A stretch of 64,000 nucleotides of DNA from Candidatus Adlerbacteria bacterium (GTDB lineage Bacteria > Patescibacteriota > Minisyncoccia > Phycocordibacterales > SBAW01): contig CAINNF010000023.1 of assembly GCA_903851045.1 (NCBI GenBank), forward strand, positions 202 to 64,201, in the 5' to 3' direction. Positions 1 to 64,000 of this stretch are shown one piece after another; positions within the stretch are counted from its first letter, which is position 1, and every line of letters starts with the position of its first letter. Under the pieces are notes generated by a model. It was not told where the DNA came from. It worked only from the letters and a program-made list of their open reading frames with translations, and made no database searches. Both the position numbers and the translations under genes were made by a program.

Positions 1-383
1 AGATCGAGACTTCGCTCGGCCAGATCGACTTCGGTAACTTCGAGTCTCAAGTCGACGACTTGCAGACCAATGCCGCTGACCTCGCGACGGATGTCGAAGC
101 TATCACGGCCAAACTCCCGAAGTTGGTCGCACTCAAGGCACGGTTGGAGGATATCAAAAAGAAGCTCGAGCTCGTCGGCCCGGATGATGATGATGATATC
201 GACACGTCCATCAGGTCAATCATCGACCTCCAGGCCGAGATCGGCAACACCATCGACGATATGGCCGACCCCGACGATATTGTCACGAACCAAGCTAAGC
301 TCAAGACTCAGCTGACCCAGCTCCGCACAAGTCTCGACGCTCTCGCGACGCTACGCGACGCGCTGCGAACCATCGAGGTCTAA
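1..383 (+). CDS. hypothetical coiled-coil protein, C-terminal fragment (5' end outside window)
   Basis: Frame 3 is open from the window edge (IETSLGQIDF...) to the stop at 383. Acidic, Leu/Ile-rich heptad-like repeats. A hairpin terminator follows. Confidence 0.35.
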   Translation, partial: IETSLGQIDFGNFESQVDDLQTNAADLATDVEAITAKLPKLVALKARLEDIKKKLELVGPDDDDDIDTSIRSIIDLQAEIGNTIDDMADPDDIVTNQAKLKTQLTQLRTSLDALATLRDALRTIEV

Positions 384-402
384 GCCACCGCCCCACCCAA
401 CT

Positions 403-435
403 CCCGCACCCCACAAGGGTGCGGGCTTTCTTCTG
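403..435 (+). terminator. rho-independent terminator
   Basis: Stem cccgcacc / ggtgcggg with loop ccacaa, followed by CTTTCTTCT. Sits right after the stop at 383. Confidence 0.5.
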
Positions 436-581
436 ATGAACCGAGGATATATAACTTCGCGGATTCGAACGTCGACCCATCGACAAGAGCATGGGCGCGG
501 ACGCCCGATGGATGCGAACACCCTCTTACCGTTCATGCGCACGATTGTCGAAGCCTTGCAACGACTCCCCTAACGCTCGAA

Positions 582-616
582 CCCGTCTCGCGGCACGCCG
601 CGAGACGGGTTTTCAT
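582..616 (+). terminator. rho-independent terminator (ends a short non-coding plus-strand transcript?)
   Basis: 12-bp GC stem cccgtctcgcgg / ccgcgagacggg with 4-nt loop, followed by TTTTCAT. No CDS lies upstream on the plus strand between 436 and 581. Confidence 0.55.
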
Positions 617-705
617 ATGTCAGGTCCGCATGAGCGCAGGCGCTTCCCTTTTTGATCCTTTTGTGACATATTTCCCGGCAGGCTCTTTGACCTGTCCTTA
701 GCGAG

Positions 706-1224
706 GTGCTGGCTATGCTGCCGAATATCACGGATATCGAAACGGCTTTCTTCTTGGCGATGGCGAACGGATATGCCCAGAGCGTCCCCAAACAGCGGGT
801 CCCTGGACTTCCTGGCTCTAAAACCATCACCTTTGTGTGGGGCGACTATACGGTCGTCGACCTGTGGTTTACGACACCGCACTCCAACGACAGTTTCGGC
901 ACAACCATCATCTACTTCAAGGGAGACGCTGTGTGGATGATGTCCTATGATGGTCAGTACCCGCAGGAGGTGATCCTCTTCCTCAAGTACGCACTGCATA
1001 TCGCGTACGTCGAACAACAGCGATTCAATGGCGGTCGCGGACCCGCTTTCGTAGTAAGTACCGACGGCGGACGCATCTACATCAACGAAGTGCAGCCAGA
1101 CTCATCCTTTCGACAGTTCGCTGGTGGCGAGCGTATCGAGAATGTGAGCGGGAGGAGGATTGGCTACCACAACTATCACGGCAGATTGCTGATAGACCTC
1201 CCATCTGAAAGGACGACCACATGA
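706..1224 (+). CDS. hypothetical protein (true start probably ATG at 715, 6 nt after AGGTG)
   Basis: 172-aa ORF with non-repetitive composition. AGGTG Shine-Dalgarno lies upstream of the ATG at 715. Translationally coupled to the next ORF through an ATGA overlap. Confidence 0.5.
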   Translation: MLAMLPNITDIETAFFLAMANGYAQSVPKQRVPGLPGSKTITFVWGDYTVVDLWFTTPHSNDSFGTTIIYFKGDAVWMMSYDGQYPQEVILFLKYALHIAYVEQQRFNGGRGPAFVVSTDGGRIYINEVQPDSSFRQFAGGERIENVSGRRIGYHNYHGRLLIDLPSERTTT

Positions 1225-1466
1225 CCGGCATCGCGGAAGATACGAGCGCCACCTTTAAGCTCATCGACGATGCCGCTGAACTGCTCGCCCCCGAACACGA
1301 ACTGCTCAAACTTCTCATGGAGGCGGGCATCGACGACGAGGGGTACTGTGCATTCAAACAGCGCTTCGGCGGAGAGAAGGGGCAAGGAACCGACTCCTAT
1401 AGCGTCGGGCATCTTTACGTTAACTACCTGCTCGAACTTCGTGCGGCGATCGCCGCGCTTGAGTGA
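1221..1466 (+). CDS. hypothetical small protein
   Basis: 81-aa ORF whose ATG overlaps the stop of the upstream gene (ATGA). A strong terminator follows 19 nt downstream. Confidence 0.4.
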   Translation: MTGIAEDTSATFKLIDDAAELLAPEHELLKLLMEAGIDDEGYCAFKQRFGGEKGQGTDSYSVGHLYVNYLLELRAAIAALE

Positions 1467-1484
1467 CACGGTTCCCTGACCACA

Positions 1485-1511
1485 GCCCCGACTTCGGTCG
1501 GGGCTTTTTTG
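1485..1511 (+). terminator. rho-independent terminator (possibly bidirectional for the convergent gene pair)
   Basis: gccccgac-TTCG-gtcggggc followed by TTTTTTG. Lies between the convergent genes 1221..1466(+) and 1516..2286(-). Confidence 0.7.
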
Positions 1512-1515
1512 TATA

Positions 1516-2286
1516 TCATTTGCTCGCGGGCACTTCGCTCAATTCCCACAGTACGTTGAATTGCATCTGGAGCGTCGAGCTGATGTCGGCCGAGTTGATG
1601 AGTACCGCCTGCATCTCGCGTACGGACGAGATGAACAACGCACGCGTGTCGAAGAGGATCAGTACCGCATGGAACGGCAGCATATGCACCTTGGGTATGA
1701 ATCTTGGTTGTCGCTCTTTGATCACATCACGACTGACACGCACATTCTCCGACGTCTTCTCCCACAGGGACCGTGAGGTGATACGACGGTCCTTTCGCTC
1801 TTTCAAGTAGTACGCCGCGTACGCTTCGTCGATGTCCGAAAAGAAGTTCTTCTTGGGGGCCAATATGTCCCAGTGCGTGCTCTTGGTACGAAAGGCGATC
1901 TCCAGCGCCATACGGATACCCGCGAGTCCCGAAAAATACTGCACATCAGGCATGCGTTCAGCTGCCTTTGGGGCCGGGAGCTTGGCGCACACTTCGAGCA
2001 ATCGCTCCTTACGCTCCTTATACTGCGCCTCCTCGAAGTTAAAGAGCGCTCTTAACCCCTCCTCTCTCGCCATGGTGACGACGAGTCGCCCGTTCTCCAT
2101 ACGTTTGTGGGCGAGACCCCGTTGCTCCAACACATGCAGGTGGTGATAGGTGGTGGCCCGGTTCATACCGAGCAGGCGACTCAACGTTGCGACAGTACAT
2201 GCACCCTGCCGTAGTCCGGCCTCATACACTGCGGCTTCGGTCGCGGAAAATCCAAAGGAGGTGAGCGCTGCGGTGATATGGGTCAT
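1516..2286 (-). CDS. TrmB-family transcriptional regulator
   Basis: N-terminal winged HTH (LSRLLGMNRATTYHHLHVLEQRGL). C-terminal TrmB-like effector region. Divergent from the aldolase-like gene. Confidence 0.65.
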   Translation of the reverse strand: MTHITAALTSFGFSATEAAVYEAGLRQGACTVATLSRLLGMNRATTYHHLHVLEQRGLAHKRMENGRLVVTMAREEGLRALFNFEEAQYKERKERLLEVCAKLPAPKAAERMPDVQYFSGLAGIRMALEIAFRTKSTHWDILAPKKNFFSDIDEAYAAYYLKERKDRRITSRSLWEKTSENVRVSRDVIKERQPRFIPKVHMLPFHAVLILFDTRALFISSVREMQAVLINSADISSTLQMQFNVLWELSEVPASK

Positions 2287-2378
2287 ATGTGTTTATAAAT
2301 TATAATAAACATATCTGGCACTTCGGCGCAAGTGCCGTATGCTGACGACAGTTCGATCTTTACATGTTGGAGGACGAC

Positions 2379-3482
2379 ATGCGTGACGCTACCCCTCGAC
2401 CCATCACCGTCGTGATCGTTGGCGGAGACTGGGACACCACTGGCGGGAGAGCCTCGTCATACGTGACACAGTTCGCCGATGCTCTGCGCGACTCAGGTGC
2501 CGTCGTCGCGCTCTACAACGGCGGCACTATCGAACACCTTTCCGGATACATCCTTGAAAAGGGAGTTGCGGGATACCAGGCGATCGTCTGGATCCCGAAC
2601 GTTCCGAACGAGTTCCCCAAGCATCGCCAAGTTAAGCTCGTGCACCCGCATGCACTGCTCGTCGTCGCGAAGCGCAACCAGGACGAATACACCCTGCACG
2701 AGTTGCTCAACCGCGCGTTGGGACTGCATGCGAACCTGTGTATCGACTTCAGGCGAGCACAGGGGCGAATCAGTGCACGACTGCTGGACGTTATGGGAGT
2801 CATCTGGCAAGACCACACGACAGATATCAAACAAATGGCTTCGATGCTTGCGGGACGTTTGGAAGCGCTGCGCGCCGTTACTCGCCAAGGAACCCGACAG
2901 GTGTCGACAACCCCGCTCACCGTCCCCGACCAGCCGACCTTCTTCGACATCGTGCGGCGCTACGCCGGAGTCTTCCACGAACTCATCGTACCGGAGCCGT
3001 CGGTCACTCGTTTCCTCGGGAACGCATCCTTCAGGTGCGAGCGCGGTTTCCCGTCATTTCGAGACGAGACCAATACCGTCTTCGTCTCACGGCGCAACGT
3101 CGACAAGCGCTACATCGACGCTTCGGCCTTCGTCGCGGTCCAACAAGCGGATGATGCGGTGCTCTACTGGGGAGAACACAAACCCTCCGTGGACGCACCC
3201 GTGCAACTGCGACTCTATGATGCGTTGCCGAACATACGCTTCATGCTGCACGCCCACGTCTATCTCGCGGACGCACCGACCACGACGCACGTGCTACCCT
3301 GCGGCGCGCTCGAAGAGGTGGCGGCGGTACTCGCAACGATCCCCGACCGCTCGACGACCAACGTGCACGTCAACCTGCCTGGGCACGGCTGTCTGATCAT
3401 GACCAGCGACCCGACCCAACTCCACGACCTGCCGTTCATCGCACGCGTGCTACCTGAACACCTCACCGTGATGCCCCACTAG
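2379..3482 (+). CDS. two-domain protein with C-terminal class II aldolase/adducin-like domain
   Basis: GGAGGA lies 6 nt before the ATG at 2379 (the 2364 start is an ORF-track artefact). C-terminal motifs KPSVDA, IRFMLHAHVYLA and NLPGHGCLIM resemble FucA PSSE/HNHAVH/HHG. The N-terminal ~200 aa are unassigned. Confidence 0.5.
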   Translation: MRDATPRPITVVIVGGDWDTTGGRASSYVTQFADALRDSGAVVALYNGGTIEHLSGYILEKGVAGYQAIVWIPNVPNEFPKHRQVKLVHPHALLVVAKRNQDEYTLHELLNRALGLHANLCIDFRRAQGRISARLLDVMGVIWQDHTTDIKQMASMLAGRLEALRAVTRQGTRQVSTTPLTVPDQPTFFDIVRRYAGVFHELIVPEPSVTRFLGNASFRCERGFPSFRDETNTVFVSRRNVDKRYIDASAFVAVQQADDAVLYWGEHKPSVDAPVQLRLYDALPNIRFMLHAHVYLADAPTTTHVLPCGALEEVAAVLATIPDRSTTNVHVNLPGHGCLIMTSDPTQLHDLPFIARVLPEHLTVMPH

Positions 3483-3490
3483 CTCACTCA

Positions 3491-3515
3491 CCGCCCAGCA
3501 AAAAATGCTGGGCGG
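3491..3515. terminator. GC-rich hairpin between convergent genes (putative terminator)
   Basis: ccgcccagc-aaaaaat-gctgggcgg: a 9-bp stem between 2379..3482(+) and 3560..4306(-). The flanks are only weakly U-rich. Confidence 0.35.
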
Positions 3516-3559
3516 TCCTTGTCGTGGTCGGTCACCATGACAGTGCCGTAGACTCCCTC

Positions 3560-4306
3560 CTATCGTCGTCGGCCGAAGATGCGCAGGAGATCGAGAAACA
3601 AGTTGACGAAGTCGAGGTACAGCGTGAGCGCCCCGTTAATTGCCTCTTTCTTCTCTCCATCGGAGCCTTCGGTGCGGCCTTGTTCGTACAACCACTTCAA
3701 CTTTTGCGTATCGTACGCAGTAAGCGCGACGAACACCACGACACCCACACACGCGAGGACCAGACCTGCGGTATCGTTCATAAAAAAGAGATTGATGAGC
3801 ATCGCGACCACCAGACCAAGGAGCGCCATACCTGCGAGATGTCCCACCGTCGTCAGGTCCCGCTTCGTCACAAACCCATACAGACTCATCGCACCGAACA
3901 TCCCGGCGGTCAACAAGAACACCTCCCCTATCGAGCCGATCGTGAACACGAAGAATATGACCGAGAGCGTCAGACCATTCAGTGAAGCATACAGCAGGAA
4001 CACGATCGAAGAGAGAGTGCTGGATATCTGATGCACCATACGCGAAAGAAATATGACCGCGACCAGTTCGACGAGAAGGAGCGCGTAGAAAACGAGACGA
4101 TCCCCTAGGACGAGCGTCGCGACCGCAGGTGTCGCGGCAACCCAGCCTGCGACGATAGCACTTACCACCAACCCGGCACACATCCACCCATACACCTGAC
4201 GAATAAAGGTCGCCTGTTCGGGGGTCGAGAACGACCCAAGCGCGAGCATACCCCAACTTGGTTTCAAAGGGGGTACCGAAGTGCCTAGCTGTGTTTGATC
4301 TGTCAT
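3560..4306 (-). CDS. Bax inhibitor-1 / YccA family membrane protein
   Basis: 248 aa with seven predicted TM helices. Typical BI-1 architecture and a charged C-terminus. Confidence 0.8.
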   Translation of the reverse strand: MTDQTQLGTSVPPLKPSWGMLALGSFSTPEQATFIRQVYGWMCAGLVVSAIVAGWVAATPAVATLVLGDRLVFYALLLVELVAVIFLSRMVHQISSTLSSIVFLLYASLNGLTLSVIFFVFTIGSIGEVFLLTAGMFGAMSLYGFVTKRDLTTVGHLAGMALLGLVVAMLINLFFMNDTAGLVLACVGVVVFVALTAYDTQKLKWLYEQGRTEGSDGEKKEAINGALTLYLDFVNLFLDLLRIFGRRR

Positions 4307-4474
4307 ACGTCAAGTGTATACAACCAAGTGCACGGCGACAATGTCTCTGCGCACATTCGACCGGTGAACGTGAGCACATTACCCACTCATGAAGGTTGAC
4401 GAAATGAGGCATCTATCCTACTATGCGACAGGCGCGGGTATCCTCCTTGCGTCAGGTGCTAGTAGGGACATCAC

Positions 4475-4675
4475 ATGGCTTACGGTTCCGAGGATTCGAA
4501 GTTCAGGTTCGCGGGAGAAGGTGGTGAAGTTCATCACTTGCCCACGATCGCAGCCGAGAGGTTGGCACGGGAAGCGACACGCGCGAGATTGCGAGCAGCC
4601 GCAGAAGCGAGAGACGCATCGTGCCACCCCAATGGAGTGGTCCTCTCCGACATTGATCGGGCGGCGGAGCAGTAA
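4475..4675 (+). CDS. hypothetical small protein (66 aa)
   Basis: ATG preceded by TAGGGAC. A hairpin plus T-run lies downstream at 4744..4779. Sits in a GC-rich alternative-frame region, so it may be spurious. Confidence 0.2.
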   Translation: MAYGSEDSKFRFAGEGGEVHHLPTIAAERLAREATRARLRAAAEARDASCHPNGVVLSDIDRAAEQ

Positions 4676-4743
4676 CCTCGAACATGCGACATAGCTACTG
4701 ACGTGCCTTAGCCTAGGATAAGGGATGAAATGTTCGTTGGGGA

Positions 4744-4779
4744 CGGCTTACCAAGCAAGTAAGCCGCCTCATTTTTTTA
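4744..4779 (+). terminator. rho-independent terminator
   Basis: Stem cggcttac / gtaagccg with loop caagcaa, followed by cctcaTTTTTTT. Confidence 0.45.
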
Positions 4780-4868
4780 TATCGCAGCGATCCCAATAGC
4801 TCTATCGTTTTTTCTTACGTTTGTCCGCTTATATAAAATAAAGATGCGCAACATGGTAGGATGTTCCT

Positions 4869-5192
4869 ATGTGGCCATTCACCTCCGTCCCGACCATAGC
4901 GGCAGCAGATGCCGCGACCAAGGTCAAAGATACGACGATCGGTTTTATCGACGTACGCTCACCCGCCGAATATAAAGGTGGTCACGCGACAGGAGCGGTC
5001 AATCTCCCACTTGGCGAGATCAACCCGGCACAGATAGAGAAGCTACAACGGTTCGCCGAGGTATATGTGATCTGTCAGTCAGGCGGACGCAGCGCGACCG
5101 CAACCTCTACACTGGTAGCCGCAGGCATCAAAGCCTTCAGCATCACCGGCGGCACCTCCACCTGGCGAACACTTGGACTGCCTATGGCGTAG
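4869..5192 (+). CDS. single-domain rhodanese-like sulfurtransferase
   Basis: 107 aa. Active-site loop CQSGGRS (CxxGxR). Also RSPAEY. Confidence 0.8.
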   Translation: MWPFTSVPTIAAADAATKVKDTTIGFIDVRSPAEYKGGHATGAVNLPLGEINPAQIEKLQRFAEVYVICQSGGRSATATSTLVAAGIKAFSITGGTSTWRTLGLPMA

Positions 5193-5281
5193 GCAAGAGG
5201 GATACAGCACACCACCGTCCAGTGGCCATCACAACAAGCGCCACGGTTTTGCTATAAAAAGATTTGGGGTAGAATCCCGAC

Positions 5282-6019
5282 ATGCTGGTCTACATTGACG
5301 AAACGGGCGACCACAACCTCAACAAGATCGACCCGACGTATCCTCTTTTCGGGCTGGGTGCACTCATGATTTCTGAGGAGGAGTACCAGCGCATGGACGC
5401 TGAAATCTGTGCGATCAAAAAGGAGTTCTTTAACGACGATGGGGCTTTTATCCTCCACTCCTCCGAACTCAAGCGGCCGATCCACGCGAGAAGCGACTCA
5501 AGGAATATAATCATGTCCGACCCTGACACTCGTCGTCGATTTTTCGAAGCGTTCGACACGAGAGTAGTGAGCGCGTTCGACTTTACCATCATCGCCTGTT
5601 TTATCAGAAAACAAGATTTGGTCGAAACTTACGTCCTACCAACCGACTCATATTTCTTTTCGTTCGAAAATATCCTTAACAGGGTCATCAGGTGCGGCAA
5701 CACAACCAACTCGATATATGCAGAACGCCGCGGCGCAGAATTGGATCCGGAATTACTCTCCGAATACGACCGGTTTTGTAAGACTGGCATACGATTCTAC
5801 ACCACTGACGAAGTCATAGCCCGGACGACGTTCAAGCTCGTCAACAAGAAAGAGAACATAAACGGTCTGCAGGTCATCGACCTCCTATTGTCATGCCTCG
5901 CGAGGCACTATCTCGGCAAGACCGAAAAGATGCTCCACAACGACCTTACCCCCGAGCTGGTTATAACAAAATACGCCTGTACCCCAACCTTTTTCCCATA
6001 TAAGAAAAAACCTAGGTAG
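5282..6019 (+). CDS. DUF3800-family protein
   Basis: N-terminal MLVYIDETGD matches the DUF3800 xYIDESG signature. 245 aa. The 3' half is lower in GC. Confidence 0.65.
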   Translation: MLVYIDETGDHNLNKIDPTYPLFGLGALMISEEEYQRMDAEICAIKKEFFNDDGAFILHSSELKRPIHARSDSRNIIMSDPDTRRRFFEAFDTRVVSAFDFTIIACFIRKQDLVETYVLPTDSYFFSFENILNRVIRCGNTTNSIYAERRGAELDPELLSEYDRFCKTGIRFYTTDEVIARTTFKLVNKKENINGLQVIDLLLSCLARHYLGKTEKMLHNDLTPELVITKYACTPTFFPYKKKPR

Positions 6020-6169
6020 GGGCAAGGGGGCCCCCCGCATTCGCAGTGAACCCCCTCTGCCTTAGCCAGCAGTATACTTTTTTTATCTGTTTTGTAAATG
6101 AACCCTGTCCCCCACTCCTACAAAACTCTTGCGCTATATATTGGGTAAGTATGCATAGGCGGACACGGA

Positions 6170-6838
6170 TTACTTGAATCGGATTATGTCTTGAAATACA
6201 ACAATTGGCCTAGTCTTATCAATCCAATCATTTAGATCTATTACTTTTTCGTACAAAATTCCGTCTTTGTTGACAATAGTCACGCTAGAAATGTCGTAAC
6301 CTTGATCCTCCTCCGTTGGAGAACCCAAAAACCATACTCCGGTGGAAAGATTTTTTGATTGTAGGTAATCAATTAAAGATTTTATGTCATTACCGTCAAT
6401 TTTTCTGTAGGTTGATACAGCAATGCTGTAGGCCTCTAATTTAGGGAGTACGTTTTTTTGCAAAAATTTATCAAAAGTGGACGACCAATTCGTATATTCT
6501 TTAATGTCGAACGGATATGCCCCCATCTTTTCATTTGTTTCTCCAGGTAACCTATATGCGATATAGACGTCATTGTCCGGATTAGTTGGAAACACAAGAT
6601 AGTGTGGATAATTAAAATAATCTTGCAGCGCAACCGCTACAAACATTGCGAAATAACCCTCACGTAAACGCTGATATTTTCGATCTCTGAAAAAAAGATT
6701 TTTATCGGAAGATTTCTCATACTCTTGCAAAGAAATCATGTAAACAGACTCAATTGGCAACAATCTATCTAATGGATAAATCTCTGAAGTGGTCTCAGAA
6801 ATTCTCTTCAAGAAAAAATTGTTGTCCATATTCATCAT
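6170..6838 (-). CDS. hypothetical protein, AT-rich (likely horizontally acquired)
   Basis: Start placed at MMNMDNNFF (ATG 6838), because the 6170..7048 ORF otherwise runs into the ABC-F gene. GC is roughly 35% against about 58% for the flanks. No family recognised. Confidence 0.55.
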   Translation of the reverse strand: MMNMDNNFFLKRISETTSEIYPLDRLLPIESVYMISLQEYEKSSDKNLFFRDRKYQRLREGYFAMFVAVALQDYFNYPHYLVFPTNPDNDVYIAYRLPGETNEKMGAYPFDIKEYTNWSSTFDKFLQKNVLPKLEAYSIAVSTYRKIDGNDIKSLIDYLQSKNLSTGVWFLGSPTEEDQGYDISSVTIVNKDGILYEKVIDLNDWIDKTRPIVVFQDIIRFK

Positions 6839-6845
6839 ATTTGTC

Positions 6846-8270
6846 TCAACGAGGCTGGCGCAACTCCCTTTTCTCCATTCGGTAGAGCTCATCGAGGTGG
6901 GTGTTCTTGATGAGTGCGCGGTCGTGGGAGACGAGGACGACGGTGCCGGTGTAAGACTGGAGGAGTTCTTCGAGCGCGTGGAGGGCATCGAGGTCGAGGT
7001 TATTGGTCGGCTCGTCGAGGACGAGAACGTTGACCGAGCGTGCCGCATAGAGCGCGAGGAGGAGTCGCGCGCGCAGGCCGGGACTCAGGTGATGGATTGG
7101 CTGTGCGCAGAGGCGATATGAGATGCCGAATTTTTTGAGCAGATTGACCGCGAGCGCATCTTTGAGACCCGACTCCGACGCAAGCAGCTCGAGTACCGTG
7201 TCATCTTGTGGGAGCGACTCATACTCTTGGAGCAGGTTGCCGACGCGGCAGTGCGAGCCGCGCGTGACTTCGCCCGAGTCGGGCACAAGTAGGCCAGTGA
7301 GGAGCTTCAGCAGGGTCGACTTGCCCGAGCCGTTCTTGCCGATGATGCCGATGCGCTGGCCGTACGGCACACGCAGCGTGCACGGGCCAACTCCTGCGCT
7401 ACCCGCCGTGCCATCTGCGTTTTTGTATCGATACACCACGTCCACAAGCTCGATACCGAGTGTGCCGCCATCCGCTTTAGGGTCAAGCAGGATAGTCATC
7501 GGCTCACGCTGTGTGGGGCGTTCAAGCTGCTCGATCGCCGCGAGCCGCGAGTTCGTCGCCTTGACCTGCATGGCCGAGCCGCGGGCGCGATCGCGAAAAA
7601 ATCCCTTGGTCAGTTTGTCCTTATCGTTCGGCTCGAACGTGTCGCCGCGCGCCGCATCATCCTTCTTTCGTCGCACCAATTCGGTCAGACGCTCGACCTC
7701 TTCCTGCTGTTCATCATATGTCTTAATATGATACTCGCGCCGTCGTTCCATCTCTGCCAAGTATGCCGAGTAAGTCGCGTTCATCGACTCCAGCGTGCGC
7801 TCTTGTTCATCGAGCGTCCATATCTTGTTCGCGACCGAGTCCAAGAACGCGCGGTCGTGCGACACGAAGACGAACGCCGCATTCGAACTTTTGATCTTGC
7901 GCTCCAGCCATGCGAGTGCGTCTGCGTCGAGGTTATTGGTCGGCTCGTCCAGCAGATACACCTCCGCCTCTTGAGCAAGCGCAGTTTCGAGCATCGTGCG
8001 CCGTGATTCGCCCACACTGTACCGCTCGCTCCCCTCGCGGGAGACGTCGCGCTCCTGCGGCACGAACGACACTCGTACGTTCTTTACATACCGCACCTCG
8101 CCACCGTCAGGCGCGAGCTCTCGGGCGATGATCTGCAAAAAGGTCGACTTCCCCACACCATTCGGCCCGATGAGCGCGATGCGGTCACCTCTCTCGATCG
8201 TGCATGAAATGTCGGAAAGGATCTGGTGCGTCCCGAACGACTTGGATATATGGTTGAGCGACACGAGCAT
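6846..8270 (-). CDS. ABC-F family ATPase (EttA-like translation factor)
   Basis: Two ABC cassettes. Walker A GPNGVGKST and GKNGSGKST. Signatures LSPGLRARLLLA and LSVGESRRTM. No TM domain. Confidence 0.85.
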   Translation of the reverse strand: MLVSLNHISKSFGTHQILSDISCTIERGDRIALIGPNGVGKSTFLQIIARELAPDGGEVRYVKNVRVSFVPQERDVSREGSERYSVGESRRTMLETALAQEAEVYLLDEPTNNLDADALAWLERKIKSSNAAFVFVSHDRAFLDSVANKIWTLDEQERTLESMNATYSAYLAEMERRREYHIKTYDEQQEEVERLTELVRRKKDDAARGDTFEPNDKDKLTKGFFRDRARGSAMQVKATNSRLAAIEQLERPTQREPMTILLDPKADGGTLGIELVDVVYRYKNADGTAGSAGVGPCTLRVPYGQRIGIIGKNGSGKSTLLKLLTGLLVPDSGEVTRGSHCRVGNLLQEYESLPQDDTVLELLASESGLKDALAVNLLKKFGISYRLCAQPIHHLSPGLRARLLLALYAARSVNVLVLDEPTNNLDLDALHALEELLQSYTGTVVLVSHDRALIKNTHLDELYRMEKRELRQPR

Positions 8271-8310
8271 GCACGTAGTATATACAAACCAGCCAGAGAG
8301 ACCTTACGTG

Positions 8311-8382
8311 TTGCGGGGGCCGGAATTGCACCGACGACCTTCAGGTTATGAGCCTGACGAGCTACTTCTGCTCCACCCCGCT
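8311..8382 (-). tRNA. initiator tRNA-fMet (CAT)
   Basis: Reverse complement reads AGCGGGGTGGAGCAGAAGTAGCTCGTCAGGCTCATAACCTGAAGGTCGTCGGTGCAATTCCGGCCCCCGCAA. Near-identical to E. coli tRNA-fMet. The 1:72 pair is unpaired (A x A). Anticodon CAT. CCA is not encoded. Confidence 0.85.
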
Positions 8383-8415
8383 ATCCTGAGCCTGCGCTCT
8401 GATAACGCTATTGTA

Positions 8416-8991
8416 TCAAATATAGTCAAATTCTTCAAATACCCGCTGATATTGGTTGATCGTGGCGGTCGCATCTCGCTGCGAAAGGGGGAACGCGTCG
8501 CCAAGGTGGGCGATGGCATTGCGCATGCGGTGGGCCTCCCAGGCGAGGTCGAGCGTGGTGAACTGGAGCGGGTTCGCCTGCTTGAGTTGCTCACCCAGCG
8601 TCTCGCCTGGATACCCACGCTCCGACAGGAGCGAGGCAAGCATGATGTCGGCCTCCAATATCGCTCGCCGCCAATCACTTTCGCTGGACGAGGACGCAAG
8701 CCCCGACACCATCTCCCAACGCAGGTTCTTCGCGGCATGCACATCCTGCTGCCGCTTCGCGCGCTCGCGCTCTTCGATCACCAGGAACCCGTGATGCTCG
8801 ACCTGGATCAGTCGTATGCGCACGTACATGAGCATCACCAGCAACACCACCGCAAGTACCATGCCGATGGTCGCGACCGTTTCGACGAGAAAGATGAACG
8901 TACTGGGTAGTGCCTGCACGTCGACAGGGACGCTCGTGAGCGCCTGGAACATCTTCGCAAATATGTACTCGAGATTTAAGCTGGGGAGCAT
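8416..8991 (-). CDS. membrane-anchored hypothetical protein with HEPN-like R-N-x3-H motif
   Basis: 191 aa. One N-terminal TM helix. C-terminal helical domain containing HRMRNAIAH, which fits the HEPN Rx4-6H motif. Confidence 0.45.
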   Translation of the reverse strand: MLPSLNLEYIFAKMFQALTSVPVDVQALPSTFIFLVETVATIGMVLAVVLLVMLMYVRIRLIQVEHHGFLVIEERERAKRQQDVHAAKNLRWEMVSGLASSSSESDWRRAILEADIMLASLLSERGYPGETLGEQLKQANPLQFTTLDLAWEAHRMRNAIAHLGDAFPLSQRDATATINQYQRVFEEFDYI

Positions 8992-9001
8992 CCCCTCTAT
9001 T

Positions 9002-10435
9002 TTACCCTAGGTTTTGGATTTTCTTCCCTAGTTCGAACAGTGCAGCTTCATCGCCATGTGCCGCAGTGAGTTGGATACCGACGGGGAGCGTCTTCCCTTC
9101 GCGCGTCACGGTGCCCATCGGGACCGAGAGCGCCGGGTTACCAGTGAGGTTGGCGGTCACAGTGAAGATGTCCATGAGATACATAGAAAGCGGGTCGGAC
9201 TTCTCGCCTATCTTGGTCGCCGGACACGGAGCGGTCGGGACAACGATAGCGTCGACGGTCTCGAGCGCTCGCGTGACCTCATCGGTGAGCTTTTGTCGCG
9301 CGAGCCCCGCCTTACCATAGTAGGCGTCATAGTATCCGGCCGAGAGCACGTAGGTACCGAGGATGATGCGACGGCGCACTTCGGGACCGAAGCCAGCCGC
9401 ACGCGACTTTGCATAATCTTCGGTAAGATCTTTTCCTTTGAGCGACAGGCCGTAGCGGATGGAGTCATAGCGCGCGAGATTCGTCGAACTCTCGGCTGGC
9501 ATGATGATGTAGTACACTGCGAGCGCGAGCCCAGCCGAGGGGAGTTCGACATCGACGAGTTCATACCCCTGCGTTTGAAGCTTCGTGAGCACCAGGTCGA
9601 ACTGTGCGAGCACGTCCGCATCGACTCCTTCTTTGAGCAGATGGCGCGGCACACCGACACGTTTGCGACGTGGACGCGCGGCATACTCCCCTTCTCCTAT
9701 CGTCGTACTATCGAGCGGGTCGATACCACGCAACGTGTTGAATATGATCTCCGCATCCTCCACTGACTTAGTGAGTGGGCCGATCTGGTCGAGCGACGAA
9801 CCCATTGCTATCGCACCGAAGCGCGAGACCGCACCGTAGGTTGGTTTGAGCCCCACTAACCCGCAAAAGCTCGCTGGCTCGCGGATGGAGCCGCCAGTGT
9901 CGGTACCAAGCGCGCCAAGCGCCAAGTGTCCCGCGACCGCTGCCGCTGAGCCACCACTGGATCCACCGGGGACTCGCCCTTCGTCGAGCGGGTTCCTCGT
10001 TGGCCCAAAAGCGGAGTTTTCGGTCGAGCCGCCCATCGCGAACTCGTCCATGTTGGTGCGACCGAGAAAGACGACGCCAGCAGCCTTCAATTTTTTGATA
10101 ACGGTCGCGTCATAACTTGCGACATAGTGCTCGAGCATCTTCGACGCGGCGCTCGCGATGCGCCCCTCGATCAAGATATTGTCCTTGATGGCGAGCGGGA
10201 TGCCGAGTAACGGGTGGCTCTCCTTCTTTTCCTTCTCGTCCTGCGCACGACGCGCATCCGCAGCTTTTGCCTGTGCTTCGGCATCGGCAAAGACTTCGAG
10301 GTAGGCGTTGAGAGACGTGTTTCTCTTTTGAATTTCGATAAGACAAGCACGCGCGAGGTCGAGTGAGGTTATCTCCTTAGCCTTGAGCTTCTTTGCGGCC
10401 TCAGTAATCGAGAGCTGTGCGAGTGTGGTTTCCAT
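9002..10435 (-). CDS. gatA: Glu/Asp-tRNA amidotransferase subunit A
   Basis: 477-aa amidase-signature protein (GGSSGGSAAAVA). Immediately downstream of gatC. Confidence 0.9.
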   Translation of the reverse strand: METTLAQLSITEAAKKLKAKEITSLDLARACLIEIQKRNTSLNAYLEVFADAEAQAKAADARRAQDEKEKKESHPLLGIPLAIKDNILIEGRIASAASKMLEHYVASYDATVIKKLKAAGVVFLGRTNMDEFAMGGSTENSAFGPTRNPLDEGRVPGGSSGGSAAAVAGHLALGALGTDTGGSIREPASFCGLVGLKPTYGAVSRFGAIAMGSSLDQIGPLTKSVEDAEIIFNTLRGIDPLDSTTIGEGEYAARPRRKRVGVPRHLLKEGVDADVLAQFDLVLTKLQTQGYELVDVELPSAGLALAVYYIIMPAESSTNLARYDSIRYGLSLKGKDLTEDYAKSRAAGFGPEVRRRIILGTYVLSAGYYDAYYGKAGLARQKLTDEVTRALETVDAIVVPTAPCPATKIGEKSDPLSMYLMDIFTVTANLTGNPALSVPMGTVTREGKTLPVGIQLTAAHGDEAALFELGKKIQNLG

Positions 10436-10437
10436 AG

Positions 10438-10740
10438 TTATTCGTCCTTCTGTAGTATCTTGCGCACAGCATTATAGTCGCCCTCACGTTTCGGGAATGC
10501 GGCACGAATCGCCTCCTCCTTCCCCGCCAACTGATCCTCCGCGGCACGCGGGGTGTCGTCACGCATGATGTTGTGATGCGCGGGAGCAATAGGACCAGAT
10601 GCGCTCACCTCGAGCGAACTCACCTGCCCCACATACTCCAAGATGCTCGAGACATCTGTCTGAAGACTCTCCACCTCTTGGTCGCTCAACTGCAACCGTG
10701 CCAACGCAGCCAACCCCTCTATGTCCTCACGGGATATCAT
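10438..10740 (-). CDS. gatC: Glu/Asp-tRNA amidotransferase subunit C
   Basis: 100 aa. MISREDIEGLAALARLQL is a typical GatC N-terminus. Directly upstream of gatA. Confidence 0.75.
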   Translation of the reverse strand: MISREDIEGLAALARLQLSDQEVESLQTDVSSILEYVGQVSSLEVSASGPIAPAHHNIMRDDTPRAAEDQLAGKEEAIRAAFPKREGDYNAVRKILQKDE

Positions 10741-10753
10741 ACAGGCTATACTA

Positions 10754-13371
<2,618 letters not shown>

Positions 13372-13381
13372 AATCTCCCGG

Positions 13382-14026
13382 TTAGTAGTAGATCCACTTC
13401 AAAAGATTCTCGGAAACGTTCACCTTATGTTGTACGCTGCCCACATCCTTCCAGGAGACCACCACCTGTACTTGTGCTTCCAAACTATTGCAGTGAACAG
13501 CACCACCGTCGCATACGGGCGTGACGATAGACACCGAACGAGTAAAAATGGTGGGCACGATCGTACCTCCAACCGCAGTGTAGGTATACACGTTCGAAGA
13601 CTTATCATAGTTCAATACAGGACAGACATTCCCTGGACACGTCGTGACCGTGTCTCCGATAGAGAGAATGGTACACGTCGCGGAACCGTCACTACTCACA
13701 CAGTTGTTGGTGCTGTTCGGGTTCATATCAAGCCCATACAACCAATCACGACTGTTTAGTTCGTTAGTGTCCCGTTGGAACCGGACAAACTCGATAGCGT
13801 CCTGCGCCAAATAAAAGGCGATGGTCTGGTCCTTGGCGATAAGCGCTTCGTTCAGTCCGCGTGATGCAATCGTGAGCGGTCCTGCTATAGCGACTGTGAG
13901 CACTAAAATAGCCATGAGCGTCTCTATGAGGGTAAAGCCGACTCTCCCAGCACGGAAACGGGTGCACCTGTTCCGTGCATGTGAGACAATCCTGCGTCGT
14001 AAGGTGGTATTCATATCATTCATCAA
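13382..14026 (-). CDS. prepilin-type N-terminal cleavage/methylation domain protein (minor pilin)
   Basis: GFTLIETLMAILVLTVAIAG class-III signal motif. Confidence 0.55.
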   Translation of the reverse strand: MMNDMNTTLRRRIVSHARNRCTRFRAGRVGFTLIETLMAILVLTVAIAGPLTIASRGLNEALIAKDQTIAFYLAQDAIEFVRFQRDTNELNSRDWLYGLDMNPNSTNNCVSSDGSATCTILSIGDTVTTCPGNVCPVLNYDKSSNVYTYTAVGGTIVPTIFTRSVSIVTPVCDGGAVHCNSLEAQVQVVVSWKDVGSVQHKVNVSENLLKWIYY

Positions 14027-14624
14027 ACATGCGTTGCGTGACGGCGGTCTGTATATTGAAGTTCGACGACTGTGATGCAGTCACCTGTACACTACCGGCA
14101 ACGACGGTTGTCACCTTCGGTTGAAGATTATCGTTGAGCGGAGATCCTTCTACATAGAAGGCCAGGTAGGTGATGTTCACCTCGGGCGAGGTCATGGGAG
14201 TGAACGCTCCAGCGCCGATCTGACGCAGTACCTGGCACGTTCCGGATCCGCCCGTACACGTCAAGACCGAACTGTTGACGTTACAGACGTTCGAACCTTG
14301 ACCCGAAAGACAGTAGGTGACCTGCGTACCACCGAATGCCTTGAACGTTAAGTACGACTGCGGCGATGCCATACAATCCTGCGGGTTCGTAAGCGTGCCC
14401 GTTTGGCCGCAGTGATATCGAGTGCCCGTACGCAGTGCGCGCGAAACACTGTCGATAGCTGCGCCAAGATTGTTCACCGCGGCATTGATCCCTTCAGCCT
14501 TTCGAATCGCGACCGACATCGAGAGTAGCGATCCGAGCGCCATAACCATCACGATACTGAACAGGGCGACCGAGACGAGTATCTCGATCAACGTGAACCC
14601 CCTGACTGCACGGTGAGATGTCAT
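14016..14624 (-). CDS. prepilin-type minor pilin
   Basis: Start placed at MTSHRAVRGFTLIEILV (ATG 14624). This avoids overlap with the upstream gene. Confidence 0.55.
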   Translation of the reverse strand: MTSHRAVRGFTLIEILVSVALFSIVMVMALGSLLSMSVAIRKAEGINAAVNNLGAAIDSVSRALRTGTRYHCGQTGTLTNPQDCMASPQSYLTFKAFGGTQVTYCLSGQGSNVCNVNSSVLTCTGGSGTCQVLRQIGAGAFTPMTSPEVNITYLAFYVEGSPLNDNLQPKVTTVVAGSVQVTASQSSNFNIQTAVTQRMFDE

Positions 14625-15316
14625 ATACATAGAGAGAATGGGCTCAGTGTACAAATCGGATCTACAGCGACCTGACCGGTCGAATAGATGTGTATACCGC
14701 GTTTCGTGCCATCGGTCGCCATGATCTGCACGTATGCCACATTATACGTATCGCCAGCAATTGGTGTGTAACTTGGGAACACACCTTGATATGCGTATAC
14801 CATCGCATCGGGATTCGGGCGAATGAACAAAATGTCGAGAGCGGAGATCGATGCCGTTCCGGAGGTGTCATCGGGACCAGAGCACCGTTTGACCGGAGCG
14901 CTGACGCTATTTAATCCGACCGCGCAAAACTCACTAATAGAAAAATTTTGGTTCAGATTGAACGTCTGATCAATCGGGTCGCTCGTATACATATGATCGT
15001 TGTTCGAATCCGCGAACATGATGTACTGATGCGCATAACTGTTCGAGAAGAAGAGGCCGTGTGCCGTAGCGAACGTTCCAACGCTCGTCGGCGTCGGCCG
15101 AACCGAGATACCATACACCTGCGCTTGCCGAACCGATAGGGCGATAGAGTAGGTGAGACTCCTCATGAGCGTCGAGGAATCGAACTTCGTCTGCCGGTTG
15201 AAGAACACGAGCGTAATGACCGACATTATCACCAGCACGGTCAAAAGCTCGATCAGAGTGAATCCTCTTTGTGCGCGTCCCCGATTTCGACTATGTATGA
15301 CGATCTGTTTCATCAA
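14621..15316 (-). CDS. prepilin-type minor pilin / pseudopilin
   Basis: [33 protein letters not shown]. Confidence 0.6.
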   Translation of the reverse strand: MMKQIVIHSRNRGRAQRGFTLIELLTVLVIMSVITLVFFNRQTKFDSSTLMRSLTYSIALSVRQAQVYGISVRPTPTSVGTFATAHGLFFSNSYAHQYIMFADSNNDHMYTSDPIDQTFNLNQNFSISEFCAVGLNSVSAPVKRCSGPDDTSGTASISALDILFIRPNPDAMVYAYQGVFPSYTPIAGDTYNVAYVQIMATDGTKRGIHIYSTGQVAVDPICTLSPFSLCI

Positions 15317-15876
15317 TTACGCGCGTAATATTGATAGGTGTAGGTGTTATCAGCCGACCCGATCCAATTCCCAACCTGTGTGCATCCGCTCGACCCCTTT
15401 GCTTCCTGTACGGCACCGATCAAATAACTAGTACCATCGCTCCAATACGCATAGAACTGGGCACCACCGCAACCGGTACCGACATAGGCATTCTTCCCCG
15501 GATCATGCGGGACCGTCGTCATATATCTGGCAGATATGAGCGAATATAGTGGGTTGCAGGCCGTGTTCGTGTAATTAGGATCTGCCGGATTGGTCCAGCA
15601 GGTGTTGTTGCTACCCGCTCCTCCGACTGGATAGTGCCCAGTATCTCGGTAGTACATCTCGACCCCGCCCTGTATCATCTCGATATCCTTCATGCGCTGT
15701 GCGTCACGAGACTTCACACGAGAGGTCTGCACCGAAGTGAGCACTATCGAGGCAAGTATACCTATTATCGCCACAACCACGAGCAACTCGATGAGAGTGA
15801 ACCCCGAACAGACGCTACGCGTCCTCGGGGCAGGCCCTGCGTCAGAACAACGAGATAGTGGAGAAGAGGTCGACAT
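15313..15876 (-). CDS. prepilin-type pilin-like protein with long leader
   Basis: ATG at 15876. [21 protein letters not shown] follows a 25-aa leader. The 5' end overlaps the pilD stop. Confidence 0.55.
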   Translation of the reverse strand: MSTSSPLSRCSDAGPAPRTRSVCSGFTLIELLVVVAIIGILASIVLTSVQTSRVKSRDAQRMKDIEMIQGGVEMYYRDTGHYPVGGAGSNNTCWTNPADPNYTNTACNPLYSLISARYMTTVPHDPGKNAYVGTGCGGAQFYAYWSDGTSYLIGAVQEAKGSSGCTQVGNWIGSADNTYTYQYYARN

Positions 15877-16639
15877 GGAAGAAAAAGGCAATCGCGGCCC
15901 CGAGGGCCAGGTACGGTCCGAACGGGATCTCACTTCGTATTGTAAACCTCTCTGTGGTCTTATGCGAACCGAACATGGGGGTAAGGCGCTGCAGAGCTAT
16001 AAGCACAAGGCCGACCAAGGCGCCGCTCCAGACTCCCAACAGCAGCGCGGTACCGCCGAGAGAAAGCCCGAGTATGTTCCCGAGCGACAGCTCCAAAAGG
16101 CTGTCCGCCCACCCCATCCATCTACCGCGTGACACCAAGGAGAGTAAGAACAGCGGGAGCGCGAGCAGTACGCCCGCAGACAGATCGACGGCCGCCACAG
16201 GATGCAACACGAAGGATACGACCGACAGAAAAAGCAGTAGGAGCGAACTCGACCACGGGATGATCATGTGCCGCGCATCGTACACCACGATAAATAGTAT
16301 GGTCAGCCACACCAACAACCAGAATCCGTACAACATCGGCTGTGTGGGATACAAAAAGAAGATACCGAGCGACACAACCCCCGCCAACGCCTCAACGAGC
16401 GGGTACTGCCACGAAATAGCCGTACCACAGTAGCGACAACGCCCACCCAAGTACGCGTATGACAGGATCGGTACCAGGTCGAACGCACTCAGGGTATGAT
16501 TGCAGCGCATACAGCGCGAACGACCACCCATCCCCTTCCCCGTGTTGAAACGAAATAAAAGCGCATTGAGAAAACTTCCGAATATCACCCCGAAACCGGC
16601 GGCTCCCGCTCCCAGAACCACAACAAGTCCGTCCGACAT
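15842..16639 (-). CDS. pilD: prepilin peptidase (A24 family)
   Basis: Polytopic membrane protein. Zn-binding CxxC...CxxC (CMRCNHTL / CRYCGT). Conserved Asp-containing loops. Confidence 0.85.
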   Translation of the reverse strand: MSDGLVVVLGAGAAGFGVIFGSFLNALLFRFNTGKGMGGRSRCMRCNHTLSAFDLVPILSYAYLGGRCRYCGTAISWQYPLVEALAGVVSLGIFFLYPTQPMLYGFWLLVWLTILFIVVYDARHMIIPWSSSLLLLFLSVVSFVLHPVAAVDLSAGVLLALPLFLLSLVSRGRWMGWADSLLELSLGNILGLSLGGTALLLGVWSGALVGLVLIALQRLTPMFGSHKTTERFTIRSEIPFGPYLALGAAIAFFFHVDLFSTISLF

Positions 16640-17227
16640 CTATTGGTTCGTTACATCATAACAACTAATGACACTGGTGCTGCACGGGGTCGCTATCGCG
16701 GTATTTGCGCACGACAAACTACAACCACTAAAATCTGCGCTCGGGTTACTACCACTACAGCCGGACGTCGACGTGGCGACAGCATTTGCGTTTTGTGTGA
16801 AATTGCCCGTTCCATTAGCGGCTGGCGCTTCGAGCGCCGCACCAAGGTGATACATGGTCACGTTCGACACGTTTGCTCCAACGCAGTTATGCCCGCCCGC
16901 CACATTGATCGCGGTATAGAAATACTGGGCGCTGTTGCTTACCTGCCCAGCGCCAAGTGGATCAGTCGGGACGTTGGTCATGTAGGCAGAAAGTCCACCA
17001 CCATAGATGCTCGGTAGATAATGAAGATTATCGTTATAGTACTCTTCTTGAGCCAGCTGGATGCTTTTAATATCCGAGATGCGTCGCGCGTCGCGACCTT
17101 TCGCACGAGAGGACGTAAGCGACACCATGATAATGGACGCGAGGATACCGATAATAGCTATCACGACGAGGAGTTCAATGAGAGTAAAACCCTTCGGTGC
17201 ACATAGGCGACTCTTGGAAATGGACAT
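16640..17227 (-). CDS. type IV pilin
   Basis: Start [33 protein letters not shown] (ATG 17227). C-terminal Cys pairs suggest a disulfide loop. Confidence 0.7.
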   Translation of the reverse strand: MSISKSRLCAPKGFTLIELLVVIAIIGILASIIMVSLTSSRAKGRDARRISDIKSIQLAQEEYYNDNLHYLPSIYGGGLSAYMTNVPTDPLGAGQVSNSAQYFYTAINVAGGHNCVGANVSNVTMYHLGAALEAPAANGTGNFTQNANAVATSTSGCSGSNPSADFSGCSLSCANTAIATPCSTSVISCYDVTNQ

Positions 17228-17293
17228 ATATCTAGTATACCCTAAAAGAAAATCCCCAACCGTTCGGCTGGGGATTTTCAAATGTGTGCGAAC

Positions 17294-17773
17294 CTAGCAA
17301 CCAGTAGCTCCGTAGGTGACGCTGCCACCAGTCGATGTAGCCGTGAAGTAGGCGCCGGGTGAATTCCCACCGTTACCATTCTCAAGGTAGGTACAAACTC
17401 TGAAGTTTTGTGTCGTCAACGGAGAACCCTTACCAGAGATCGAGTATTGGCACGTTGCAGACAAGGCGCTACCGAACGAACAAGCCGTGCCACCGGCACC
17501 AACCGAAGGATCGGCATACGTACTAAGCGACGTGGTCGCGTTGCAGGTATTTACATTGCTGCCGCTCGTACAAGAAATTCCCACAGCCGGGTCCGTATCT
17601 GCGACCATGATCGCCTTTGCCATTTCCTGCAAAGATGCGACACGGCTCGCATCACGACTCTTGGTACGAGCACTAGTAAGCGAGACAAGCACGATAGACG
17701 CGAGAATACCGATGATGGCGATGACCACCAAGAGTTCGATGAGGGTAAAACCTTGGGTGAGCGATTTACGCAT
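17294..17773 (-). CDS. type IV pilin (likely major subunit)
   Basis: [28 protein letters not shown]: short leader, 159 aa, C-terminal Cys pair. Confidence 0.75.
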
Positions 17774-17883
17774 ATAAATAATTTACTTAATAATCTGCGT
17801 TAGCTAAAGGTGCAGATAGGTAAAGTATACACCCCCTCTCTACGGAGTCTAAAACCTTGTGTGGATAAGGTTTTGAGCAGTTC

Positions 17884-19098
17884 CTAGATACTGCTCGTCG
17901 AATTATAGATTGGCAACAACACTGACGCGAGCAGGAAGCCGACACCGAGCGCCAACATGACGATGAGCGCCGGCTCGATAAGGGACACGAGGGTGTCGAC
18001 GGCGGCATTTACTTCACGGTTATAGAATCGAGCCATGCGCTCGAGGATATTGCTCATCTCTCCGGTCTCCTCACCGATCTGGATCATCTGTACCATAATC
18101 GCCGGGACCTCCTCGGGATAGCGACCGAGCATTTGTGAAAGCGTGTTGCCTGATTTCACTCCCTCGAGCGCATCCAACATGATAATCGAATAGATCTCAT
18201 TCTCGATGACGGTCGCAGTCACCTCGAGCGAATGCACAACCGAGATGCCGGAGGAGAGCATCACATGCATATTGTCGGCGAACCGGGCAAGATAGAGCTT
18301 TTGATACAGTTGCCCGACGTAGGGTATCGAGAGCTTGAGCCGACTCATACCAACCTTACCTTGCGGAGTTTGCGCATATCGATACATGAAGTACCCGCCG
18401 ACGATGAGAGCAATGAGTATAAAGATGCCATAGTCGGTCAAAAAAGAACTGAGATCGAGCACGATCTGGGTGTAAATGGGGAGCTGTTGCCCATCGCTCG
18501 CAAGGATAGAACCTATCTTCGGGATAACGAACGTGAGCATGAGCACCATGACCGCCACGAACGTCGTCATGATGAACGCCGGATATATGAGCGCGTTGCG
18601 CGCTTTCGAGGTGAGTTCGTAGGAACGATCAATGTAATCGGCAAGATACTGGAAGGTCTGGTCAAGCTTGCCAGACTCTTCTCCTGCGCGCACCATGTTG
18701 ACATAAAAGTCTGAGAACACCTCCGGGTGGCGTTGGAGGGCTTCAGAGATACTTGAACCTGACTGGAGGTTATCACTCACGTCGGTGAGGACGACCCGCA
18801 GATGCTGCTTTCCTGATTGTTCGGCAAGAAGGCGGAATACACGGAGCGCCGACACCTGCGCTTCGAACAACGTCGAGATCTGGCGCGAAAGGATGACCAC
18901 GTCTCGATTCGACACACCACCGAAGAACGGTATGTTTCCTAATAAGGAAGAGAGGGCGCTCTGTTTCGGTTCGGCGATCGATGTAATGGTGAAACCGCGC
19001 CGTTGGAGCATCTGGATCGCGGCCTCTTGAGAGACAGCGTTCACAACGCCCGCCTGCGCCTTCCCCTGTTGATCGAGTGCTTCGTAATGAAATTCCAT
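17884..19098 (-). CDS. pilC: type IV pilus platform protein (GspF/PilC family)
   Basis: 404 aa. Duplicated GspF domains with three TM segments. Confidence 0.85.
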   Translation of the reverse strand: MEFHYEALDQQGKAQAGVVNAVSQEAAIQMLQRRGFTITSIAEPKQSALSSLLGNIPFFGGVSNRDVVILSRQISTLFEAQVSALRVFRLLAEQSGKQHLRVVLTDVSDNLQSGSSISEALQRHPEVFSDFYVNMVRAGEESGKLDQTFQYLADYIDRSYELTSKARNALIYPAFIMTTFVAVMVLMLTFVIPKIGSILASDGQQLPIYTQIVLDLSSFLTDYGIFILIALIVGGYFMYRYAQTPQGKVGMSRLKLSIPYVGQLYQKLYLARFADNMHVMLSSGISVVHSLEVTATVIENEIYSIIMLDALEGVKSGNTLSQMLGRYPEEVPAIMVQMIQIGEETGEMSNILERMARFYNREVNAAVDTLVSLIEPALIVMLALGVGFLLASVLLPIYNSTSSI

Positions 19099-19103
19099 AG
19101 CAG

Positions 19104-20168
19104 TTACAAGAGGCGTTCCAGAGACTTAACGTTCCATGAGCGTGCGTACGCGTTCTCGATCGTTATCTCTCCTTGGCGTACGAGTTCTGCGAGCGCGCGG
19201 TTCATGTCTATCATACCGAGCTCGGCGCCGGTTTCGATGACCGTCTGGATCTCATGCGTGCGCTTTTCTCGGATGAGGTTCGCCACCGCATTATCATTGA
19301 GCAAAAGTTCGCATGCAGGCACTAAACCGCCCGAGATACGAGGGATAAGTCGTTGTGAGAAGATGCCTATGAGCGAGGCTGCAAGCTGAACGCGGATCTG
19401 GTCCTGCTGGTTCGCGGGAAAAGAGTCGATGATACGGTCTATCGTTTGTGCGGCATTGTTCGTATGGAGCGTCGAGAAGACAAGGTGGCCCGTTTCGGCG
19501 GCTCGCACGGCGGTCGCCATGGTCTCCGGAGTGCGCATCTCCCCTATCATGATGATGTTCACATCCTCTCGAAAGACCGACTCAAGCGCGGTCTCGAAAT
19601 CCTTCGTGTCGACGCGGACCTCGCGCTGTGCTATGACCGAACGCTTATCCTCGAAGAGGTACTCGATAGGATCTTCGATGGTCACGATATGTTCGGACCG
19701 CTCCAGATTGACCTTTTCTATCAATGACGCGAGCGTCGTCGTCTTGCCTTGCCCCACAGGACCGACCACCAGAAAGAATCCCTGCTTCTTTGAAGCGAAC
19801 GACTCGACGATCGGGGGGAGATTCAGCTCCGCGATCGTGGGGATCTTTTTTGGGATCAATCGCAACGCACAGGCGTATTTCCCACGCTCGACGAACCCGT
19901 TCCCGCGAAATCGTGCCTTATTGCCATATCCGTACGAAAAGTCGATCTCCAGCGTCGTTCGAAAACGCTCTTTATGATCAGGCGAGAGCATGGTCGTCAT
20001 GAGACCGAACACATCCTCGTTGGTGAGCACTGGCTCGCTGAGTATCGGCGTCAATGCGCCAGATACGCGAATGATCGGCTGGATACCGACATTAAGATGC
20101 AAGTCGCTCGCACCTTGCGCGATAAGGACGTCTATAAGCGCGGAAAGTCTTTGTTGATAGTCGGCCAT
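19104..20168 (-). CDS. pilT: twitching-motility/retraction ATPase
   Basis: 354 aa. Walker A GPVGQGKTT, Asp box, His box. No N-terminal GspE-N domain. Confidence 0.85.
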   Translation of the reverse strand: MADYQQRLSALIDVLIAQGASDLHLNVGIQPIIRVSGALTPILSEPVLTNEDVFGLMTTMLSPDHKERFRTTLEIDFSYGYGNKARFRGNGFVERGKYACALRLIPKKIPTIAELNLPPIVESFASKKQGFFLVVGPVGQGKTTTLASLIEKVNLERSEHIVTIEDPIEYLFEDKRSVIAQREVRVDTKDFETALESVFREDVNIIMIGEMRTPETMATAVRAAETGHLVFSTLHTNNAAQTIDRIIDSFPANQQDQIRVQLAASLIGIFSQRLIPRISGGLVPACELLLNDNAVANLIREKRTHEIQTVIETGAELGMIDMNRALAELVRQGEITIENAYARSWNVKSLERLL

Positions 20169-20174
20169 ACTGAT

Positions 20175-22052
20175 TTAGATTTGGATTTCTTTTGTTTTAC
20201 CTGAGACCGTATCACCCTCTTCGTTGAGCGCTAATGCCTCAGGCTCCTCCGTGGGCGTCGGAGCGATCGGCTGTTCCTCGTCGAAGAGATTGAACGTGCC
20301 ACCGAGCGTGTTCACCTCTTCGAACGGCACGACACCATTCGCAGCCTTAATGATAGCATCTTCTTTCATGGTCAGCATACCATTGGCGCGTACAATGGCG
20401 AACATGTCTTGTTCTGATTTTCGCGCCAAGATGGCCGCTTCAAGTTGCGGTGTCATCTCGAAGATCTCCACCACCGCGATACGCCCCTTCGTTCCCGAGG
20501 GACAGGTCGCGGTAGGCGCCAGTCGATAGACTTCAGCGAGTGACGGGATCTGTCCGCGGAACTGTTCGGGAAGGTCCCGAAACTCCTCCTCTAGCATCGT
20601 GGCGATACTCTCGTCGACAGGAACCTTCTTTCCTCCCCCCTCACAGAGCGTCTTCACAAGGCGCTGCGCCATACCAAGGATGAGTACGGGTGGGATAAGG
20701 TAGGGTTCGACACCCATGTCGAGCAGACGCGGGACGATGCCGATGGAGTTATTGGTGTGTATGGTCGAAAGCACCAAGTGACCGGTAAGCGCCGCTTGCA
20801 CGGCCAAATTGGCGGTCTCGCTATCGCGGATCTCGCCGACCATGATGACGTTCGGATCCTGACGCAAGGTGGTACGCAATCCGTTCGCGAACGTATACCC
20901 GATCTCTGGTCGAACTTGCGACTGGGACACGCCGGGGATGGTGTACTCGATAGGATCCTCGAGCGACAGGACATTCTGCTTCTCGCGGTCCATTTCGTTT
21001 AGAATAGCGTAGAGCGAGGTCGACTTACCCGAACCGGTCGGCCCAGACACCAATATAAGTCCGTATGGCTTTTTGATCGCCGCTCGGATAAGGGAGAGGT
21101 CTCGCGCTGAAAACCCAAGACTGTCGAGCGTCAGCTCCTTCGCGGTCGTCCCAAGGATTCGCATCACCACCTTCTCACCATAGTATGTCGGGAACGTAGA
21201 GACACGGAAGTCGACCTTCCCTCCAGCGACGCGCGCCGAGAAACGGCCGTCTTGGGGTTTGCGCTTTTCGTCGAGACGAACGTTCGCCAGCACTTTTATA
21301 CGCGCGACCACCTGGCTGTGTACCTGGGGAGGCAACTTGATGTTCGTCGACAACACGCCATCGATACGAAAACGGACGCGTGTTTGATCGGCGAGCGGTT
21401 CTATATGGATGTCGGAGGCGCGCTGTTCGAACGCGTGCCGAAGCACTGTGGCGACGATCTTGGTGATAGGCGCGTCCAGGGTGATCGCCTCGGACTCCGT
21501 CTCTGCTATCTCCTCCTCAAGGAGCGTAGTATGTTTCCCTTTTTTGTTAGCATCACCGTCACCCCCTTGCTGGTCGTCGTCCGTCAACTCGGTCTCGAGT
21601 TCGTTGAGGGCCTTTCCCACCTCCCCGGACAACCCTTTGTACTGCGTAAGCAACTTATCGAAATCGGTGTCACTGATGAGATAGAGCTTGTACGGCATCC
21701 CGACCTTCGCCGATATGAACGTGAGCGCATCACGCGCTTCGAGATTGTCCGGGTCGGTGACTCCTATCTCGAGCACACCATCGACGATACCGAGCGGCGC
21801 AAAGCGATAGTAGCGAGCGGACTCTTCCGGGATGTATCGTAATATATCGAACGGGATCGGTTTGTCCCCCACATCACGCGTTGGCACACCGAAATATTCC
21901 CCTTTGACCTTCAGGATATCTGCGGGAGGTACACCGGCATGCACCAATACGAATTCTGGCTGACTACCGGGTTTTGCGAGCTCGGCTCGTAACTGGAGAA
22001 CCTGGGCATGATTGATGGTCCCATTCTGTTCGAGTAATGCGAGAAGGTCCAT
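20175..22052 (-). CDS. pilB: type IV pilus assembly ATPase (GspE family)
   Basis: 625 aa. N-terminal GspE-N-like domain. Walker A GPTGSGKST. CxxC tetracysteine motif absent, but His box present. Confidence 0.9.
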   Translation of the reverse strand: MDLLALLEQNGTINHAQVLQLRAELAKPGSQPEFVLVHAGVPPADILKVKGEYFGVPTRDVGDKPIPFDILRYIPEESARYYRFAPLGIVDGVLEIGVTDPDNLEARDALTFISAKVGMPYKLYLISDTDFDKLLTQYKGLSGEVGKALNELETELTDDDQQGGDGDANKKGKHTTLLEEEIAETESEAITLDAPITKIVATVLRHAFEQRASDIHIEPLADQTRVRFRIDGVLSTNIKLPPQVHSQVVARIKVLANVRLDEKRKPQDGRFSARVAGGKVDFRVSTFPTYYGEKVVMRILGTTAKELTLDSLGFSARDLSLIRAAIKKPYGLILVSGPTGSGKSTSLYAILNEMDREKQNVLSLEDPIEYTIPGVSQSQVRPEIGYTFANGLRTTLRQDPNVIMVGEIRDSETANLAVQAALTGHLVLSTIHTNNSIGIVPRLLDMGVEPYLIPPVLILGMAQRLVKTLCEGGGKKVPVDESIATMLEEEFRDLPEQFRGQIPSLAEVYRLAPTATCPSGTKGRIAVVEIFEMTPQLEAAILARKSEQDMFAIVRANGMLTMKEDAIIKAANGVVPFEEVNTLGGTFNLFDEEQPIAPTPTEEPEALALNEEGDTVSGKTKEIQI

Positions 22053-22056
22053 AGTC

Positions 22057-22485
22057 CTATTGTGCGTACCGCATCGTTGGTCGCCTGATTGCAGGTGGAG
22101 TGCTTGTCGACTGGACCATCGGAACGGTAATCGTTTGCTGCGTCGTCACCGTCGTCGTCGCGAACGTGAACGGCAAGAATGGATTTCGTCTGCCGACGTT
22201 CTCCGGCACGATAGCGACACTAAAGTCATTGAGCGAAAGGTAGATCGGGTCACTAAATATCGCGTCGTTCAATTGTATGGTACGCAAGTTCGCCAGGACG
22301 ACCAACAACTGCTGGGATTGCTGTGTTTGGTCTCCTAAGGCGCCACCGGTCGAAAGGAGCGCCGTATCTCCCCCCTTACTCATGAAGAACGTGTAGTACA
22401 CGATACCGAACACGAAGAGTGCGACAACGAGCATCAGCACTTTATTTTGTTTGATAAAAGTTAGCATACGGTTTAATGAAGCCAA
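22057..22485 (-). CDS. hypothetical pilus-assembly protein (PilP-like position)
   Basis: 142 aa with an N-terminal TM helix. Tightly packed between pilB and the PilO-like gene. Confidence 0.4.
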   Translation of the reverse strand: MASLNRMLTFIKQNKVLMLVVALFVFGIVYYTFFMSKGGDTALLSTGGALGDQTQQSQQLLVVLANLRTIQLNDAIFSDPIYLSLNDFSVAIVPENVGRRNPFLPFTFATTTVTTQQTITVPMVQSTSTPPAIRRPTMRYAQ

Positions 22486-23018
22486 TAGGTCCGGACGGTC
22501 ATTGCATACGTAATGACCCCGCTGGCAGGAACCGAGAACGAGATCTTCTCTATATCGATGAGACGCAGACTGTGCTCGAGGTCTTGTACAAAGGCTATGA
22601 AATCATCGTAGTTCGCGGTGCCGACCGCGAACCCGATATCCATGGACCCGATCGGGTTAGCCGCCCCCGCATCCGCAGGAGCATCCTTTGACTGCGAAAT
22701 GTCACCGATATCGACGTTCGAAAGTACGAGATTGTGGTGTGCCGCGATACTGTTGATATTGATAATGAATCGGATATTGTCGACGTTCTCTGGAAGAATA
22801 CTCTGCAATTTATTAAGATCGGTCGTTGAGAACGAGTTCCGCTTGGCAAGCAACTGGTCGCGCACGGTATGTAGCTCTTTTGCTTTATTCAATGCATCAT
22901 CATACGAATTGTTCCGCATCTGCAGGTCCTTGATCTGCTGGTAGGTCGGGTTCGTGAACATAACGAACAATCCGATAGCTGCCGCGATAAGTATGAATGG
23001 TGCAAAAAGACGTGCCAT
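22473..23018 (-). CDS. PilO-like pilus assembly protein
   Basis: 181 aa. N-terminal TM helix, coiled-coil, then a periplasmic domain. Gene order is pilM-N-O. Confidence 0.5.
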   Translation of the reverse strand: MARLFAPFILIAAAIGLFVMFTNPTYQQIKDLQMRNNSYDDALNKAKELHTVRDQLLAKRNSFSTTDLNKLQSILPENVDNIRFIININSIAAHHNLVLSNVDIGDISQSKDAPADAGAANPIGSMDIGFAVGTANYDDFIAFVQDLEHSLRLIDIEKISFSVPASGVITYAMTVRTYWLH

Positions 23019-23021
23019 AGA

Positions 23022-23720
23022 TTATTGGGATGTGGGCAACCCCTGTGCCGCACTGTTCGTGGAAGCGGCGGCTGGTGTTGGAGCACTGTTCGATGGTGAT
23101 GGTGAAGGCGAAGGTGAAGCCCCTCCTGGCGACGTCGCGAGATTCTTCGCATAGCTTAACAATGAAGGATCAACATCGGCTCGTACGCTAAAGGTGACCT
23201 GACCAGCCCCATTGACCACGATACCTGAAAAGACGACATTCTTCAGTAACTTGCTCGCACCGAGTTGATCGCTTTGTAGTGCCACGGTCGCGAACCCGTC
23301 CGCAACACCGTTCAAACTGATACTCGCAGCCCCAGTATTTTGCAAATCGTAGGAAAAACTGGTGAATTGTACGTTCTGCAACGTTTGCTGGGCAAGAAAA
23401 TTGAAGACCGAGATCACGGTCGAGTGCTTTTGGAGCAAAGCTTCCGTGTTGTTGATACGGCTGTCGAGCCGCACGAGGTCTTGGATGGTAGAAGGGTCGA
23501 AGGCGGCTTCTGCCTTTTGCAGTGTATCGCTTTTGGTGACAATGGAACTTTGTAGAATATTTTTAAACACGAACGCTCCTCCTGCGGCACAGAGCGACGC
23601 GATAAAGAAAAGGATGGACACAAGCACAAAGAACATACCGAACGCAGCCCCGCTCGCGTGCATATTCGAACCAGTAAGCGGCTTCTTCGGTATGAACGAT
23701 GGTTGAACCTGAGTATCCAT
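23022..23720 (-). CDS. PilN-like pilus assembly protein with Ser/Pro-rich tail
   Basis: 232 aa. TM helix, then a coiled region. C-terminal PSPSPSPS low-complexity tail. Confidence 0.45.
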   Translation of the reverse strand: MDTQVQPSFIPKKPLTGSNMHASGAAFGMFFVLVSILFFIASLCAAGGAFVFKNILQSSIVTKSDTLQKAEAAFDPSTIQDLVRLDSRINNTEALLQKHSTVISVFNFLAQQTLQNVQFTSFSYDLQNTGAASISLNGVADGFATVALQSDQLGASKLLKNVVFSGIVVNGAGQVTFSVRADVDPSLLSYAKNLATSPGGASPSPSPSPSNSAPTPAAASTNSAAQGLPTSQ

Positions 23721-23791
23721 GTATTACCTAGTATATCCTTAATTGCAAGAAACCGTATGCACAATCCACATCCGCCACTCGATCCCCATCT

Positions 23792-26263
23792 CTACATCCC
23801 CGCTAACACTCCGCGTGTCAGTGGCCCGACGATACCAGTGGGATCGATATTGTGTGCCTTTTGGAATCGTATGACGGCCGCACGAGTCGCGGGACCGAAG
23901 GTCGTCGTCTCGTGTCCTAACGAGCCGGCACCCGTCGTCGCGATGCTGAAGCCAAGATGATTGAGCAGTTGTTGGAGCACGAGTACTTGCACGTCATGCA
24001 TGCCAAAGCTGAGACGTTTCGTGATACTCATAGAGATCTTCTCAGCGCTCGGAGAAGAGGTTAAGCCGGTCGTAGCAGTGGGCGCATTGAGATACACGAT
24101 ATGACCATCAGGATAGATGATCTGGAGGCGTGCGGTGAGCTGTTTGAAACTGGCCGAGGACGGAGCGAGCCCGCCACTGTCGACGATGAATCCGCCTCCA
24201 GCATGGAGGGTGTTCGTAACGGATACTGGCGCAGGCGTCACGGTGATAGTGCGCGTCGTCGATGTCGCGTTCCCCGCCGTGTCCGAAACGGTGTACGTGC
24301 GAGTGTAAGTACCCGCGGTCGTCGTGTCGAGCGTGCCTGTTGTGGTGATGAGTGCCGTGAGCGTGCCATCACGGGTGTCTTGTGCGTTCGCACCGGGGTC
24401 CGAGTAACTGCCCCCAGCGACGAGAGTGTCGGGATTGATGCCAAGGAGCGTGATAGTGGGCGCCGTCTTGTCGAATGTGACGGTACTGGCGTTGGTAGTG
24501 GCGGAGACGGTGGTCGTCGCGGAGCCGTCGGTGTTCCCTACGATTATGGAGAATGTGATACTCCCTTCCGTGTCCCCACTCGCGAGCGCAGCGGACGCGC
24601 TCCACGAATTGCCGCCCGTATTGAGTATGGTCGCTGTGTGTACACCAATAGTGCCCGTTGGGGTGACGAGCGCCACCTGGTCGGAGGTAAAGGAGACCGT
24701 GACCGTATCGCCCACTTTAGCGAGCGTCGTGGAGGCGTTGCTGGAGGTGACGGTGACGGGGGTGACGACCGGGGTGCCGTAGAAGAGCCAGTTGGTGTTG
24801 TTGGTACTGTTGGTGCCGTGCAGACCAGCGGTCGCGATGGGCGTACTGTTGGTATTGTTGGAATCCTCCACATCGAGGTACGAGAGGGTGCGAGTACTCT
24901 GTGGATTTATCTTCCATTGCGTGCCGGTGGAGGAAGAGCGTAGGGAGAGAATGTTGCTTGCCGCACCCTGCGCTGTCCAGGTGTTCGTAACCGTTTGTGT
25001 TTGGTTCGCACTGAAGGTAAGGGTGTCGGTGGTGGCGGTCGTCTTGGTAAGATTGTAGAAGGTGGATGTTCCCGTGATCTGTTGGTTGGTTCCGTTGAGC
25101 GTGACGGTGCTCGTGCGCGGCACAAAAAGGTTGGTGCCACCCTGCCAATGACCCGCGAGCGTGATCGGGCAGGACACACCTGCGCAACCATTCGTCGAAG
25201 CGTCCAATGTACCGGAGGTGAGTGCAAGATTGCCAGAGAGTGAAAGACCCGATCCCACGAGCGTAAGGGTCTGTGCACCAACGTTGACGGTTACGTTCTT
25301 CAGTAGTGTGCCAGGACTCGTCGTGGCAAAGCTCGGGCCAGTCGTGCCAGCGAACGTGAGCGTACCGGTGTGCGTAAAGGTGCCCGCGGTCTGATTAAAG
25401 TTACCGTTGACCGTGATATTGGTCGAGGTTGCCCAACTGCCGCTGCCGGTAAAGGAGAGGTTAGCGTACGTGGCACCCGCCTTCAGAGCGTTGTAGATGC
25501 CCGAGCCATAGTATTCGACGGTCGAACCGGTGTTCAGTGTCGGGGTAGAGACCGACTCATTACCCTGCAAACGTAGGGTGCCTGTGGAGGAGACGGTGAC
25601 ACCGCCTGAGGGCGTGAAGGGGAACCCATTAAGGTTTAACGTTCCGCTGACCATGAGGGGGACGGGAGTCGTCGTCATTCCCGAGAGTGTCGCGGCGCAG
25701 CCCGTACCAAGAGTGAAGCTCTGGTTGGCGTTGGTCATAGCAAGATTCACCAACCCGGGAAAGCTGCCTATGCAGCTGATGTTATTTGTTGCATAAAAGT
25801 TATTACTCGCAAAGCTCACCACTCGTGTGCTCGAGGCGTTATAGGCCCCCAAGATCGTGACATCTGACGTGCCAGTGAGCGTTGTTGTTCCTGTCCCTGC
25901 ATTAAGAATGCCGCCGCCGTTGATAGTTATATTGCCGCCTACGGTAACGGTGGTGCCAAAATTAACGACCCCTCCATTATTGATGGTGAGGTCACTCATA
26001 GTGGTCGCTGAGCCGAAGCGGATCGTGCCATTGTCGACAAAATTCTTTGAGCTGTTCGTCGTGTCTGTCGTGTTGATGGTACATCCGGCACCAATAGTCA
26101 CCGTACCGCTGCTAGCAAAGCTCACCAAACCGGGGAAGGTGCCGACACAATTGAATGGAGCGCTGTAGATGTCAGGGAAACTCAACGTCACGCCGGTCGC
26201 GTTAAATGTACCTCCTGTATTTTGAGTATACCCATTACCTGTTGCGCTACCATAGAACGACAT
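23792..26263 (-). CDS. large repetitive surface protein, C-terminal portion, with C-terminal peptidoglycan-binding domain
   Basis: 823 aa, Thr/Gly/Ser/Asn-rich β-repeats (FPDIYS..GTFPG..GAGCTINT). C-terminal PG_binding_1-like helices (LVLQQLLNHLGF...AVIRFQKAHNIDPTG). Probably continuous with 26247..27059 across a frameshift. Confidence 0.55.
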   Translation of the reverse strand: MSFYGSATGNGYTQNTGGTFNATGVTLSFPDIYSAPFNCVGTFPGLVSFASSGTVTIGAGCTINTTDTTNSSKNFVDNGTIRFGSATTMSDLTINNGGVVNFGTTVTVGGNITINGGGILNAGTGTTTLTGTSDVTILGAYNASSTRVVSFASNNFYATNNISCIGSFPGLVNLAMTNANQSFTLGTGCAATLSGMTTTPVPLMVSGTLNLNGFPFTPSGGVTVSSTGTLRLQGNESVSTPTLNTGSTVEYYGSGIYNALKAGATYANLSFTGSGSWATSTNITVNGNFNQTAGTFTHTGTLTFAGTTGPSFATTSPGTLLKNVTVNVGAQTLTLVGSGLSLSGNLALTSGTLDASTNGCAGVSCPITLAGHWQGGTNLFVPRTSTVTLNGTNQQITGTSTFYNLTKTTATTDTLTFSANQTQTVTNTWTAQGAASNILSLRSSSTGTQWKINPQSTRTLSYLDVEDSNNTNSTPIATAGLHGTNSTNNTNWLFYGTPVVTPVTVTSSNASTTLAKVGDTVTVSFTSDQVALVTPTGTIGVHTATILNTGGNSWSASAALASGDTEGSITFSIIVGNTDGSATTTVSATTNASTVTFDKTAPTITLLGINPDTLVAGGSYSDPGANAQDTRDGTLTALITTTGTLDTTTAGTYTRTYTVSDTAGNATSTTRTITVTPAPVSVTNTLHAGGGFIVDSGGLAPSSASFKQLTARLQIIYPDGHIVYLNAPTATTGLTSSPSAEKISMSITKRLSFGMHDVQVLVLQQLLNHLGFSIATTGAGSLGHETTTFGPATRAAVIRFQKAHNIDPTGIVGPLTRGVLAGM

Positions 26264-27059
26264 GGGTGGTGCCGGACGTGGTCACAGTGCCGCCGTTATT
26301 GATAGTGAGACCACCAAGAACAACGGTCGTACCAAAGTGGACGGTACCGTTGACTGCGAAGACGGGATGCGTGCCTCCGCCAGCAGTGCCGGTAGTATCC
26401 GCGGTATTGATGGTGCAGCCAGCACCGACAGTTAGTCCTCCGTTACCGGTCACACTCACTGTCCCAGGGAAGGTACCGGTGCAGGTAAAAACACTACCGC
26501 TGTAAATGTCAGGAAACTGCATAACTCGCGTACTCGAAGCATTATAGGTACTGCCCGTACTATTAAAACTCTGACCATTCATAAAAGCAGTGGTTCCTGC
26601 ACCCGCATTAACCACACCTCCGGAGACAATGAGACTACCTGACCACATAGTAAGTCCGCTCGTCCCCTGGTCGAACGTACCTGCCGCCTGAGTAAACGAG
26701 GTATTGATGGTCATATCACGCTGCTGCACAATCGTGCCAGTGTAGCCGGTGTTGATTGAGAAGCCATAGATAGTACTCGGTGCGGAGCTGTCGATAATTG
26801 AGTCTTTGGTCGAGGTATTATTGAAGACGACCGAGTCGCCCGAACCAGGGCAAGAACCGCCGACCCAGTTGGCGCAGTCCGACCAGTTTTTCGTCGCGCC
26901 CCCTCCGCCCCAGGTGATGGTCGCAGCATGCGCAGCAGACGGCATATATGCAGCCGAAAGAACAAGCAGCACAGCGCCAAGCAACAGCCTTGCCACCACA
27001 ACAAGGGCCATCTTTTTATCAAACGCAGTGAATATCATATCGATCCTTAGTTCTAACAC
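26247..27059 (-). pseudogene. N-terminal portion (signal peptide + first repeats) of the large surface protein; apparent frameshift
   Basis: Signal peptide MALVVVARLLLGAVLLVLSAAYMPSAAHA. Same repeat family as the downstream ORF. Overlaps it by 17 nt in a different frame. Either a pseudogene or a sequencing indel. Confidence 0.45.
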
Positions 27060-27061
27060 GA

Positions 27062-28183
27062 CTACCCCATCTCCTGGAGGCGACGCAATGCTAACCCGAC
27101 CGCGACCGAGAATTCGGGACCCGCTTCCTTGAGGATCTTCTCGAGAAAGGCTGGCGCTTGCGATTTGCTGAAGGGATCCGCCAAGAACACTTCGGTCGGG
27201 ATCTTACCCTGCGCATACTCGAGCATCCCCTTGAGCCCTGCACCGCCCCCGGTCAGCACCAACTGACTGATCGACTGGTTGAGCCGCGACTCGTACGCCG
27301 CGATGGTGCGCGACAGTTCGGACAGCAGCGGACTCAGTGACAGGGTGAACGACTCAGCAAGCTTCGCCTCTGCGGGGATAGTGTTGTCGGTCGCGCCGAG
27401 TCCGAACTTGCGCTTCCACTCCTCGGCCTGCGTCACCGAGACGCCGAGCGCCCGAGACGCCGACAGCGTGAGATCCTGACTGCCGTGACTGATGATATGA
27501 CTCTCGCGGATGAGCCCTCGTTCGACGACATAGAACTTGGTCGTTGCGGCGCCCATATCAACGACCGCGACTGGCGCGATTCCGTGTTCGAGGGCGGCAC
27601 GCACCGCACTGAACACCTCTATTTCGAAGAATGCGACCGTGAGTCCCGCATCGCTCGCTATGTCTCGAAACTTCGCGATTGTGTCGTTATGTATCGCGAC
27701 CAAAAGCACCTCGATCTTTCCGGTCGGTTCGGTCTTACTGTCGGCACCGACCACGAACCAGTCGAGCATCACCTCGTTGATAGGTACGGGGATATACTTG
27801 CGCGCTTCGATCGGCACCACTTGGGCGAGCTGCTTCTCCACCGATGCAGGTAGCTTGAGTATGGATATGAGACTGGATGCATAGGGAATGGAGAGCGACG
27901 CGTTCTGGACCGTCACGTTCGCTTCGCGGATGACATCTTTGAGCGCTTCTGCTATCTTCTCGGCAGGCAAAGAGGTCGCCCGGCCGATCTCGACGCCTGC
28001 GTAGGGCCCGAGCGCTATGGCGCCGTACGTTTCCAGGAGTACTCGGCCATGCTCGCGTTTGAGCTGCACCACCTTGATAGAAGAGGTGCCGATGTCTACG
28101 CCAAGCACGCTGCTGGATTCTTTTTGAAAGAATGTTGAGAGATTAAACGCCATACGAAGGAGCTGTACAAAATAGTATATCAC
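27062..28183 (-). CDS. pilM: type IV pilus assembly protein PilM (actin-like ATPase)
   Basis: LGVDIGTSSIKVVQL N-terminal motif with an FtsA/actin-like fold. Alternative start MAFNLS at 28153. Confidence 0.8.
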   Translation of the reverse strand: MIYYFVQLLRMAFNLSTFFQKESSSVLGVDIGTSSIKVVQLKREHGRVLLETYGAIALGPYAGVEIGRATSLPAEKIAEALKDVIREANVTVQNASLSIPYASSLISILKLPASVEKQLAQVVPIEARKYIPVPINEVMLDWFVVGADSKTEPTGKIEVLLVAIHNDTIAKFRDIASDAGLTVAFFEIEVFSAVRAALEHGIAPVAVVDMGAATTKFYVVERGLIRESHIISHGSQDLTLSASRALGVSVTQAEEWKRKFGLGATDNTIPAEAKLAESFTLSLSPLLSELSRTIAAYESRLNQSISQLVLTGGGAGLKGMLEYAQGKIPTEVFLADPFSKSQAPAFLEKILKEAGPEFSVAVGLALRRLQEMG

Positions 28184-28185
28184 CT

Positions 28186-28806
28186 ATGACCCGCCTCTTT
28201 TTACAGTTCTTTTCATACCTGCGCGATACGCTTGTCCCACAGCGACGAACCGAGCGCCTGATCGCGCCGCTCACACAGGAAGACGTGTTGGACTTGCGAG
28301 ATCCACGCACAGGCGCGCTCCCCTACCAGGACGAGCGTGTGCGTGCGCTCGTGTGGGAGGTGAAATACTACGCTAACCACCATGCGGTATCTTTGTGCGG
28401 TCCGGTCCTCGCCGAAGCGCTGTTGGGGGTCGGCAGCGAGTCGCTCGGTACACCGCTACTCATACCTGTCCCTATACATCCATCACGCCGCAAAAAGCGC
28501 GGACACAACCAGACCGAACTGCTCGCCCGGGCGGCGCTCGCCCACACGGGCGACTCGTTCGAATATGCGCCCGACCTGCTCATTCGCACACGCACCACCA
28601 CCCAACAACAAGGTCTGCCGCGGCACACACGCCAGACCAACGTCGCGCGGTCGATGGCAGTCGTCCATCCAGAACGAGTGAGGGGTCGCTCTTGTGTCGT
28701 GCTTGATGATGTCATGACGACTGGCGCGACACTTGCAGAGGCTGCACGTGCACTACACGCGGCTGGCGCGTGCAGTGTCGAGTTCGTCGCACTAGCTCAC
28801 TCCTGA
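28186..28806 (+). CDS. comFC: ComF-family phosphoribosyltransferase (competence protein ComFC)
   Basis: 206 aa. PRTase motif VVLDDVMTTGATL. Divergent from pilM. Confidence 0.8.
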   Translation: MTRLFLQFFSYLRDTLVPQRRTERLIAPLTQEDVLDLRDPRTGALPYQDERVRALVWEVKYYANHHAVSLCGPVLAEALLGVGSESLGTPLLIPVPIHPSRRKKRGHNQTELLARAALAHTGDSFEYAPDLLIRTRTTTQQQGLPRHTRQTNVARSMAVVHPERVRGRSCVVLDDVMTTGATLAEAARALHAAGACSVEFVALAHS

Positions 28807-28831
28807 CAGTGCTCCTTCGTGACCATCGTGG

Positions 28832-30091
28832 TCACGGTTTGGTGTAGTGATCGACGATCTTGACCAGGCGCGCTCGCACTCGCTCGGTGAAGGACAGCTG
28901 CCGGGTCAGGTGCGCGAACAGGTGTCGCTCGGTGCCCGGCATACCCTCAGGGACCTCTTGGTATTCGAACGAAAGACATTCTTTCAACCGAGCCGTCACC
29001 GCTTCCCGCGTCGGGATGATCTGTTTTTGGAGTAGGAGCCCCGCATTGACCCGAAAAAGTTCGCGCATACCCGGCGTTTCGTTCATGGTACGGATTGCCG
29101 AAACAATGGTGTCGGCGGTAGGTCGCGAGACGAGAAAACCATTGACATTGTTGTTCAATAGCCGCTCCGACACGACACTGTGCGTGGCTATCACCGGTGC
29201 TAGACCGGTCGCCACCACCCGAACGAGCATCGTATCTTCCGCCTCGCCACCGTTGAGGTATAGGAAGGCATTCGCGTTCGTGAACGGTAGGGACCCGAGC
29301 GGTACGACCTCGAAACGGATCCAGCTTTGTGCCCTCCAACGTTCCACTTCGGTACGTTGACCGAGCGTCGGCGCCCGGTCGAGCATGACGACGAGTCCGG
29401 ACTTCGGATAGGTTTGACGAAGCATCGACATGGATTCGAGCATCAAACCGAGGGTGCCACTCCCTCGCGGCACATAGTGCAACACGATGAAGTTGAACTC
29501 GGGATACCGCTGTTTGATATCCGTAGTGGTGCCGACTCGTGGCGCGACGTATATTTCTGGGAACGGCAGTATCTTCGACCGTTCTTCGTCGGTACTGGCC
29601 GCATGTTGGGTATAGATGGTCACTCGTTCGGAGAATGTAATGATGCGAAACGCGTTCTTAAACAGGTCCTTCAGGGGTACGACGGTATACCTCCTGAACA
29701 ATCGCCATAACGAGGGCTCGATGTCCCAATAAAAGTCGTGGAGCGCGACCATCCACACACGTCCGTACCGTGCGGCGACAGACAGTCCGAGCCAGCCCGC
29801 CATGCCGGCATCATCGGAAAGTATGACGTCCGCATGTAACTCGTCTTGCCAGAGCACTTGGTGACGGATGACCGATCGTCCATCGATATAGAACAGGAAT
29901 CGAAAAAAGGAGTTCGTTGGATATATCCATGTATGCTCGTTCAGTTTTTGGTTTTGGAACCCTCGCGAACGTTTCGCGAACACGACCACATGGAGCGACT
30001 CGGAAACATCGCTCATCATCTTGAGCAATTCGCGCTGCTCGCTCGTCTCTTCCAGATACCGATCATCCGGGGTAATGAATAGTATGTGCAT
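28832..30091 (-). CDS. glycosyltransferase family 1 (GT4-like)
   Basis: Start MHILFITPDDRY (ATG 30091). GT-B architecture. C-terminal donor-binding region (FLYLNGGEAEDTMLVRVVATGLAPVIAT). Confidence 0.6.
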   Translation of the reverse strand: MHILFITPDDRYLEETSEQRELLKMMSDVSESLHVVVFAKRSRGFQNQKLNEHTWIYPTNSFFRFLFYIDGRSVIRHQVLWQDELHADVILSDDAGMAGWLGLSVAARYGRVWMVALHDFYWDIEPSLWRLFRRYTVVPLKDLFKNAFRIITFSERVTIYTQHAASTDEERSKILPFPEIYVAPRVGTTTDIKQRYPEFNFIVLHYVPRGSGTLGLMLESMSMLRQTYPKSGLVVMLDRAPTLGQRTEVERWRAQSWIRFEVVPLGSLPFTNANAFLYLNGGEAEDTMLVRVVATGLAPVIATHSVVSERLLNNNVNGFLVSRPTADTIVSAIRTMNETPGMRELFRVNAGLLLQKQIIPTREAVTARLKECLSFEYQEVPEGMPGTERHLFAHLTRQLSFTERVRARLVKIVDHYTKP

Positions 30092-30156
30092 ACACCCCAA
30101 GTATGACAGAAACAAACGTTTTTAGCGCGACCGTAAGTCACACCCTCCGGTCGTAC

Positions 30157-30186
30157 AAAAAAGACCGCCCTTATAGGGCGGAGTTG
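30157..30186 (-). terminator. rho-independent terminator of the small gene 30192..30392
   Basis: Minus strand reads ccgccct-ATAA-gggcgg followed by TCTTTTTTGT, immediately after the stop codon. Confidence 0.5.
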
Positions 30187-30191
30187 GGAAC

Positions 30192-30392
30192 CTAGCGGAT
30201 CGGCTTGGTGTCGATTGGCTGAGCATGAGACACTGCACCTGGTTTCGTCTCCCCCGCTCCGTTCGACAGCTTTTTGTTCGGCATGACCGAAGGGTGGGGT
30301 GGCTGGACCTGAGCTTCCATCATCTGACGCAGCGTGTAATAGTAATCGATATCGGGAGGACTTGGCATCGGCGTGCCGGATGTATCGTTCAT
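30192..30392 (-). CDS. small Pro-rich hypothetical protein (66 aa)
   Basis: ATG preceded by GAGGGGG. Own terminator directly downstream. Confidence 0.35.
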   Translation of the reverse strand: MNDTSGTPMPSPPDIDYYYTLRQMMEAQVQPPHPSVMPNKKLSNGAGETKPGAVSHAQPIDTKPIR

Positions 30393-30534
30393 GACCCCCT
30401 CGTCTGCGACTTCGCTACAACGTGTGTACATCGGCCTTTGTTCTACACGAACCCCTGTGTGTGGTCAATGATCAGATGCGGAAAAATCCCAAGTAGTGTA
30501 AGGTAATCTAGTGTCCCACGAGTGCGAAAACGAA

Positions 30535-30623
30535 GGAGAGGTGCCAGAGCGGTCGAATGGAGCAACCTGCTAAGTTGTTGACTGGGTAACCGGTCCGAGG
30601 GTTCGAATCCCTCCCTCTCCGCA
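30535..30623 (+). tRNA. tRNA-Ser (GCT)
   Basis: Type II tRNA: GGAGAGG acceptor, D stem CCA/TGG, anticodon arm GCAAC-CTGCTAA-GTTGT (anticodon GCT), long variable arm, T arm GAGGG-TTCGAAT-CCCTC. CCA is not encoded. Confidence 0.85.
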
Positions 30624-30693
30624 GCTAGAATTTTGTATCGAACACACGGTGGAACTCAGAGTGCCTGGTTATCTTTGCTAGATCAAAAAACGC

Positions 30694-30722
30694 CGCCGAC
30701 TCTTCGGAGTCGGCGGCGCGTA
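30694..30722 (-). terminator. rho-independent terminator of 30727..31293
   Basis: cgccgccgactc-ttcg-gagtcggcggcg. On the minus strand it is followed by TTTTTTGAT. Confidence 0.55.
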
Positions 30723-30726
30723 TCGA

Positions 30727-31293
30727 TCAATGCTCGGTCCTTGTAGGAGGTGCTAGGGTCTCCCCTTCACCTAATACCACCGACTCGAACATCTCCTGGA
30801 CCGTTGTTGCACGTGACGGTCCCGTGAGAACCTCGACCGCTTCGCCAAAGATCTTGTCCATCATCTGGACCGATTCCGGCGGCAAACTTGGTATCGCTTC
30901 CGAGAAGTTCTTCAACCACACTGCCGCACCTTCGACGCCACCTCGCGTCCCGACCAAGATGTCAGGACACGAGAAGAGAAACATAACGGTCTCCGCGGTC
31001 GGCTCTGGCGCATCGCCAGGGACAAGGCGCCGGCGTAAACTAAGATTGAACGACATGGTCACACCATGCTCTTGTTCCGTGAAGCGCAGCAGCTCGATGA
31101 ATCGCACCAGGTTCGGACATGCGACCTGTGCATACACCGCACCGAGCCGAATAAATTCTTCTTCGGGTGTTCTCGGCGCGTTCGGATTGGCGTACCCGAA
31201 TACCGCCACCACCTGCGGCCAAGTTCCTTCCGCCAGCCGCCGTCGAGCGCCTTCGGCGATGCGCCGATGATCTTCTTTTTCATCCACTTCCAT
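30727..31293 (-). CDS. hypothetical protein
   Basis: 188-aa ORF. Terminator downstream. No recognisable motif. Confidence 0.5.
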   Translation of the reverse strand: MEVDEKEDHRRIAEGARRRLAEGTWPQVVAVFGYANPNAPRTPEEEFIRLGAVYAQVACPNLVRFIELLRFTEQEHGVTMSFNLSLRRRLVPGDAPEPTAETVMFLFSCPDILVGTRGGVEGAAVWLKNFSEAIPSLPPESVQMMDKIFGEAVEVLTGPSRATTVQEMFESVVLGEGETLAPPTRTEH

Positions 31294-31536
31294 GGGTAGG
31301 CTCCCAACTAGAATTTGCCAAAGACCTTAGTTTGTGGTGAGAATACCGGATAGATCCATATATGACAAGCGGTGCTTACAAACCGCTCAACTTGGCAACA
31401 CGGATCGTGTGGCACTCATCACGTCGCGTATCGGTTCCTTCTTTTTTCCACAAGCCCCTCTGATCGTACCAAAACGTACCCTCCGGGATGCTGGGGTCTC
31501 GCAAGACCGATAAAAAACCGAGTATACTAATAGGGC

Positions 31537-31920
31537 ATGAAACTAGGACGACTCGTCGCTCGGTACTTCGCATGGCACTACAGCACCGCCTTTGTCGACC
31601 TGTGGCGCGTTTGCACCAACTTTTTGTGGTTCATCTACAACCTCTTCTCCATCTCCTTTCTGCTGGGGACATTGTTCGACCCGTTCGAGCGCATCCGCGC
31701 GGAACATGTCGAGGGAGACATGGGCGACTTCTTTTCGGCGCTCGTCGCCAACACACTCATGCGCATCGTCGGTGCCGTTACCCGACTGTTCGTCATCGTG
31801 ATAGGCATCATACTACTTATCGTCACCCTCATGCTCAGCGTATGCGCCTTCGTCGTGTGGCCCCTGGTGCCGTTCATCATCGTCATCTTACTCACGCTCG
31901 GTATCCCCTTGCTCGCCTAA
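31537..31920 (+). CDS. hypothetical membrane protein (3-4 TM)
   Basis: 127 aa, hydrophobic. Stop is 1 nt before the start of the Clp-like ATPase gene (co-transcribed). Confidence 0.5.
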   Translation: MKLGRLVARYFAWHYSTAFVDLWRVCTNFLWFIYNLFSISFLLGTLFDPFERIRAEHVEGDMGDFFSALVANTLMRIVGAVTRLFVIVIGIILLIVTLMLSVCAFVVWPLVPFIIVILLTLGIPLLA

Positions 31921-31921
31921 T

Positions 31922-34378
31922 ATGTTCTACGCGCAACTACAACAAAAAGCGGAGATATATGCCGGAGCGCTCCTTGTCGAAGACGTCGTCTCTACTCGTA
32001 TACGACAGATCATCACCGGCGTCAGTGGGCTGCTAGCGGTGCTATGCTTCGCGGTCCTCATCGTGGGCAGCATCACGTTGAAGGTGCCGTTCGCGCCGTA
32101 CGCCCATTTCTGCATGGGAGGATGCCTGTTCTTCGTCTCGGTCTGGCTGCTGTTCGCGCTCCTCGACGCGTTCTACAGTTCGTACTACTTCCTCGACGTA
32201 CGGTGCACGCTCAAAGAGCCTGCGATGGGCACGGATGTGCCCCTGAGCTTCGAGGTCGCACGGATGATCAGCGGCGAGGATAGGAGCGACAGCACCCTCG
32301 CGCTCATGCGTTCGAACTTCGGCCTCGAAGTGTTGACGCGACTCGGATTGAACGCCAGCGACATACAACAATTCTTCAACACGCGAACGGCACCCCCCGA
32401 CAGCAGTGTGTTGGAGTTCGGGACGGACCGGATCACCGCCCCCTTGTTCGCACACGTGGTGTATAAGAGCGATCAAGCCTTCTCGTCGTTCCTGTTCGCA
32501 CAGGGTATACAAGAAAAGGACTTCGTGGGAGCGTCTGAGTGGGTGTCGAACACGCGCGACCGCGCGAAACGTCTTGAGCGTTGGTGGAGCAGGGATTCGC
32601 TTGGGCGAACGCCAAGTCTCGGCAAACAGTGGTCATATGGTCAGATCCACAATCTCCAAAAGTTCTCCGCCGAACTCTTCTCCAGCGAGAGCGTCGGTGC
32701 CGCAGCCTCGACCAGCGAGATCGATCAGCTCGAGAACGTGCTTGTGCGTGCTCGTGGTGCCAATGCGCTCATCGTCGCCGACCTGGGTTCCGGCGAGATG
32801 GACATCGTCTATGGTCTCCTCGGGAGGATCCGCGCAGGCACTGTGCTACCGCCACTGGAAGGCAAGCGCATACTGCGATTCCTAGCGGGCGTTCTGATCG
32901 ACGCCTCGCAGGGCAACAAAACCTCCTTCGAGACCTCCTTCGTGATGCTCCTGAACGAGGCGATCCGTGCAGGAGACATCATCCTGCTCCTGGAGGACCT
33001 CCCTGGACTCATCGAGAACGCGCGCAGTATCGGCGTCGACCTCTCGAGCTTACTGAGCCCCTACCTCACCTCGTCCAACGTCCAGATCGTCGCCATCGCG
33101 GACAAAGGGCGTTTCCACGAGACGATTGAGAGCGATACGACGCTGCGTAACGGCTTCGAGATCATTCGCGTCACCGAGAAGGATGAGAAGCTGCTCACCG
33201 CCATCCTCGAGGACGAGGTGCTGGTCGCAGAAGCTCGGTCCGGCCTGGTCTTTACCTTCCAAGCGGTCGAGGCGCTGGCGAGCAGTGTCACCCGTTTTTT
33301 TGCCGATGACGTGCCGCTCGACAAAGCGAAGGACCTACTCGAAGAACTGCCGATCGCGGTGCAGCGCACGGGCAGGAGTCTCATCACACGTGAGGACGTA
33401 CAAGCACTGGTCGCCACCAAGACAGGCGTACCACAGGAAGGTGCGGTGACGGACAGCGAAAAGGACAAGCTACTCAACCTCGAGTCGATACTCCACGGCA
33501 GGGTCATCGGTCAGGACGAAGCGATCGAAGGTGTCGCCAACACCATGCGGCGAGCACGTGCCGGACTGCGCAACCCCAACCGACCACTAGGTTCGTTCCT
33601 CTTCCTCGGACCTACCGGTGTCGGCAAGACCGAGACCGCGAAAGCGCTCGAAGAGGTCTTCTTCGGCGCACAGGCACCGATGCTGCGACTCGATATGTCC
33701 GAGTACTCCGACGCGGGGGCGCTCCAGCGGCTCATCGGCTCGTTCGAAGGCGGCAAGTCCGGCACGCTCGTGTCGTTGCTGCGCGACCAGCAGTACGGCG
33801 TGCTGCTGCTCGACGAGTTCGAAAAAGCCAGCGACGACGTACACAATCTCTTCCTTCAGGTGCTCGATGAAGGAGTGTTCTCCGACGCTCAGGGCAAGAA
33901 GGTCAACGCGCGCAATACTATCATCATCGCCACATCGAACGCTGGCAGTGACCGCATCTTCACGATCGTGTCCGAGGGCAAGGATCTCGCCGCGGAGAAG
34001 GACTCGTTTATCGCGGCACTGATCGAAAACAAGATCTTCCGGCCCGAACTTATCAACCGTTTCGACGGTGTGGTCCTTTTTCATCCGCTCAAAAAAGAGC
34101 AGATGGCTGACATAGCGACGCTCCAAATAAAGAAGCTGGCCGGACGACTCGCAGCACAAGGACTCAAGCTCTCGATCACCCCTACCCTCGTCGACTACCT
34201 CATCCGCAACGGATTCAACGAGAAGTTCGGTGCGCGCTCGATGAACCGGGTCCTCCAGGAGAATGTGGAGAAGTTGTTGGCCGAAAGCCTCATCCGAGGC
34301 GATGTGAAGACGGGCGCCACCGTCGAACTCGTTTCCGCTCCCGACTCTCCGGATACGCTCACCGTACAGGTCGTGTGA
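31922..34378 (+). CDS. membrane-anchored Clp/Hsp100-like AAA+ ATPase with degenerate first ATPase domain
   Basis: 818 aa. N-terminal TM helices. D2 module intact: Walker A GPTGVGKTE, Walker B LLLDEFEKA, RPELINRFD, sensor-2 GARSMNRV. No Walker A in the D1-equivalent region. Confidence 0.8.
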   Translation: MFYAQLQQKAEIYAGALLVEDVVSTRIRQIITGVSGLLAVLCFAVLIVGSITLKVPFAPYAHFCMGGCLFFVSVWLLFALLDAFYSSYYFLDVRCTLKEPAMGTDVPLSFEVARMISGEDRSDSTLALMRSNFGLEVLTRLGLNASDIQQFFNTRTAPPDSSVLEFGTDRITAPLFAHVVYKSDQAFSSFLFAQGIQEKDFVGASEWVSNTRDRAKRLERWWSRDSLGRTPSLGKQWSYGQIHNLQKFSAELFSSESVGAAASTSEIDQLENVLVRARGANALIVADLGSGEMDIVYGLLGRIRAGTVLPPLEGKRILRFLAGVLIDASQGNKTSFETSFVMLLNEAIRAGDIILLLEDLPGLIENARSIGVDLSSLLSPYLTSSNVQIVAIADKGRFHETIESDTTLRNGFEIIRVTEKDEKLLTAILEDEVLVAEARSGLVFTFQAVEALASSVTRFFADDVPLDKAKDLLEELPIAVQRTGRSLITREDVQALVATKTGVPQEGAVTDSEKDKLLNLESILHGRVIGQDEAIEGVANTMRRARAGLRNPNRPLGSFLFLGPTGVGKTETAKALEEVFFGAQAPMLRLDMSEYSDAGALQRLIGSFEGGKSGTLVSLLRDQQYGVLLLDEFEKASDDVHNLFLQVLDEGVFSDAQGKKVNARNTIIIATSNAGSDRIFTIVSEGKDLAAEKDSFIAALIENKIFRPELINRFDGVVLFHPLKKEQMADIATLQIKKLAGRLAAQGLKLSITPTLVDYLIRNGFNEKFGARSMNRVLQENVEKLLAESLIRGDVKTGATVELVSAPDSPDTLTVQVV

Positions 34379-34507
34379 CACCTTGCGCGGCGATGGGACA
34401 TGCACCAAAAACCGGGTACCGTACGTAGACCTGTATAGGAGTTCAAAAATGCCCATCTCCGAAGACTGGCGGTTTTGAACCCCTGAAACTGTAAGGGATA
34501 TTAATGG

Positions 34508-35077
34508 ATGCTACGTGTTCTTGTCGTGTGTTTCGTGCTTTTTGACGGGGCTTCTCCATGCCTCGCCAAAGACATACACGGAACGACCACGCAGGCAACT
34601 GTGGGAACGAAAGTTAGAGCGAATTCGAGTTACTACGACGAACGAGGGAAGCTGTTGGCCGATGGCACCTGCTTCCAGGACGTCGTAGAAGTTGCCGCAG
34701 GTTCACCGACACTGCTTCATACTATCGTTCGGGTTGAAAATCCAGAGACGGGTGCGGTCATCGGGCGCGTATACATCAGGGATGTACACGGCTCCTGCCC
34801 ACAAGGTGACGTGTGTCTAGACCTGACACGATCAGCTGCTCGACAATTGGACCTTCTTGAAAGAGGGAGAATGCGACTCACCGCGACGGTCGTGGGATAC
34901 TTCCCCGCCGAACACCACCAAGAACATGCGTGTGGACCGACACACACTCGCACGACACGTTCCCAACCTCAGCACCGCCCCAGACCATCGGGGCGGATTT
35001 TTTTGACCCCGTCTCCCCTACTCGGTCGTCGCTTCGGCGAAATGCAAGAGTCGCAGGAATCGAAACAGTCGAAGTAA
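34508..35077 (+). CDS. secreted RlpA-like double-psi beta-barrel (DPBB) protein
   Basis: Signal peptide MLRVLVVCFVLFDGASPCLA. DPBB-like core (YYDERGKLLADGT...VIGRVYIRDVHGSCPQGDVCLDLTRSAARQL). Low-complexity C-tail. Confidence 0.5.
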   Translation: MLRVLVVCFVLFDGASPCLAKDIHGTTTQATVGTKVRANSSYYDERGKLLADGTCFQDVVEVAAGSPTLLHTIVRVENPETGAVIGRVYIRDVHGSCPQGDVCLDLTRSAARQLDLLERGRMRLTATVVGYFPAEHHQEHACGPTHTRTTRSQPQHRPRPSGRIFLTPSPLLGRRFGEMQESQESKQSK

Positions 35078-35395
35078 TCGCAACGCTTGCGTGAGCGGTG
35101 TCGTGATAGGAATGGCCGCCAACAGTTCCCACCAACGAGCCTTGAAGAACTTCTTTCGCTTTTTGGCCATCAGAAACTTGAACGCGAACTCTCCAAGGAA
35201 TACCATCGCGATACACAGGTCGACCAGATCGAACACCTGCGTCTGTTCCTCCGACAGCGTCGTCGTGAACTCGAGGAACAACAACAGCGCGCTGATGAGC
35301 GCCAAGGTCACCATTGCACCTTCGATCCACCATGCGGTTTTTACACGCCTCATCTTCTTCAGCGCGCGCGACTTCCACTTCCCTCTGTGTGCCAT
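35018..35395 (-). CDS. short membrane protein resembling an isolated voltage-sensor (S1-S4) fragment
   Basis: 125 aa. Two to three TM helices, then LRLLRLFRFLRLL with Arg at every third position, like an S4 helix. The 3' end overlaps the convergent gene by 60 nt. Confidence 0.4.
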   Translation of the reverse strand: MAHRGKWKSRALKKMRRVKTAWWIEGAMVTLALISALLLFLEFTTTLSEEQTQVFDLVDLCIAMVFLGEFAFKFLMAKKRKKFFKARWWELLAAIPITTPLTQALRLLRLFRFLRLLHFAEATTE

Positions 35396-35465
35396 AGGTC
35401 TAGAGTACTACCCGCACACAGTATTTGACAAATCTATTTTTTAATATTATAACTTATTGTAAACT

Positions 35466-35494
35466 TGACACTAAGTATCCAAAAGGATACTCTT
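35466..35494 (+). promoter_or_regulatory. sigma70-like promoter upstream of the PP2C/kinase/pncA/vWA/pncB operon
   Basis: TTGACA, 17-nt spacer, TACTCT, in an AT-rich leader. A perfect inverted repeat TTGACgaatataGTCAA (35512..35528) lies just downstream and may be an operator. Confidence 0.35.
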
Positions 35495-35600
35495 TACTCA
35501 GACATCAAACATGTTGACGAATATAGTCAAATGTTGTAAAAGAAAGCCTGTTCCTTGAGAACTGAATACCCATTGCAACAACACACAAAGGTTCACGGCC

Positions 35601-36392
35601 ATGGCCCAACGTCTGCGTCTCAGGCGCGCTACCAAGCACGGCAGTAACCACATCCGTCTCGGTTTCAACAACCAGGATGCAGCTGAAGCCCAAACGTTCG
35701 CTATCCCCTCGCGGGGTCAGGCGTACTACGTCGGGCTCGTCTCTGACGGATGTACCGGGAACCCGATGTGGAGCCACAACGAAGTCGGCGCGAGTTTGCT
35801 CACGCTCTATGCGTACCGGCGGATCCAAGAACTGGTGTGCTCCGGCATATCACTCAGCGATATCCCGAAGGTGCTCTATCCGAGTTGCACGGAGTTCCTG
35901 CTCGACCTGATGGGCAAAGTAATGCCCTCACATGTCGTATGGAAATATCCGACGCCACCCAAAGGACGCGACACCTGGAGCGGCCAAACGCGCTTCAAGA
36001 ACGATTACCTTTCGGCCACCCTCGTCGGCTTTATAACTGATGGGGAGCAGCTGGTGGTCTTCTCGGCTGGTGATGGGATTATCCTCGTGAATGACGAAGT
36101 GACCATCATCGACCAGAACGACCTTCCCGAATACCTGTCGGTCTCGATCAACGACCCGAACCAAGGCTTTGCCGTTTCAACCAGAGCTTTTGCCGAGGTG
36201 CGACGGCTCGCCATCATGACCGACGGCCTGAAAGGGCTTGTCGGTGACACGCGGTTCGTAGCGAGCATGTTCGGTTCGGAGCACGAGAATCCCTTGGCGC
36301 TCCAGTTCCTCTTGAACCGTACGTTCAATGCTACACCCAACCTGATGAGCGACGACTGCACGGTCGTCACACTCGAGCGGGAGGACGAATAG
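35601..36392 (+). CDS. PP2C-family Ser/Thr protein phosphatase
   Basis: 263 aa. Motifs GFNNQDAAEA (metal-binding Asp), VSDGCTG (DGxGG-like), FSAGDGIIL, MTDGL. Stop TAG abuts the kinase ATG. Confidence 0.7.
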   Translation: MAQRLRLRRATKHGSNHIRLGFNNQDAAEAQTFAIPSRGQAYYVGLVSDGCTGNPMWSHNEVGASLLTLYAYRRIQELVCSGISLSDIPKVLYPSCTEFLLDLMGKVMPSHVVWKYPTPPKGRDTWSGQTRFKNDYLSATLVGFITDGEQLVVFSAGDGIILVNDEVTIIDQNDLPEYLSVSINDPNQGFAVSTRAFAEVRRLAIMTDGLKGLVGDTRFVASMFGSEHENPLALQFLLNRTFNATPNLMSDDCTVVTLEREDE

Positions 36393-38345
36393 ATGTATCG
36401 AATAGATACGACGGAATACCAAGAAGACCGGCGGGTGAAACTAGGAGGTGGTTCGGAGGGTACGGTCTACGCCTTCCCTGCGGATCCGCTCGATTGCGTA
36501 AAACTCTTCCATCCTCCAGAAAAAGGAAACAAGGAGGCGGCAACAATCGCCGCCTATCGCGCACGGAAGATCGAGGGCATCCTCAAGCTTCCGATCACGC
36601 TGCCTGAGCAGTTCATTCTGCCAAAGGCAGCAGCCCACGATGCGAACGGCGGGGTGACTGGCTTCCTCATGCGGCGCGTACCTGCACACTATGGCAAGAT
36701 AAAGTTGCTCCTAGAATCGCGATTCCGTACCGACTACCAAATCGGTCTGCGCGAGATAAGCCGATTGTTCGCGGATATTCTCGACGATCTTGCGCTCGTG
36801 CACACTTCGAACATAGTTGTCGGCGACATAAACGCAGGCAGCATCATGATCGATCCAAAGCTCGCGCGCGCGTGGGTAGATGCGGATTCCTGGAGCTATC
36901 CGGGGTTCCCTTCCCTCGCAACGACCGAACTCTTCTGCCACCCGGACCTCTATCCGAACATTGGTGGTAGCGGCACGTTCGTAAGGCACCAACCACACCA
37001 CGATCGGTTTTCGATCGCGATCATGTATGTGCTGATGGCAATCCACGGTGCACACCCGTTCCGCATGGGGCTGCATCCTCAGTACAGCAGCTTGCAGGAT
37101 AGGACGCGCCAAAAGCTCACCATCTTCGACCAAAGCGTCCAATACCCGGCATATCTGCCTAAGCGTGAGATTCTCAGCGACGAGCTGATCAACACGCTTT
37201 TGCAGGTTCTCACCCGCACAACCAACGAACCGATCCCGACCGACCTTCTTCGTACGTTCGCTCACACGGTGGTGGTGTGCGCCAACTGCGGCGCGCAATA
37301 TCATCCATCTCGCAAGCACTGCCCCCAGTGCCACACGACGACCGCGATCGACATCGGCAAGCTCACCAAACTCACCATCGACGACGCCTACTTCACCACG
37401 CGCGGTACGATCCTCTTCGTACAGTCGGTCGGTACCGAACTTCGTGTTATCGTGCGCGTCGGAAACAGCATCGAGATCGTATGTGCGAGCGACACCAATC
37501 AATCGCACACGATACGAACCAGTCTCGCAGCCATACCGGGCGCTGCCTACCGCTTCTTCGACACCTACCTCGCCGTCTGCACGAACCCGTTCGCACCGTC
37601 ACCAGTACACATCACAGTGTATCGGCTCAACGGCACAAGATTGGATCGTGTAACTCAGACGTCGACCGGAAGTCTTGAGAACGCAGCGGCATTGTTCGAC
37701 ACGTCGTCTCGGTTCTTATATCGCACGGCAGGTAACACCCTACTGTGCAGCCGAGTCTTCGGCGCAACGACACTCGACGAGCCGGTCATGCAAGTCTTCG
37801 GCTCGCAGACATGGTTCACCGTTGATCACGCGCCAGCGAATGCTCACGAGGTGATCTTCGGCTACGACCGAGCGCTCAGGGACTGGCAGTGGTTCGTCGT
37901 CCGCGGCAACAAGGACGGCGACCGCTTCGAGCACCATATCGCTCCGGTGACGACGCTGCGTAGCGGCGAGAAACTCGTCGACTTCGCAGTGTACTTCAAC
38001 GCAGACTCGGTGCTGCTGGTGCGCTCGACACTCTATCGTGGTATCGGACATGTCCGGTACGCGGTGATCGGTTTCGAGGGTACGGTGCGCCTTGAGCGCA
38101 TGCTCACCTCGAAGGATACCGCCTACGCATACTGGGAACATGTTTCCGGAAAGCTCTATCAGGCGACCGGGGTCGTACACGTGATGCCCGACGGACTCGT
38201 CAAACACACGTTCGCGACCGACACCTATGAATTGCTTGTCGGTACAAAAAACGTCGCGGCCCAGTCGGATATTCTGATCAAGCTCGACAGCGGCGTAGGC
38301 ATCATCAAGAACAGGAGTATCACACGCTTCTCGAAAAAGAAGTGA
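36393..38345 (+). CDS. Ser/Thr protein-kinase-like protein with internal Zn-ribbon and C-terminal beta-rich domain
   Basis: Gly-rich loop LGGGSEGTVY. Lys in VKLF. Catalytic-loop-like HTSNIVVGDINAGSIMID. DADS (DFG-like). C-x2-C-x11-C-x2-C ribbon (CANCG...CPQC). Roughly 300-aa C-terminal domain. Confidence 0.65.
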   Translation: MYRIDTTEYQEDRRVKLGGGSEGTVYAFPADPLDCVKLFHPPEKGNKEAATIAAYRARKIEGILKLPITLPEQFILPKAAAHDANGGVTGFLMRRVPAHYGKIKLLLESRFRTDYQIGLREISRLFADILDDLALVHTSNIVVGDINAGSIMIDPKLARAWVDADSWSYPGFPSLATTELFCHPDLYPNIGGSGTFVRHQPHHDRFSIAIMYVLMAIHGAHPFRMGLHPQYSSLQDRTRQKLTIFDQSVQYPAYLPKREILSDELINTLLQVLTRTTNEPIPTDLLRTFAHTVVVCANCGAQYHPSRKHCPQCHTTTAIDIGKLTKLTIDDAYFTTRGTILFVQSVGTELRVIVRVGNSIEIVCASDTNQSHTIRTSLAAIPGAAYRFFDTYLAVCTNPFAPSPVHITVYRLNGTRLDRVTQTSTGSLENAAALFDTSSRFLYRTAGNTLLCSRVFGATTLDEPVMQVFGSQTWFTVDHAPANAHEVIFGYDRALRDWQWFVVRGNKDGDRFEHHIAPVTTLRSGEKLVDFAVYFNADSVLLVRSTLYRGIGHVRYAVIGFEGTVRLERMLTSKDTAYAYWEHVSGKLYQATGVVHVMPDGLVKHTFATDTYELLVGTKNVAAQSDILIKLDSGVGIIKNRSITRFSKKK

Positions 38346-38395
38346 CTTGCTACAGCCTTACGTCTACCCACCACCCCGTATAAGGAACAACGACC

Positions 38396-39466
38396 ATGAG
38401 TCAGATCTCTGTGATCATCGCCGACCACGCCCCGCTCGTGTATACACCGAAGTTCTGGGACCCTGCGAAGGCGTACCAGGACTTCAAGCCCGCCCTCGAA
38501 GGGGCGTATACGGAAGGCGTCGAATACGCCCGAAAGCACGCTCTGGAACCTGCACATTCGCTTATCGCACGCGGCATCGGCCATGCCGCATGGCTCACCG
38601 ACCTGCAGCAGGACTTCCGTGACAACGGACGTCTGCCCGTGAAAGGAACCGACACCGCCGTGCTGCGCACGTGCGTCCGGCTCCTGAACGGTACGGTCTC
38701 CGGCTACTTTGCTGGCGTCATTGAGTCTCGTGATGGCCACCCCGGCCAGCATATCTCGTATGACATCTACTGGCGCGATCAGCAAGGCAACGCCCTTGAT
38801 CTGCGCCAACATGGCAACGCCGCATGTCTCACGCTTGTCGATGAACAAAAGGCAGTGTTCAAGGCCTATGGCTTCAATGCCAATGGCCCGTACGACATCG
38901 GCTACTTCCAGCCTCGCTTCGATGCCGCGCCGCCGAGAAACCCAAACGTTCCCGACCGTTCGGCCGTGAGCTACTGGAAACATCTCCAAGCGACCGGCCA
39001 AGGCGACATCTGGGCGTTCACTGTCCACTGCAAGCTCGGCACCGACGGCGCCAACGTGCACCCACTCCTCTTGGAGGTGCTGGCGTTCATCGAAGGCGCG
39101 CTGTCGATGCAGGAGACTATCGTCGCCAAAGGGCATATCAGCACGACCGACTGGTTCGGCGCGTTCGAACCCTGCTGGCCTGATGCCGGCCACCCACAAG
39201 GGGGTCTGCAGAAGGCAATCATCGACGGCTTCAAGCCCTTCGTGACTGTGGAGGCATTCGGCGTTGCCGAGGACTTCTGCGTCTACCACGGCAAGCGGCA
39301 AGCGATGCTCTATCTGCAAGGCACCGAGCACTTCGCAAAGCTCCGCTTCGTCACTGACGGCACCGCTGCGATCATCCCGAACGCAGCGCATGTGATCGCC
39401 CAGAACGAACTGGCGCGCAAAGGTGGCATCAAGTTCATCACCCACGACGCACCCTTGGCAGCGTAG
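38396..39466 (+). CDS. pncA: nicotinamidase / isochorismatase-family hydrolase with ~140-aa N-terminal extension
   Basis: C-terminal 210 aa carry PncA-like motifs: LTLVDEQ (Asp), IWAFTVHCKLGTDGANVHPLL (WPxHCV-like), IVAKG (Lys), GVAEDFCV (catalytic Cys). Confidence 0.6.
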   Translation: MSQISVIIADHAPLVYTPKFWDPAKAYQDFKPALEGAYTEGVEYARKHALEPAHSLIARGIGHAAWLTDLQQDFRDNGRLPVKGTDTAVLRTCVRLLNGTVSGYFAGVIESRDGHPGQHISYDIYWRDQQGNALDLRQHGNAACLTLVDEQKAVFKAYGFNANGPYDIGYFQPRFDAAPPRNPNVPDRSAVSYWKHLQATGQGDIWAFTVHCKLGTDGANVHPLLLEVLAFIEGALSMQETIVAKGHISTTDWFGAFEPCWPDAGHPQGGLQKAIIDGFKPFVTVEAFGVAEDFCVYHGKRQAMLYLQGTEHFAKLRFVTDGTAAIIPNAAHVIAQNELARKGGIKFITHDAPLAA

Positions 39467-39476
39467 GCTCGAAGAC

Positions 39477-39502
39477 CGCCAGCGGCACAAGTGCCGCTGG
39501 CG
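39477..39502 (+). other. perfect GC-rich palindromic hairpin between pncA-like and vWA genes
   Basis: cgccagcggcac-aa-gtgccgctggcg (12 bp). Not followed by a U-tract. Possible processing or attenuation site, or a protein-binding palindrome. Confidence 0.4.
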
Positions 39503-39538
39503 CCTCTCTCCCGAACGAACAATATAGGAGTACGCCTC

Positions 39539-40381
39539 ATGGCCTCTCAAACGGTTAATCCGACCGATATCGCATCGTTCTTCGCTGATCCTGCCGCAAG
39601 CAACGCCATCACCCTGGGCGCCCAGCAAATCGCTGCACCCGTGGTGAGTGGTCAAGCGATCACCTTCGAAGACCTGTCCCAAGGCGGCGGCATTCGGATC
39701 GTGTTCCTTGTCATCGATGCATCTCCTTCGATGGAGCCGGTCGCGGATCTTCTCCGCGACAGCTTTAACAAGGATTTCATCCCTGCGGTCCAGGATGCTC
39801 GCGCCGACGATATCGCAGTACTGCGCATCGGCGGCCTGGCATTCTCGACGAAGATCACGCCAATCTGGCAGAGCGGCGGAAACGGCTTCCATGCTTTGGA
39901 CCAACTTCCCAAGTTGACCAAGGCAGAATACGACCCCGAACAAGGGTGGGGCACCGCACTACACAAGGCGATCCTCACCGGCACCGCAACTGCCGTCAGC
40001 TATGCGGCTCTCCTGCGCGCCCAGATGGGCATCCAACCCGAGGTAGACGTGATCACGTTCACCGACGGTGCCAACAACGAACAGCCTGCAGACCCAGCCG
40101 AGGTTCGCACGGTCATCGTCGGTGGTCGCAGCACTCTCGTGCGACACACGTTCCTGTACTTCCAGACGGACCTGGGAGCAAGGAATCCGCAGAAGATCGG
40201 GCTTGATCTCGGCTATGACGGCGAGAACATCTCGGTCTTCACGAAAAAGCCCAACGAGTCCAGCGAGAGCTATGCGAGCCGCTTCCGTCGCCTGATGCGA
40301 GTCATGAGCCGCGTGTCGGCTTCGCGCGGCGCAAGCGCCACGAACGCAGCCGCTGCCGTCGTGGAAGAAGACGCGGTCTAG
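39539..40381 (+). CDS. von Willebrand factor type A (vWA) domain protein (TerY-like)
   Basis: Start MASQTV (ATG 39539, AGGAG 8 nt upstream). MIDAS DxSxS motif as IDASPSM. FTDGANN. 281 aa. Confidence 0.75.
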   Translation: MASQTVNPTDIASFFADPAASNAITLGAQQIAAPVVSGQAITFEDLSQGGGIRIVFLVIDASPSMEPVADLLRDSFNKDFIPAVQDARADDIAVLRIGGLAFSTKITPIWQSGGNGFHALDQLPKLTKAEYDPEQGWGTALHKAILTGTATAVSYAALLRAQMGIQPEVDVITFTDGANNEQPADPAEVRTVIVGGRSTLVRHTFLYFQTDLGARNPQKIGLDLGYDGENISVFTKKPNESSESYASRFRRLMRVMSRVSASRGASATNAAAAVVEEDAV

Positions 40382-40550
40382 TTCAACATTGCGATGGGTA
40401 TGATCGGCGCTCCGTAAGGAGATGAGTCGAGACACGTTCTACACACTTCGGGGGAGGTCACTGACCTCCCCCTCTTTATAAGGCGCCTGGACCCTTCGGG
40501 CGTCGTTAGAGAAGTTCTTTATCACTCACACAACAACAGGAAACCATCCG

Positions 40551-41909
40551 ATGACCGACTTCGTTGGACGTGTACTGCGACCCGAGCGAGACAACTGGGT
40601 CATCCGGTCGCTCCTCCATATAGACTTCTACAAGTTCACGATGGGACTGTTCATCTACCGATACTTCCGTGGTGTCGAGGTGACGTTTGCGTTCATCAAC
40701 CGTCACCTGCACATTCCGCTCGCACGCATCGTCGATGAAATAGAACTGCGGCGACAGCTTGACCATGCGCGTACGCTCATAATCCAGCATGTGGACCTCT
40801 TCTTCCTGCGGAGCATGGACGTCTTCGGATATCCTATGTTCCCGCCGGACTACCTCGAGTTCCTCATGCAGCTGCGACTCGGCACGTACAAGCTGGAACG
40901 TGTCGGCGACCAATATCGCCTCACATTCACCGGCCCCTGGGAGGTAGTCACCTTTTGGGAAACGATCGCACTGTCGATCATCACCGAGCTCTTCTATCGC
41001 ACACTCATGGAGAGCATGACGGAAACGCAGCTCAACGTACTGTTCGGTCGCATGTACGACAAGCTCTACCGAAAGCTGGAGCGTTTGGCGACAAGACCGT
41101 GGATTCGGTTCGCGGACTTCAGCACTCGGCGACACTTTTCTCGCCTGTGGCAGCGTACCGCCGTTATAATGGCTCGCGAGATGGTCCCGACGCAGTTCAC
41201 AGGTACGAGCAATGCACAACTTGCCCGTGAACTGGACTGCACACCGATCGGCACCTACGCGCACGAACTGCCGATCGTAGTGACCGCGCTCGCTCCCCGG
41301 GCACAGCGAATAACGGCACAATACACGGTGCTACCGCTGTGGGCCAGCTTGTTCCCCAAGGGAGGCTTGCGTATCACTCTGCCGGACACGTACGGGACGA
41401 AGGCATTCTTTAAGCACATGCCGCCCGACTTGGCCGAGCAGGTGGCGCGAGAGTGGCGCGGATTCAGAGATGACTCCGGCGACACTATCGCAAATGGAAG
41501 ACAGTACGTCGGTTGGTATGCGCAATTCGGCATCAACCCAAAGCAAGACGGGAAGATCATGATCCCGTCCGACGGGCTCGATGTTGACCCGATGTTCGCG
41601 ATCGATGATGCTCTTCGCGAACTCATCGGTCTTGCCAACGGCTGGGGAACCAACTTTGGCAACGGCATCGAAGGATGCCATCCTCGACCCGACGACGAAG
41701 CGGTGGTGCGTGGCGAGAAGCTCGGCATCAGCAATGATGTACTCTTCCGTGGTCACTCGTTCATCTGCAAGCCTGCGTTCGCGAACAACAACCCGTGCGT
41801 CAAGATCTCCAACAATCCCAACAAGGCAACGGGCGACAGCTATGCTGTAGCCGAGTACACAAAGGACTTCGGTACGGAAGGCCACGTCGCGCAAGACGTG
41901 CTCGTGTAA
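40551..41909 (+). CDS. pncB: nicotinate phosphoribosyltransferase family protein
   Basis: 452 aa. N-terminal LHIDFYKFTM resembles the NAPRTase TDxYKxTM motif. Size and composition are typical of the PncB family. Confidence 0.65.
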   Translation: MTDFVGRVLRPERDNWVIRSLLHIDFYKFTMGLFIYRYFRGVEVTFAFINRHLHIPLARIVDEIELRRQLDHARTLIIQHVDLFFLRSMDVFGYPMFPPDYLEFLMQLRLGTYKLERVGDQYRLTFTGPWEVVTFWETIALSIITELFYRTLMESMTETQLNVLFGRMYDKLYRKLERLATRPWIRFADFSTRRHFSRLWQRTAVIMAREMVPTQFTGTSNAQLARELDCTPIGTYAHELPIVVTALAPRAQRITAQYTVLPLWASLFPKGGLRITLPDTYGTKAFFKHMPPDLAEQVAREWRGFRDDSGDTIANGRQYVGWYAQFGINPKQDGKIMIPSDGLDVDPMFAIDDALRELIGLANGWGTNFGNGIEGCHPRPDDEAVVRGEKLGISNDVLFRGHSFICKPAFANNNPCVKISNNPNKATGDSYAVAEYTKDFGTEGHVAQDVLV

Positions 41910-41951
41910 GTGCCTACACTCAGATCCCCAAGCGAGATGCTTGGGGATTTT

Positions 41952-42662
41952 TTATATAACTTCGATCTCGATGACCTTGTCGGTCGCGAATCGGTAGAGC
42001 TGCGCGGGACGGAAGGCGCCGCCACTCTTCTTGTTCGGCACCTCTTTGAGGATGTCGAGCTTGAGGATCTTCTTTCGAAAATTGCGCTTGTCGAGGTCGG
42101 CGCCGAGCACCGCCTCGTAGGCGTGTTCGAGTTCGGTGAGCGTGAACTCTTTCGGGAGCAATTTTTGCAGTAGTGTCGTGTAGGTCACGCGCGAGCGAAG
42201 ACGCGCGAGCGCCACCTTCACTATCTCGTCGTGATCATAGGCGAGCCCTCGAGCATCCTTCAGCGGACTCCACCGTGCGTCACTCGTACTCCCCCGCTCC
42301 ACCTCCGAGAGTCGCTCCCACGGCACGAACCCGAGGTACGCGACCGCCACCACGCGACCACGCGGGTCTCGGTCGATCGTGCTAAACGTATACAACTGTT
42401 CGAAGTGTACCTTCGCGGATGCGATACTCGTCTTCGCTTCGATGTGCCGCTTCGCCGCTTCATCCGCGGTCTCCGTGGGGCCAATAAGCCCACCCGGCAG
42501 CGCCTGCATCCCCTGAAAGTGAGTATTCTGCGTCGTGATCAAACGCACCCACAACCGGTCATCATGTAACGAAAAAAGCACCACATCAGTAGCGAGCACC
42601 GCAAACCGTAAGTCTTGTACTTTCATTAGTGTATATTGTACACAACATATGTATTGTGTCAA
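41952..42662 (-). CDS. nrtR: NrtR-type Nudix-related transcriptional regulator
   Basis: Nudix box GGLIGPTETADEAAKRHIEAKT. C-terminal wHTH (LPKEFTLTELEHAYEAVLGADLDKRNFRKKI...RPAQLYRF). Convergent with the end of pncB. A near-consensus promoter with palindromes lies upstream. Confidence 0.65.
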   Translation of the reverse strand: MTQYICCVQYTLMKVQDLRFAVLATDVVLFSLHDDRLWVRLITTQNTHFQGMQALPGGLIGPTETADEAAKRHIEAKTSIASAKVHFEQLYTFSTIDRDPRGRVVAVAYLGFVPWERLSEVERGSTSDARWSPLKDARGLAYDHDEIVKVALARLRSRVTYTTLLQKLLPKEFTLTELEHAYEAVLGADLDKRNFRKKILKLDILKEVPNKKSGGAFRPAQLYRFATDKVIEIEVI

Positions 42663-42729
42663 ATAGAAACCGCCGGGCCCAATGAAGGGTCCCGGCGGGT
42701 AGTGATGCCTACTCGTGCAGGTATCGATA

Positions 42730-43566
42730 CTACGCGGTAATAATACCGCGGGAGATCAGGTGGTCACGCAGGCCCATCGGGTCGTCCTTGTCGACAACAA
42801 TGATGTTACCGAAATGCCGCTCCGCGACCCCAGCGGTTTCGAACGCCGAGAAATTGCCGGCCCGCACCTGCAGTGCCAGATCCTGCGTGACGCGGCCGCT
42901 GCCATTGACCAGAAAGATTGGCCAGCCGCGCTTGGCGCCCAGCATGATCTCGGTCTGGGTGATTGCGCCGCCGTTCCATGCGACGATGTGGGCGCTCTTG
43001 AAGTTGGCGAACTGGATCAGGCGGTCCATCATCGCAAAGTACGATTTCAGGTCGCCGTCCCAGTCCAGCATCGAGTCGCCGTCCTGAACCAGCATAATGC
43101 CGGACATATTCGGCGCTGGCGCGGTGCCGTAGCTGTCCAGTACCAGTCGCGAGTTCCCCTGCAGCGTCGGAATATCGACCAGTGGGGCTGTGCCGAGGGC
43201 AACGCAGCCCGCATTGCGCGGATCCATCGCCAGGAAGCCCGCGGCATCGGTGACCATCAGGTCGACCTGGTCGTTGACGGTTTGGCGCGTCGCGCCGGTA
43301 AAGGCGAGGCCGCGGAACCCTTTGTAAGCGGTCAGAAAGAAGTGAATCATGCCGATCTTGTCGGCCTCATTCATCCCTTTGCAGCCGCCGGTGATGCGAA
43401 CCATCACATGCTTAGCCGCACAGGTAGCCATCAGTTGGAAGTTGGCCGAGACCTCGCCTTGACCGACGAAGAATAGCTTAACCTTGCCGCCCGGCGCGGT
43501 CACCTGGTGAGGGTTCGCGATGGCATTCCGGACAAACTCCGGAAGATCGATAACGTGGGTGTCCAT
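42730..43566 (-). CDS. SLOG/LOG-like Rossmann-fold protein (paralog 1)
   Basis: 278 aa. WNGGAITQTE (GGxGTxxE-like LOG motif). VNGSGR. RITGGC. Hairpin terminator downstream. Confidence 0.45.
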   Translation of the reverse strand: MDTHVIDLPEFVRNAIANPHQVTAPGGKVKLFFVGQGEVSANFQLMATCAAKHVMVRITGGCKGMNEADKIGMIHFFLTAYKGFRGLAFTGATRQTVNDQVDLMVTDAAGFLAMDPRNAGCVALGTAPLVDIPTLQGNSRLVLDSYGTAPAPNMSGIMLVQDGDSMLDWDGDLKSYFAMMDRLIQFANFKSAHIVAWNGGAITQTEIMLGAKRGWPIFLVNGSGRVTQDLALQVRAGNFSAFETAGVAERHFGNIIVVDKDDPMGLRDHLISRGIITA

Positions 43567-43642
43567 TTTCTTGTAGCTTTCCTGTTACATCGGTCGAAAT
43601 GACCGACGGGAGTCACCTCTCTGGCCACCATTGGCAGACAGG

Positions 43643-44419
43643 TTAGGCTATCGCACCAAGCTCGATGAGTTTGGTTCGAATGGATGCACTCGTACGCTCT
43701 ACTACGTGCACGTTTGGATGGTCGGACAGAAACTGTGCATCATTGGCATACTTTTCGGTCGTGCGACCACTGCCGTTGATGAGTAGTACTGGCCAGCCCA
43801 ATTGTGCCCATTGCAGTATCTCTTTTTCGGTGACACCGCCACCGTTGTAGGAGATGAGTAGCTGTTTCCAACCCGCTCCTTGCGAGAGTAGTTGGGCTGC
43901 CTTGCGAGCAAACAGCATCTCGGCATCCCACATCACACCTTGGTCGGCAGATCCTTGGACTACCACACACATATCCTGTTCGGGATGTATCTGTGTGTAA
44001 TATTCCTCACCCGGTTCGTCGTAGACCAATATGCCGGTCCGGACAAGTTGCAGATGTTGGATGTTGCCGTCAATTTCAATGCGTGGCACGACGCCGAGTG
44101 CAACCGTGTTCGGGCATCGTCGTCGAATACAGGGGACTACTTCCGTGATACTCGGGATGACGGTATCGGGGGTATCTTTGCGACGCATTTGTGTGCCGCC
44201 AAAGAGAAATGCTCCCTTAAAGTCACCCCGAAACGCATCCGCGTATAAATCGTACAAACCGTGTGCATCTTGAGGGGTCATGAAGCCACAACCGCCAGTG
44301 ATGCGCACGAGGTAGCGATGTTGCGCCCGAGTAAATTGGACCATGACGGTCGAAGATATCGGATCGCCCGTCCCTTGTATATGCAAGGAGGGACCACAAC
44401 CGTCCAGATAGTTTGTCAC
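43643..44419 (-). CDS. SLOG/LOG-like Rossmann-fold protein (paralog 2)
   Basis: 258 aa. YNGGGVTEKE, INGSGR, RITGGCGFM. Collinear with paralog 1. Confidence 0.45.
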   Translation of the reverse strand: MTNYLDGCGPSLHIQGTGDPISSTVMVQFTRAQHRYLVRITGGCGFMTPQDAHGLYDLYADAFRGDFKGAFLFGGTQMRRKDTPDTVIPSITEVVPCIRRRCPNTVALGVVPRIEIDGNIQHLQLVRTGILVYDEPGEEYYTQIHPEQDMCVVVQGSADQGVMWDAEMLFARKAAQLLSQGAGWKQLLISYNGGGVTEKEILQWAQLGWPVLLINGSGRTTEKYANDAQFLSDHPNVHVVERTSASIRTKLIELGAIA

Positions 44420-44590
44420 GAACCCTCCTTTTGTTTTGTGGGTATTTTTCGAATTACTCGAATTGACACGTAAAAGTCAAAGAACACAAGCAAAATTATA
44501 CTCTAATAGAAAATATATGTCAATACCTCGTGGGGGTCGCTTTTAAGTCAGTGTTCTGGTTGTTTAATGTATATTATAGGGACAAAGAAA

Positions 44591-44623
44591 GAGCCGGTAC
44601 CCCACAAAGGAGGTACCGGACTC
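44591..44623 (-). terminator. rho-independent terminator of 44650..45066
   Basis: Minus strand reads ccggtacc-tcctttgtggg-ggtaccgg followed by CTCTTTCTTTGT. Confidence 0.5.
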
Positions 44624-44649
44624 GAGATCCGTAGGAATAAGCGACCGAA

Positions 44650-45066
44650 TCAGTCAGCGTACCGAATCGGCCATACGTCGTCGTCCACATCCAAGACGCT
44701 GTTGAAAAACTCGGCAATCGCGCCGACCATGCAGACGAGCCACGCGACAGTCAACACCACCACAACCCCCGTCAGGGGAATCGCAGAGAGCGCCGTCAGC
44801 CACCAACAGTACGCCCATGCATCCCGCATGGACGAATCCATCAGCCTGGCCGCAGGTTCCGCATAGTACGTCAGCAGGATGAAACCTGCGAAAAAGCACA
44901 GGAACCATGCGAAGTGTCGGATTCGGTCGCTGCACCTTTCGGTGCCAGTGACCACTCTGCACAGCAGGCCCACCAGTCCAATAACAATCACCCAACCGAC
45001 AAGGTGTACCGTTTGATCGCTCATCATTGTCTCCCCACCATCCAACCAGATGGTCACACACATCAC
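44650..45066 (-). CDS. hypothetical membrane protein (4 TM)
   Basis: 138 aa, hydrophobic. Terminator downstream. Confidence 0.45.
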   Translation of the reverse strand: MMCVTIWLDGGETMMSDQTVHLVGWVIVIGLVGLLCRVVTGTERCSDRIRHFAWFLCFFAGFILLTYYAEPAARLMDSSMRDAWAYCWWLTALSAIPLTGVVVVLTVAWLVCMVGAIAEFFNSVLDVDDDVWPIRYAD

Positions 45067-45178
45067 CCCGAAACTGTCGAGGCGCAGTAGAACTTTGCTC
45101 TAGAAATTGTAGCATTAAAATTCATTTGAGTCAAGCATCTTGTGAAAACGGCCCTTCCCTGCTTGAATACTATGGTAC

Positions 45179-45264
45179 GGAGAGATGGATGAGTGGTTTA
45201 AATCAACAGTTTACTAAACTGTCGGCCCGTCAAGGGCCCGCGAGTTCGAATCTCGCTCTCTCCG
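45179..45264 (+). tRNA. type II (Ser-like) tRNA with apparent anticodon ACT
   Basis: GGAGAGA acceptor, D stem GAT/ATC, anticodon arm ACAGT-TTACTAA-ACTGT, variable arm GGCCC-GTCAA-GGGCC, T arm GCGAG-TTCGAAT-CTCGC. The loop differs from the Ser-GCT loop (CTGCTAA) by G34 to A. Confidence 0.7.
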
Positions 45265-45307
45265 CAGGAACGTGCATGGTGTTATCTAACCGTGTCCCGT
45301 TACAACC

Positions 45308-46036
45308 ATGGCACATACACCAAGAGACGAGCAGCTCATCCAAGATCTAACCTTAATAAAAGAGACGATGATTTCTGTTGCTACGCACGGAAAACAGATC
45401 CAGGATGTTAATGATGACTTTCGAAGGGTTTATGCTCGCGCGGTCGCGACTCTAGCACGGAGAAAAATCGAAAACCCACTTACATTTGGAGATCTGTGGG
45501 AGTGGTACGCACGCTGGAAAACGGGAGATTTGCCGACATATGAATCGCGTCGCGTATATGTTCGCAACCTTGTTGACCCCCTCATTCGTAAGCTCCAGAG
45601 TGGTCACGAAGAAGAATTCACACCCACGGGTTGGAGTCGTGTTGATCGAAATGTCGAAGAGATGCGGGAAGTCCTTGGATATGCCTCTAATGAGGAACAA
45701 TTTCAAACTGTCGGACTAGTTGGGCGGGAAGCGTTGATTTCTTTGGCGCAAGCTGTCTACGATTCAACTAAACATCCACCTTTAGAGCAGGGGGTGATTA
45801 TTTCCGACACTGATGCTAAAAGAATGTTGGAAAGTTATATTGCGGTTGAGTTAGCGAGCGAAAGTCAGGAAGTGCGGGCGCATGTTCGCTCCGCTTTGGG
45901 ACTTGCATTAAAACTTCAACACAGCAGAACTGCCACACTTAGATTGGCGTCTATGTGTGCCGAAGCCACCACAGCCGTGATAAATCTGATTGCAATCATC
46001 TCGGGCCAAAGAGACCCAGGGAACGAAACTGCGTAG
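45308..46036 (+). CDS. hypothetical protein (low GC, directly downstream of the tRNA)
   Basis: 242 aa. 5' region roughly 45% GC. Helical composition. No motif recognised. Confidence 0.5.
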   Translation: MAHTPRDEQLIQDLTLIKETMISVATHGKQIQDVNDDFRRVYARAVATLARRKIENPLTFGDLWEWYARWKTGDLPTYESRRVYVRNLVDPLIRKLQSGHEEEFTPTGWSRVDRNVEEMREVLGYASNEEQFQTVGLVGREALISLAQAVYDSTKHPPLEQGVIISDTDAKRMLESYIAVELASESQEVRAHVRSALGLALKLQHSRTATLRLASMCAEATTAVINLIAIISGQRDPGNETA

Positions 46037-46154
46037 AATAAAGAGTGACCGCTCCCCCTAAGTCTACCTAGTCGCGCACTCGCCAAAGTAGCCTTGCATT
46101 GGTTGGCACGTCCAAGTTCTAGACCGACCCTCTCCGCCAGAAATTTGCAGAGGC

Positions 46155-46448
46155 TCAAGCTTTCACTATCTTCTTTACGAACGAGTCGGCGACGAGGCGA
46201 AAGGCGGGGCGGTCTTCTTTTTCGTAGATGATCTTGATACCGAGCAGATGGCCGTTCGGACAGGTGAGGTCTTTGCGTGCGAGCGATACTGCGGGCTCGC
46301 TGATGCGGTCGACATACATACGACGTAGGCCCCCAGGACCATCTTTTTGATACTGGCAGATCTTCGCACCACACTTCTGACACGAGATGAGCAGCAGTCG
46401 CGAAGCTCCACCGCGCGCATGTTTGTATTTGTCGTTTTTGAGTTTCAT
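46155..46448 (-). CDS. small Cys-rich (zinc-ribbon-like) hypothetical protein
   Basis: Start MKLKND (ATG 46448, one base after the upstream TGA). CQKCGAKIC...CPNGH. Confidence 0.4.
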   Translation of the reverse strand: MKLKNDKYKHARGGASRLLLISCQKCGAKICQYQKDGPGGLRRMYVDRISEPAVSLARKDLTCPNGHLLGIKIIYEKEDRPAFRLVADSFVKKIVKA

Positions 46449-46449
46449 G

Positions 46450-47067
46450 TCAGGATACACGTGCATCAATGTGCGAAAGTGTACCAAGTTGTCGGCGACG
46501 GACAACAAGAGTCGTGACAAAACCGATATTAGATACAACAAGCGCAATCGGGAAGAGCGCTGTCGTCAGATTAAAAGAGGTGAGTGCGAAGATGCTAATG
46601 AAATATTTAAGTATAGAGAGAACGTAGAGACTTAGAGTTTCCTCGTGTGGCTTAAAGAACGCTTTTCGATATGTAGGCGCAAAAGAAATAGTATCGGCGA
46701 GTGTAACGATAATAACTGCCAACAGGGGGTTATCTGTTAATCGCCACAAGACAATCGCAACAATTGCGCTGCCAAAACATATCCAGTCGAAGGTCGTTAT
46801 GTTCTTCTCACCTCTTGAAAAAGAGAGAATCGCAATCCCAAGAACTCCAAGAGCGCTCACGCCGTTCACCCACGCACCGGCTCCCGCACCAGTGAAAAGT
46901 TGCGCACAGAAAGTAATACCAAGCATGAGGGCAAAGCCTATCCACGAGAACGGGTGCGGCTTCGTCGTGCCGCGAAAAATGTCTCGGTAATACGGTATAT
47001 AGCCGATAATGCCGATAATAGCGGCCAGGCCGCCAAGCATGATGTGGTAGTTGCAGGCCATATGCAT
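46450..47067 (-). CDS. hypothetical polytopic membrane protein (6 TM)
   Basis: 205 aa, hydrophobic. Translationally coupled to the downstream small gene. Confidence 0.5.
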   Translation of the reverse strand: MHMACNYHIMLGGLAAIIGIIGYIPYYRDIFRGTTKPHPFSWIGFALMLGITFCAQLFTGAGAGAWVNGVSALGVLGIAILSFSRGEKNITTFDWICFGSAIVAIVLWRLTDNPLLAVIIVTLADTISFAPTYRKAFFKPHEETLSLYVLSILKYFISIFALTSFNLTTALFPIALVVSNIGFVTTLVVRRRQLGTLSHIDARVS

Positions 47068-47125
47068 TCGAAAAGTATATCAACACCCAAGGGTTTGGAT
47101 CCCCCAGCTCAATCGTACAGCGTTT

Positions 47126-47857
47126 TTACCCACCGTACGCAATCCGCAGCGCCTCTTCAGCCAGCAGCACCGTTGAGTTAAACAGCGAAACCGAAGTATC
47201 TTTTTGTGTAATAGCGAGCGGCAGCTCGGTGCATCCAACAATCGTACCCTGTGCACCATCACTTGCATATCGAGCGACAATTGCTGCCAGCTGTTCTACT
47301 TCATGCAATCCTTGTGAGCCTGATATCACATGCAATATCGCGTTGTTCAAGACAGATTGCTCCGTGTCTGACGCGACGATAGTAGCGATACCAAGACGAG
47401 CGAGTGTTGTTTCGTAGATATGATAATTCCTCGTACTTTGTGAGCTGAGCAGCCCTACTTTTGTATATCCCGCATCTTTTACCGCCTTGGCGACCACTTC
47501 GACAAGGCTGATGATGGGAATTGAGACAGCTGCCTGCATGTCGTCATATAAATAGTGCACCGTGTTACAGGGGATGACGATAAAATCACATCCCACATGC
47601 TCGAGCTTTTGCACTCCGGCGATGAGCTGCTTTTTGACTTGTGCCACATCCACAAACCCAGTCTCATCAAAACCAACCAGCGGCAAGTTGTACAGCATCA
47701 TCGCTGGGAAGTCGTGGTCTTGCTCGGCGTGATAGTGGTGTTGAGCAAGATCAACTAAGTGCTGATAGAAGTCGGCACTTGCCGCCGCACCCATGCCACC
47801 AAGGATGCCGATTGTTTTGTGCGGTTTCGACTGCGCACACGAAATATCCTCTTTCAT
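47126..47857 (-). CDS. aspartate/glutamate racemase family protein
   Basis: GILGGMGAAAS. Two catalytic Cys motifs IPCNTVHY and VGCTELPL. Confidence 0.8.
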   Translation of the reverse strand: MKEDISCAQSKPHKTIGILGGMGAAASADFYQHLVDLAQHHYHAEQDHDFPAMMLYNLPLVGFDETGFVDVAQVKKQLIAGVQKLEHVGCDFIVIPCNTVHYLYDDMQAAVSIPIISLVEVVAKAVKDAGYTKVGLLSSQSTRNYHIYETTLARLGIATIVASDTEQSVLNNAILHVISGSQGLHEVEQLAAIVARYASDGAQGTIVGCTELPLAITQKDTSVSLFNSTVLLAEEALRIAYGG

Positions 47858-48134
47858 ACTCCTTCTTGTTTAGATGGTAAAAAGCGACCTTAAGGCCGCT
47901 TTGGAAAGTTCGTGTATTTAGAAGAAATTACAAACACTCGGAAGCAGCTTCAACATGTGGGCTGCGACGACGGTTCTGCGTGTTTGCAATCGAGAGATGC
48001 ATACGAGGAAAGTATCATCCATTTTGGATTTATGCAATGAAATATACGAACAATCGGTAACTGAAATATTTTCTGTCTCCCTATTTATGGTCTAACATCA
48101 CACCAGTCGAAAAATACTATACACTTAGTACCAT

Positions 48135-48698
48135 ATGACTCCCAAACAAATCGAAGTCGAATATCGCTCACGCATCAGCGAGGAAGAGTATCATGCGCTC
48201 ATCGCCTTTTTGAACGCGCACGCCGAGGACTTGGGTGAGGATGATAAATCCATCCACTTCTTCCTCTTCCCGGACAAGACGCTCAAGGTGACCGACAACA
48301 TCTCGCAAGGGTCGGCAAAGATCACGCTCAAGCTCAATCGCATCGGCAACGGCGCGATGTTTGAGGAGTTAGAAGTGCCGATTGCGCGCACCGACGTCGA
48401 CAAAATGGTGCGGATATTTGATACTTTCGGCTTCGACCACCTTATCGAACCGATTGTGAAGCGACACAACTATACGTACAAAGGGGTCGAGTTGGCGGTG
48501 AAGTATAGCGAAAGTTGGCAGTATCATGTCGAGCTTGAAGTTATGATCAATGACGAAGCGGAACACGCTGCGGCCGAAGCGAAGATCCGTACCGTTGCTG
48601 ACGAGCTCAAACTCCACATCATGACAGAGGAGGAGCTTACTGCTTTTACCACAGTGCTTGAAAACAACTATCGAAAGAACAAAGCACCGACCGTATGA
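48135..48698 (+). CDS. CYTH-domain protein (CyaB-like class IV adenylyl cyclase / triphosphatase)
   Basis: 187 aa. N-terminal EVEYRSRI (ExExK-like). Alternating acidic β-strand pattern typical of CYTH. Confidence 0.7.
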   Translation: MTPKQIEVEYRSRISEEEYHALIAFLNAHAEDLGEDDKSIHFFLFPDKTLKVTDNISQGSAKITLKLNRIGNGAMFEELEVPIARTDVDKMVRIFDTFGFDHLIEPIVKRHNYTYKGVELAVKYSESWQYHVELEVMINDEAEHAAAEAKIRTVADELKLHIMTEEELTAFTTVLENNYRKNKAPTV

Positions 48699-49549
48699 AC
48701 ACCCTCCCCTTACCATCGTACGTTCCCGAATATGCGACGCCGGATCTTGAGCGCATTGCGCATCCTGACCCATCGAAAGTGCAGGTGACGTGGATCGGGC
48801 ATTCGACTTTTCTTGTGCAGGTCGCGGGATGTAGCATCCTCACCGACCCTATTTGGAGCGAGCGAGCATCGCCGGTGAGTTGGGCAGGCCCTAGGCGGTA
48901 CGCGCGGCCGGGTGTCTCGCTTGCTGAGCTGCCACCAGTCGACGTCGTCTTGATTAGTCACACGCACTACGATCATCTTGACCGCCCGACTATCAAGCAG
49001 CTCGGCGCCTCGCCTCGGTATGTGCTGCCGCCGAACCTCGCGCCGTGGTTCGCGAGGCTTGGTATACGAAATGTCGTCGAGCTGCCGTGGTGGGAGAGTG
49101 CCGACATGAGCGGCATCAAAGTCACCGCCGTGCCAGCGAAGCATTGGTCAAAACGAAATGTCTTTGGAAGAAACACAGCGGGTTGGGGCGGCTATATCAT
49201 AGAGTCGCCAGTCGGCACCATCTATTTCGCGGGAGACACCGGCTATCACCCCGACTATTTTAAAGAGATCGGGAAGCGATTCCCACACATCGACCTCGCG
49301 CTGCTCCCTGTCGGGGCGTACTATCCACGAGCGGTCTTCGGCCGATACCACATCGACCCACGCGAGGCAGTCGTGCTGCACAAGGAGCTCGGCGCACGCA
49401 GGTCGGTCGGCATGCACTGGGGCACGTTCAAGCTGACGCAGGAGCCGCTCGGCGAGCCGCCCCTATTCCTGGCGAGCGAGGTTGCTGCTGCTGGGTTGGC
49501 GGCAGACACATTCTCAACCATGCAGATCGGCGAGACACGGGTCCTATAA
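48695..49549 (+). CDS. MBL-fold metallo-hydrolase
   Basis: ISHTHYDHLD (HxHxDH). Downstream Asp/His ligands (AGDTGYHPD, HWGTF). Start overlaps the CYTH stop (ATGA). Confidence 0.75.
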   Translation: MNTLPLPSYVPEYATPDLERIAHPDPSKVQVTWIGHSTFLVQVAGCSILTDPIWSERASPVSWAGPRRYARPGVSLAELPPVDVVLISHTHYDHLDRPTIKQLGASPRYVLPPNLAPWFARLGIRNVVELPWWESADMSGIKVTAVPAKHWSKRNVFGRNTAGWGGYIIESPVGTIYFAGDTGYHPDYFKEIGKRFPHIDLALLPVGAYYPRAVFGRYHIDPREAVVLHKELGARRSVGMHWGTFKLTQEPLGEPPLFLASEVAAAGLAADTFSTMQIGETRVL

Positions 49550-49610
49550 CACACATGACAGAAAAAACCTGCAGCACTCGCGCGCTGCAGATTGTTGGTT
49601 AGATGCTCGA

Positions 49611-50378
49611 TCACTCATACGACCGTTGGAGATTCCTTCGAGCTGCGTCTTCATACCTGTCTCGAAAGTATGCGGTCGAGTAGATCGCATGACGGTCCAA
49701 GAACAAGCGGAGCACCTTCGCGCGGCCGGCCGAAAATTGCTCCGGCGACAGGAAGGAGTATTCGGCACGGATACGGGTTTCGTATACGTCGAACTCCTTC
49801 TCGGGTGCGCCCAGGACCGCGAGGTCAAGGTCGACCACCCACTGGGCATCCCCCGCTTCGGGAGGTGCTCTGTGCAGGGTCGCCAGTATCAACGCGGATA
49901 CGTGCGCTCCCAGATGCTGCGACAGTCCAAGCTTCTCGATAGCTTGTACCGCGACATACGCGCTACGCTCCTCGTCGCTGGCGATCTTCGCGTCACCGCT
50001 CGCCTGCGGGTCACATACGGCATCGTGATACCACACGGCAAATGCGACGGCCGTTGGGTCCGCGAGATGTTCGCGCACACGCTCGCTCTCATCGAGCATC
50101 GACACGATGTGCGCGAGCGTATGATATGCGCGGTGCGGCTCGCTGTATCGTCCCACCAGGTCATGAAAGACCTCCTCCGACCGGGCGGGGTTGCCACAGG
50201 CGCGCATGAGCGACGCCCAGTGCCGTCGCGCCTTCCCAAGCACGAACATGTTCTTGAGCGCCACAACCACGACCGTAATGTCATAGAACGGTGCCATACG
50301 CTCTATCACATCGATGTGCCCGTTCGTGATAGGGTCGAGACTCGCCGCATACAAGGCTATCCGTTTCGCCATATGCAA
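49611..50378 (-). CDS. fusion-like protein: HxGH nucleotidyltransferase N-terminus (CoaD-like) + HD-domain phosphohydrolase
   Basis: N-terminal RIALYAASLDPITNGHIDVIERMAPFYD matches the CoaD GxFDPxTxGH motif. It then runs straight into an HD domain (HRAYHTLAHIV ... AVWYHDAVCDP). Confidence 0.55.
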   Translation of the reverse strand: MHMAKRIALYAASLDPITNGHIDVIERMAPFYDITVVVVALKNMFVLGKARRHWASLMRACGNPARSEEVFHDLVGRYSEPHRAYHTLAHIVSMLDESERVREHLADPTAVAFAVWYHDAVCDPQASGDAKIASDEERSAYVAVQAIEKLGLSQHLGAHVSALILATLHRAPPEAGDAQWVVDLDLAVLGAPEKEFDVYETRIRAEYSFLSPEQFSAGRAKVLRLFLDRHAIYSTAYFRDRYEDAARRNLQRSYE

Positions 50379-50480
50379 CCTCCTTTGTCAGTGTGGTTTC
50401 GTGAAAAAGTACTCCACTGCGTGGTATTCTCGGTCCCTTCACAACATGTGTCAATGCTGTATAATAACGATTATACAACT

Positions 50481-51245
50481 ATGCTGGAGCCTCGCACACA
50501 ACTACTTCGACTCGGACTGAGCGATTCGGAAGTGACCGTCTATATGGCGATGTTGTCCGGCGTGCACACCGCGCGCAACCTCGTGAAGGTCACCCGCCTC
50601 AAGCGACCGACCGTCTATTACGTGCTCGGCTGTCTTGAGAAGCGAGGGTTGGTCAGCAAGACTGGCCGCGACGGAGACGGCCTCGTGGTCGAGCCCGCGG
50701 GGAAACTTGCCGTCATCGCGAAAGAGAGGTCGTTAGAGGCGCTGCAGCAACAAGCCGACATCGAAGCGTTGGTCCCGATCCTGACCGCAACCATGTCGAC
50801 ACCGAGCCAAAAGCCCACGGTCGCCTTCTTCGAAGGAGCGGGTGCGGTGAGGAGCGCGATCATGGAGACCTTGTATGGCAAAAGCAAACAGATTGACTCG
50901 ATCATCCCGGCGCAAAACTTCTTTTGGCAGACAGGCGCGGATTTCGTCGAGCTGTTCGTGACCGAACGAACGAGCCGCAAAATTAAAACAAGAAATTTGT
51001 GGGAAACACCAGCAAGTAAGGCGGTGATGAGACGGTACTACGAAGGGCTGTCCCAAGTACGTATACTGCCCAGCATCATGCATGGAAAATTCCAGACGAG
51101 CATCTTTGTGTACGGCGACACGACCCTGTATGTCGCATCCAAGAGCGCGAGCTACTGCGTACGCATCACATCCAAGGACCACACTGACGCCGTACGAGCG
51201 ATGTTCGACGGCATATGGAGCACCGCTGTCCCCCACGAAACTTAG
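50481..51245 (+). CDS. TrmB-family transcriptional regulator (second copy)
   Basis: ATG at 50481. wHTH (HTARNLVKVTRLKRPTVYYVLGCLEKRGLV). The 587-aa ORF-track call is an artefact that runs antisense through the HD gene. Confidence 0.65.
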   Translation: MLEPRTQLLRLGLSDSEVTVYMAMLSGVHTARNLVKVTRLKRPTVYYVLGCLEKRGLVSKTGRDGDGLVVEPAGKLAVIAKERSLEALQQQADIEALVPILTATMSTPSQKPTVAFFEGAGAVRSAIMETLYGKSKQIDSIIPAQNFFWQTGADFVELFVTERTSRKIKTRNLWETPASKAVMRRYYEGLSQVRILPSIMHGKFQTSIFVYGDTTLYVASKSASYCVRITSKDHTDAVRAMFDGIWSTAVPHET

Positions 51246-52498
51246 TCCTGGTGTTTTTTATTTCTATGCGAGAGACCTGCTCCACCAGGGAGCACGGGTG
51301 CTCCTGACGGGACGTCGACACTCGATGCGTCGTTCGCTGTCGTGGAGACGGTCGACGTACCGAGCACGTCTCCGTTCATGTCGGTCGTATCGAACAGCTG
51401 CTTGAGTATGGCAGGGCGAAAACGCTTCGATGCCTTGAGCAAGGTCTGCAGTCGGGTCGCGGCACCGATGGCGTTCGTATAGTCCGCATATGCGTCAGTG
51501 GTGTCCCCGGACGTGAGCGCGGCGTCTCCTTGGTCGAGTTGTGACTGGATACCAGCAAGGCGAGTCTGTATAGCGGCAGCGGTCGTAGTATCGAGCGAGC
51601 CACCAAGTGCAGCGTACTGACCTTGCACATCGGATAGACTTCGTTTCGCTTGGCGAGCCAGTTGGCCGACCGCACTGGACGAGACGGGAGGAGTGGCGGT
51701 CGTGGATGCAGTATCCGTAACCACCGCGGGCACACTAGGGGTAGTGGTCGCGGTCGTCTCGACACCACGCATGTCGCTATGCTTCAGACGGCTGCGCGAG
51801 TCCGCGAACATGAATCCGTTCGTGCTCGATGAGACATGACGAGCGACAAAAGCTCCGTGCGCGAAATCGCTCTGCACCGCCTGAGACAGCGCGAAAGAGT
51901 CCCTTCGTATCCCCTTCTTTGAACTCCTGTCCGCTATACTCGCGAGCACCGCATCGTCGGCCGCAAGACTCGAGGAAAGTTGGGTCGCTATTTGAGTCGA
52001 GGCAGCCGGGTTGGTCGTGGCGATGTTCCGTGCGATGGTCTGGGCGATGTCCATGTGCGAGGTTAGATTTTGCTGGATCTCCATTGTGGTCGTCGCATCG
52101 AGCGTACCGCGCACCGCGAGCTGTTGCGCCTCTTCGAGTCGGCGCTCTGCCAAGCTCGCGTGCACTTGCGCCTTGGCGACCGGCGAGACCGCGAGCGCCG
52201 CTTGTACCTGTTCGTTCACCGAGATCTTCACCGGGTATAGGAAGTCGCCCGGGAGCGACCCCTGCGCCGCATAGCTCGTACCGCCGACACTCATCACCAC
52301 CAAGAGCAAAAGTGCCACGAACGACACCGCGCGGTGCATCACCACGAACTGATAGGGGCTGCGTACCGCCTTTGGGCGAGCGGTCGACCCCACGACCGCC
52401 ATATGCGACCGAAGGTTCGTGCGCAGCAAAGCCCGCTCAGTGTTGCTGAGTCGTCTGTCGCTTGCAGCGGTGTGTAATTTTGTATGTAAGGTGTTCAT
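51242..52498 (-). CDS. putative anti-sigma factor: single-TM protein with long Ser/Thr/Ala-rich extracytoplasmic region
   Basis: 418 aa. TM helix VSFVALLLLVVMSV. Overlaps the ECF sigma gene by 4 nt. Low-complexity T/S/A tracts. Confidence 0.5.
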   Translation of the reverse strand: MNTLHTKLHTAASDRRLSNTERALLRTNLRSHMAVVGSTARPKAVRSPYQFVVMHRAVSFVALLLLVVMSVGGTSYAAQGSLPGDFLYPVKISVNEQVQAALAVSPVAKAQVHASLAERRLEEAQQLAVRGTLDATTTMEIQQNLTSHMDIAQTIARNIATTNPAASTQIATQLSSSLAADDAVLASIADRSSKKGIRRDSFALSQAVQSDFAHGAFVARHVSSSTNGFMFADSRSRLKHSDMRGVETTATTTPSVPAVVTDTASTTATPPVSSSAVGQLARQAKRSLSDVQGQYAALGGSLDTTTAAAIQTRLAGIQSQLDQGDAALTSGDTTDAYADYTNAIGAATRLQTLLKASKRFRPAILKQLFDTTDMNGDVLGTSTVSTTANDASSVDVPSGAPVLPGGAGLSHRNKKHQD

Positions 52499-53019
52499 GA
52501 CTCGGGTTCGAGCAGCACTTTCAATTTCTTTAATCCTCGGTGGATGCGCACGGACACGACGTTCTCGCTCTCGTCCAACACCACGGATATCTCCTGGGGA
52601 CTCATACCCTCGACATATCGCAGCAGCAACACTTCGCGGTAGAGGTCGGGTAGTTCGGCCAACACCTGGAGCACCCGCTTCCCTTCGAAACGCTCGACGG
52701 CCGCCTCGAACGTGTTGGTGTCATCGGTCGGGAGCAGTCGCTCCACCGACTCGTCCTCGGCCAGCATCATACCTTCGAGCGACACGGTCTTGTGTTTGCG
52801 ATACTCGTCGATGATGAGGTGCCGGAGCGTCCGAAACAGGAATGGTCGGTACTCGCGGACCTCGTTGCCTCTCGCGACATACTCCCACACGCGCATGAAC
52901 GTCTCCTGGACCAACTCGACCGCGCGTTCGCGCTCTGGTAGCCGAAGCGAGGCGTGTCGAAAGAGCTCGTCGGTATGGGCTTCGAACGCTTGTTCAAATT
53001 CTTTATTCGTATCTGTCAT
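52495..53019 (-). CDS. RNA polymerase sigma-70 factor, ECF subfamily
   Basis: 174 aa. Region 2 (FRTLRHLIIDEYRKHK). Region 4 HTH (LYREVLLLRYVEGMSPQEISVVLDESENVVSVRIHRGLKKL). Confidence 0.8.
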   Translation of the reverse strand: MTDTNKEFEQAFEAHTDELFRHASLRLPERERAVELVQETFMRVWEYVARGNEVREYRPFLFRTLRHLIIDEYRKHKTVSLEGMMLAEDESVERLLPTDDTNTFEAAVERFEGKRVLQVLAELPDLYREVLLLRYVEGMSPQEISVVLDESENVVSVRIHRGLKKLKVLLEPES

Positions 53020-53092
53020 GGTAGACGCAGCAACAAGGCTTTTCTTTCACACCAAAGGTGTGCCGCCCGCCACAGGCCCCCTTACTATACCG

Positions 53093-53115
53093 AAACACAA
53101 AAAATCCCCAAGGGG
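53093..53115 (-). terminator. terminator-like repeat, copy 1
   Basis: On the minus strand CCCCTTGGGG is followed by ATTTTTTGTGTTT. The 23-mer is identical to the copy at 53669..53691. Confidence 0.45.
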
Positions 53116-53229
53116 ATCCTTTGTTCGACGCTGGACACAACCTTTTCGTCCTTTTGGACTCATCAGCTCAAACGCACATTTGAGTAAGGTTGGGAGCTTT
53201 TATAGGCGCTCCCAAACCAGTGGGTGGAA

Positions 53230-53547
53230 TCAAAACCGGTCTCGTCGGGAGTCGGTGAAGAAATACACCCCCACCCGCTTGAATAAATTTATATAGCCAA
53301 TTACCAGGGCGGTGACCGCCGCCGCCGCAAGAACTACGACGGCCCATGACGACAAATAGAGGATCTTCTCTCCCTCGATCGTCGTGGGACGCCCCGCGAA
53401 CCAGTAGTAATGCAGCGAGATGTAGATGTTTTCTACCACTCGCGGCGCGACGGTCTGGCAGAAAGGCACAGCGAAGCAGACCATGATGACGATAAAAAAT
53501 ACCCACTCAAAGAAATACTTTTCAAAGAACTTCGTCAAGGTCCGCAC
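53230..53547 (-). CDS. small hypothetical membrane protein (2 TM)
   Basis: 105-aa ORF. Terminator repeat roughly 115 nt downstream. Confidence 0.4.
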   Translation of the reverse strand: MRTLTKFFEKYFFEWVFFIVIMVCFAVPFCQTVAPRVVENIYISLHYYWFAGRPTTIEGEKILYLSSWAVVVLAAAAVTALVIGYINLFKRVGVYFFTDSRRDRF

Positions 53548-53668
53548 TTCAACCTCCTTTCGTTGCAGTCACCGTGTTTTGGTGACCTTGATACGTGCAG
53601 AGAGAAGCCCTGCACTCCTCTAGGATATAGGTATCGGAGACACTTGTCAAGTAATAAGAAATGTTGTA

Positions 53669-53691
53669 AAACACAAAAAATCCCCAAGGGG
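53669..53691 (-). terminator. terminator-like repeat, copy 2
   Basis: Same 23-nt sequence as 53093..53115. Confidence 0.45.
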
Positions 53692-53836
53692 CCACAGATC
53701 ATCGACAGCGCTTAGAGGAGAGAGATTTACCCGGGCCGAAGCCTCGGTATCTTACTCACGCTGTGTCTGATCTGAAGCCCTTCAGGGACTTCTGTCATAT
53801 TCCGCACCATCAGGACTCCTCTCGAGAATCCTGTAC

Positions 53837-53936
53837 CAGGGAGCTATCCCCTCTTGAATCCATCATTCGACCTTGCTCATGGCACATGAGTCGTCAAATG
53901 GTGTGCTCAAGAGAGGGCACCGACACGAGGGTCGAT
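53837..53936. repeat. ~100-nt repeat unit A (internal imperfect inverted repeat + GC hairpin + CCAAGTTTG)
   Basis: About 75% identical to unit B (56827..56931) in the same orientation. Arms cctcttgaatccatcattcgac and gtcgtcaaatggtgtgctcaagagagg are inverted copies. The flanking hairpin differs between units but remains a hairpin. Confidence 0.6.
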
Positions 53937-53963
53937 GCCAAGTTTGTACGCACGAAAGAACTT

Positions 53964-54710
53964 TTACATGATCTTGAACTTCTGCGGCTTCTCCTTCCGC
54001 CGCCACTTCCAGCTGCGGTGGGGCTGGCGCGCGTAGTCGTCCTTTTTTTCCCCGGAAGAGTGATCACGCGACCCACCCCACTGCGGAGCGACTGGCACCG
54101 ACCACTCATCATCTTCTCCCGCCCCATACCACGGGTGGAAAAAGTCGAAGTGGTCGTCGCGGATCTCCAGTATCGCGCCGTTGTCGTCGCCTGAGGCATA
54201 TTGTTTGCCCACAGGCAACACTTCCTCGGCGTACGACAAGTCGTCGTCAAGGAAGTCGTCCGGGTCGCCCAGCAGCTCCTCCTCGGGCGCCGGGTCGAAT
54301 TTCACAGGACGGTCCATATCCTCGAGTGCCTGGGCGATCGCCCAGGGCCGGCACGAAGACCGCGGCCAGCGCCACTTGTAGTCCCGCCGGTTCTTCCAGC
54401 AGCGGAAGTCCCGACGACGATTATGGGGGATTCGATCCAACGGGCGCCAAGACAACATGTCGTACACGTCGGACATGTCGTCGTACTCATAGTCTGCCGC
54501 CCGAGCATTTATCCGCTTGCTTTTGACACGGATGCGCAGAGCTTCCCGAAGGTTGCCCAACGCCGTACCGGTCGCAAACGGAATTCCGTTCCGAAGATAG
54601 ACGACCGGGATTTCGCGAGCAAACTCGCGAAGCCTCGCTTCCACTTCACCTGTATTCATCACCACCGAGGTGGCGCGACACTCTTTCAAGCGCAGGGTAT
54701 CCAAAGACAT
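53964..54710 (-). CDS. hypothetical protein (N-terminus paralogous to 55684..56166), acidic/basic-rich C-terminal half
   Basis: Start placed at MSLDTLRL (ATG 54710, GAGGAGGG upstream). Lies downstream of leader-element copy 1. Confidence 0.5.
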   Translation of the reverse strand: MSLDTLRLKECRATSVVMNTGEVEARLREFAREIPVVYLRNGIPFATGTALGNLREALRIRVKSKRINARAADYEYDDMSDVYDMLSWRPLDRIPHNRRRDFRCWKNRRDYKWRWPRSSCRPWAIAQALEDMDRPVKFDPAPEEELLGDPDDFLDDDLSYAEEVLPVGKQYASGDDNGAILEIRDDHFDFFHPWYGAGEDDEWSVPVAPQWGGSRDHSSGEKKDDYARQPHRSWKWRRKEKPQKFKIM

Positions 54711-54750
54711 CCCTCCTCTCGTCAATAGCCAGCCAAAAAAACAAAACTAT

Positions 54751-54825
54751 ATCCGACCACCGCACGAACCGAAGTTCCTGCGGCAGATAAGATAGGCGAG
54801 CACCAGGAATCTCCTGATGCTCGCC
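54751..54825 (-). ncRNA. conserved structured 5'-leader RNA element, copy 1
   Basis: The minus strand has an outer stem GGCGAGCA...UGCUCGCC enclosing a CAGGAGAUUCCUGG hairpin, then AUCUUAUCU, then CCGCAGGAACUUCGGUUCGUGCGG (UUCG-capped hairpin), then a U-run. Lies 40 nt upstream of the ATG at 54710. Confidence 0.55.
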
Positions 54826-55330
54826 GAAGTTTGTGAGGGACTGCCCCTTAGTCCCAGCCTGCAGCCGAATGCTTTCGCACCCGATGACAGTAGCTTCGGC
54901 GCTTGTGCGCGCCGGGCTGGTATCAGAGTTCCATCGTGGGGATTATCGCTGTCATTCTCACCCCCAGATCCTCTTGATGGTTTGGCGAGTTTCATCACTC
55001 GGGAGATCTGCTTCTCCTGGCTCACCACTTCCGCTGGTGACGCGTTGGTTTTATTCTTTTGGCTCATGGAGACTTGTGCGGCTTGTGCGTTGTGACACAG
55101 GGTGCCTCGTACTGATGCGGTGCGAAATCATTCACCCGCGCCTGAGGACAAGGTCCACCGTGTGAAGATACCGCCCTTCGCCTTTGCTCCACTCCCCAAA
55201 CAGGAGACTCTACTCCTGACCCCAGGTTCGGCATGAAGGAATTTCTCATACCTAGGTCATTTATCTAAGCGCCGACCCTGGCGCGTCCTCACAAGCCCAA
55301 CGCAACCTCCTTTCCAATTTCCCTCTCATG

Positions 55331-55408
55331 ATCCAACCACCGCACGAACCGAAGCTCCTGCGGTAGATAAGATGGGCGAGCCAAACAGGAACCTCCTGCT
55401 GCTCGCCC
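55331..55408 (-). ncRNA. conserved structured leader RNA element, copy 2
   Basis: Same architecture. The outer stem has covarying sequence GGGCGAGC/GCUCGCCC. The inner hairpin is CAGGAGGUUCCUG. No convincing ORF lies downstream. Confidence 0.5.
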
Positions 55409-55414
55409 CTTGCT

Positions 55415-55681
55415 TCAATGAACCTTTCGCTTTCTCAATGCCGCCACCTCGACGAGATAGACGCCTTCGGGCTTACACTTCGGGCAGTCGCCCGAGAATG
55501 TGAGCCTGGCGCCAACTGCCCCACTTCGGAGCTCCTGGCCGAGAGCCGTATCGAGACTCTTCGTCATGAACTTCCTTGCGGTCTCTTCCGTTGCCGGGTA
55601 CGAGCCGCAATGTTCACACACGAAGATGAATGTACGTTCGGGGGGTGGAACCCCGGTAACAATCTTTTTTCGCCGAGTCAC
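55415..55681 (-). CDS. small zinc-ribbon protein
   Basis: 88 aa with CEHCG...CPKC. The second gene after leader copy 3. Stop/start spacing to the upstream gene is 2 nt. Confidence 0.45.
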   Translation of the reverse strand: MTRRKKIVTGVPPPERTFIFVCEHCGSYPATEETARKFMTKSLDTALGQELRSGAVGARLTFSGDCPKCKPEGVYLVEVAALRKRKVH

Positions 55682-55683
55682 GA

Positions 55684-56166
55684 CTACCTCCTTCCGGCAT
55701 GCAGAGCCGGGTTACGGTTACGCTGCACCGGCGAGGGCGAGACTTGCGCCCGACCCAGGCGGCGCTCGAACTCTCGAGCAATACGCCGGGCGAGCGCTGG
55801 CAAATCTCCGAGGTCTTCCTCGCAGACCAAGACATCAGCCTTGGTCGCGTCTTTCGCGGTATTTTTGGTGACGTCGATCGTCACCGTAACCCCGTCAAAG
55901 ACGAATACACCATCGACTCCGTGCATATAGTCGAGCACGGAGCCGAGAGCCGAGCGAAACTGAATCGTTTCACCCAGCAGAATCCGCAGCTCCCGTAAAA
56001 TACGGGTTACGGTCGGAGTGCGTATTGGAGGCTGGCGAGCAGTAAGCACCACCTCCATCGCTGCGTCGTACGGCAGATAGTCGCCGCGACGCGCAACGAC
56101 TGCGCATACCCCCAGCACCCTCTCCTCAAAGAGGCCGCCGGTTTCGCCAGTCATACGATTACTCAC
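55684..56166 (-). CDS. hypothetical protein (N-terminus paralogous to 53964..54710)
   Basis: GTG start at 56166 with AAGGAGGAGG upstream. 160 aa. Immediately downstream of leader copy 3. Confidence 0.5.
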   Translation of the reverse strand: MSNRMTGETGGLFEERVLGVCAVVARRGDYLPYDAAMEVVLTARQPPIRTPTVTRILRELRILLGETIQFRSALGSVLDYMHGVDGVFVFDGVTVTIDVTKNTAKDATKADVLVCEEDLGDLPALARRIAREFERRLGRAQVSPSPVQRNRNPALHAGRR

Positions 56167-56194
56167 GGCAACCTCCTCCTTTTTTCTCTATTTG

Positions 56195-56279
56195 ATCCAA
56201 CCACCGCACGAACCGAAGCTCCTGCGGCAGATAAGATGGGCGAGCCAGATCACAGGTACCTCCTGTTCTCCTCTCGCCC
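56195..56279 (-). ncRNA. conserved structured leader RNA element, copy 3
   Basis: Outer stem GGGCGAG/CUCGCCC. Inner hairpin ACAGGAGGUACCUGU. Then AUCUUAUCU. Then CCGCAGGAGCUUCGGUUCGUGCGG. About 25 nt upstream of the RBS of 55684..56166. Confidence 0.55.
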
Positions 56280-56378
56280 TTTTTCTTAAACCTTTCCTTT
56301 ACATCCCCGAACATCGGGGAACTCTGTTGGAAGTACCGCCGACCAAGGCGGACCCCCAACTATTTTAACCAGCGGCCG

Positions 56379-56783
56379 TTAGGCCGCCCGACGAACCTCC
56401 TCCGTTGCGTCGTCCATCAAGTCGGCCGCCGAGTCGGCCAGCCGCTGGGCCTTCAGCTGCGCGGCACGGGCCGCCTTCAGCTCCGTGTAGGCAGAGTCTG
56501 GCGCTTGCCACTCCCGCAACAACTCCAGCGCCTTCGCATGACCAAGCCCCATGGGTCCGATCATGTGGGGGATGTGCGCGAGCAGCAGTTCATTCTTGTG
56601 GGCGTCGTTGGCGCTCTCCAGCGCCTTCATATCGGCGGGGGTCGCCCCGTCCCGCACCAGGATGGCGCGGGCGGCGGCGTAGCCGCACCCCGTCTCCTCG
56701 TTTACCATGGCGCGCAGCTGCGCCTCGGAGAAGTTCCGGTGGGTCGGCAGCTTGGTAACGTTGGTCATCTGAACTCTCCTCAA
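56379..56783 (-). CDS. hypothetical protein (helical, Ala/Leu/Glu-rich)
   Basis: 134-aa ORF. Repeat unit B lies 45-150 nt upstream. Confidence 0.45.
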   Translation of the reverse strand: MRRVQMTNVTKLPTHRNFSEAQLRAMVNEETGCGYAAARAILVRDGATPADMKALESANDAHKNELLLAHIPHMIGPMGLGHAKALELLREWQAPDSAYTELKAARAAQLKAQRLADSAADLMDDATEEVRRAA

Positions 56784-56826
56784 AGGCCACCTCAGTGGCC
56801 GGTTTACCTAACTTAGGGGAACCTTT

Positions 56827-56931
56827 CCCCTCTTGAACCCGCCATTTGACCACATGGCTCGTCATGAGCGAAGTCGAATGATGTTCTCAAGAGAGGAGGT
56901 CAGGGCGCAAGCGCTCCTGACCCCAAGTTTG
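56827..56931. repeat. ~100-nt repeat unit B
   Basis: Same organisation as unit A: cccctcttgaa...catttgacc arm, its inverted partner gtcgaatgatgttctcaagagagg, the hairpin ggtcagg-gcgcaagcgc-tcctgacc, then ccaagtttg. Confidence 0.6.
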
Positions 56932-57629
56932 CCAGTTCAGTAATAGCTATGTTCTGAACTGGGTAGCACAAAGAACTTCATCGGTGCCGCATGACACCAC
57001 CCCTTTCAATCTTCCAATCATCGCACCCGTGCCGATGATCGGGAGATGTTAGAGTAATGGTTTTTTAAAGAGGACCACCCAACCTCTAAGCGAACACCTT
57101 AATACGTGGCGTTCGCCTCACGCGCCTTACAGCGCGCCTTCTCCGGCGTCTCCGCGAAGTGCGGAATCCGATGGGAATCGAGTGCGTAGTAAAGCATATC
57201 CAAGCCCTTTCTAGGCTTGTGCGACCTACTATGCCCACAGGTCGCGGTCGTGGGGGTTGCCACTTACCCTTTGGGGGTCGAAGTGGCGTCAGGGTCAGCA
57301 CCGAAATGCGGACCCTCTTTCCGGCATAATGGCTGCGATGCGACGATGTGGTGCGCTATCGGCTTGGCCATTGTGCTGGAGAAGAGGAACAACATTTTCT
57401 CTATCAGGACGCAAAACTATTCTGCGCCCCGCCCCGTGAGAGCAAAGCTCTTTTACGGGGGTTATTCACTATTCACCTATGGCATCGAGCGACACTGTTT
57501 AGGAGCTTGCTCGAAGGATTCTGTCAAAGACCGCTCTCTCATGGAGAGTGTGGCGTGAGCGAGTGGGCACGCGGCGTATATATGTGCCGGCCGAACTCCC
57601 TCGCGCTAGACTCTCAACGAAAAACGACT

Positions 57630-57663
57630 ACTTCTTTAGGAGAGAAGTAGTCGTTGTCCGCCC
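57630..57663 (-). terminator. strong rho-independent terminator
   Basis: Perfect 12-bp stem acgactacttct / agaagtagtcgt with a 7-nt loop. On the minus strand it is followed by TTTTTCGTT. Confidence 0.65.
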
Positions 57664-57777
57664 ACACGATGGCTGGGCTATAGTAAGTACCGTCAACCCA
57701 TGTCGGGCTTCTGGTGCTTTGTGACTCTCTCCTCTAAAGATGGTCTGTATGAAATTGTGAGGTGCTCGCACTTGAAC
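57630..57777 (-). ncRNA. candidate small RNA (~150 nt) bounded by a near-consensus promoter and a strong terminator
   Basis: No ORF (ATGGGTTGA only). Promoter at 57784..57812. Terminator at 57630..57663. Lies downstream of the malic enzyme gene in an otherwise ORF-free 0.8-kb stretch. Confidence 0.35.
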
Positions 57778-57783
57778 AATATC

Positions 57784-57812
57784 AATATACACCCATGCTT
57801 GACATTTGTCAA
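57784..57812 (-). promoter_or_regulatory. sigma70-type promoter (minus strand)
   Basis: Minus strand reads TTGACA, 17 nt (aatgtcaagcatgggtg), TATATT. Confidence 0.5.
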
Positions 57813-57869
57813 GGGGTCTGTCACTAACAAAGTACCGTGACGAGAAACAGGGCCTACAATAAGGGCTTT

Positions 57870-59081
57870 TTAACGGATCGCTTTGGCAACCGTCTCGGCA
57901 ACACCCTTGTCGAAGGGGCCGGGGATGACCTTGTCTGCCGAAGGCCCTTTCACGAGCGCGGCAAGGTTGCGAGCAGCCCTGAGCTTCATCTCGTCGGTTA
58001 TCTTGGTGACCTTGTGGTCGAGCGCCCCGCGGAATATGCCGGGGAATGCGAGCGAGTTGTTGATCTGGTTGGGGTAGTCGGAGCGTCCGGTCGCTATGAC
58101 CGCCGCACCTCCCCTCTTTGCTTCTTCTGGCGTGATCTCGGGAGTCGGGTTGGCGAGCGCAAAGACGATCGGCTTGTCTGCCATCAATCTGACATGTCCA
58201 GAATGCATGAGCCCTGGGCCAGAGACGCCGATGATAGCGTCGGCCTCGTGCAACGCCTCGTTCAGACCCCCTTCGACGCTCAGCGGGTTGGTGAGCGTGG
58301 CGAGCTCTTGTTTGTGGAGCGTGAGGTCGGTACGCTTTTTGGAAATGATGCCTTTGCTGTCGAGTACGATGATGTCTCGGATACCGGACAGCAAGAGGAG
58401 CTTCGCTATCGCGGTGCCTGCGGCACCGGCACCCGATATGACGACGCGCATCTTCTTGAAGTCGCGTTTGGTGACCTTAGCCGCGTTGATAAGCGCCGCG
58501 AGCGAGACGATAGCGGTGCCATGCTGGTCGTCGTGCATGACCGGGATGTCGAGCGCTGCCTTCACTCGCTCCTCTATCTCGAAGCAGTTGGGCGCCGCGA
58601 AATCTTCGAGATTGATACCGCCGAACGCGGGCGCGATGCGCACGATCGTCTCGACGACCCGGTCGACGTAATTGGCGCCCGCCTGGGTCGACATATCCAG
58701 CACGATCGGGAACGCGTCGACGTCGGCGAACGACTTAAAGAGCGCCGCCTTCCCTTCCATCACCGGGAGCGCACCATAGGGGCCGATGTTGCCAAGCCCC
58801 AACACGGCGGTGCCGTCGGAGATGACCGCGACCATCCTTTTTTTGATCGTATATTCTTTGGCGGCCTTTCTTTGCTGCTCGACAGGCTGCGGCACGCGCG
58901 CCGTACCCGCGATGAGCGTCGAGACGGCAGCGACACCCGGTGTATACACGAGACTCAGGTCGGCGCGGTTCTTCACTGGTGCCGCTGGCGTGATACGGAT
59001 CTTCCCCCCAAGCTTCTTGTGCAGGGCGATAGCCTTCTTGGTAACATCGGGAGCTTTGCTGGTTTTGGTAGTTTTTTTCAT
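57870..59081 (-). CDS. NAD(P)-dependent malic enzyme (short form)
   Basis: Start MKKTTK (ATG 59081). LVYTPGVAAV. Rossmann GAGAAG. About 404 aa, typical of truncated bacterial malic enzymes. Confidence 0.85.
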   Translation of the reverse strand: MKKTTKTSKAPDVTKKAIALHKKLGGKIRITPAAPVKNRADLSLVYTPGVAAVSTLIAGTARVPQPVEQQRKAAKEYTIKKRMVAVISDGTAVLGLGNIGPYGALPVMEGKAALFKSFADVDAFPIVLDMSTQAGANYVDRVVETIVRIAPAFGGINLEDFAAPNCFEIEERVKAALDIPVMHDDQHGTAIVSLAALINAAKVTKRDFKKMRVVISGAGAAGTAIAKLLLLSGIRDIIVLDSKGIISKKRTDLTLHKQELATLTNPLSVEGGLNEALHEADAIIGVSGPGLMHSGHVRLMADKPIVFALANPTPEITPEEAKRGGAAVIATGRSDYPNQINNSLAFPGIFRGALDHKVTKITDEMKLRAARNLAALVKGPSADKVIPGPFDKGVAETVAKAIR

Positions 59082-59132
59082 GCTCTCTAGTGTACCAGAT
59101 GCACGCGGGCTGGGAATTGGTATCATGACACG

Positions 59133-61415
59133 ATGCACCTGACCGACCCGCTGACCACACACTTTCGGCTCGCGGAGACGCAGCGTTCGGCAATGGCGAA
59201 GCTTGGGGTGATGACCGTGCGTGAGCTGCTCTTCCACTTCCCCTTCCGCTATGACACCGGGGGTGCGGAGTCGAGCATCGCGGGGCTTGTGGCGGGTATG
59301 GATGCGACCATCGTCGGCACTATCGAGAAGCTCGAGACCAAGAAGTCGTGGAAGCGAAAGATCCCGATCTCCGAAGGTGTGCTGCGTGACACGTCGGGAA
59401 AGATTAAGATGATGTTCTTCAACCAGCCGTACATCGCCCGAATGTGGGCTGAGGGGACACGCGTGCAGGCGACGGGAAAGGTCGCGGGCAAGGGGGACAA
59501 GATATATTTAGCGAATCCGCAGCTGCAGAGAATTTCGATCGTTGAAGAAAATCTATTCAAGGCCCAACACGAACATGGGGTGGAGAAGTCTATCGACCTG
59601 GAGACGCAGGAATATCCTTCAAAAAAGTCCTCGGGCCGCCTCAGCGTCCAGGGCGACGCTGTAGGCTTCCAGACTTTTTCTCAGGACATTCCTGAGTCTC
59701 CAGGATTGTTCGCGGTGTATCCAGAGAGCCGCGGGGTGTCGTCGCTGTGGTTTCGGCATGCGATAGCGAAAGTGTTAACACCAGAGACCATCGAGCAGGT
59801 CGAGGACCCTATCCCGCTCGAGCTGCTCAAGCGCTACAATCTGCCCACACTGCGCACGGCGCTCGTGTGGATGCATACACCCGAGAAGTTGAAGGAGGCC
59901 GAGGCCGCGCGCAAGCGCTTCGCCTTCGAGGAGATATTTCTTATCCAGCTCCAGCGTCAGCAGGAGCGCAGGCTCCAGTCGCATGAGAAGAGTTTTGTGA
60001 TCGATGTGCCTAAAAAACAGGTCGAAGGGTTCATGTCGACGTTCCCCTTCACCGCTACTCCGGCACAGATGCACGCGGTTGGCGCGATACTCGGTGACAT
60101 GCGCACCGGGGCGCCGATGTCACGGCTGTTGGAGGGCGACGTCGGCTCTGGCAAGACCGCGGTCGCGGCGACCGCCGCGTATGTCGTCGTGAATACGCGA
60201 CCGACACAGGAGGCAGGCACGCTCACACAAGCAGGCACCCTACAGGTCGCCTATATGGCACCGACAGAGATCTTGGCCAAACAACACTTCGAGTCGTTCA
60301 TACACTATTTCGAGACTGCGCCTATCAACATCGGCCTTATCACGGGCAGCGGATGTTTTAAGTTCCCGTCAAAGGTCGGGAAGGGGCAGTCGACGACCAT
60401 TTCGCGCGCACAGCTACTTAAGTGGGTAGCGAATGGTGAGATCCCGATACTGATAGGCACCCACGCTCTCATCGAGAAGTCGGTGCAGTTCAAACATCTC
60501 GCGCTCGTGGTGATAGACGAGCAACATCGCTTTGGTACCAACCAGCGTCGCACGCTCGCACACAAACACGACCGACTCCCCCACCTCTTGTCGATGACCG
60601 CGACCCCGATCCCGCGTACGCTCGCGCTCACGGTGTACGGCGACCTCGACCTGACATTGCTCGACCAGATGCCGCCGGGGCGCAAGCCGATCATCACCGA
60701 GATAGTGAAGCCGGATGAGCGCCCAAAAGCATATGCAAAAATGCGCGAGCAGCTCGCGGCAGGTCGGCAGGCGTACGTCATTTGTCCACGAATAGAGGAG
60801 CCTGATCCTGAGAAGGCGTTCGCGCTCATGGCGAAGTCGGTGACCGCGGAGGCGAAGCGGCTCAAGAAGGAGGTCTTTCAGGAATACTCGATTGAGATCC
60901 TCCACAGCAAGATGACGCCGAAGGAGAAGGAGGATACGATGGCGCGATTCTCCAATCACGAGATCGATATACTCGTCGCCACCTCGGTCGTCGAGGTGGG
61001 CGTGAACGTCCCGAACGCGACCATAATCTTTATCGAGGGTGCCGAGCGGTTCGGTCTCGCACAGCTCCATCAACTACGTGGGCGCGTCGTGCGCAGTAAC
61101 CACCAAGCATACTGCTTCGTGTGCCCCGAGACGCGCGGCGAGGCGACCATGACACGACTCAAGGCGCTCGTCACCGCCAAGAACGGATTCGAACTCGCGG
61201 AGAAAGACCTGCTGCAACGAGGCGCAGGCGAACTCGCGGGGCGCAAGCAGTGGGGCATTTCCGACATTGGCATGGATGCGCTGAAGAATTTGAAACTCGT
61301 CGAAGCGGCACGCACAGAAGCACTCCAGCTCATTGATCAGGACGAACATCTCTCGAGGTATCCCCTGCTTCGCGAAGCGATCCACGAGCGTGCAAAGTCA
61401 CTTCATTTTGAATAG
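59133..61415 (+). CDS. recG: ATP-dependent DNA helicase RecG
   Basis: 760 aa. Wedge/OB N-domain. Helicase motifs GDVGSGKT, DEQHRFG. C-terminal TRG motif region. Confidence 0.9.
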   Translation: MHLTDPLTTHFRLAETQRSAMAKLGVMTVRELLFHFPFRYDTGGAESSIAGLVAGMDATIVGTIEKLETKKSWKRKIPISEGVLRDTSGKIKMMFFNQPYIARMWAEGTRVQATGKVAGKGDKIYLANPQLQRISIVEENLFKAQHEHGVEKSIDLETQEYPSKKSSGRLSVQGDAVGFQTFSQDIPESPGLFAVYPESRGVSSLWFRHAIAKVLTPETIEQVEDPIPLELLKRYNLPTLRTALVWMHTPEKLKEAEAARKRFAFEEIFLIQLQRQQERRLQSHEKSFVIDVPKKQVEGFMSTFPFTATPAQMHAVGAILGDMRTGAPMSRLLEGDVGSGKTAVAATAAYVVVNTRPTQEAGTLTQAGTLQVAYMAPTEILAKQHFESFIHYFETAPINIGLITGSGCFKFPSKVGKGQSTTISRAQLLKWVANGEIPILIGTHALIEKSVQFKHLALVVIDEQHRFGTNQRRTLAHKHDRLPHLLSMTATPIPRTLALTVYGDLDLTLLDQMPPGRKPIITEIVKPDERPKAYAKMREQLAAGRQAYVICPRIEEPDPEKAFALMAKSVTAEAKRLKKEVFQEYSIEILHSKMTPKEKEDTMARFSNHEIDILVATSVVEVGVNVPNATIIFIEGAERFGLAQLHQLRGRVVRSNHQAYCFVCPETRGEATMTRLKALVTAKNGFELAEKDLLQRGAGELAGRKQWGISDIGMDALKNLKLVEAARTEALQLIDQDEHLSRYPLLREAIHERAKSLHFE

Positions 61416-61457
61416 ATTCTGAGCTATAGTGGCTACGAGTTCCCAGCGGGCGCGTAG

Positions 61458-61529
61458 CTCAGCGGTAGAGCCGTCGTCTTATACACGACTGGTCGAAGGT
61501 TCGATCCCTTCCGCGCCCACTTTTTTATC
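61458..61529 (+). tRNA. tRNA-Ile (TAT)
   Basis: GGGCGCG acceptor, D arm GCTC-AGCGGTA-GAGC, anticodon arm GTCGT-CTTATAC-ACGAC (anticodon TAT), T arm GAAGG-TTCGATC-CCTTC, discriminator A. A T-run follows. CCA is not encoded. Confidence 0.8.
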
Positions 61530-61584
61530 CGACCTCTTTCGTGGTACTGTCAGTTGGGTTCTTTCGATAGAAAGGTTCGAACCG

Positions 61585-62568
61585 ATGCACACTCGACACG
61601 TCGTCAGCGCCAGAGACTTGGGACTCGGTTTTTGTCGTGAGCTCTTCAAGCGCGCTGATGAATATCGAACTCGCCTCGACCGCGACCCGACCTCGTGTAT
61701 CACAGACCTGAGCGGCCGTGTGGCGTTGCTCTGGTTCAGACAACCGTCGACACGCACGCTCGTCTCGTTCGAGATGGCCGCCGTGCGACTGGGGATGAGC
61801 GTGGTCCAGGTCATCGACCCGCAGTTCTCGTCCGAATACAAAGGAGAGTCCGAGGACCACAGCATGCGCACGGTCGCAGGTTACCGACCCGATGCGTTGA
61901 TCATCAGACACAACCAAGAGGGCGGGGTCGCCCGAGCGGCTGCATCCGCTGCGCGAGCGTTCGGCGGACCGGTACCGGTCATCAACGCGGGTGACGGCAA
62001 GGGCGAACACCCGACCCAAGCACTGATCGACGTCTACACGCTCCTGCAGCTGTGGAACAACGGTACGCAGCAGGACCTGTCGGGTGCACACATCGCTATC
62101 GGCGGAGACCTCCAGGGACGAGTCCCTCGTTCGCTCGCGTTCTTGCTTGCCGACTACGGGCCGGAGATCACCTTCATCTCCGCACCCGAGCTTCGTGTCG
62201 GAGAGGACGTGAAGGAGTACCTGCGTACCCGGGACATTTCGTTCACCGAAGAGACCGAGATCGACGGCACGCTCCAGAGAGCGCACTTTTGGTACTGGAC
62301 GCGCACTCAGAACGACCAACGAACCGATAAAGAGAAGGCTCGACTCGCACATGTCGACCCCCGCAGCATGCAGCTGCGGCTGTCGCATGTCCGCGGGATG
62401 CGTAAGGGCGCAAAGATTCTGCACCCGATGCCGATCAACCGCAAGCCAGGCGACGTCAGCGAGATCGAACCAGCGATTGACGATATCGACACGGCAGCCT
62501 ACTGGCAGCAATCGGCGAACGGTCTTTATGTCCGCATGGCAGTGTTGCAGACCCTGTGCTCCCCGTAA
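61585..62568 (+). CDS. pyrB: aspartate carbamoyltransferase catalytic subunit
   Basis: ATG at 61585 (the ORF-track start at 61429 overlaps the tRNA). Motifs STRTLVSFE, HPTQALID, HPMP. Confidence 0.75.
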   Translation: MHTRHVVSARDLGLGFCRELFKRADEYRTRLDRDPTSCITDLSGRVALLWFRQPSTRTLVSFEMAAVRLGMSVVQVIDPQFSSEYKGESEDHSMRTVAGYRPDALIIRHNQEGGVARAAASAARAFGGPVPVINAGDGKGEHPTQALIDVYTLLQLWNNGTQQDLSGAHIAIGGDLQGRVPRSLAFLLADYGPEITFISAPELRVGEDVKEYLRTRDISFTEETEIDGTLQRAHFWYWTRTQNDQRTDKEKARLAHVDPRSMQLRLSHVRGMRKGAKILHPMPINRKPGDVSEIEPAIDDIDTAAYWQQSANGLYVRMAVLQTLCSP

Positions 62569-62575
62569 CGCATAT

Positions 62576-62606
62576 CCGCGCCCCACTTGGGCGCGGATCT
62601 TTTATA
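62576..62606 (+). terminator. rho-independent terminator of pyrB
   Basis: Stem ccgcgccc / gggcgcgg with a 5-nt loop, followed by ATCTTTTAT. Confidence 0.6.
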
Positions 62607-62624
62607 CAGAAAAGACTCTCGGGG

Positions 62625-62897
62625 TTACCGAGAGTCGAAGGGTTGCAGCTCTATCCCTGGCACCAGCGTGACTTGGTCGCACCACACCTGGAACCCGAGC
62701 AGTTCGTTATTGGGTCCGACGATAGCCATTACGCCAGGTATGACCGTCGGATACGTCACACCACCATCCCCCACGCGGACCTCTGCCACGCCAAGATGTG
62801 GAGGGAACCAGCTACTGGGCACGAACCCAAGCGTACCCTCGGGAAGAGGTGCGCCAAGGTTCTCACAGAGTTCAGCCAAAGACGGTAGCTTGGGCAT
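62625..62897 (-). CDS. hypothetical small protein
   Basis: 90-aa ORF between pyrB and ftsH. No supporting signals beyond ORF length. Confidence 0.25.
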   Translation of the reverse strand: MPKLPSLAELCENLGAPLPEGTLGFVPSSWFPPHLGVAEVRVGDGGVTYPTVIPGVMAIVGPNNELLGFQVWCDQVTLVPGIELQPFDSR

Positions 62898-62948
62898 CGA
62901 AAGCTCCTATATCTTGTGTGCCTCTAAAGTCGCAGTGTAGCACGAGTC

Positions 62949-64000
62949 CTAAAAATTCACGACTCCGGGTTTCGTATCGAACTCTTGTTTCTTTTTTGGT
63001 TGGACGCCGTGGATGATGAGGAGCTGTTCGAACTCATCGCGCTCGATAGTCTCTACCTCGACCAGCCGTCCTGCTATAGCGTCGAGCAGGTCGCGATACT
63101 CGGTGATGATGGTCTCGGCCTTCTTGTACGCGTGGTCGATGATCTTCTTTACTTCGGTATCTATCTCGCCAGAAATCTTCTCTGAGTGGGCGCCGTCGAC
63201 ACCGCTGCCGAACATCGCCCGCCCACCGTCGCCTGCGAGCGCTATCGTGCCGACCTTGTCGGACATGCCGTAGCGCGTCACCATGTCGCGCGCGAGCGCG
63301 GTCAGTACCTGGAGGTCGTTGGACGGACCGGTCGTCACGTCACCAAAGACCTCCTTCTCGGCCACGTAGCCGCCGAGCGACATCGCGATGTCATCAAGGA
63401 ACTCTTTCTTGCTCTGCATACGCTTGTCTTCGAACGGGAGCTTGAGCGTGTACCCCGCCGCGCGACCGCGACTGATGATAGAAATTTTATGCACCGGGTC
63501 GGCATACGGTAACAAAGAGGCGACAATCGCATGACCCGCTTCGTGGTAGGCGGTAATCTCCTTCTCCTTCAAGTTCAACACATGGGACTTACGCTCGGGC
63601 CCGAGCATCACCTTCTCGATCGAGCGGATAAGGTCGAACTGCGCGACGGACTTGCGATTCTCACGCGCAGCGAGGATGGCGGCTTCGTTCATGAGGTTGG
63701 CGAGGTCCGCACCGGAGAACCCTGGCGTGCGCTCGGCTATGACGGCCAAGTTCACATCTTCGGCGAGCGGCTTCTTGCGTGCATGGATAGCGAGGATGTC
63801 GAGGCGGTCGCCACGGTCGGGCAGGTCGATGACCACGCGGCGGTCGAAGCGACCCGGGCGCACGAGTGCAGGGTCGAGCACATCGGGGCGGTTGGTCGCC
63901 GCCATGACTATGACCTTCTCGTTGGGTTCGAAGCCGTCCATCTCGACGAGGATCTGGTTGAGCGTCTGTTCGCGCTCGTCGTTACCGCCACCCACGCCGG
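62949..64000 (-). CDS. ftsH: ATP-dependent zinc metalloprotease FtsH (3' portion; 5' end beyond window)
   Basis: AAA+ second region of homology ([21 protein letters not shown]). Zn-binding HEAGHAIVA. The ORF is open to the window end. Confidence 0.85.

Follow-up and report, generated by a model that had tools for sequence, protein, structure and literature searches.

A conserved PP2C, kinase, nicotinamidase and vWA gene cassette associated with NAD salvage, and its possible role as a phosphorylation switch in Patescibacteria

The window analysed here, a stretch of 64,000 nucleotides from a Candidatus Adlerbacteria bacterium contig, carries a compact four-gene cassette encoding a PP2C-type protein phosphatase, a Ser/Thr-kinase-like protein, a long-form nicotinamidase (PncA) and a vWA-domain protein (Table 1). 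The genomic association of this cassette with NAD salvage is solid. The evidence somewhat favours regarding it as a conserved patescibacterial unit within the NAD-salvage regulon of NrtR, the ADP-ribose-responsive repressor. Functionally it is best read, with moderate confidence, as a TerY-P-like phospho-switch under NrtR control by which Patescibacteria would gate their nicotinamidase.

Table 1. Features of the cassette and its surroundings in the window
Feature	Position	Strand	Basis
Candidate cassette promoter (TTGACA, 17 nt, TATAAC)	35425..35453	+	Read by eye
Candidate NrtR operator TTATTGTAAACTTGACACTAA	35454..35474	.	PWM score 17.2 bits
PP2C-type protein phosphatase, 263 aa	35601..36392	+	Pfam PP2C_2 (PF13672), E 5.8e-11
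Ser/Thr-kinase-like protein	36393..38345	+	AlphaFold2 model, Foldseek, conserved residues
Long-form nicotinamidase, PncA-like, 356 aa	38396..39466	+	Invariant catalytic and metal residues, PDB profile matches
Perfect inverted repeat, 12-nt arms, 2-nt spacer, without T tail	39477..39502	+	PncA-vWA gap
vWA-domain protein, complete MIDAS motif, 280 aa	39539..40381	+	AlphaFold model, Foldseek, conserved residues
Intrinsic-terminator-like hairpin, 10 pairs (8 G-C), then TCTTTAT	40450..40472	+	vWA-pncB gap
pncB, nicotinate phosphoribosyltransferase, 452 aa	40551..41909	+	Pfam NAPRTase, NAPRTase_N
Hairpin terminator between convergent pncB and nrtR	41922..41950	.	Hairpin search
nrtR, Nudix-related ADP-ribose-responsive repressor, 224 aa	41952..42626	-	Pfam NrtR_WHD, NUDIX
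nrtR promoter (TTGACA, 16 nt, TACAAT)	42662..42635	-	Promoter search
Two SLOG (LSDAT_prok-like) paralogs	42730..44419	-	Pfam PF18171, mutual similarity

Locus comparison delimits the conserved unit as PP2C > kinase > long-form PncA > vWA. This order is unchanged in 25/25 related metagenomic and genomic contigs, down to about 20% PncA identity. It is kept in 20 distinct relatives at 30-60% identity, in a contig (P0069) carrying a 27%-identity kinase homolog and in the very distant members L029-L032. Intergenic gaps within the cassette are short. In all relatives and loci compared, the PP2C gene comes first and adjoins the kinase gene, and in the window its TAG stop directly abuts the kinase ATG, as the initial annotation had read. 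The long-form PncA gene always follows the PP2C and kinase genes and precedes the vWA gene, and the kinase family comprises 414 cluster representatives (E <= 1e-30). By this gene-order check, the linkage of vWA, PP2C and kinase-zinc-ribbon proteins with NAD salvage is conserved in relatives and no one-off. The unit is smaller than the five-gene operon first proposed: pncB is a variable neighbour of four cassette genes.

All eight open reading frames of the initial annotation lie where it placed them, and each of its domain assignments is borne out by Pfam, AlphaFold/Foldseek or conserved residues. The kinase call is supported by fold and conserved residues. The AlphaFold2 model (pLDDT 87.6) resembles the Ser/Thr kinases Myt1, Aurora and PKA (Foldseek, TMt 0.5-0.67), as well as LRRK2 (kinase + WD40) and the clathrin beta-propeller/terminal domain. 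Its layout consists of a kinase domain (residues ~1-290), a zinc ribbon (296-313) and a C-terminal domain (~327-650) that structure prediction, run as had been suggested, renders as a beta-propeller. Among 67 kinase homologs, G18, G20, K37, D145 and D163 are invariant and N147 nearly so. The ribbon cysteines C296, C299, C310 and C313 are likewise invariant; their spacing is CxxC-x10-CxxC, one residue shorter than the x11 read at first, and zinc-ribbon profiles match weakly. Since the catalytic loop is atypical (GD-x-N, versus HRD-x4-N) and kinase profiles, including Pfam, give no significant sequence match to this protein, kinase activity is assumed from the fold and the conserved residues.

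The vWA assignment with its MIDAS motif is confirmed by a predicted fold (pLDDT 91.2) that matches CMG2, C2a and integrin I domains in Foldseek, and by the invariance of D60-x-S62-x-S64, T139 and D176 in the family alignment. Near its N-terminus the protein carries the conserved motif FFxDPDASS, its C-terminal tail is acidic, and Pfam VWA (PF00092) matches 15/48 family members.

The PncA assignment stands on an intact catalytic triad and metal site. The Asp-Lys-Cys triad (D69, K245, C295) is invariant even in relatives of ~20% identity, as are the metal-site residues D113, H115 and H211 (D-x-H ... H) across relatives. These fully conserved residues suggest that the long-form protein is, by its chemistry, a nicotinamidase. 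A PDB profile search returned nicotinamidases in 5/5 matches, the best being 2wt9 (E 2.4e-7), with two segments covered; the match to NCBIfam PRK11609 is partial (E 1.7e-7, 31 bits, cut-off 174). The alignment with 2wt9 resolves the 140-aa N-terminal extension described initially into an N-terminal extension of ~55-60 aa plus an insertion of ~70 aa that separates the DxH metal motif from the HC motif. Family members are ~340-360 aa long, sometimes ~590 aa; the long forms carry an unrelated domain, and neither PncA-vWA nor PncA-kinase fusions were found.

Genes for PncB, NadE and NrtR recur beside the cassette, but variably. In one locus (L027) the order is nrtR > nadE > pncB > cassette, all co-directional. 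In another (L026), pncB and nrtR are divergent from the cassette, and their neighbours are a Nudix gene and one that matches NAD-kinase Pfam models faintly. The arrangement is nrtR > cassette > QRPTase_N protein in L030 and nrtR > cassette > NAPRTase in the P0069 contig. In the window, pncB and nrtR adjoin the cassette as probably separate transcription units. Pfam confirms both NAPRTase domains of PncB (NAPRTase, PF04095, 1.7e-23; NAPRTase_N, PF17767, 9.5e-15), and the match to NCBIfam PRK05321 (5.5e-94, 315 bits) lies below the curated cut-off of 379. NrtR, described as having Nudix and winged-helix parts, matches NrtR_WHD (PF21906, 2.5e-25) and NUDIX (PF00293, 1e-10), and NF050029 below its cut-off (8.9e-42). 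Its start, placed earlier at TTG 42662, is most likely the ATG at 42626.

The regulatory evidence centres on an NrtR-type 21-bp palindrome, TTAGTGTA-N5-TACACTAA, found upstream of PP2C, of nrtR and, in L027, of pncB. Its distance upstream of the PP2C gene is 86-318 nt in 10/10 loci with nrtR within 10 kb, the window included, and none was found upstream of PP2C in 10/10 loci without nrtR within that distance. In half of the loci a detectable box or an nrtR close by is lacking, so NrtR control does not extend to all of them. Six sites (L017, L022, L025, L026, L027 and the window) lay outside the construction of the PWM. Chance would yield ~0.013 sites of at least 17 bits per 64 kb of window-like sequence and ~0.0011 NrtR-type sites per region (250 bp of upstream-like sequence); NrtR-type sites are enriched ~40-fold. 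The box in the window is the weakest of the set, with two core mismatches at 17.2 bits; it sits 137 nt upstream of the PP2C ATG and abuts or overlaps candidate promoter elements. The motif agrees with the rule published in PMC2330246, by which NrtR sites are 21-bp palindromes that have a GT-N7-AC core and lie at the promoter or after it.

The candidate cassette promoter is missing from the promoter-tool list because the rule applied there demands T at position 6 of the -10 hexamer, and a weaker second candidate combines TTGACA (35465-35470) with TACTCT (35488-35493). At nrtR, the box TTAGTGTATATTGTACACAAC (42626-42646) overlaps the promoter. Every repeat reported at first is present, namely the inverted repeat that follows PncA, GTGTA-N5-TACAC, the palindrome in the nrtR promoter, and TTGAC-N7-GTCAA. 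The last of these, singled out in the leader, is not conserved, and the relevant candidate operator is the one at 35454-35474. The leader has no unusually stable folding (z = -0.77).

The hairpin between vWA and pncB makes the proposal of five genes behind one promoter doubtful, and the cassette transcript probably ends there. In 6/17 loci a terminator-like hairpin comes after vWA; comparable ones, of -19 to -30 kcal/mol plus a T run, occur in L007, L011, L012, L015 and L027. The inverted repeat between PncA and vWA could be an mRNA stability or processing element.

A cassette that surrounds a nicotinamidase gene and bears an NrtR-type site looks like a device for turning NAD recycling on and off. 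On consumption of NAD, ADP-ribose would free NrtR from the 21-bp operator and the four cassette genes would be transcribed, a step suggested by the operator motif and by published NrtR biology. The nicotinamidase would convert nicotinamide to nicotinate, supplying PncB, NadD and NadE. Kinase and PP2C would constitute a reversible phospho-switch of the TerY-P type, whose putative signal-input module is formed by the zinc ribbon and the cytoplasmic beta-propeller that the kinase carries. The vWA protein may be the target or adaptor of this switch and the nicotinamidase, with its family-specific extensions not found in canonical PncA, the output; phosphorylation would then decide whether the vWA protein binds and gates the enzyme, be it by activating, inhibiting or sequestering it. 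It is the invariant gene order and the protein architecture that suggest the phospho-switch step. Of the phosphorylation-switched, vWA-scaffolded NAD module put forward in the initial annotation, the NAD linkage holds through the conserved order and the NrtR-type operator; the five-gene extent and the SLOG part do not.

Three known systems bear comparison with the cassette. PMC11090510 defines the TerY-P triad (Anantharaman, Iyer and Aravind 2012) as vWA, PP2C and kinase-zinc-ribbon, and describes both stand-alone defence versions (Gao et al. 2020, cited there) and CoCoNuT-associated ones. All three components occur in the cassette: a TerY-like MIDAS vWA, a PP2C, and a Ser/Thr kinase to which a zinc ribbon is joined C-terminally; their genes are tightly packed in one direction and presumably encode a reversible phospho-switch. 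The cassette differs from TerY-P in that every member has a nicotinamidase gene separating the kinase gene from the vWA gene, that the kinase has an extra beta-propeller after the zinc ribbon, and that NAD-salvage genes and NrtR take the place of Ter genes, nucleases or restriction systems as genomic partners. Furthermore, none of the cassette proteins is matched by models of PADLOC-DB, a defence-system protein library.

The second comparison is with NrtR-regulated pncA-pncB (Preiss-Handler) operons (Rodionov et al. 2008, PMC2330246), which likewise have an NrtR composed of a Nudix and a winged-helix domain. Common features also include the 21-bp GT-N7-AC palindrome, placed here at the nrtR promoter, at that of pncB (L027) and at that of the unit containing pncA, and PncA and PncB as the regulated enzymes. 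Published regulons have pncA as a short gene standing alone, whereas the cassette form is long, and none of the published regulon members examined is a signalling protein.

The third is the LRRK2-type kinase-WD40 arrangement, in which a beta-propeller follows the kinase fold; LRRK2 gives the best whole-chain Foldseek matches, and the propeller of the cassette kinase presumably binds a ligand or partner. Unlike LRRK2, the cassette protein has no ROC/COR or membrane segment, a zinc ribbon joins its domains, its catalytic loop is atypical (GD-x-N), and sequence similarity is insignificant. Actinobacterial PkwA-type kinase-WD40 proteins are another kinase/beta-propeller fusion.

Among the alternatives, an NAD-centred conflict module is unlikely, if by no means negligible. 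A TerY-P-type sensor triggered by phage or NADase immunity would turn on the nicotinamidase, either destroying nicotinamide and denying the phage NAD reconstitution, or speeding up host NAD recovery. The architecture of kinase-zinc-ribbon, PP2C and vWA equals that of TerY-P, and a myovirus-annotated protein has the whole kinase-plus-propeller architecture (Foldseek E 3.8e-20), while phrog_37888 resembles the kinase N-terminus. According to PMC11090510, stand-alone TerY-P-like modules act against phage (Gao et al. 2020, cited there), and anti-phage defence is the only published function test of such a triad that we found. NrtR, in turn, senses ADP-ribose, a product of NAD cleavage (PMC2330246). 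Against this, the conflict or counter-defence role entertained initially gained no positive evidence: a search of 2.9 million viral contigs found no cassette copy, the neighbours are housekeeping and NAD genes rather than defence islands, and no PADLOC-DB model matches any of the eight window proteins at E <= 0.01 or the 48 vWA relatives at E <= 1. PADLOC-DB includes TerY-P models. Defence cassettes are usually patchy and mobile, but neither property is seen in the loci examined, where gene order and sequence diverge together as far as ~20-30% identity. The only enzymatic part whose output role can be recognised is an ordinary salvage enzyme without toxic activity. That the cassette is an immune or counter-immune device, in which a TerY-P-derived sensor of kinase, phosphatase and vWA protein, induced via NrtR by ADP-ribose from NAD cleavage, switches a dedicated nicotinamidase and thereby controls the fate of nicotinamide under phage attack, is rated as improbable.

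It is a rather poor bet, too, that the module serves metal sensing or metalloenzyme maturation, with the MIDAS vWA protein sensing or delivering a divalent metal, kinase and PP2C reporting metal status, and the nicotinamidase loaded or active only with the right metal at hand. PncA is a metalloenzyme with invariant D/H/H ligands, the MIDAS motif is fully conserved, and the original hypothesis for TerY-P was that of a phospho-switch sensing metal (Anantharaman et al. 2012, summarised in PMC11090510). None of the loci examined contains an AAA+ (MoxR-type) partner, which speaks against such a role. Proteins of this type are the usual partners of vWA maturation factors, and canonical PncA is not known to need any accessory factor, a further point against it. 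This explanation is really a sub-variant of the gated-nicotinamidase reading and not an exclusive rival.

Very unlikely is a PncA-like enzyme that hydrolyses another amide, so that a different small molecule is made or degraded and pncB and nrtR lie nearby by coincidence. The isochorismatase superfamily is broad, Pfam Isochorismatase does not match the protein at E <= 0.01, and the nicotinamidase matches are partial. The large family-specific insertions could reshape the active site, and H119, a metal ligand in some PncAs, is kept only in the window's clade and lost in distant members. Yet the PDB search yields nicotinamidases only, neither the D-K-C triad nor the nicotinamidase-specific D-x-H ... 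H-C metal site varies, and independent lineages repeatedly show pncB, nadE, nrtR and the NrtR box.

Salvage is regarded as the only NAD route in many ultra-small, host-dependent Patescibacteria. If the gated-nicotinamidase reading is true, the first salvage enzyme would be under Ser/Thr phosphorylation control atop transcriptional control by NrtR. The literature searched otherwise pairs TerY-P with nucleases, restriction systems and Ter proteins; no description of such a triad coupled to nicotinamidase or NAD salvage, as the initial annotation had supposed, and no case of one wired to a housekeeping metabolic enzyme was found there. The cassette is also a tractable handle on the general function of TerY-P triads, because its output, nicotinamidase activity, is easily assayed. 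A conflict role would link NAD-depletion immunity to nicotinamide removal, and an immune device would extend TerY-P defence to a metabolic effector and to CPR/Patescibacteria.

That unrelated genes merely came to lie side by side in a compact genome has almost no probability. Tight packing means little in a group of small, gene-dense genomes, and the SLOG genes exemplify unrelated neighbours, but synteny already refutes this reading, given the same gene order in all ~25 diverged contigs and the shared operator. Of the two SLOG/LOG-like paralogs, one lies above the PF18171 cut-off of 25.4 bits (43643-44419, 29.0 bits) and one below it (42730-43566, 22.5 bits); their membership of the module is not supported. 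No SLOG homologs were found in any related cassette locus compared, and this absence, together with a perfect promoter of their own (44523..44495, 12/12 matches), marks the pair as a bystander. The two proteins are 30% identical to each other (E 6e-24), and a terminator-like hairpin lies beside their genes at 42670-42698.

Gene order and residue conservation strongly support a reading of the PP2C, kinase, PncA-like and vWA genes as a fixed four-gene unit with an intact nicotinamidase. Related loci were drawn from a genome collection (9 loci), a metagenome collection (7 loci) and exact-protein look-ups, and the window proteins were mapped onto them by tblastn and HMM. Wherever the contig extends, the order PP2C > kinase > PncA-like > vWA is kept without exception, co-directional and with short gaps: in 20 distinct relatives at 30-60% identity, in the contig of P0069 (a kinase homolog at 27% identity), and in the very distant loci L030/L031 (kinase profile E 5e-62), L032 and L029. 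The linkage of the triad to PncA, noticed in the initial annotation, is thus conserved and not a one-off. The five-gene operon proposed there holds for its four-gene core; its remaining member, pncB, is a facultative neighbour.

All eight open reading frames described earlier were found at their coordinates. Direct profile scans bore out PP2C (PF13672, E 5.8e-11), PncB (PF04095 and PF17767) and NrtR (PF21906 at 2.5e-25, plus NUDIX), with NCBIfam agreeing on the last two; it also matched the third cassette gene in part to a nicotinamidase. The PP2C stop codon TAG directly abuts the kinase ATG (36390-36395), and the leader repeat TTGAC-N7-GTCAA, the palindromes around the start of nrtR and, 3' of PncA, the inverted repeat with 12-nt arms are all present. 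Overall, the initial annotation was essentially right, with four details corrected.

The kinase and vWA proteins had no usable match in the direct Pfam/NCBIfam scans, and their profile searches against PDB sequences were insignificant. The direct scans were of no use for the PncA protein either, and structure prediction was required. In the AlphaFold2 model of the kinase (67 sequences; pLDDT 87.6, pTM 0.85), Foldseek matched the N-terminal half to eukaryote-like Ser/Thr kinases in the PDB (Myt1, Aurora, PKA, ASK1; target-normalised TM 0.5-0.67). For the C-terminal half it retrieved the clathrin terminal domain with its seven blades, and LRRK2 (kinase plus WD40) was matched over the full length. 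Its homologs, 68 of them full-length with 42-50% identity and a further one with 27%, bear labels such as Patescibacteria and Saccharimonadales. Across 67 homologs there is no variation at G18, G20, K37, D145, D163 or any of the four cysteines of the zinc ribbon, and hardly any at N147. From these matches and cysteines, the predicted architecture is a kinase domain, a CxxC-x10-CxxC ribbon and then a beta-propeller. The ribbon proposed earlier keeps its four cysteines, at a spacing of x10 rather than x11, and the C-terminal domain previously singled out for structure prediction is modelled as the propeller. The family is large: a search of 1.84 billion proteins gave 414 cluster representatives at E <= 1e-30, most of them 600-660 aa long and aligned from end to end.

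The predicted fold of the vWA protein (pLDDT 91.2), whose Foldseek matches are almost all vWA domains (CMG2/ANTXR2, C2a, LFA-1, TRAP), and the invariant MIDAS residues D60, S62, S64, T139 and D176 substantiate the earlier vWA assignment. The protein has 49 homologs, and Pfam VWA is matched directly by 15 of 48 relatives. It also carries a conserved N-terminal FFxDPDASS motif and an acidic C-terminal tail ([DE][DE][DE]-hydrophobic-hydrophobic).

In the PncA-like protein, Asp69, Lys245, Cys295, Asp113, His115, His119 and His211-Cys212 are invariant across nine orthologs, and the catalytic Asp/Lys/Cys with D113, H115 and H211 remain so at about 20% identity. Every PDB match of its family profile is a nicotinamidase (2wt9 at 2.4e-7, then 29iv, 1ilw, 2h0r and 3pl1). 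Since the alignment to these enzymes spans residues 52-125 and 197-296, the protein's surplus consists of an N-terminal extension of about 55 aa plus an internal insertion of about 70 aa, in place of the 140-aa N-terminal extension initially described. About one in ten long-form homologs have a further domain at the N-terminus, some 235 aa long and well conserved (motifs GRxIRGKKPEDF, TDDPxR, YMTxER, FLYF[TS]VHLRE and GDGYT), which matched no Pfam, NCBIfam or PDB sequence and has no copy in the window; these forms keep their place inside the cassette. Homologs of 580-600 aa were considered as PncA-vWA fusions, which would prove interaction, and were ruled out, the extra part being an unrelated N-terminal domain. 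Separately, a single 325-aa ORF in locus L008 runs from PncA-like residues 1-286 straight into vWA residues 232-278, and represents either a deletion destroying both genes or an assembly artefact.

There is also strong support for a setting of the cassette among NAD-salvage genes and for a predicted NrtR operator common to both. The GTGTA-N5-TACAC palindrome noted at the start of nrtR is found again, its flanks conserved, before nrtR and PP2C in four relatives (L010, L012, L015, L016). At 2 mismatches this core has 18 matches in the window and is uninformative alone, so a symmetrised 21-bp matrix including the flanks was built from ten sites (consensus TTAGTGTATAATATACACTAA); the sites in the table were not part of its construction. 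Read by eye, the window site begins directly 3' of the promoter candidate TTGACA-17-TATAAC and overlaps a second TTGACA. Sites of at least 17 bits are expected by chance at 0.0011 per 250 bp of upstream-like base composition. Such sites occur in 9 of 20 PP2C upstream regions, as well as in L010 at -318, and the loci concerned are exactly those with nrtR within 10 kb. In total, the 7.9 kb of sequence before PP2C genes contain 13 sites, and the other 414 kb contain 17. By the published rule, NrtR operators are 21-bp palindromes built on a GT-N7-AC core that sit across the promoter or in the interval from promoter to start codon, and ADP-ribose abolishes binding (PMC2330246). The cassette motif fits this rule, and with these sites the cassette is predicted to belong to the NrtR regulon in roughly half the lineages sampled.

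Coordinates of features in the window and in related loci (L numbers) or homologous proteins (P numbers); negative positions are relative to the PP2C ATG
Source	Feature	Position	Strand	Remark
Window	tRNA-Ser(GCT)	30535-30622		normal form
Window	DPBB-like ORF	34508-35077	+	
Window	Ion_trans-like ORF, 125 aa	35018-35395	-	
Window	Predicted NrtR site	35454-35474 (-137)		TTATTGTAAACTTGACACTAA, 17.2 bits
Window	Repeat AGTATCC-N4-GGATACT	35475-35492		cassette leader
Window	Repeat TTGAC-N7-GTCAA	35516-35532		cassette leader
Window	PP2C	35601-36392	+	
Window	Kinase	36393-38345	+	
Window	PncA-like	38396-39466	+	
Window	vWA	39539-40381	+	
Window	Hairpin, 10 pairs, T-rich tail	40450-40472		between vWA and pncB
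Window	pncB	40551-41909	+	
Window	nrtR	41952-42626	-	
Window	Terminator-like hairpin	42670-42698		SLOG pair
Window	SLOG paralogs	42730-44419	-	
Window	Sigma-70-like promoter	44523..44495		SLOG pair; TTGACA-17-TATAAT, 12/12
Window	tRNA-Ser(ACT)	45179-45265	+	55.9 bits, Rfam tRNA model
Window	tRNA-Ile(TAT)	61448-61520	+	68.8 bits
L017	Predicted NrtR site	-220		
L022	Predicted NrtR sites	-150 and -86		
L025	Predicted NrtR site	-159		nrtR 9 kb distant
L026	Predicted NrtR site	-135		
L027	Predicted NrtR site	-156		own boxes before pncB (coordinate 7585) and nrtR (coordinate 4790)
L015	~235-aa domain	11164-11910		PncA long form
L028	~235-aa domain	10001-10762		PncA long form
P0129, P0130, P0141, P0154, P0159, P0165, P0171, P0218, P0220	~235-aa domain			
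L008	PncA-vWA ORF	4746-5723		
L026	Nudix and DAGK_cat proteins	4763-6977		
L025	nrtR, then PRK-family kinase	18237-19841		4 kb downstream of cassette

Both nrtR and pncB are facultative neighbours and not fixed parts of the cassette. Of the 20 mapped relatives, 10 have nrtR within 10 kb and 6 have pncB; at that distance the P0069 contig has both genes and the L030 contig has nrtR. The arrangement varies: nrtR>cassette (L010, L012, L017), nrtR<>cassette (L016, L022), pncB-nrtR<>cassette (L026), cassette>nrtR (L015), nrtR>nadE>pncB>cassette (L027), nrtR>cassette>NAPRTase (P0069 contig) and nrtR>cassette>QRPTase_N protein (L030); neither gene was found near the cassette in L007, L013 or L014. Hairpins as strong as that between vWA and pncB in the window lie 3' of vWA in five relatives (L007, L011, L012, L015, L027). 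No consensus promoter was found upstream of the window pncB, which may be expressed by read-through or from a weak promoter. Near the cassette in L026, the DAGK_cat protein encoded beside a Nudix protein has faint NAD_kinase and PTP-NADK Pfam matches; these genes and those in L025 suggest a wider NrtR regulon in these bacteria.

The SLOG pair, previously linked to the module, was dropped from it: the pair has a promoter and a terminator to itself and shows no synteny, with no SLOG homolog near the cassette in any mapped related locus. The paralogs are 30% identical to each other, one scoring above and the other below the PF18171 gathering score. The upstream one may start at the GTG at 44419 (GVG...) or the ATG at 44344, gene calls varying between contigs.

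By the definition in PMC11090510, a TerY-P triad combines a vWA protein and a PP2C with a kinase that bears a zinc ribbon, an architecture that the cassette shares. By sequence it falls outside the defence models of PADLOC-DB, and it differs from described triads in its inserted enzyme, propeller and NAD partners. By predicted regulation it is an NrtR-type pncA unit. The regulon listings consulted in PMC2330246 contain neither signalling proteins nor a long-form PncA. Full-text searches pairing nicotinamidase or pncA with the terms PP2C, vWA, TerY, Patescibacteria and Saccharibacteria yielded no description of a phospho-signalling triad tied to NAD salvage, in a coverage that is incomplete and gives absence of evidence only.

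The cassette is very probably a conserved, NAD-salvage-linked TerY-P-like system, and the earlier interpretation of a phospho-signalling triad coupled to NAD salvage is backed by conservation and the common operator. A gating mechanism is moderately probable: the kinase and PP2C would add and remove phosphate on the vWA protein, the nicotinamidase or both, the MIDAS face of the vWA protein would bind the nicotinamidase or its phosphorylated form, and nicotinamide deamidation would thereby be gated. The cytoplasmic beta-propeller and zinc ribbon would serve as the input domain, and the FFxDPDASS motif, the acidic tail and family-specific PncA insertions are possible docking candidates. The data also fit a role of the vWA protein in metal sensing or maturation, which amounts to a variant of this gating model. 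A conflict or defence function is suggested by TerY-P-like modules that act as stand-alone anti-phage systems, as reported in PMC11090510, and by an uncultured-myovirus protein (A0A8S5RYX0, 550 aa) matching the entire kinase-plus-propeller model (Foldseek E 3.8e-20, 15% identity); phrog_37888 (646 positions, a PHROG family without assigned function) matches the kinase N-terminus at 2.6e-6, so the architecture occurs on phage-annotated contigs too. Against this, a PADLOC scan of the cassette-region proteins and vWA relatives found nothing, a viral contig scan found no relatives and IMG/VR gave no close one, the surrounding genes serve housekeeping or NAD metabolism, and the one enzyme with a recognisable output role has no toxic activity. 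Action of the PncA-like protein on a substrate other than nicotinamide is unlikely given its metal site and NAD context, and chance juxtaposition is excluded by synteny.

Several smaller features accompany the cassette. The two leader inverted repeats, which the NrtR motif does not account for, have no Rfam match as RNA, fold no better than shuffles (z = -0.77) and are not kept in the leaders of other loci; they could be sites of a second regulator. Upstream, the Ion_trans-like ORF matches positions 3-110 of 241, the first half of the model only, and overlaps the 3' end of the DPBB-like ORF by 60 nt; it could be a truncated channel, a sensor-only protein or a mis-called end. Bacteria normally decode AGY with a GCU anticodon, and a tRNA-Ser with anticodon ACT is unusual there. 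The window, whose GC content is 50-60%, holds such a second tRNA-Ser (A at position 34) at the border of a low-GC stretch (44-48 kb, GC 0.50), its anticodon stem ACAGT/ACTGT and loop TTACTAA having been inspected by eye. Additionally, AUA in bacteria is mostly decoded by a lysidine-modified CAU tRNA, and the UAU tRNA-Ile in the window may be informative on AUA decoding in this organism.

Follow-up and report, generated by a model that had tools for sequence, protein, structure and literature searches.

The 64,000-nucleotide stretch of Candidatus Adlerbacteria DNA analysed here (the window) encodes a tRNA-Ser(ACU) that is likely to be a genuine elongator, probably serylated, reading the codon AGU with an unmodified adenosine at position 34. 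Apparently new here is a tRNA that looks like an ordinary elongator but bears an anticodon class believed to be naturally absent from the Ser-Arg box, and that is fixed in a large lineage. In the survey of Ehrlich et al., which covered more than 100 bacterial species and listed no CPR phylum, ANN anticodons were universally missing in split boxes except Ile, and A34 was described as 'universally missing' in the Ser-Arg box (PMC8007984). The tRNA gene, the other AGY decoder of the window and the neighbouring features are listed in Table 1.

Table 1. Coordinates of the tRNA genes, the adjoining putative cassette and the surrounding block in the window.
Feature	Position	Strand	Basis
tRNA-Ser(ACU), type II	45179..45265	+	ARAGORN; Rfam RF00005, 55.9 bits; family alignment
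Anticodon ACT (positions 34-36), loop TTACTAA	45213..45215	+	Sequence; ARAGORN; 159/159 related loci
Canonical tRNA-Ser(GCU), other AGY decoder	30535..30622	+	ARAGORN; Rfam
Putative cassette, 876 bp	45262..46137	+	blastn; boundary alignments; differing flanks in L010, L011, L013
Gene for 242-aa protein, predicted all-helical; putative cassette cargo	45308..46036	+	Homologue search; AlphaFold
CTCTCCGC, 8-bp direct repeat of tRNA 3' end (45258-45265)	46130..46137	+	Boundary alignment
Lower-GC block with tRNA and poorly conserved genes	44200..48600		GC content

Four tRNAs were called in the window by ARAGORN, including tRNA-Ser(act) and tRNA-Ser(gct). The ACT tRNA matched the Rfam tRNA model over positions 1-71 of 71, with a score well above the gathering score of 29 and similar to those of the other three tRNAs of the window, and zero non-standard pairs were flagged. 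Its stems comprise 7 bp (acceptor), 3 bp (D), 5 bp (anticodon), 5 bp (variable arm) and 5 bp (T); the discriminator is G73, and CCA is not encoded. A preliminary description of this DNA had reported a complete cloverleaf, a TTACTAA loop with ACT at positions 34-36 and a normal tRNA-Ser(GCT) starting at 30535, and both programs bore out the cloverleaf and the second tRNA, while the sequence and ARAGORN confirmed the loop. The possibility raised there that annotation tools would call the gene a pseudogene or assign it another anticodon did not materialize, as ARAGORN and Rfam accepted the gene, with anticodon ACT. Folding of the single sequence gave z = -3.7 relative to shuffles. The geometry is canonical, with a 7/5 arrangement of acceptor and T stems and a 3-bp D stem; it is unlike that of tRNA-Sec and allo-tRNAs (8/5, 9/4, 8/4 or 9/3, with a long D stem). 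A simple scan of the + strand found no sigma-70-like promoter upstream of the gene. ACT was present in six of six independent assemblies of the same population, including the lake MAG GCA_903945565.1; these assemblies are contigs that encode an identical neighbouring 242-aa protein, among them a 78-kb scaffold matching the window.

We searched for relatives with a 30-nt probe, TGGTTTAAATCAACAGTTTNNNAAACTGTC, which spans the D loop through the anticodon stem, with the three anticodon bases unspecified (NNN). The probe matched 76 loci in a metagenome collection and 83 loci in a one-genome-per-species collection (species-representative MAGs), and the free triplet was ACT in all 159. The preliminary description had considered that relatives might carry GCT at this position; they carry ACT throughout. 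All taxa named in the MAG titles were Patescibacteria, mostly Paceibacteria/Parcubacteria, some titles giving only 'bacterium' or 'uncultured bacterium'; the names included Kaiser-, Adler-, Nomura-, Taylor- and Lloydbacteria, Paceibacterota, Parcubacteria and 'Patescibacteria group', and some MAGs were deposited as Saccharibacteria. The loci provided 105 distinct ACT tRNA sequences, which varied outside the probe region in the acceptor stem (several variants), the variable arm (many) and the T stem (several). When these sequences were compared with the cloverleaf, standard pairs occupied 99.1% of cells, and changes on both sides were found in 11 of the 25 pairs, amounting to 353 compensatory cells. 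None of 500 shuffles reached the observed covariation, and only 27-53% of cells were paired in controls in which the partner had been slid. Covariation was seen in the 5-bp variable stem as well. The acceptor pairs G1-C72, G2-C71 and A3-U70 were invariant in 105 of 105 sequences, and G73, G18G19 and the T loop did not vary either. In the D arm and the anticodon arm, constancy is partly forced by the search probe. Since the same tRNA is kept in at least 83 Patescibacteria species, it is neither a mutation nor a relic, and from these comparisons we are confident that the ACT tRNA represents a real gene under selection. The earlier suggestion of a degenerate or duplicated tRNA is not borne out by a family in which the anticodon is constant and compensatory covariation is strong.

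The genomic setting of the gene was examined in the same loci. A tRNA-Ser(GCU) gene was found within ~6 kb of the ACT gene in 92 loci, on its 5' side in 88 of them, and about two-thirds of these pairs were within 250 nt of each other, either in tandem (6-51 nt) or divergent (69-234 nt). In the window the GCT and ACT genes are 14.6 kb apart, and the usual flanks of the pair, PilM and a ComF-like phosphoribosyltransferase, adjoin the GCT gene. These two were the recurrent neighbours of the ACT tRNA, and no informative conserved neighbour was found. The PilM of the window is 73-90% identical to proteins named Paceibacterota, Minisyncoccia, Adlerbacteria or Parcubacteria, which assigns the window to a Paceibacteria-type member of the CPR/Patescibacteria. 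One locus (L215), reached via a 79%-identical PilM with no tRNA criterion applied, carried the same ACT tRNA beside a GCT gene. Among seven PilM-anchored loci, GCT was nearby in five and ACT adjoined GCT in only one; in some genomes the ACU gene may sit elsewhere, as it does in the window, or be absent. Serine-type ACT tRNAs with different anticodon stems were also present in phage tRNA arrays (L021 and L045, from IMG/VR), and the cultured-phage database returned only distant tRNA-Ser matches, at 73-79% identity.

The preliminary description had read the anticodon loop as that of tRNA-Ser(GCT) with G34 changed to A. This did not hold, as the loops (TTACTAA in the ACT gene and CTGCTAA in the GCT gene) also differ at position 32, and alignment of the two window genes showed further differences in the D and variable arms and in the anticodon and T stems. 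With every arm different, the ACT tRNA did not arise recently from the local tRNA-Ser(GCT) by a G34A change, and both the alignment and the identity statistics led us to reject a recent duplication of that gene. ACT and GCT tRNAs from one locus were on average 67% identical. The ACU family showed 66-71% identity to the GCU, UGA, GGA and CGA serine tRNA types of these genomes, compared with 87% among its own members. The approximately equal distance to all four serine tRNA types argues that the family is no fresh mutant; it is an old, separate isoacceptor. It has in common with tRNA-Ser(GCU), usually encoded right beside it, the type II cloverleaf, G73, an acceptor stem beginning GGA, A37 after U36 and the codon box, and it differs in having A34 in place of G34 and in its D arm, anticodon stem and variable arm.

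Seryl-tRNA synthetase (SerRS) ignores the anticodon, so that any anticodon is tolerated for charging. In E. coli, the identity of tRNA-Ser involves the acceptor pairs G1-C72, G2-C71 and A3-U70 together with C11-G24 in the D stem. The ACU family has the long variable arm and the G73 of the bacterial tRNA-Ser identity set, and all three of these acceptor pairs. All members carry A11-U24 where the E. coli rule has C11-G24, a rule that may not be that of the Paceibacteria SerRS. According to tRNA-Ser identity rules, SerRS would charge the ACU tRNA by way of the long variable arm, G73 and the G1-C72, G2-C71 and A3-U70 pairs. The alignment of AGU columns with Ser, described below, was counted as indirect support for serylation.

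In order to establish what AGN codons mean in these genomes, 1060 ORFs of the related loci were aligned to each other and the residue opposite each codon was recorded, with AGN-codon partners excluded. AGT and AGC had the same partner profile, with Ser first (18% and 17%, respectively), followed by Thr and Ala. The partners of AGA were Arg (39%) and Lys (21%), with Ser outside the six commonest residues (the lowest of which stood at 3% each), and those of AGG were Arg (27%), Lys (25%) and Ser (4%). Genes for tRNA-Arg(UCU) were present in the related loci. With Ser opposite AGU and AGC, and Arg/Lys opposite AGA, the code in these genomes is the standard one, and recoding of AGA to Ser was rejected on the same alignment. 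The sole cognate codon of the ACU tRNA is AGU. Among AGY codons, the T fraction was 0.41 (window) and 0.64 (pooled loci), inside the range of other NNU/NNC pairs; set against the other NNY boxes, codon usage thus gave no sign that AGU is in special demand.

On the ribosome, A34 would form a Watson-Crick pair with the U of AGU. The ACU tRNA is thus predicted to read AGU only, providing this codon with a dedicated non-wobble decoder beside tRNA-Ser(GCU), which would read AGC and, through a G:U wobble, AGU. Reading of AGU in E. coli lysate was better with a tRNA carrying ACU than with the GCU form of that tRNA (PMC6158751), which suggests a plausible benefit of the ACU anticodon. In E. coli itself, an orthogonal ACU tRNA read AGU at 9.4% and AGG at 0.36%, with AGC and AGA below detection (PMC11066159). 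The proposal in the preliminary description of an unusual decoder of AGU is upheld as the best reading of the gene, but its extension to all AGN codons through inosine is disfavoured, given the alignment of AGA with Arg/Lys.

We considered whether A34 might be converted to inosine or otherwise modified, so that the tRNA acts as ICU and reads AGU, AGC and potentially AGA. The anticodon loop shares U33-A34-C35 with tRNA-Arg(ACG), the substrate of TadA, and in one MAG locus (L061) the gene for a TadA-family deaminase (73.5 bits, NCBIfam TadA) lies 430 nt away from that of the tRNA. This deaminase falls below the TadA cut-off of 150, was seen in only one of the 159 loci and has few close homologues; it was the one sub-threshold TadA-like gene in 1.6 Mb of related loci, in which no confident TadA was found. 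The U33-A34-C35-G36 loop of TadA substrates is not present in the ACT tRNA, as position 36 is U and not G. CPR bacteria appear to be without tRNA-Arg(ACG) and to use GCG instead (Shulgina and Eddy, PMC8629427), and the usual reason to keep TadA would consequently be absent. No inosine was detected in the orthogonal ACU tRNA in E. coli, a host with TadA, which left the ACU anticodon unmodified (PMC11066159). AGA is one of the most heavily used Arg codons of the related loci (10.0 per 1000), and an ICU anticodon would be costly. We therefore regard modification of A34 as unlikely. A more specific version, in which a lineage-specific enzyme converts A34, whether into inosine (through a divergent TadA-like deaminase of the kind encoded in L061) or into an undescribed modification, seems improbable to us; such a conversion would represent wobble chemistry new to any split codon box and, possibly, a regulated Ser/Arg ambiguity at AGA. 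A34 is most likely left unmodified, because the TadA substrate is reportedly missing from CPR and because inosine would misread a frequent Arg codon.

A serylated tRNA could also serve outside the ribosome, as a Ser donor for cell-wall, lipid or natural-product synthesis or as a regulatory ligand, in which case the anticodon would be irrelevant. The tolerance of SerRS for any anticodon, the redundancy of ACU with GCU for AGU and the absent codon-usage signal at AGU are consistent with such a role. Against it, ACT was constant in all of the loci and recurred in phage versions with different stems, and the tRNA has a canonical T arm, T loop and G18G19 elbow. The conserved neighbours include no aminoacyl-transferase or comparable gene, and the phage tRNA arrays hold Ser(ACT) among ordinary decoders. 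We consider a non-ribosomal role to be decidedly improbable, and the elongator tRNA-Ser(ACU) remains our preferred reading.

The gene that follows the tRNA encodes a 242-aa protein, and the DNA of this region (45262-46137) is 81% identical, by blastn, to a block in other CPR contigs (L010-L013). There, the block encodes a 94%-identical protein and lies ~185 nt after tRNA-Trp, in differing upstream contexts. The 876-bp block thus behaves, in these alignments, as a horizontally moving cassette. Its left homology border (45262) falls inside the last four bases of the tRNA, and its right border is at CTCTCCGC, within a degenerate stretch resembling a tRNA 3' half that travels with the block. A repeat of the tRNA 3' end had been proposed as a mark of an integrated element. 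The one that lies downstream, at 46130-46137, is only 8 bp long, and its number in the window (four copies, 3.66 expected) does not exceed chance; a search of the window for longer matches to the tRNA 3' end (at least 18 of 21 bases) found none. The ORFs scanned from 42.7 to 49.5 kb contained no integrase or recombinase Pfam domain. The GC content is 48.0% for the gene and 47.8% for its 5' part, as compared to 55.8% for the window, and the lower-GC block of ~44200-48600 has 49.2%; the low GC content noted earlier is therefore real, but the contrast is smaller than the 45% against 58% given there.

A search with the 242-aa protein yielded 888 homologues at E <= 0.001. Only a few carried the name of a source, in each case from the Proteobacteria (Steroidobacteraceae, Methylococcales, Dokdonella, Nitrosospira and Nitrosomonadales), and the closest homologue (P0001) is encoded on contigs with CPR-type genes. 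Some homologues sit among recombinase, methyltransferase, AIPR, IS110 and HNH genes, and a serine recombinase adjoins a homologue only in L007. No match to the protein was found in Pfam, NCBIfam, PADLOC or PDB sequences. One source names a homologue 'Abortive infection C-terminus' (Abi_C), a name we rejected since Pfam and PADLOC matched neither the window protein nor any of 48 members. The AlphaFold model is confident (pLDDT 88.8) and all-helical, and gave no significant fold match in the PDB (best E = 0.74, to generic helical bundles). A link between the tRNA and the 242-aa gene was also rejected: homologues in L007-L009 have no nearby tRNA. tblastn found no copy of the gene in the ACT tRNA loci (L053-L211). 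We conclude that the gene has no general association with the tRNA and is the cargo of a small cassette, which probably inserted at the tRNA 3' end. Like genomic islands at tRNA 3' ends, this cassette has a border at the tRNA 3' end and a short distal repeat; it differs from them in its size of 876 bp, its single gene, the lack of an integrase match in the scanned ORFs and a repeat of only 8 bp.

The tRNA-like sequence might then be seen as mainly the attachment site or remnant of an integrated element, with the low-GC gene as its cargo. The homology that ends at the 8-bp repeat, the occurrence of the cassette in different contexts near tRNA-Trp and the lower GC content of the surrounding block would fit this explanation. 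We nevertheless hold it to be very improbable, as the tRNA is a full-length member of a conserved family that is present without the cassette (loci L053-L211), the repeat does not exceed chance and has no longer counterpart in the window, no integrase was matched among the ORFs scanned in the block, and the tRNA-like stretch at the right end travels with the cassette. As the sole explanation, an attachment site is largely refuted. What stands of this suggestion is that the cassette abuts the tRNA 3' end, with the repeat distal to it; the tRNA is a real gene and not a remnant, and it may well be an insertion target, yet more than a site. Finally, although A34 is otherwise rare in bacteria and reviews find it absent from the Ser-Arg box (PMC8007984), a pseudogene, a recent G34A mutant of tRNA-Ser(GCU) and an assembly or sequencing error, to which we had left next to no probability, are refuted by the agreement of six independent assemblies, the ACT anticodon of every relative, the strong covariation and the ~67% identity to the local GCU gene, with every arm different.

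The tRNA-Ser(ACU) can be compared with several known systems. In a full-text literature search, in which subscription papers were partly covered, the only bacterial or CPR tRNA-Ser(ACU) found described was one noted briefly as part of a tRNA array of Acidithiobacillus (PMC4758250), and synthetic biologists have termed the ACU anticodon 'non-native' (PMC6158751). That array and the phage arrays L021 and L045 also place ACU on a serine-type tRNA; array genes are accessory and mobile, whereas the Patescibacteria gene is found repeatedly, in numerous species, on chromosomal contigs next to the housekeeping gene for GCU. The tRNA-Thr(AGU) of Mycoplasma is similar in its encoded A34, in that deamination is not expected and in belonging to a reduced-genome bacterial lineage (PMC11066159). 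Natural tRNAs with an unmodified A34 are found in four-codon family boxes, where misreading is harmless, in contrast to the ACU tRNA in the Ser/Arg split box. The TadA substrates tRNA-Arg(ACG) and tRNA-Leu(AAG), which carry I34, share the encoded A34 and the U33-A34-C35 loop; the ACU tRNA differs from them in U36 and in its split box, in which I34 would cross into Arg codons. Engineered orthogonal tRNAs have the same anticodon and selectively read AGU, better than GCU does (PMC11066159; PMC6158751); these are synthetic, whereas the Patescibacteria tRNA is natural and conserved across its lineage.

The presence of a tRNA-Ser(ACU) with covariation in at least 83 species-level genomes of a major, uncultured bacterial radiation provides a natural counter-example to the missing A34. 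If it is translationally active, this tRNA would offer a natural system for A34 decoding in a split box, and would fit the idea that the tRNA deaminase enforces the ban on A34, which lapses where the substrate of the enzyme is lacking. Separate tRNAs for AGU and AGC would, in addition, be a precondition for codon-specific regulation or for later reassignment. Annotation pipelines may flag the ACU tRNA as odd or as a pseudogene, but it is probably a regular component of translation in Paceibacteria.

In 92 of the related loci, no more than about 6 kb separates the canonical GCU serine tRNA gene from its ACU counterpart, and in most of these the distance is within 250 nt. The two genes are 14.6 kb apart in the window, and the interval between them (30623-45178) holds the NAD genes together with a ClpB-like ATPase, a PP2C and a number of ORFs of unknown function. 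L212, the closest relative sampled, likewise carries the GCT gene near PilM without an ACT gene there, and this indicates that the rearrangement separating the two genes predates the window's strain. The gene cluster immediately upstream of tRNA-Ser(ACU) includes two paralogues with weak matches to SLOG (LSDAT_prok), and by its predicted gene content is an NAD-salvage or NAD-signalling neighbourhood.

Coordinates of features in the window and in related or phage contigs
Feature	Location	Strand	Remarks
tRNA-Ile, anticodon TAT	window 61448-61520	+	Rfam 68.8 bits
NAPRTase, NrtR-like NUDIX regulator, two paralogous proteins	window 40551-44419		
TadA-family (CDA-fold) deaminase	L061 5929-6381	-	NCBIfam TadA model 73.5 bits, below the cut-off of 150
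tRNA, anticodon CTA	L019 2647-2720	+	ARAGORN label 'Pyl'
Phage array, 18 tRNA genes	L045 3483-7555		IMG/VR contig

A TadA-family deaminase adjoins tRNA-Ser(ACU) in one of the 159 loci (L061), where it is divergent to the tRNA gene and 430 nt away from it. Directly 3' of tRNA-Ser(ACU), several contigs unrelated to one another share a recurrent motif, GCAGTTTTGAAACGCAGTGAAAAACTGCGG (L064, L069, L083, L097 and L106), which folds as a hairpin (CGCAGT...ACTGCG); it may serve as a terminator or as a signal for processing, or it may represent a small repeat element. In L010, which carries a homologue of the cassette, the interval from tRNA-Trp to the cassette (3684-3867) contains a long imperfect hairpin, GAGTGCTTAGTAAAAT...ATTTTACTTAGCAACTC, as well as CCGAATCCTCGTGGGCCCGCA, which is similar to a degenerate tRNA 3' half.

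Among phage arrays, Ser(ACT) was the sole serine tRNA seen in that of L045, where Ile(TAT) was also present, and in L021 it adjoins Thr and Val tRNAs. The array of L019, also an IMG/VR contig, comprises 15 tRNA genes, of which the one with anticodon CTA is a candidate amber-suppressor tRNA.

According to reviews, prokaryotes have lost the UAU anticodon of tRNA-Ile. ORFs of the window, which encodes such a tRNA, use ATA at 10.8 per 1000 and ATT at 8.1 per 1000. Since related Paceibacteria loci contain 15 further tRNA-Ile(TAT) genes (L071, L074, L081, L099, L108, L117 and others), decoding of AUA in the Paceibacteria lineage to which the window belongs seems to rely on a tRNA with anticodon UAU.

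Follow-up and report, generated by a model that had tools for sequence, protein, structure and literature searches.

Units A and B, two similar elements in the 64,000-nt stretch of Candidatus Adlerbacteria DNA analysed here (the window), are predicted from comparative sequence analysis to represent a structured RNA module that acts in cis inside one long minus-strand polycistronic transcript. The module appears to be a previously undescribed orphan RNA motif with no Rfam counterpart. In a search with Rfam 15, only tRNAs passed the gathering threshold in the window, and nothing overlapped the units even at E ≤ 10. A tentative functional reading, to which we give a probability of about 0.4, is that the units serve as punctuation marks in the polycistronic mRNA, with a role in its processing or stability. 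Coordinates of the features are listed in the table.

Table. Features of the island in the window (positions counted from the first nucleotide of the stretch; computed features are predictions).
Feature	Position	Strand	Description and basis
Accessory island	53020..57869	minus	One operon of lineage-restricted genes and structured intergenic RNA modules, malic-enzyme gene on one side and ECF sigma gene on the other; synteny with L021, L023, L030, L034 and empty site in L032/L033
Island promoter and leader RNA	57623..57812	minus	TTGACA-17-TATATT at 57784-57812; ~155-nt leader ending at terminator 57623-57655
Unit B 5′ part	56898..56931	minus	CAAACUUGG, then variable GC hairpin P1; computed fold
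Unit B P2	56826..56897	minus	20-bp interrupted hairpin, variable apex; covariance model R1 69.4 bits vs 42 on other strand; covariation
Unit B 3′ part	56774..56825	minus	P3 GGGGAAAGGUUCCCC, UAAGUU, P4 GGCCACUGAGGUGGCC, ribosome-binding site GAGGAGAG
Gene A, 129 aa	56379..56768	minus	Downstream of unit B; homologues with same leader type in L021, L023
D1 leader copy 3	56193..56300	minus	Upstream of genes B and C
Gene B	55684-56166	minus	Downstream of D1 leader copy 3
Gene C	55415-55681	minus	Downstream of D1 leader copy 3
D1 leader copy 2	55329..55433	minus	Repeat comparison
Conserved leader (former "relic")	55100..55233	minus	Only first 21 nt common to unit B; no P2 hairpin
D1 leader copy 1	54749..54825	minus	Terminator-like hairpin, AUCUUAUCU, UUCG-capped hairpin; upstream of gene D; leader orthologues at this place in L021, L023, L034
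Gene D	53964-54710	minus	Downstream of D1 leader copy 1
Unit A 5′ part	53916..53946	minus	CAAACUUGG, then P1
Unit A P2	53846..53915	minus	R1 64.0 bits vs 44 on other strand
Unit A P3	53835..53850	minus	Compared with L021 8522-8680
X element	53669..53831	minus	~125-nt hairpin and U-tract, predicted terminal intrinsic terminator of the operon; 91% identical to L021 9255-9406; fold z = -6.8
23-mer copy 1	53669..53691	minus	3′ strand of X hairpin base and U-tract
576-bp inserted module between the 23-mers	53116..53668	minus	Promoter 53622-53650, 105-aa membrane-protein gene 53230-53547, hammerhead motif; compared with L021
Type III hammerhead ribozyme motif	53138..53192	minus	In 3′ UTR
23-mer copy 2	53093..53115	minus	Own short 12-bp hairpin, then U6; predicted terminator of 105-aa gene/hammerhead module

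On the gene strand the module comprises, in order, hairpin P1, which is variable, the conserved P2, which is an interrupted hairpin of ~20 bp, then P3, P4 and a ribosome-binding site. In P2 a lower stem of 11 bp and a middle stem of 7-8 bp are separated by a 2x2 internal loop and capped by a variable apex, and the P2 base is either CCUCU/AGAGG or CCCUUUU/AAAAGGG. A P1 of unrelated sequence lay 5′ of P2 in all copies examined, with a gap of 0-2 nt in the folded copies. In unit B, P3 and the P2 base have GGGG in common; the 3′ layout of this unit was repeated in L021, L030 and L025. Unit A has no P4, ribosome-binding site or downstream gene and is joined straight onto the X element. An earlier note on this DNA had described the units as direct repeats with internal inverted arms, and both features were confirmed. 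The 5′ arms (53839-53872 and 56818-56851) were 79% identical and the 3′ arms (53893-53916 and 56873-56896) 88% identical, degenerate arm patterns matched at units A and B only in the 64 kb (0.00 matches expected from shuffles), and each unit folded as an imperfect hairpin (z-scores -3.7 to -5.2). The overall identity of ~75% given in the note holds for the arms only; global alignment over the extents it had assigned gave 55%, because the GC hairpin is unalignable and the units are offset. The GC hairpin and the CCAAGTTTG described at the unit ends were present, but in unit A the latter lies at 53938-53946, just beyond the end originally drawn.

Folding and covariation across copies, one of the checks proposed at the outset, bore out RNA pairing. 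We collected 18 module copies from eight related gene islands in metagenomes, and all were gene-sense and intergenic. In the P2 alignment 88.3% of cells were paired, as compared with 35-55% in slid-register controls. Compensation was seen at 11 of the 20 P2 pairs, which changed on both sides (35 cells), a level reached in 0 of 500 shuffles, although the 18 copies are mutually related and shuffle statistics therefore overstate their independence. The G19·U99 wobble was invariant (18/18 copies) and U24·G94 was found in 12/18; since both become mismatches on the opposite strand, they favour RNA pairing on the gene strand. Covariance-model scores were higher on the gene strand than on the opposite strand by 20-27 bits. 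Sequence conservation was located within the helices (UCUUGAG/UUCAAGA and CAUCAUU/AAUGRUG), and the internal loop and apex were not conserved. Almost no conserved unpaired nucleotides were found in P2 among the 18 copies, which argues against a small-molecule aptamer. A-type and B-type units occupied orthologous positions in relatives including L021. A start codon lay 28-180 nt downstream of every non-last copy with downstream sequence available, and the last copy of an island (unit A of the window, L030d and L034d) was followed by the terminal long terminator hairpin. At the level of sequence, these findings demonstrate that the gene strand pairs in the manner of RNA and that the modules are intergenic, conserved between species and confined to the island. 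The module resembles other orphan structured-RNA motifs (e.g. PMC5737381) in being covariation-supported, intergenic, of unknown function and narrow in lineage; unlike them, it is not in Rfam 15, has several copies in each operon and is accompanied there by a hammerhead and by preQ1-I-like pseudoknots.

The accessory unit is evidently the entire 4.8-kb island, that is, the interval between the malic-enzyme and ECF sigma genes, and not the ~3-kb segment that the earlier note had drawn between units A and B, which are orthologously placed internal intergenic modules of the island. All island ORFs are on the minus strand, the functional strand. Comparison with relatives at this locus showed that the region is hypervariable, as had been proposed: small-gene sets differed in L021, L023, L030 and L034, and in L032 and L033 the interval was empty, with the sigma gene 35 bp after the malic-enzyme gene. 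Six near-identical strain contigs were 99.9-100% identical across the region. The bracketed genes are hypothetical, as noted before, with no Pfam, PHROG or PADLOC annotation. No Pfam-annotated gene within the ~20 kb surrounding the island was an integrase or transposase, in agreement with the first description, and the retrieved portions of the L021, L023 and L030 contigs gave no recombinase Pfam match. There was no phage match; the host is an uncultured bacterium. The operon is lineage-specific and fast-changing, in an uncultured freshwater bacterium. We infer that local duplication, and recombination between modules, produced the repeat copies, and that transposition did not.

The three 55-nt leader-RNA copies (D1) reported earlier were confirmed. 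The third, "relic" repeat of the earlier note proved to be different: both strings quoted from it were present, but it is a conserved leader rather than a decayed copy. A stretch of 21 nt in it (55213-55233) matched the 5′ end of unit B at 86% identity, the covariance model detected no P2 hairpin at this site, and the surrounding 647 nt had 94% identity with a relative in which the anti-sigma protein was only 53% identical. The conserved surroundings and the lack of P2 indicate an element in its own right. At the 5′ end of the operon, the leader RNA downstream of the island promoter contains UUAGAGGAGAGAG (57725-57737), complementary to the X element, which contains CUCUCUCCUCUAA at 53712-53724.

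The 23-mer was found exactly at 53093 and 53669, as described (chance expectation 0.00), and reads CCCCUUGGGG-AUUUUUUGUGUUU on the minus strand. On this strand it contributes to a GC-rich stem-loop and the U-tract after it, at the place where a transcription unit ends, and strong canonical terminators were found at the orthologous position in L023, L030 and L034. The 23-mers are most probably the intrinsic (Rho-independent) terminators of the operon. The second copy closes the inserted 576-bp module, and the sequence that follows this copy is homologous to the sequence that follows the single terminator of L021. An apparent 27-aa ORF in the X element is unconserved, and its ATG is absent in L021. 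The hammerhead motif has the core CUGANGA...GAAA, three stems and an NUH cleavage triplet in both the window and L021, and in both the minimum-free-energy fold was a canonical three-way junction; stem I contains two compensatory pairs between them. Scores were below the Rfam gathering scores (window, 19.3 vs 48.5 bits for Hammerhead_3; L021, 23.7 vs 34 bits for Hammerhead_1), and the motif is a minimal form without loop-loop contacts. In L021 the hammerhead separates the last gene from the X element, a place taken by a unit in the window, L030 and L034.

The earlier note favoured a MITE-like non-autonomous mobile repeat, and the inverted arms, ~100-nt size, lack of coding capacity and variable island are in keeping with one. 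We rejected this reading as very improbable. An unfiltered covariance-model scan of the 64 kb detected just two copies, each inside the island; all 18 copies were gene-sense, intergenic and inside homologous islands; the copies read showed no direct repeats on either side of P2 or of P1-P3, and hence no target-site duplications; and the units were identical in the six strain contigs and orthologous in A- and B-type position across species. Exact-pattern scans of 185,579 species genomes and viral contigs returned chance matches only, and metagenomes returned three genuine relatives. The arms do form terminal inverted repeats, yet their paired positions covary and G·U wobbles are retained on one strand, which points to an RNA hairpin. 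What was found is essentially plain local terminators or leaders, the outcome that the note itself had set against a mobile family. REP/BIME, ERIC and Correia elements (MITE-like, mRNA-stability elements) are likewise 50-150-nt imperfect palindromes in transcribed intergenic regions that form RNA hairpins, but they are dispersed in tens to hundreds of copies in both orientations, Correia with target-site duplications, whereas the island units are confined to one operon, always gene-sense and without duplications. It is also improbable, if somewhat less strikingly so, that the units are DNA-level recombination hairpins, attC-like or cruciform sites that shuffle cassettes and are possibly cut by the family-B protein of the island. 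Gene content between modules differs by species with breakpoints at module edges (in L021, genes B and C are missing between two D1 copies and a 139-aa cassette starts immediately past P3), and the units resemble integron attC sites in that their conserved arms enclose a centre that varies in length and they stand in a variable array, between small genes that share one orientation and have no known function. Family-B proteins have conserved Asp, Asp, Asp and Lys residues and may be candidates for a PD-(D/E)xK nuclease fold; their weak fold matches, mostly to Holliday-junction resolvases and homing endonucleases, were non-significant (best E = 0.75). However, no RYYYAAC/GTTRRRY boxes (R″/R′ core) were found at the hairpin base across copies, GTTAGGT occurring after unit B only; there is no integrase nearby, D1 leaders replace units at some gene boundaries, units and genes B/C dissociate (L021 has the units without the genes, L041 the genes without the units), and homologous recombination between repeated leaders accounts for the breakpoints.

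If the units punctuate the mRNA, the ~20-bp duplex of P2 would be the recognition and cleavage site of a double-strand-specific RNase III-type endoribonuclease, cleavage would split the long mRNA into gene-sized pieces, and the 3′ ends so created would be shielded by P1 and the 5′ ends by P3/P4. We infer that P2 may be a candidate RNase III-type substrate; with 11 + 7-8 bp plus apical stems it reaches the required ~two helical turns (at least 20 bp). The equivalent position of the hammerhead in L021 and the unit in the window, L030 and L034 also suggests processing. The intercistronic RNase III hairpins of phage T7 (R0.3, R1.1 and others) are ~20 bp long, have an internal loop, are mutually similar and repeated, lie between cistrons of long polycistronic mRNA and leave hairpin-protected ends. 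The units are alike as repeated ~20-bp intercistronic hairpins with an internal loop; they differ in showing no sequence similarity to the T7 hairpins, in their bacterial host and in the extra P1, P3 and P4, and their cleavage is a prediction. A hairpin in single-stranded DNA would likewise keep compensatory changes, and the conserved helix sequence could equally mean binding of a regulatory protein. The main rival, which we regard as unlikely, is a conformational riboregulator in the 5′ UTR, in which the G-run at the P2 3′ end pairs either with the 5′ C-run (P2 base) or with the 3′ C-run (P3) and sets translation of the next gene or, in the last copy, termination at the X hairpin. By eye, most of the 18 copies offer the G-run two such partners, a more switch-like than static site, and in L034b and L034c the run ends in A and both partners carry the matching U. 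P3/P4 with a ribosome-binding site, or a terminator hairpin, always follows, like an aptamer with interchangeable output platforms; tandem copies (L023, L034), for which processing offers no obvious use, recall some riboswitches, and in L023 and L030 preQ1-I-like pseudoknots immediately precede P2. The ligand would most likely be a protein or another RNA, because no conserved unpaired nucleotides suit a small ligand. Against a riboregulator, the P2 internal loop and apex are unconserved, conserved bases are helical, and the ribosome-binding site is outside any conserved pairing. That P1-P2-P3 is a new self-cleaving ribozyme is improbable. Its positional equivalence with the L021 hammerhead and the invariant G·U wobble beside the internal loop would fit, and twister-sister, pistol and hatchet were reportedly found by Weinberg et al. 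in 2015 as conserved RNAs near hammerheads in clusters of genes whose function is unknown; but conserved unpaired nucleotides are almost absent, there is no junction or pseudoknot core, and no Rfam ribozyme model matched at E ≤ 10. Paired small RNAs, the alternative raised in the earlier note, are highly unlikely as independent trans-acting genes. Folds are stable and a plus-strand GC hairpin stands at the end of the unit; however, no promoter-like site adjoins either unit, no U-tract follows the plus-strand hairpin, the conserved wobbles favour the minus strand, and the units are embedded in the operon without a promoter or terminator of their own.

A wider reading, in our view doubtful, is that the island represents a new kind of modular RNA-punctuated cassette system, in which ORFan cassettes of a candidate-phyla-radiation-like lineage are swapped between RNA modules. 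If so, the modules would be the P1-P2-P3 unit, the D1 leader, the hammerhead and the preQ1-I-like pseudoknots, all built on AGAGG:CCUCU pairing, and the P2 unit would be a new device for RNA processing, whether as a self-cleaving ribozyme of a new class or as the dedicated substrate of the nuclease-like island protein. The 5′ leader would pair with the 3′ terminator hairpin through the conserved UUAGAGG/CCUCUAA complementarity, and this pairing would link island expression with read-through to the neighbouring ECF sigma gene.

Units A (53837-53936) and B (56827-56931), two ~100-nt repeats, were placed correctly by the earlier note and share two arm segments that are 79% and 88% identical. The claimed identity of about 75% is borne out by these arms; global alignment over the same coordinates gave just 55%, because the GC hairpin is wholly different and the units are offset. 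The 23-mer at 53093 and 53669 is exact in both places. The arm patterns had no further occurrence in the 64-kb window, and zero were expected by chance. Between 53,019 and 57,870 every credible ORF is encoded on the minus strand, and the region is therefore to be read in that direction.

Features of the island in the window and of preQ1-I-like pseudoknots in compared loci
Feature	Position	Strand
Malic-enzyme gene, end	57870	minus
Strong promoter TTGACA-17-TATATT	57812→57784	minus
~155-nt leader, ends at terminator	to 57655→57623	minus
Long conserved non-coding stretch	after ~155-nt leader	minus
PreQ1-I-like pseudoknot	57055-57090	minus
Unit B	56931→56826	minus
Gene A, 129 aa	56768→56379	minus
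D1 leader copy 3	56300→56193	minus
Gene B, 160 aa	56166→55684	minus
Gene C, 88 aa, zinc-ribbon-like	55681→55415	minus
D1 leader copy 2	55433→55329	minus
'Relic' of the earlier note and doubtful ORF	55233→55100 and onward	minus
D1 leader copy 1	54825→54749	minus
Gene D, 248 aa	54710→53964	minus
Unit A	53946→53835	minus
X element, with 23-mer copy 1 at its end	53831→53669	minus
Promoter of 576-bp module	53650→53622	minus
105-aa membrane-protein gene	53547→53230	minus
Hammerhead motif	53192→53138	minus
23-mer copy 2	53115→53093	minus
ECF sigma gene, start	53019	minus
PreQ1-I-like pseudoknots, L021	5735-5765, 6064-6093	
PreQ1-I-like pseudoknot directly upstream of P2, L023	~8405-8435	
PreQ1-I-like pseudoknot directly upstream of P2, L030	~6640-6680	

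The sigma protein is encoded by 14 metagenomic contigs. Six of them were fetched and share 99.9-100% identity throughout the region; strain polymorphism, which would be expected of a mobile repeat family, is therefore absent among them, and they give no covariation information. More distant metagenomic loci were reached via homologues of the anti-sigma protein, one of which carries the name Candidatus Paceibacterota and thereby suggests a lineage related to the candidate phyla radiation, and locus L034 was reached via gene B. Anti-sigma identity to the window was 53% for L021/L022, 37-38% for L023/L024, and 48% (over half of the protein) for L030. The relatives found via anti-sigma keep the gene order RecG/malic-enzyme/island/ECF sigma/anti-sigma. 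In L032 and L033 the sigma gene lies 35 bp after the malic-enzyme gene; this is an empty site, and the whole island is thus accessory. The region is hypervariable, as first described, with borders other than those drawn then. Mostly non-coding stretches at 54737-55381 and 57306-57890 are 94% and 89% identical to L021, whereas the flanking anti-sigma protein is just 53% identical, and a 106-aa ORF (54747-55067) keeps its frame in L021 for the first ~45 codons only. A word-based search for relatives of gene A matched only gene A itself.

L021 carries units at orthologous positions: its B-type unit precedes the gene A homologue, and its A-type unit follows the homologue of gene D. In L023 a gene A homologue is preceded by two copies in tandem. 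A refined pattern scan of metagenomes revealed three more genuine members (L025-L027). The covariance model of the central hairpin P2 detected four copies in L030, four in L034, and a second copy in L025, all on the gene strand and all within the island; a third L025 copy was spotted by eye. Run unfiltered on the 64-kb window, the model returned units A and B only. The first exact-pattern scans, of viral contigs and of 185,579 species genomes, gave 1 and 13 matches, respectively, all due to chance and without other unit features. The window and L021 were scanned against Rfam at gathering level and at E≤10, and no family was found for the units. The sole gathering-level matches in the window were four dispersed tRNA genes (8311-8382, 30535-30621, 45179-45264, and 61448-61519).

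The copies share a hairpin order. P1, unrelated in sequence between copies, ends 0-2 nt before P2. P3 follows P2 and usually reuses the G-run of the P2 base, pairing it with a C-run further downstream. Many copies then have a variable hairpin, P4, before a ribosome-binding site and start codon 28-180 nt past P2. After the last island copy (unit A and its counterparts in L030 and L034), a long terminal hairpin terminator stands in place of the gene. Neither the internal loop nor the apex of P2 is conserved, and apex length ranges from 3 to about 75 nt. In L021 the apex of the B-type unit (6300-6345) contains an internal tandem duplication of 24 nt (GACUUCGCUCAUGAC...) not present in the window; the apex therefore tolerates large length changes.

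The earlier note had proposed a comparison of folds across copies, and P2 pairing indeed covaries: 88.3% of cells were paired in 18 copies, and both sides had changed in 11 of 20 pairs (e.g., C-G to U-A and G-C to A-U in the L030-type lower stem). None of 500 shuffles attained the observed values, a figure that overstates independence since the copies are mutually related; slid-register controls were only 35-55% paired. Despite this kinship, compensatory changes between the two P2 sequence types are clear. Wobble pairs G19·U99 (18/18 copies) and U24·G94 (12/18) would become mismatches on the plus strand, and the covariance model scored the gene strand 20-27 bits above the opposite strand. We conclude that the units are an intergenic RNA module that lies on the sense strand, is conserved in structure, and is specific to the island operon.

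The MITE-like repeat family proposed in the earlier note proved wrong. Neither target-site duplications nor insertion polymorphism were seen, and the sampled DNA had no dispersed copies; orientation is strictly gene-sense, covariation includes strand-specific wobbles, and orthologous sites keep units in genomes whose proteins are just 37-53% identical. The existing rearrangements sit at module edges: L021 lacks genes B and C between two of its D1 copies, owing to recombination between these leaders, and has a 139-aa cassette that begins directly after P3. Such breakpoints are as expected for homologous recombination between repeated leaders. An attC reading was rejected, as core boxes and integrase are absent. 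As for phage origin, blastn gave zero matches among 50,697 phage records; PHROG gave none that was convincing (one marginal match at E = 0.011), and PADLOC gave zero. At its island start (5331-5862), L030 has a small-gene pair (91 and 78 aa), absent from the window, that on reading the sequence looks like a RelE/ParE-type toxin-antitoxin pair.

We infer that the module acts after transcription. In the reading we favour, with a probability of roughly 0.4, a double-strand RNase would punctuate the mRNA at P2 for processing or stability. We favour it because the P2 duplex is at least 20 bp long with an internal loop, has hairpins on both sides and no conserved unpaired bases, and because L021 puts a self-cleaving hammerhead in the same slot, between the last gene and the X element. 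The main rival is a conformational switch, to which a G-run with two alternative partners and the interchangeable outputs would point; we consider it rather unlikely. Pairing of AGAGGAGAGAG in the 5′ leader with P2 5′ arms was dropped, as it showed no covariation in L030.

The X element, 91% identical to L021, folds as a hairpin of ~125 nt that leads into a U-tract (z = -6.8), and the 23-mer is this U-tract plus the 3′ strand of the hairpin base. An ORF of 27 aa that follows unit A and has a good ribosome-binding site was rejected, since L021 lacks the ATG despite 91% identical DNA. Before the sigma gene, L021 has one X-terminator vs. two terminator copies in the window. X, upstream of copy 1, matches L021 X, and DNA downstream of copy 2 matches DNA downstream of the L021 terminator; the 576 bp between (promoter, 105-aa gene, and hammerhead) thus make up a module that was inserted with a duplicated terminator. 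Its gain is a local rearrangement rather than transposition.

The hammerhead, a canonical minimal type III motif, lies in the 3′ UTR of the 105-aa gene and reads CAACCUUA|CUCAAA...UUUGAG-CUGAUGAG-UCCAAAAGGA-CGAAA-AGGUUG. Its L021 orthologue (9199-9250) contains CUGACGAG and differs in stem I by two compensatory pairs. A scan of the island loci and other related contigs with a strict structural pattern found no further occurrence, and our literature search found nothing relevant on hammerheads or structured RNAs in Patescibacteria or the candidate phyla radiation. The preQ1-I-like elements are H-type pseudoknots (AGAGG-UU-loop-CCUCU-UUAAAAAAC plus tail) whose loop/tail pairing covaries between copies; they fit nearly all Rfam RF00522 consensus positions and score 14-19 bits against a threshold of 39. 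Within 57623-57812, a near-consensus promoter gives a ~155-nt RNA with a strong terminator before the remaining operon. Promoter and leader are conserved in L021, L023, L025, L030, and L034, and the RNA may serve as an attenuator or be a small RNA of its own. Within the leader, 57725-57737 (UUAGAGGAGAGAG) has 13-nt perfect complementarity to the X hairpin loop region (53712-53724; CUCUCUCCUCUAA), and the 7-nt core UUAGAGG/CCUCUAA occurs exactly once per island end in L021, L023, L030, and L034.

D1, the second repeated leader, consists of a variable-sequence terminator-like hairpin, AUCUUAUCU, and a hairpin capped by UUCG. In L021, L023, and L034 it precedes gene D as its cognate leader. Gene B falls in a family that carries no annotation and counts at least 153 clusters (E<1e-3); Gly, three Asp, and Lys are invariant in it. 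Its AlphaFold model is confident (pLDDT 89), and the structural neighbours, all non-significant, are mostly PD-(D/E)xK nucleases and resolvases. A small zinc-ribbon protein always follows gene B, and in L041 the B and C pair occurs alone, without units.

The units are a new orphan structured-RNA motif. The general category to which they belong, mRNA hairpin modules repeated between genes, is already known. Inverted-repeat units around hypothetical genes are not necessarily mobile DNA, a tempting misreading that is corrected here. To our knowledge, almost no regulatory RNAs have been described from the candidate phyla radiation or from uncultured lineages related to it. These 4.8 kb are dense in them: a new hairpin module, a second leader, a hammerhead, preQ1-I-like pseudoknots, and 5′/3′-end complementarity. 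Should the module prove to be a device for processing or switching, it would provide a compact ~100-nt RNA element testable in vitro and would show how such organisms organise fast-evolving gene expression.

Follow-up and report, generated by a model that had tools for sequence, protein, structure and literature searches.

What is the role of a short structured element that recurs three times between the genes of one island? The original prediction, made for a 64,000-nt stretch of Candidatus Adlerbacteria DNA (in its full length referred to as the window), interpreted it as a cis-regulatory RNA leader. All three minus-strand copies of about 80 nt were found where predicted, and the UUCG-capped hairpin with AUCUUAUCU before it was present. 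The 38-nt core ATCTTATCTRCCGCAGGARCTTCGGTTCGTGCGGTGGT occurred three times in the window, compared with 0 occurrences expected from 100 shuffles. Each copy folded into two adjacent hairpins, H1 and H2, with energies of -47 to -50 kcal/mol and z values of -4.9 to -8.2.

54751..54826, minus strand: copy 1 of the element, with H1 at 54825-54795 (GGCGAGCAUCAGGA GAU UCCUGGUGCUCGCC)
54793-54751, minus strand: U-rich strand and H2 of copy 1, AUCUUAUCUGCCGCAGGAACUUCGGUUCGUGCGGUGGUCGGAU
55331..55408, minus strand: copy 2, the positional ortholog of the single copy in the related locus L004
56195..56279, minus strand: copy 3, with a longer inner insert in H1

Copy 1 scored 100.4 bits with covariance model R1, and its sense strand folded with -48.4 kcal/mol compared with -35.3 kcal/mol for the antisense strand. 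A fourth, divergent copy was found on the plus strand with a score of 57 bits for covariance model R2 (E about 1e-12; minimum free energy -41.4, z -5.8). It is flanked by a vWA-like ORF (39491-40381) and the NAPRTase gene (start 40551; Pfam match), both of which are housekeeping-type genes. This copy does not appear in the original account.

40450..40512, plus strand: fourth copy, with H1 at 40450-40472 (GGGGGAGGUC ACU GACCUCCCCC)
40473-40478 and 40507-40512, plus strand: P2, the basal helix of H2 in this copy, UCUUUA paired with UAGAGA
40482-40504, plus strand: P3, the helix beyond P2

The four window copies were aligned with seven sequences from four related metagenomic lineages, giving 11 distinct sequences. 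In this alignment 94.5% of the cells were paired and 25 of the 29 pairs had changed on both sides, a level reached in 0 of 500 shuffles, and slid controls were about 40% paired; because the alignment was fitted to the model, these counts lean toward structure, and because recent duplication relates several copies, the number of independent events is below 11. RNAalifold arrived at this fold independently, and 24 of its 28 pairs were compensatory. H1 is a GC-rich hairpin with the conserved base GGNGAGC/GCUCNCC. After a gap of 0-1 nt it is followed by the second, long hairpin, in which P2 pairs a conserved U-rich strand, A-Y-Y-U-U-(U)-A-U, with (U/A)-G-R-G-U. Beyond P2 lie a small internal loop, a P3 helix of 8-11 bp, and a short apical loop. 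The conserved nucleotides were located in the helices and the U-rich strand, not in a junction pocket. G.U pairs are conserved, and sense folds exceeded antisense folds in stability by 5-19 kcal/mol. In all 11 copies the 5' strand of P2 was pyrimidine/U-rich and never flipped, and three of the four pairs of its CUUUAU strand changed on both sides. Pairing alone is insufficient to explain this constant strand; termination, or recognition of this strand by a protein or RNase, could be the primary function of the element.

The covariation differed from that originally described. The outer stems, said to covary between the three island copies, were identical in all of them (GGCGAG/CUCGCC), and only the helix extension differed. 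Within the window copies a double-sided change was seen for one pair only (U.G to G.U), which is all that the island copies supply by themselves; the compensatory covariation is genuine once the relatives are added. Copy 1 has GGAAC where the others have GGAGC, which turns a G.U into an A-U and leaves the pairing intact. The inner CAGGAG..CCUG hairpin was confirmed in the three island copies but is missing from homologous copies elsewhere, with UUGGGAAACCCCUGG in its place in the related locus L095 and GGCGGUCGAUGUGCCGCC in L004. The GGAGG-like sequence that it was said to bury is not conserved among the copies.

A scan of the window with Rfam 15 yielded only four tRNAs at the gathering score, and at E <= 5 over 53000-57900 no match overlapped any copy, so that the statement that the element matches no known RNA class held in the Rfam/Infernal check. 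The element is a previously undescribed, structured RNA-level element of a class outside Rfam, which occurs in a group of Patescibacteria, Candidatus Adlerbacteria and relatives. Scans of viral, genome, and metagenome collections with the exact core gave 0 matches, and a relaxed gapped pattern gave only 3 chance matches in metagenomes and 0 in viral contigs. The first covariance model, applied to 80 Paceibacteria loci anchored on the ECF sigma gene, detected 0 copies. The copies in relatives came only through look-ups of neighbouring protein families.

Several other readings of the same nucleotides were tried and rejected. As coding sequence, the window frame gives PSYLPQELRFVRWLD and L004 gives PTLSTARMCRAVVG, the nucleotides being conserved and the amino acids not. 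A sigma-70 or ECF promoter within the element was dismissed, as neither the hexamers nor their spacing fitted, the GGAACTT of copy 1 is unconserved, and the spacer in L004 is 3 nt shorter. An operator palindrome in double-stranded DNA was rejected on the basis of variable spacer length, G.U asymmetry, and compensatory changes in the apical stem. A mimic of helix 45 and the 3' tail of 16S rRNA, which we take to read CCGYAGG...UGCGGUUGGAUCA, was discarded as well, the GGAUCA part being unconserved and no SSU match being obtained.

The island around copies 1 to 3 contains the following further features.

53839..53946, minus strand: second B-type intergenic module, after the 249-aa ORF, folding as two adjacent hairpins
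53964..54713, minus strand: 249-aa ORF 3' of copy 1, from a family with a basic RxWKxRRDxKW motif
54827..55330, minus strand: spacer of about 500 nt between copies 2 and 1, apparently non-coding
55415..55681, minus strand: 88-aa CxxC...CxxC Zn-ribbon ORF directly 5' of copy 2, an arrangement also present in L004
55684..56166, minus strand: 160-aa ORF 3' of copy 3, from an unannotated family of about 140-170 aa
56817..56934, minus strand: B-type intergenic module with a GC hairpin (GGGGUCAGG...CCUGACCUCC), assigned by eye
57784..57812, minus strand: sigma-70-type promoter TTGACA-17-TATATT, conserved in L015

The promoter probably drives the island. The flanking genes encode RecG, FtsH, malic enzyme, and an ECF sigma factor, and a candidate hammerhead ribozyme lies 1.6 kb from the element in the same island. 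The B-type modules fill other intergenic gaps of the same gene arrays. In the module at 56817-56934 the GC hairpin is followed by a long imperfect hairpin with the base CUCUCUUGAG...UUCAAGAGGGG (by eye); its minimum free energy fold departs from this layout, and the covariance model of the element did not detect it. Searches of the island proteins against Pfam, PHROGs, PADLOC, and NCBIfam gave nothing convincing, the only matches being below-threshold ones to zinc ribbons for the 88-aa protein and a weak one (E = 0.011) to a PHROG of unknown function. Nothing came from a profile search of the PDB, and AlphaFold models of candidate proteins were uninformative (pLDDT 39 and 48). The 160-aa family had 302 representatives at E <= 1e-3. 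Homologs of the 249-aa protein are encoded 3' of the element in L095 (145 aa), L004 (116 aa), and L103 (141 aa, with the motif RYKSWKRHRR by eye).

The ATG (54713) of the 249-aa ORF lies 37 nt past the end of copy 1, and the GTG (56166) of the 160-aa ORF lies 28 nt past the end of copy 3. Strong SD sequences and start codons were indeed present downstream of both, but the two genes, claimed to be paralogs, are not (BLASTP E = 2.3). Copy 2 begins 5-6 nt past the stop codon of the Zn-ribbon ORF and is followed only by an SD sequence, a TTG, two codons, and a stop, which looks like the remnant of a gene start. The upstream flank of copy 3 is similar to the 3' end of the Zn-ribbon gene.

The same arrangement was examined over the whole alignment. 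All 11 copies were co-oriented with both flanking genes and internal to co-directional arrays, none being located at an array end. Nine of 10 cases had 19-38 nt between the element end and the next start codon. On the other side, the gap to the upstream stop codon ranged from 2 to about 100 nt, with 6 copies starting 2-30 nt past the stop. When the element was folded in five contexts, both hairpins formed autonomously, the SD sequence and start codon were unpaired, and no competing terminator/antiterminator or SD-sequestering fold was found. The genes 3' of the element are unrelated and comprise the 249-aa family, the 160-aa family, a 168-aa protein, a 565-aa AAA-like protein, an HD-domain protein, and NAPRTase. 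This does not support a leader reused for a small paralogous gene family. From the predicted cis-regulatory leader, a structured sense-strand RNA upstream of SD sequences remains, whereas the autonomous fold and the free SD do not support a riboswitch or an attenuator. The U-tract of copy 1, on which the attenuator had been based, is present but unique to that copy.

We tentatively explain the element as a generic, cis-acting RNA module at the cistron boundaries of polycistronic transcripts that acts as exonuclease barrier, processing site, and possibly leaky terminator. It looks like a general spacer element between genes on the mRNA and not like a riboswitch for one gene family, because the downstream genes are unrelated and one copy lies between the vWA-like and NAPRTase genes. 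The very stable double hairpin, probably coaxially stacked, would insulate adjacent cistrons: blocking of 3'->5' exonucleases would protect the upstream cistron, and blocking of a 5'->3' exonuclease the downstream one. The element would probably also supply a recognition site for an endoribonuclease, candidates being RNase III on the P2+P3 helix or an RNase Y/E-type cut beside the hairpins. P2 and P3 together comprise 16-18 bp with an internal loop, with possible coaxial stacking on H1; a classical RNase III processing site is longer, with 20-22 bp. Leaky intrinsic termination may be contributed by H1 and the U-rich strand. The linker and H2 are under constraint: those of copy 3 were identical to L095 at 43 of 43 positions, with only 51-56% of 4-fold sites shared between the window and L095, and for the window and L004 the identity was 33 of 43, with differences mostly in the apical stem-loop and 35-48% of 4-fold sites shared. 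The conservation of the H1 base and of P2/P3 in the island lineage is higher than a passive barrier would need and hints at a specific binding partner.

Known systems resemble parts of this proposal. In the early region of phage T7, RNase III signals (R0.3, R0.5, R1.1, and others) are repeated irregular hairpins between co-directional cistrons, and their cleavage leaves protective hairpins at the mRNA ends. Like the element, they are related hairpins with internal loops, located downstream of strong promoters and shortly 5' of the next ribosome-binding site. However, no similarity was found at the sequence or covariance-model level, the element has two adjacent hairpins and a conserved U-rich strand, and it is chromosomal in Patescibacteria and also found beside housekeeping genes, with cleavage only putative. 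The REP/BIME, ERIC, and Correia-type repeats of proteobacteria serve as exonuclease barriers or RNase targets and modulate segmental mRNA stability. They share with the element that they are short, structured, multi-copy intergenic repeats within operons. Their tens to hundreds of copies are dispersed in both orientations and mobile at the DNA level (RAYT or terminal inverted repeats), in contrast to the element with 4 copies in 64 kb, all sense, no linked transposase, and strong covariation. The boxB-boxA arrangement of nut sites and rrn leaders is similar in that a variable hairpin precedes a conserved CUCUUUA/CUUUAU-like motif, most clearly at 40450 (CCCUCUUUAUAA). However, boxA must be single-stranded for binding of NusB/S10, whereas the motif in the element is the 5' strand of the covarying P2 helix, and the full boxA consensus (GCUCUUUAACAA-like) is absent from the element.

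The termination component might also be the main function. Leaky intrinsic termination or attenuation would then be the primary role of the element: H1 as terminator hairpin and AYYUUAU as a weak U-tract would reduce transcription into the next cistron, and H2 would serve either as another terminator hairpin in tandem or only to sequester the U-tract when read-through has occurred. We consider this unlikely, although H1 of copy 1 with UAUCUUAUCU was flagged as terminator-like in a terminator scan (14-bp stem, tail TATCTTATCT), the 9-nt tails contain 3-5 U, most of them 4-5, at a genomic GC content of 56%, and the invariant polarity of the U-rich strand and the start of 6 copies shortly past the upstream stop would fit. 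Intrinsic (Rho-independent) terminators, including predicted tandem-hairpin ones, likewise have a GC-rich hairpin directly before a U-enriched strand, and in the tandem type a second hairpin follows at once and the location is after stop codons. In the element, however, the U-tract is interrupted and paired in P2 with a downstream purine strand that covaries, and the element keeps its distance to the next start codon. Canonical hairpins with at least 5 consecutive U are found at the ends of operons in these genomes, also at the same loci, which argues that the element is not a standard terminator. The location of every copy inside a co-directional array also speaks against termination, the tight spacing to the next start codon and the P2/P3 covariation would be superfluous, and the stretch from the element to the next gene contained no promoter-like site.

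A translational or stability operator, in which a trans-acting RNA-binding protein reads the base of H2 and the internal loop and controls the downstream gene, is rather doubtful. The basic, W/K/R-rich product of the 249-aa family would be a candidate binder, and the element lies 5' of members of this family (249, 145, 116, and 141 aa) in four lineages. The fixed element-SD distance, the conserved G.U pairs, and the strong conservation of linker and lower H2 in the island lineages, where synonymous sites are saturated, would agree with an operator. In the distant copies, however, the H2 helices covary freely and leave only the U-rich strand and GRG as a constant recognition sequence. The downstream genes are otherwise unrelated and include NAPRTase, and the low-confidence models of the candidate proteins gave no information.

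The arrangement of the island raises the possibility of a DNA-level function. L095 and L004 each have one copy at the same place as the island, and the copies coincide with the borders of indels that separate the window from both. L095 is without a 1.45-kb segment spanning copies 3 to 1 and carries one hybrid copy. Because L095 and L004 hold only a single copy there, the three island copies would be best explained by local duplication or recombination of element-bearing modules and not by recruitment for the control of one gene family. A triplicated unit of 160-aa gene, 88-aa gene, and element was rejected: the 500-nt spacer between copies 2 and 1, which is missing in L095 and L004, resembles neither of these genes detectably, apart from a 10-nt match at the SD. 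It is improbable that island cassettes are shuffled through the element itself, either as a site of recombination or as one end of a small mobile element (attC-like, IS200/IS605-like hairpin, or REP/MITE). In favour of this reading, besides the exact indel borders, island units are flanked by direct repeats of the element, and GTTGGAT, fitting GTTRRRY, occurs at the 3' end of H2 in some copies. Integron attC sites are alike in their imperfect hairpin, conserved basal boxes, variable apical part, and cassette-like boundaries. The R' box fits copies 2 and 3, L095, and L004 (GTTGGAT, GTTGGGT), but fails in copy 1 (GTCGGAT) and in the distant copies (GATAGAGT and similar), and the R'' position (RYYYAAC in attC) reads ATCTTAT without the AAC triplet. 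Furthermore, the structure of the complementary strand is much weaker, as G.U pairs become A.C, whereas the coding-strand fold of the element is the more stable one. Among the larger ORFs scanned from 40 to 64 kb no IntI or other tyrosine recombinase was found, and the island proteins matched no transposase or known family in Pfam, PHROG, or PADLOC. Only 4 copies, all in sense orientation, are present in 64 kb, so that the remnant of an IS or MITE terminal repeat, named in the original prediction as an alternative, is not supported. Blastn against phage and plasmid sequences gave no match, and none was found in viral loci of the 160-aa and 249-aa families. The same pattern of indels would arise from homologous recombination between repeats of any kind.

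As a long shot, the element and its B-type sibling could be the recognition signals of a dedicated "punctuation" system for transcript cutting or cassette shuffling. In the former case, a polycistronic transcript would be cut wherever two genes meet and so release monocistronic units, much as tRNAs punctuate transcripts in mitochondria; in the latter, an integrase-independent, hairpin-guided shuffling of cassettes would build the hypervariable arrays of small genes in these reduced genomes. The unannotated 160-aa family together with the Zn-ribbon protein might be the partner, and the conserved D/H/D/K residues of this family could be catalytic. A metabolite-binding riboswitch or a new self-cleaving ribozyme is highly improbable: a conserved, covarying 5' UTR RNA without an Rfam match and the nearby hammerhead candidate would be in line with it, but a multi-helix junction and a conserved unpaired pocket are both absent, no alternative expression-platform fold was seen in the five contexts, the downstream gene set is functionally incoherent, and pseudoknot complementarity between loops and linker is not conserved on inspection of the aligned copies.

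The motif, the covariance model, and the 11 seed sequences are candidates for RNA family databases and can be checked in existing lake metatranscriptomes. The tiny genomes of Patescibacteria (CPR) encode few regulators that can be recognised, and hardly anything is known of post-transcriptional biology in this group. A module at gene boundaries, both in a hypervariable island of small orphan genes and beside housekeeping genes, provides a testable handle on the processing, stability, and termination of their operon transcripts. Its location at strain-specific indel boundaries also bears on how accessory gene arrays are rearranged.

The three minus-strand copies of the two-hairpin element in the original prediction were recovered both by reading of that strand and by a pattern search of the window, which yielded three matches compared with none expected (100 shuffles). 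A divergent fourth copy was found by a filter-free search.

Element copies in the window
54751-54826, minus strand: copy 1 (strand reading and pattern search)
55331-55408, minus strand: copy 2 (strand reading and pattern search)
56195-56279, minus strand: copy 3 (strand reading and pattern search)
40450-40512, plus strand: copy 4, divergent, flanked by a vWA-like ORF and by the NAPRTase gene (filter-free search)

Copies 1-3 each fold as two adjacent hairpins (MFE -47 to -50 kcal/mol, z -4.9 to -8.2). They are located inside a variable ~4-kb island of small orphan genes, with the malic-enzyme gene on one side, the sigma operon on the other and a TTGACA-17-TATATT promoter upstream. The neighbours belong to the chromosomal housekeeping set (malic enzyme, RecG, FtsH, NAPRTase, and an ECF sigma factor with a DUF5667 protein), and relatives anchored on the sigma gene were Candidatus Adlerbacteria and other Paceibacteria. 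The window sequence is also present in MAG GCA_903945565.1 and among assemblies of lake metagenomes. Phage and plasmid collections yielded neither DNA nor protein relatives, which argues against a phage or plasmid origin.

In the first hairpin, H1, 10-15 bp are formed on the base GGNGAGC/GCUCNCC, followed by 0-1 nt before P2, the basal helix of the second hairpin, H2. P2 (4-7 bp) pairs A-Y-Y-U-U-(U)-A-U with (U/A)-G-R-G-U and is continued by a small internal loop, a P3 of 8-11 bp and a loop of 4-5 nt. Covariation of the outer stem had been proposed among the three island copies, but GGCGAG/CUCGCC is identical in all of them. For the wider alignment of 11 distinct element sequences, 94.5% of cells were paired and 25 of 29 pairs had changes on both sides, values to be read with two caveats: the sequences were aligned by fitting them to the model, and several of the copies arose by recent duplication. 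Values as high were not reached in any of 500 shuffles, and pairing in slid controls was ~40%. RNAalifold gave the same structure independently, with 24 of 28 pairs compensatory. The sense fold is 5-19 kcal/mol more stable than the antisense fold, because several conserved G.U pairs turn into A.C on the opposite strand.

Protein look-ups identified two syntenic relatives, L004 and L095, with one element copy apiece. The L004 copy separates the Zn-ribbon gene from a gene whose 116-aa product is homologous to the 249-aa protein encoded after copy 1. On either side of the L095 copy are homologs of the 129-aa gene (112 aa) and, again, of the 249-aa gene (145 aa). Identity at 4-fold sites between the window and L004 was 35-48%, near saturation, and 51-56% between the window and L095. 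The linker plus H2 matched the L095 copy at 43/43 positions and the L004 copy at 33/43; conservation despite such diverged synonymous sites shows that linker and H2 are under constraint.

By blastn, the L095 copy matches copy 3 in its upstream flank and copy 1 in its downstream flank. Relative to L095 the window thus has an extra 1.45 kb, which on this comparison consists of two element-bounded units. Upstream of both copy 3 and the L095 copy, the flank resembles the Zn-ribbon gene at its 3' end. All that follows copy 2 is an SD, TTG, two codons and a stop; this remnant is similar to the SD and start of the 160-aa gene downstream of copy 3. Judged by these flanks, the three island copies are best read as products of local duplication or recombination of element-carrying modules. 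In L015, the nearest relative in the genome collection, the island is far shorter and lacks the element. Locus L010, with a distantly related Zn-ribbon gene, has six CGGTCA repeats (1185-1300) at the intergenic position where the window and L004 carry the element.

The 160-aa protein is a member of an unannotated family, for which 302 representatives were obtained at E <= 1e-3 and no match in Pfam, NCBIfam or PDB. This sizeable, uncharacterised family (55684-56166, minus strand; homologs P0010-P0159; members ~140-170 aa) has invariant G10, D79, D85 and D98, nearly invariant E14, Q45, H82, T100 and K105, and the motif LDxxHGVDG...VTIDVT.N..K...KAD; these conserved features could be catalytic. 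Contigs encoding family members led to L100 and L103, where covariance models R1 and R2 located further element copies.

Element copies found with R1/R2
L100: 5647-5727, 6279-6358 and 8110-8190
L103: 890-963 and 1831-1902

The element was not found in three loci of more distant relationship (L010, L102 and L107), nor in nearly all of 80 sigma-anchored loci, and its distribution as sampled here is therefore a sub-clade of Patescibacteria. By eye, L100 1900-3100, upstream of the gene array and adjoining Fic and RadC genes, contains three promoters of the TTGACA type and a structured repeat of several hundred nt in two copies (e.g. CCCCACCUCU..GUAGCCG.AAGG..GC...AAAGAGGAGAGAGUGGG), possibly a group of ncRNA genes.

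Other gaps of the same arrays are filled by a second family, the B-type modules, which share the layout: a GC hairpin comes first and a long, imperfect one after it. Of 4 copies folded, 3 gave two hairpins like those of the element. The base of the long hairpin has a pyrimidine-rich 5' strand and a purine-rich 3' strand (CCUCUCUUGAG...UUCAAGAGGGG). Conservation across lineages appears to be wider for the B-type family than for the element.

B-type modules
Window: 56817-56934 and 53839-53946, minus strand
L004: ~2275-2350 and 3095-3140
L015: 5630-5680
L095: ~735-840 and 1900-1975
L100: 4433-4516 and 5011-5110
L103: ~1405-1480

All element copies (11/11) lie in sense between co-directional genes. 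Their distance from the upstream stop varies between 2 and ~100 nt, whereas the gap to the following start codon is 19-38 nt for 9 of 10. Canonical terminators, with long runs of U, are found at the array ends. From the orientation, the start-codon spacing, these separate terminators and the B-type layout we tentatively infer a generic cistron-boundary module acting on mRNA, at somewhat less than an even chance. The very stable double hairpin would block exonucleases from both sides, and the element probably offers an endonuclease site. H1 and the U-rich strand may contribute leaky termination, and the first-ranked rival is that the element serves chiefly as a leaky terminator; the array ends have terminators of their own. 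A protein-binding operator is ranked second. A DNA-level recombination element comes third; the uniform sense orientation and better sense fold point to RNA. As an attC site the element was rejected (R'' AAC absent, heptamer not conserved, stable fold on the coding strand), and no integrase was found among scanned ORFs at 40-64 kb of the window. A REP or MITE is contradicted by the small number of copies (four in 64 kb), by their uniform sense orientation and by the lack of a transposase among the island proteins. A riboswitch or ribozyme ranks last: the element folds autonomously, the SD is free, competing folds are absent and the downstream genes are unrelated, the predicted paralogy of the 249-aa and 160-aa products giving a BLASTP E of 2.3. 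The U-tract of the proposed attenuator occurs after copy 1 only. No known riboswitch class was matched; Rfam gave no hit to the element, whether at the gathering threshold or with a cut-off of E <= 5. Coding sequence was dismissed, as peptides are not conserved while nucleotides are.

Further features were observed around the island. At ~57300-57812 (minus strand), a strong conserved promoter precedes a ~400-500-nt leader conserved at the nucleotide level, with a terminator-like hairpin at 57655-57623. Its reading frames are not the same from lineage to lineage, suggesting a leader or other non-coding RNA; the sole Rfam match was a weak one to SprD (23.7 bits).

Promoter-plus-leader counterparts
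L015: 4840-5130
L095: 54-633
L004: 540-900

Identical 23-bp direct repeats at 53093-53115 and 53669-53691 (terminator AAACACAAAAAATCCCCAAGGGG) bound a 576-nt segment with a sigma-70-like promoter, a 105-aa membrane-protein ORF and a hammerhead candidate; L095 has a single repeat without the segment. The candidate, a minimal type III hammerhead ribozyme (53138-53192, minus strand), is intergenic, upstream of the ECF sigma gene. It comprises stem I CUCAAAU/GUUUGAG, core CUGAUGA, stem II GUCC-AAAA-GGAC followed by GAAA, and stem III CAACCUU/AAGGUUG, with predicted cleavage after UUA between 53185 and 53184. Its MFE fold is exactly the expected three-way junction; it scored only 19.3 bits against Rfam Hammerhead_3 (gathering score 48.5), and its exact core had no match in other-lineage loci except a putative one in L043. 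ARAGORN reported tRNAs at 45179-45265 and 61448-61520 (both plus strand), with tRNA-Ser ACU besides tRNA-Ser GCU, and tRNA-Ile UAU; the anticodons ACU and UAU are both unusual.

The element is a real structured RNA motif, not catalogued before, whose comparative support is good; it is confined to a Patescibacteria sub-clade, and its function is putative. It belongs among the cis-acting intergenic RNA structure modules, a known kind. Its interest lies in the little-known RNA biology of these organisms and in its coincidence with cassette-like rearrangement boundaries.
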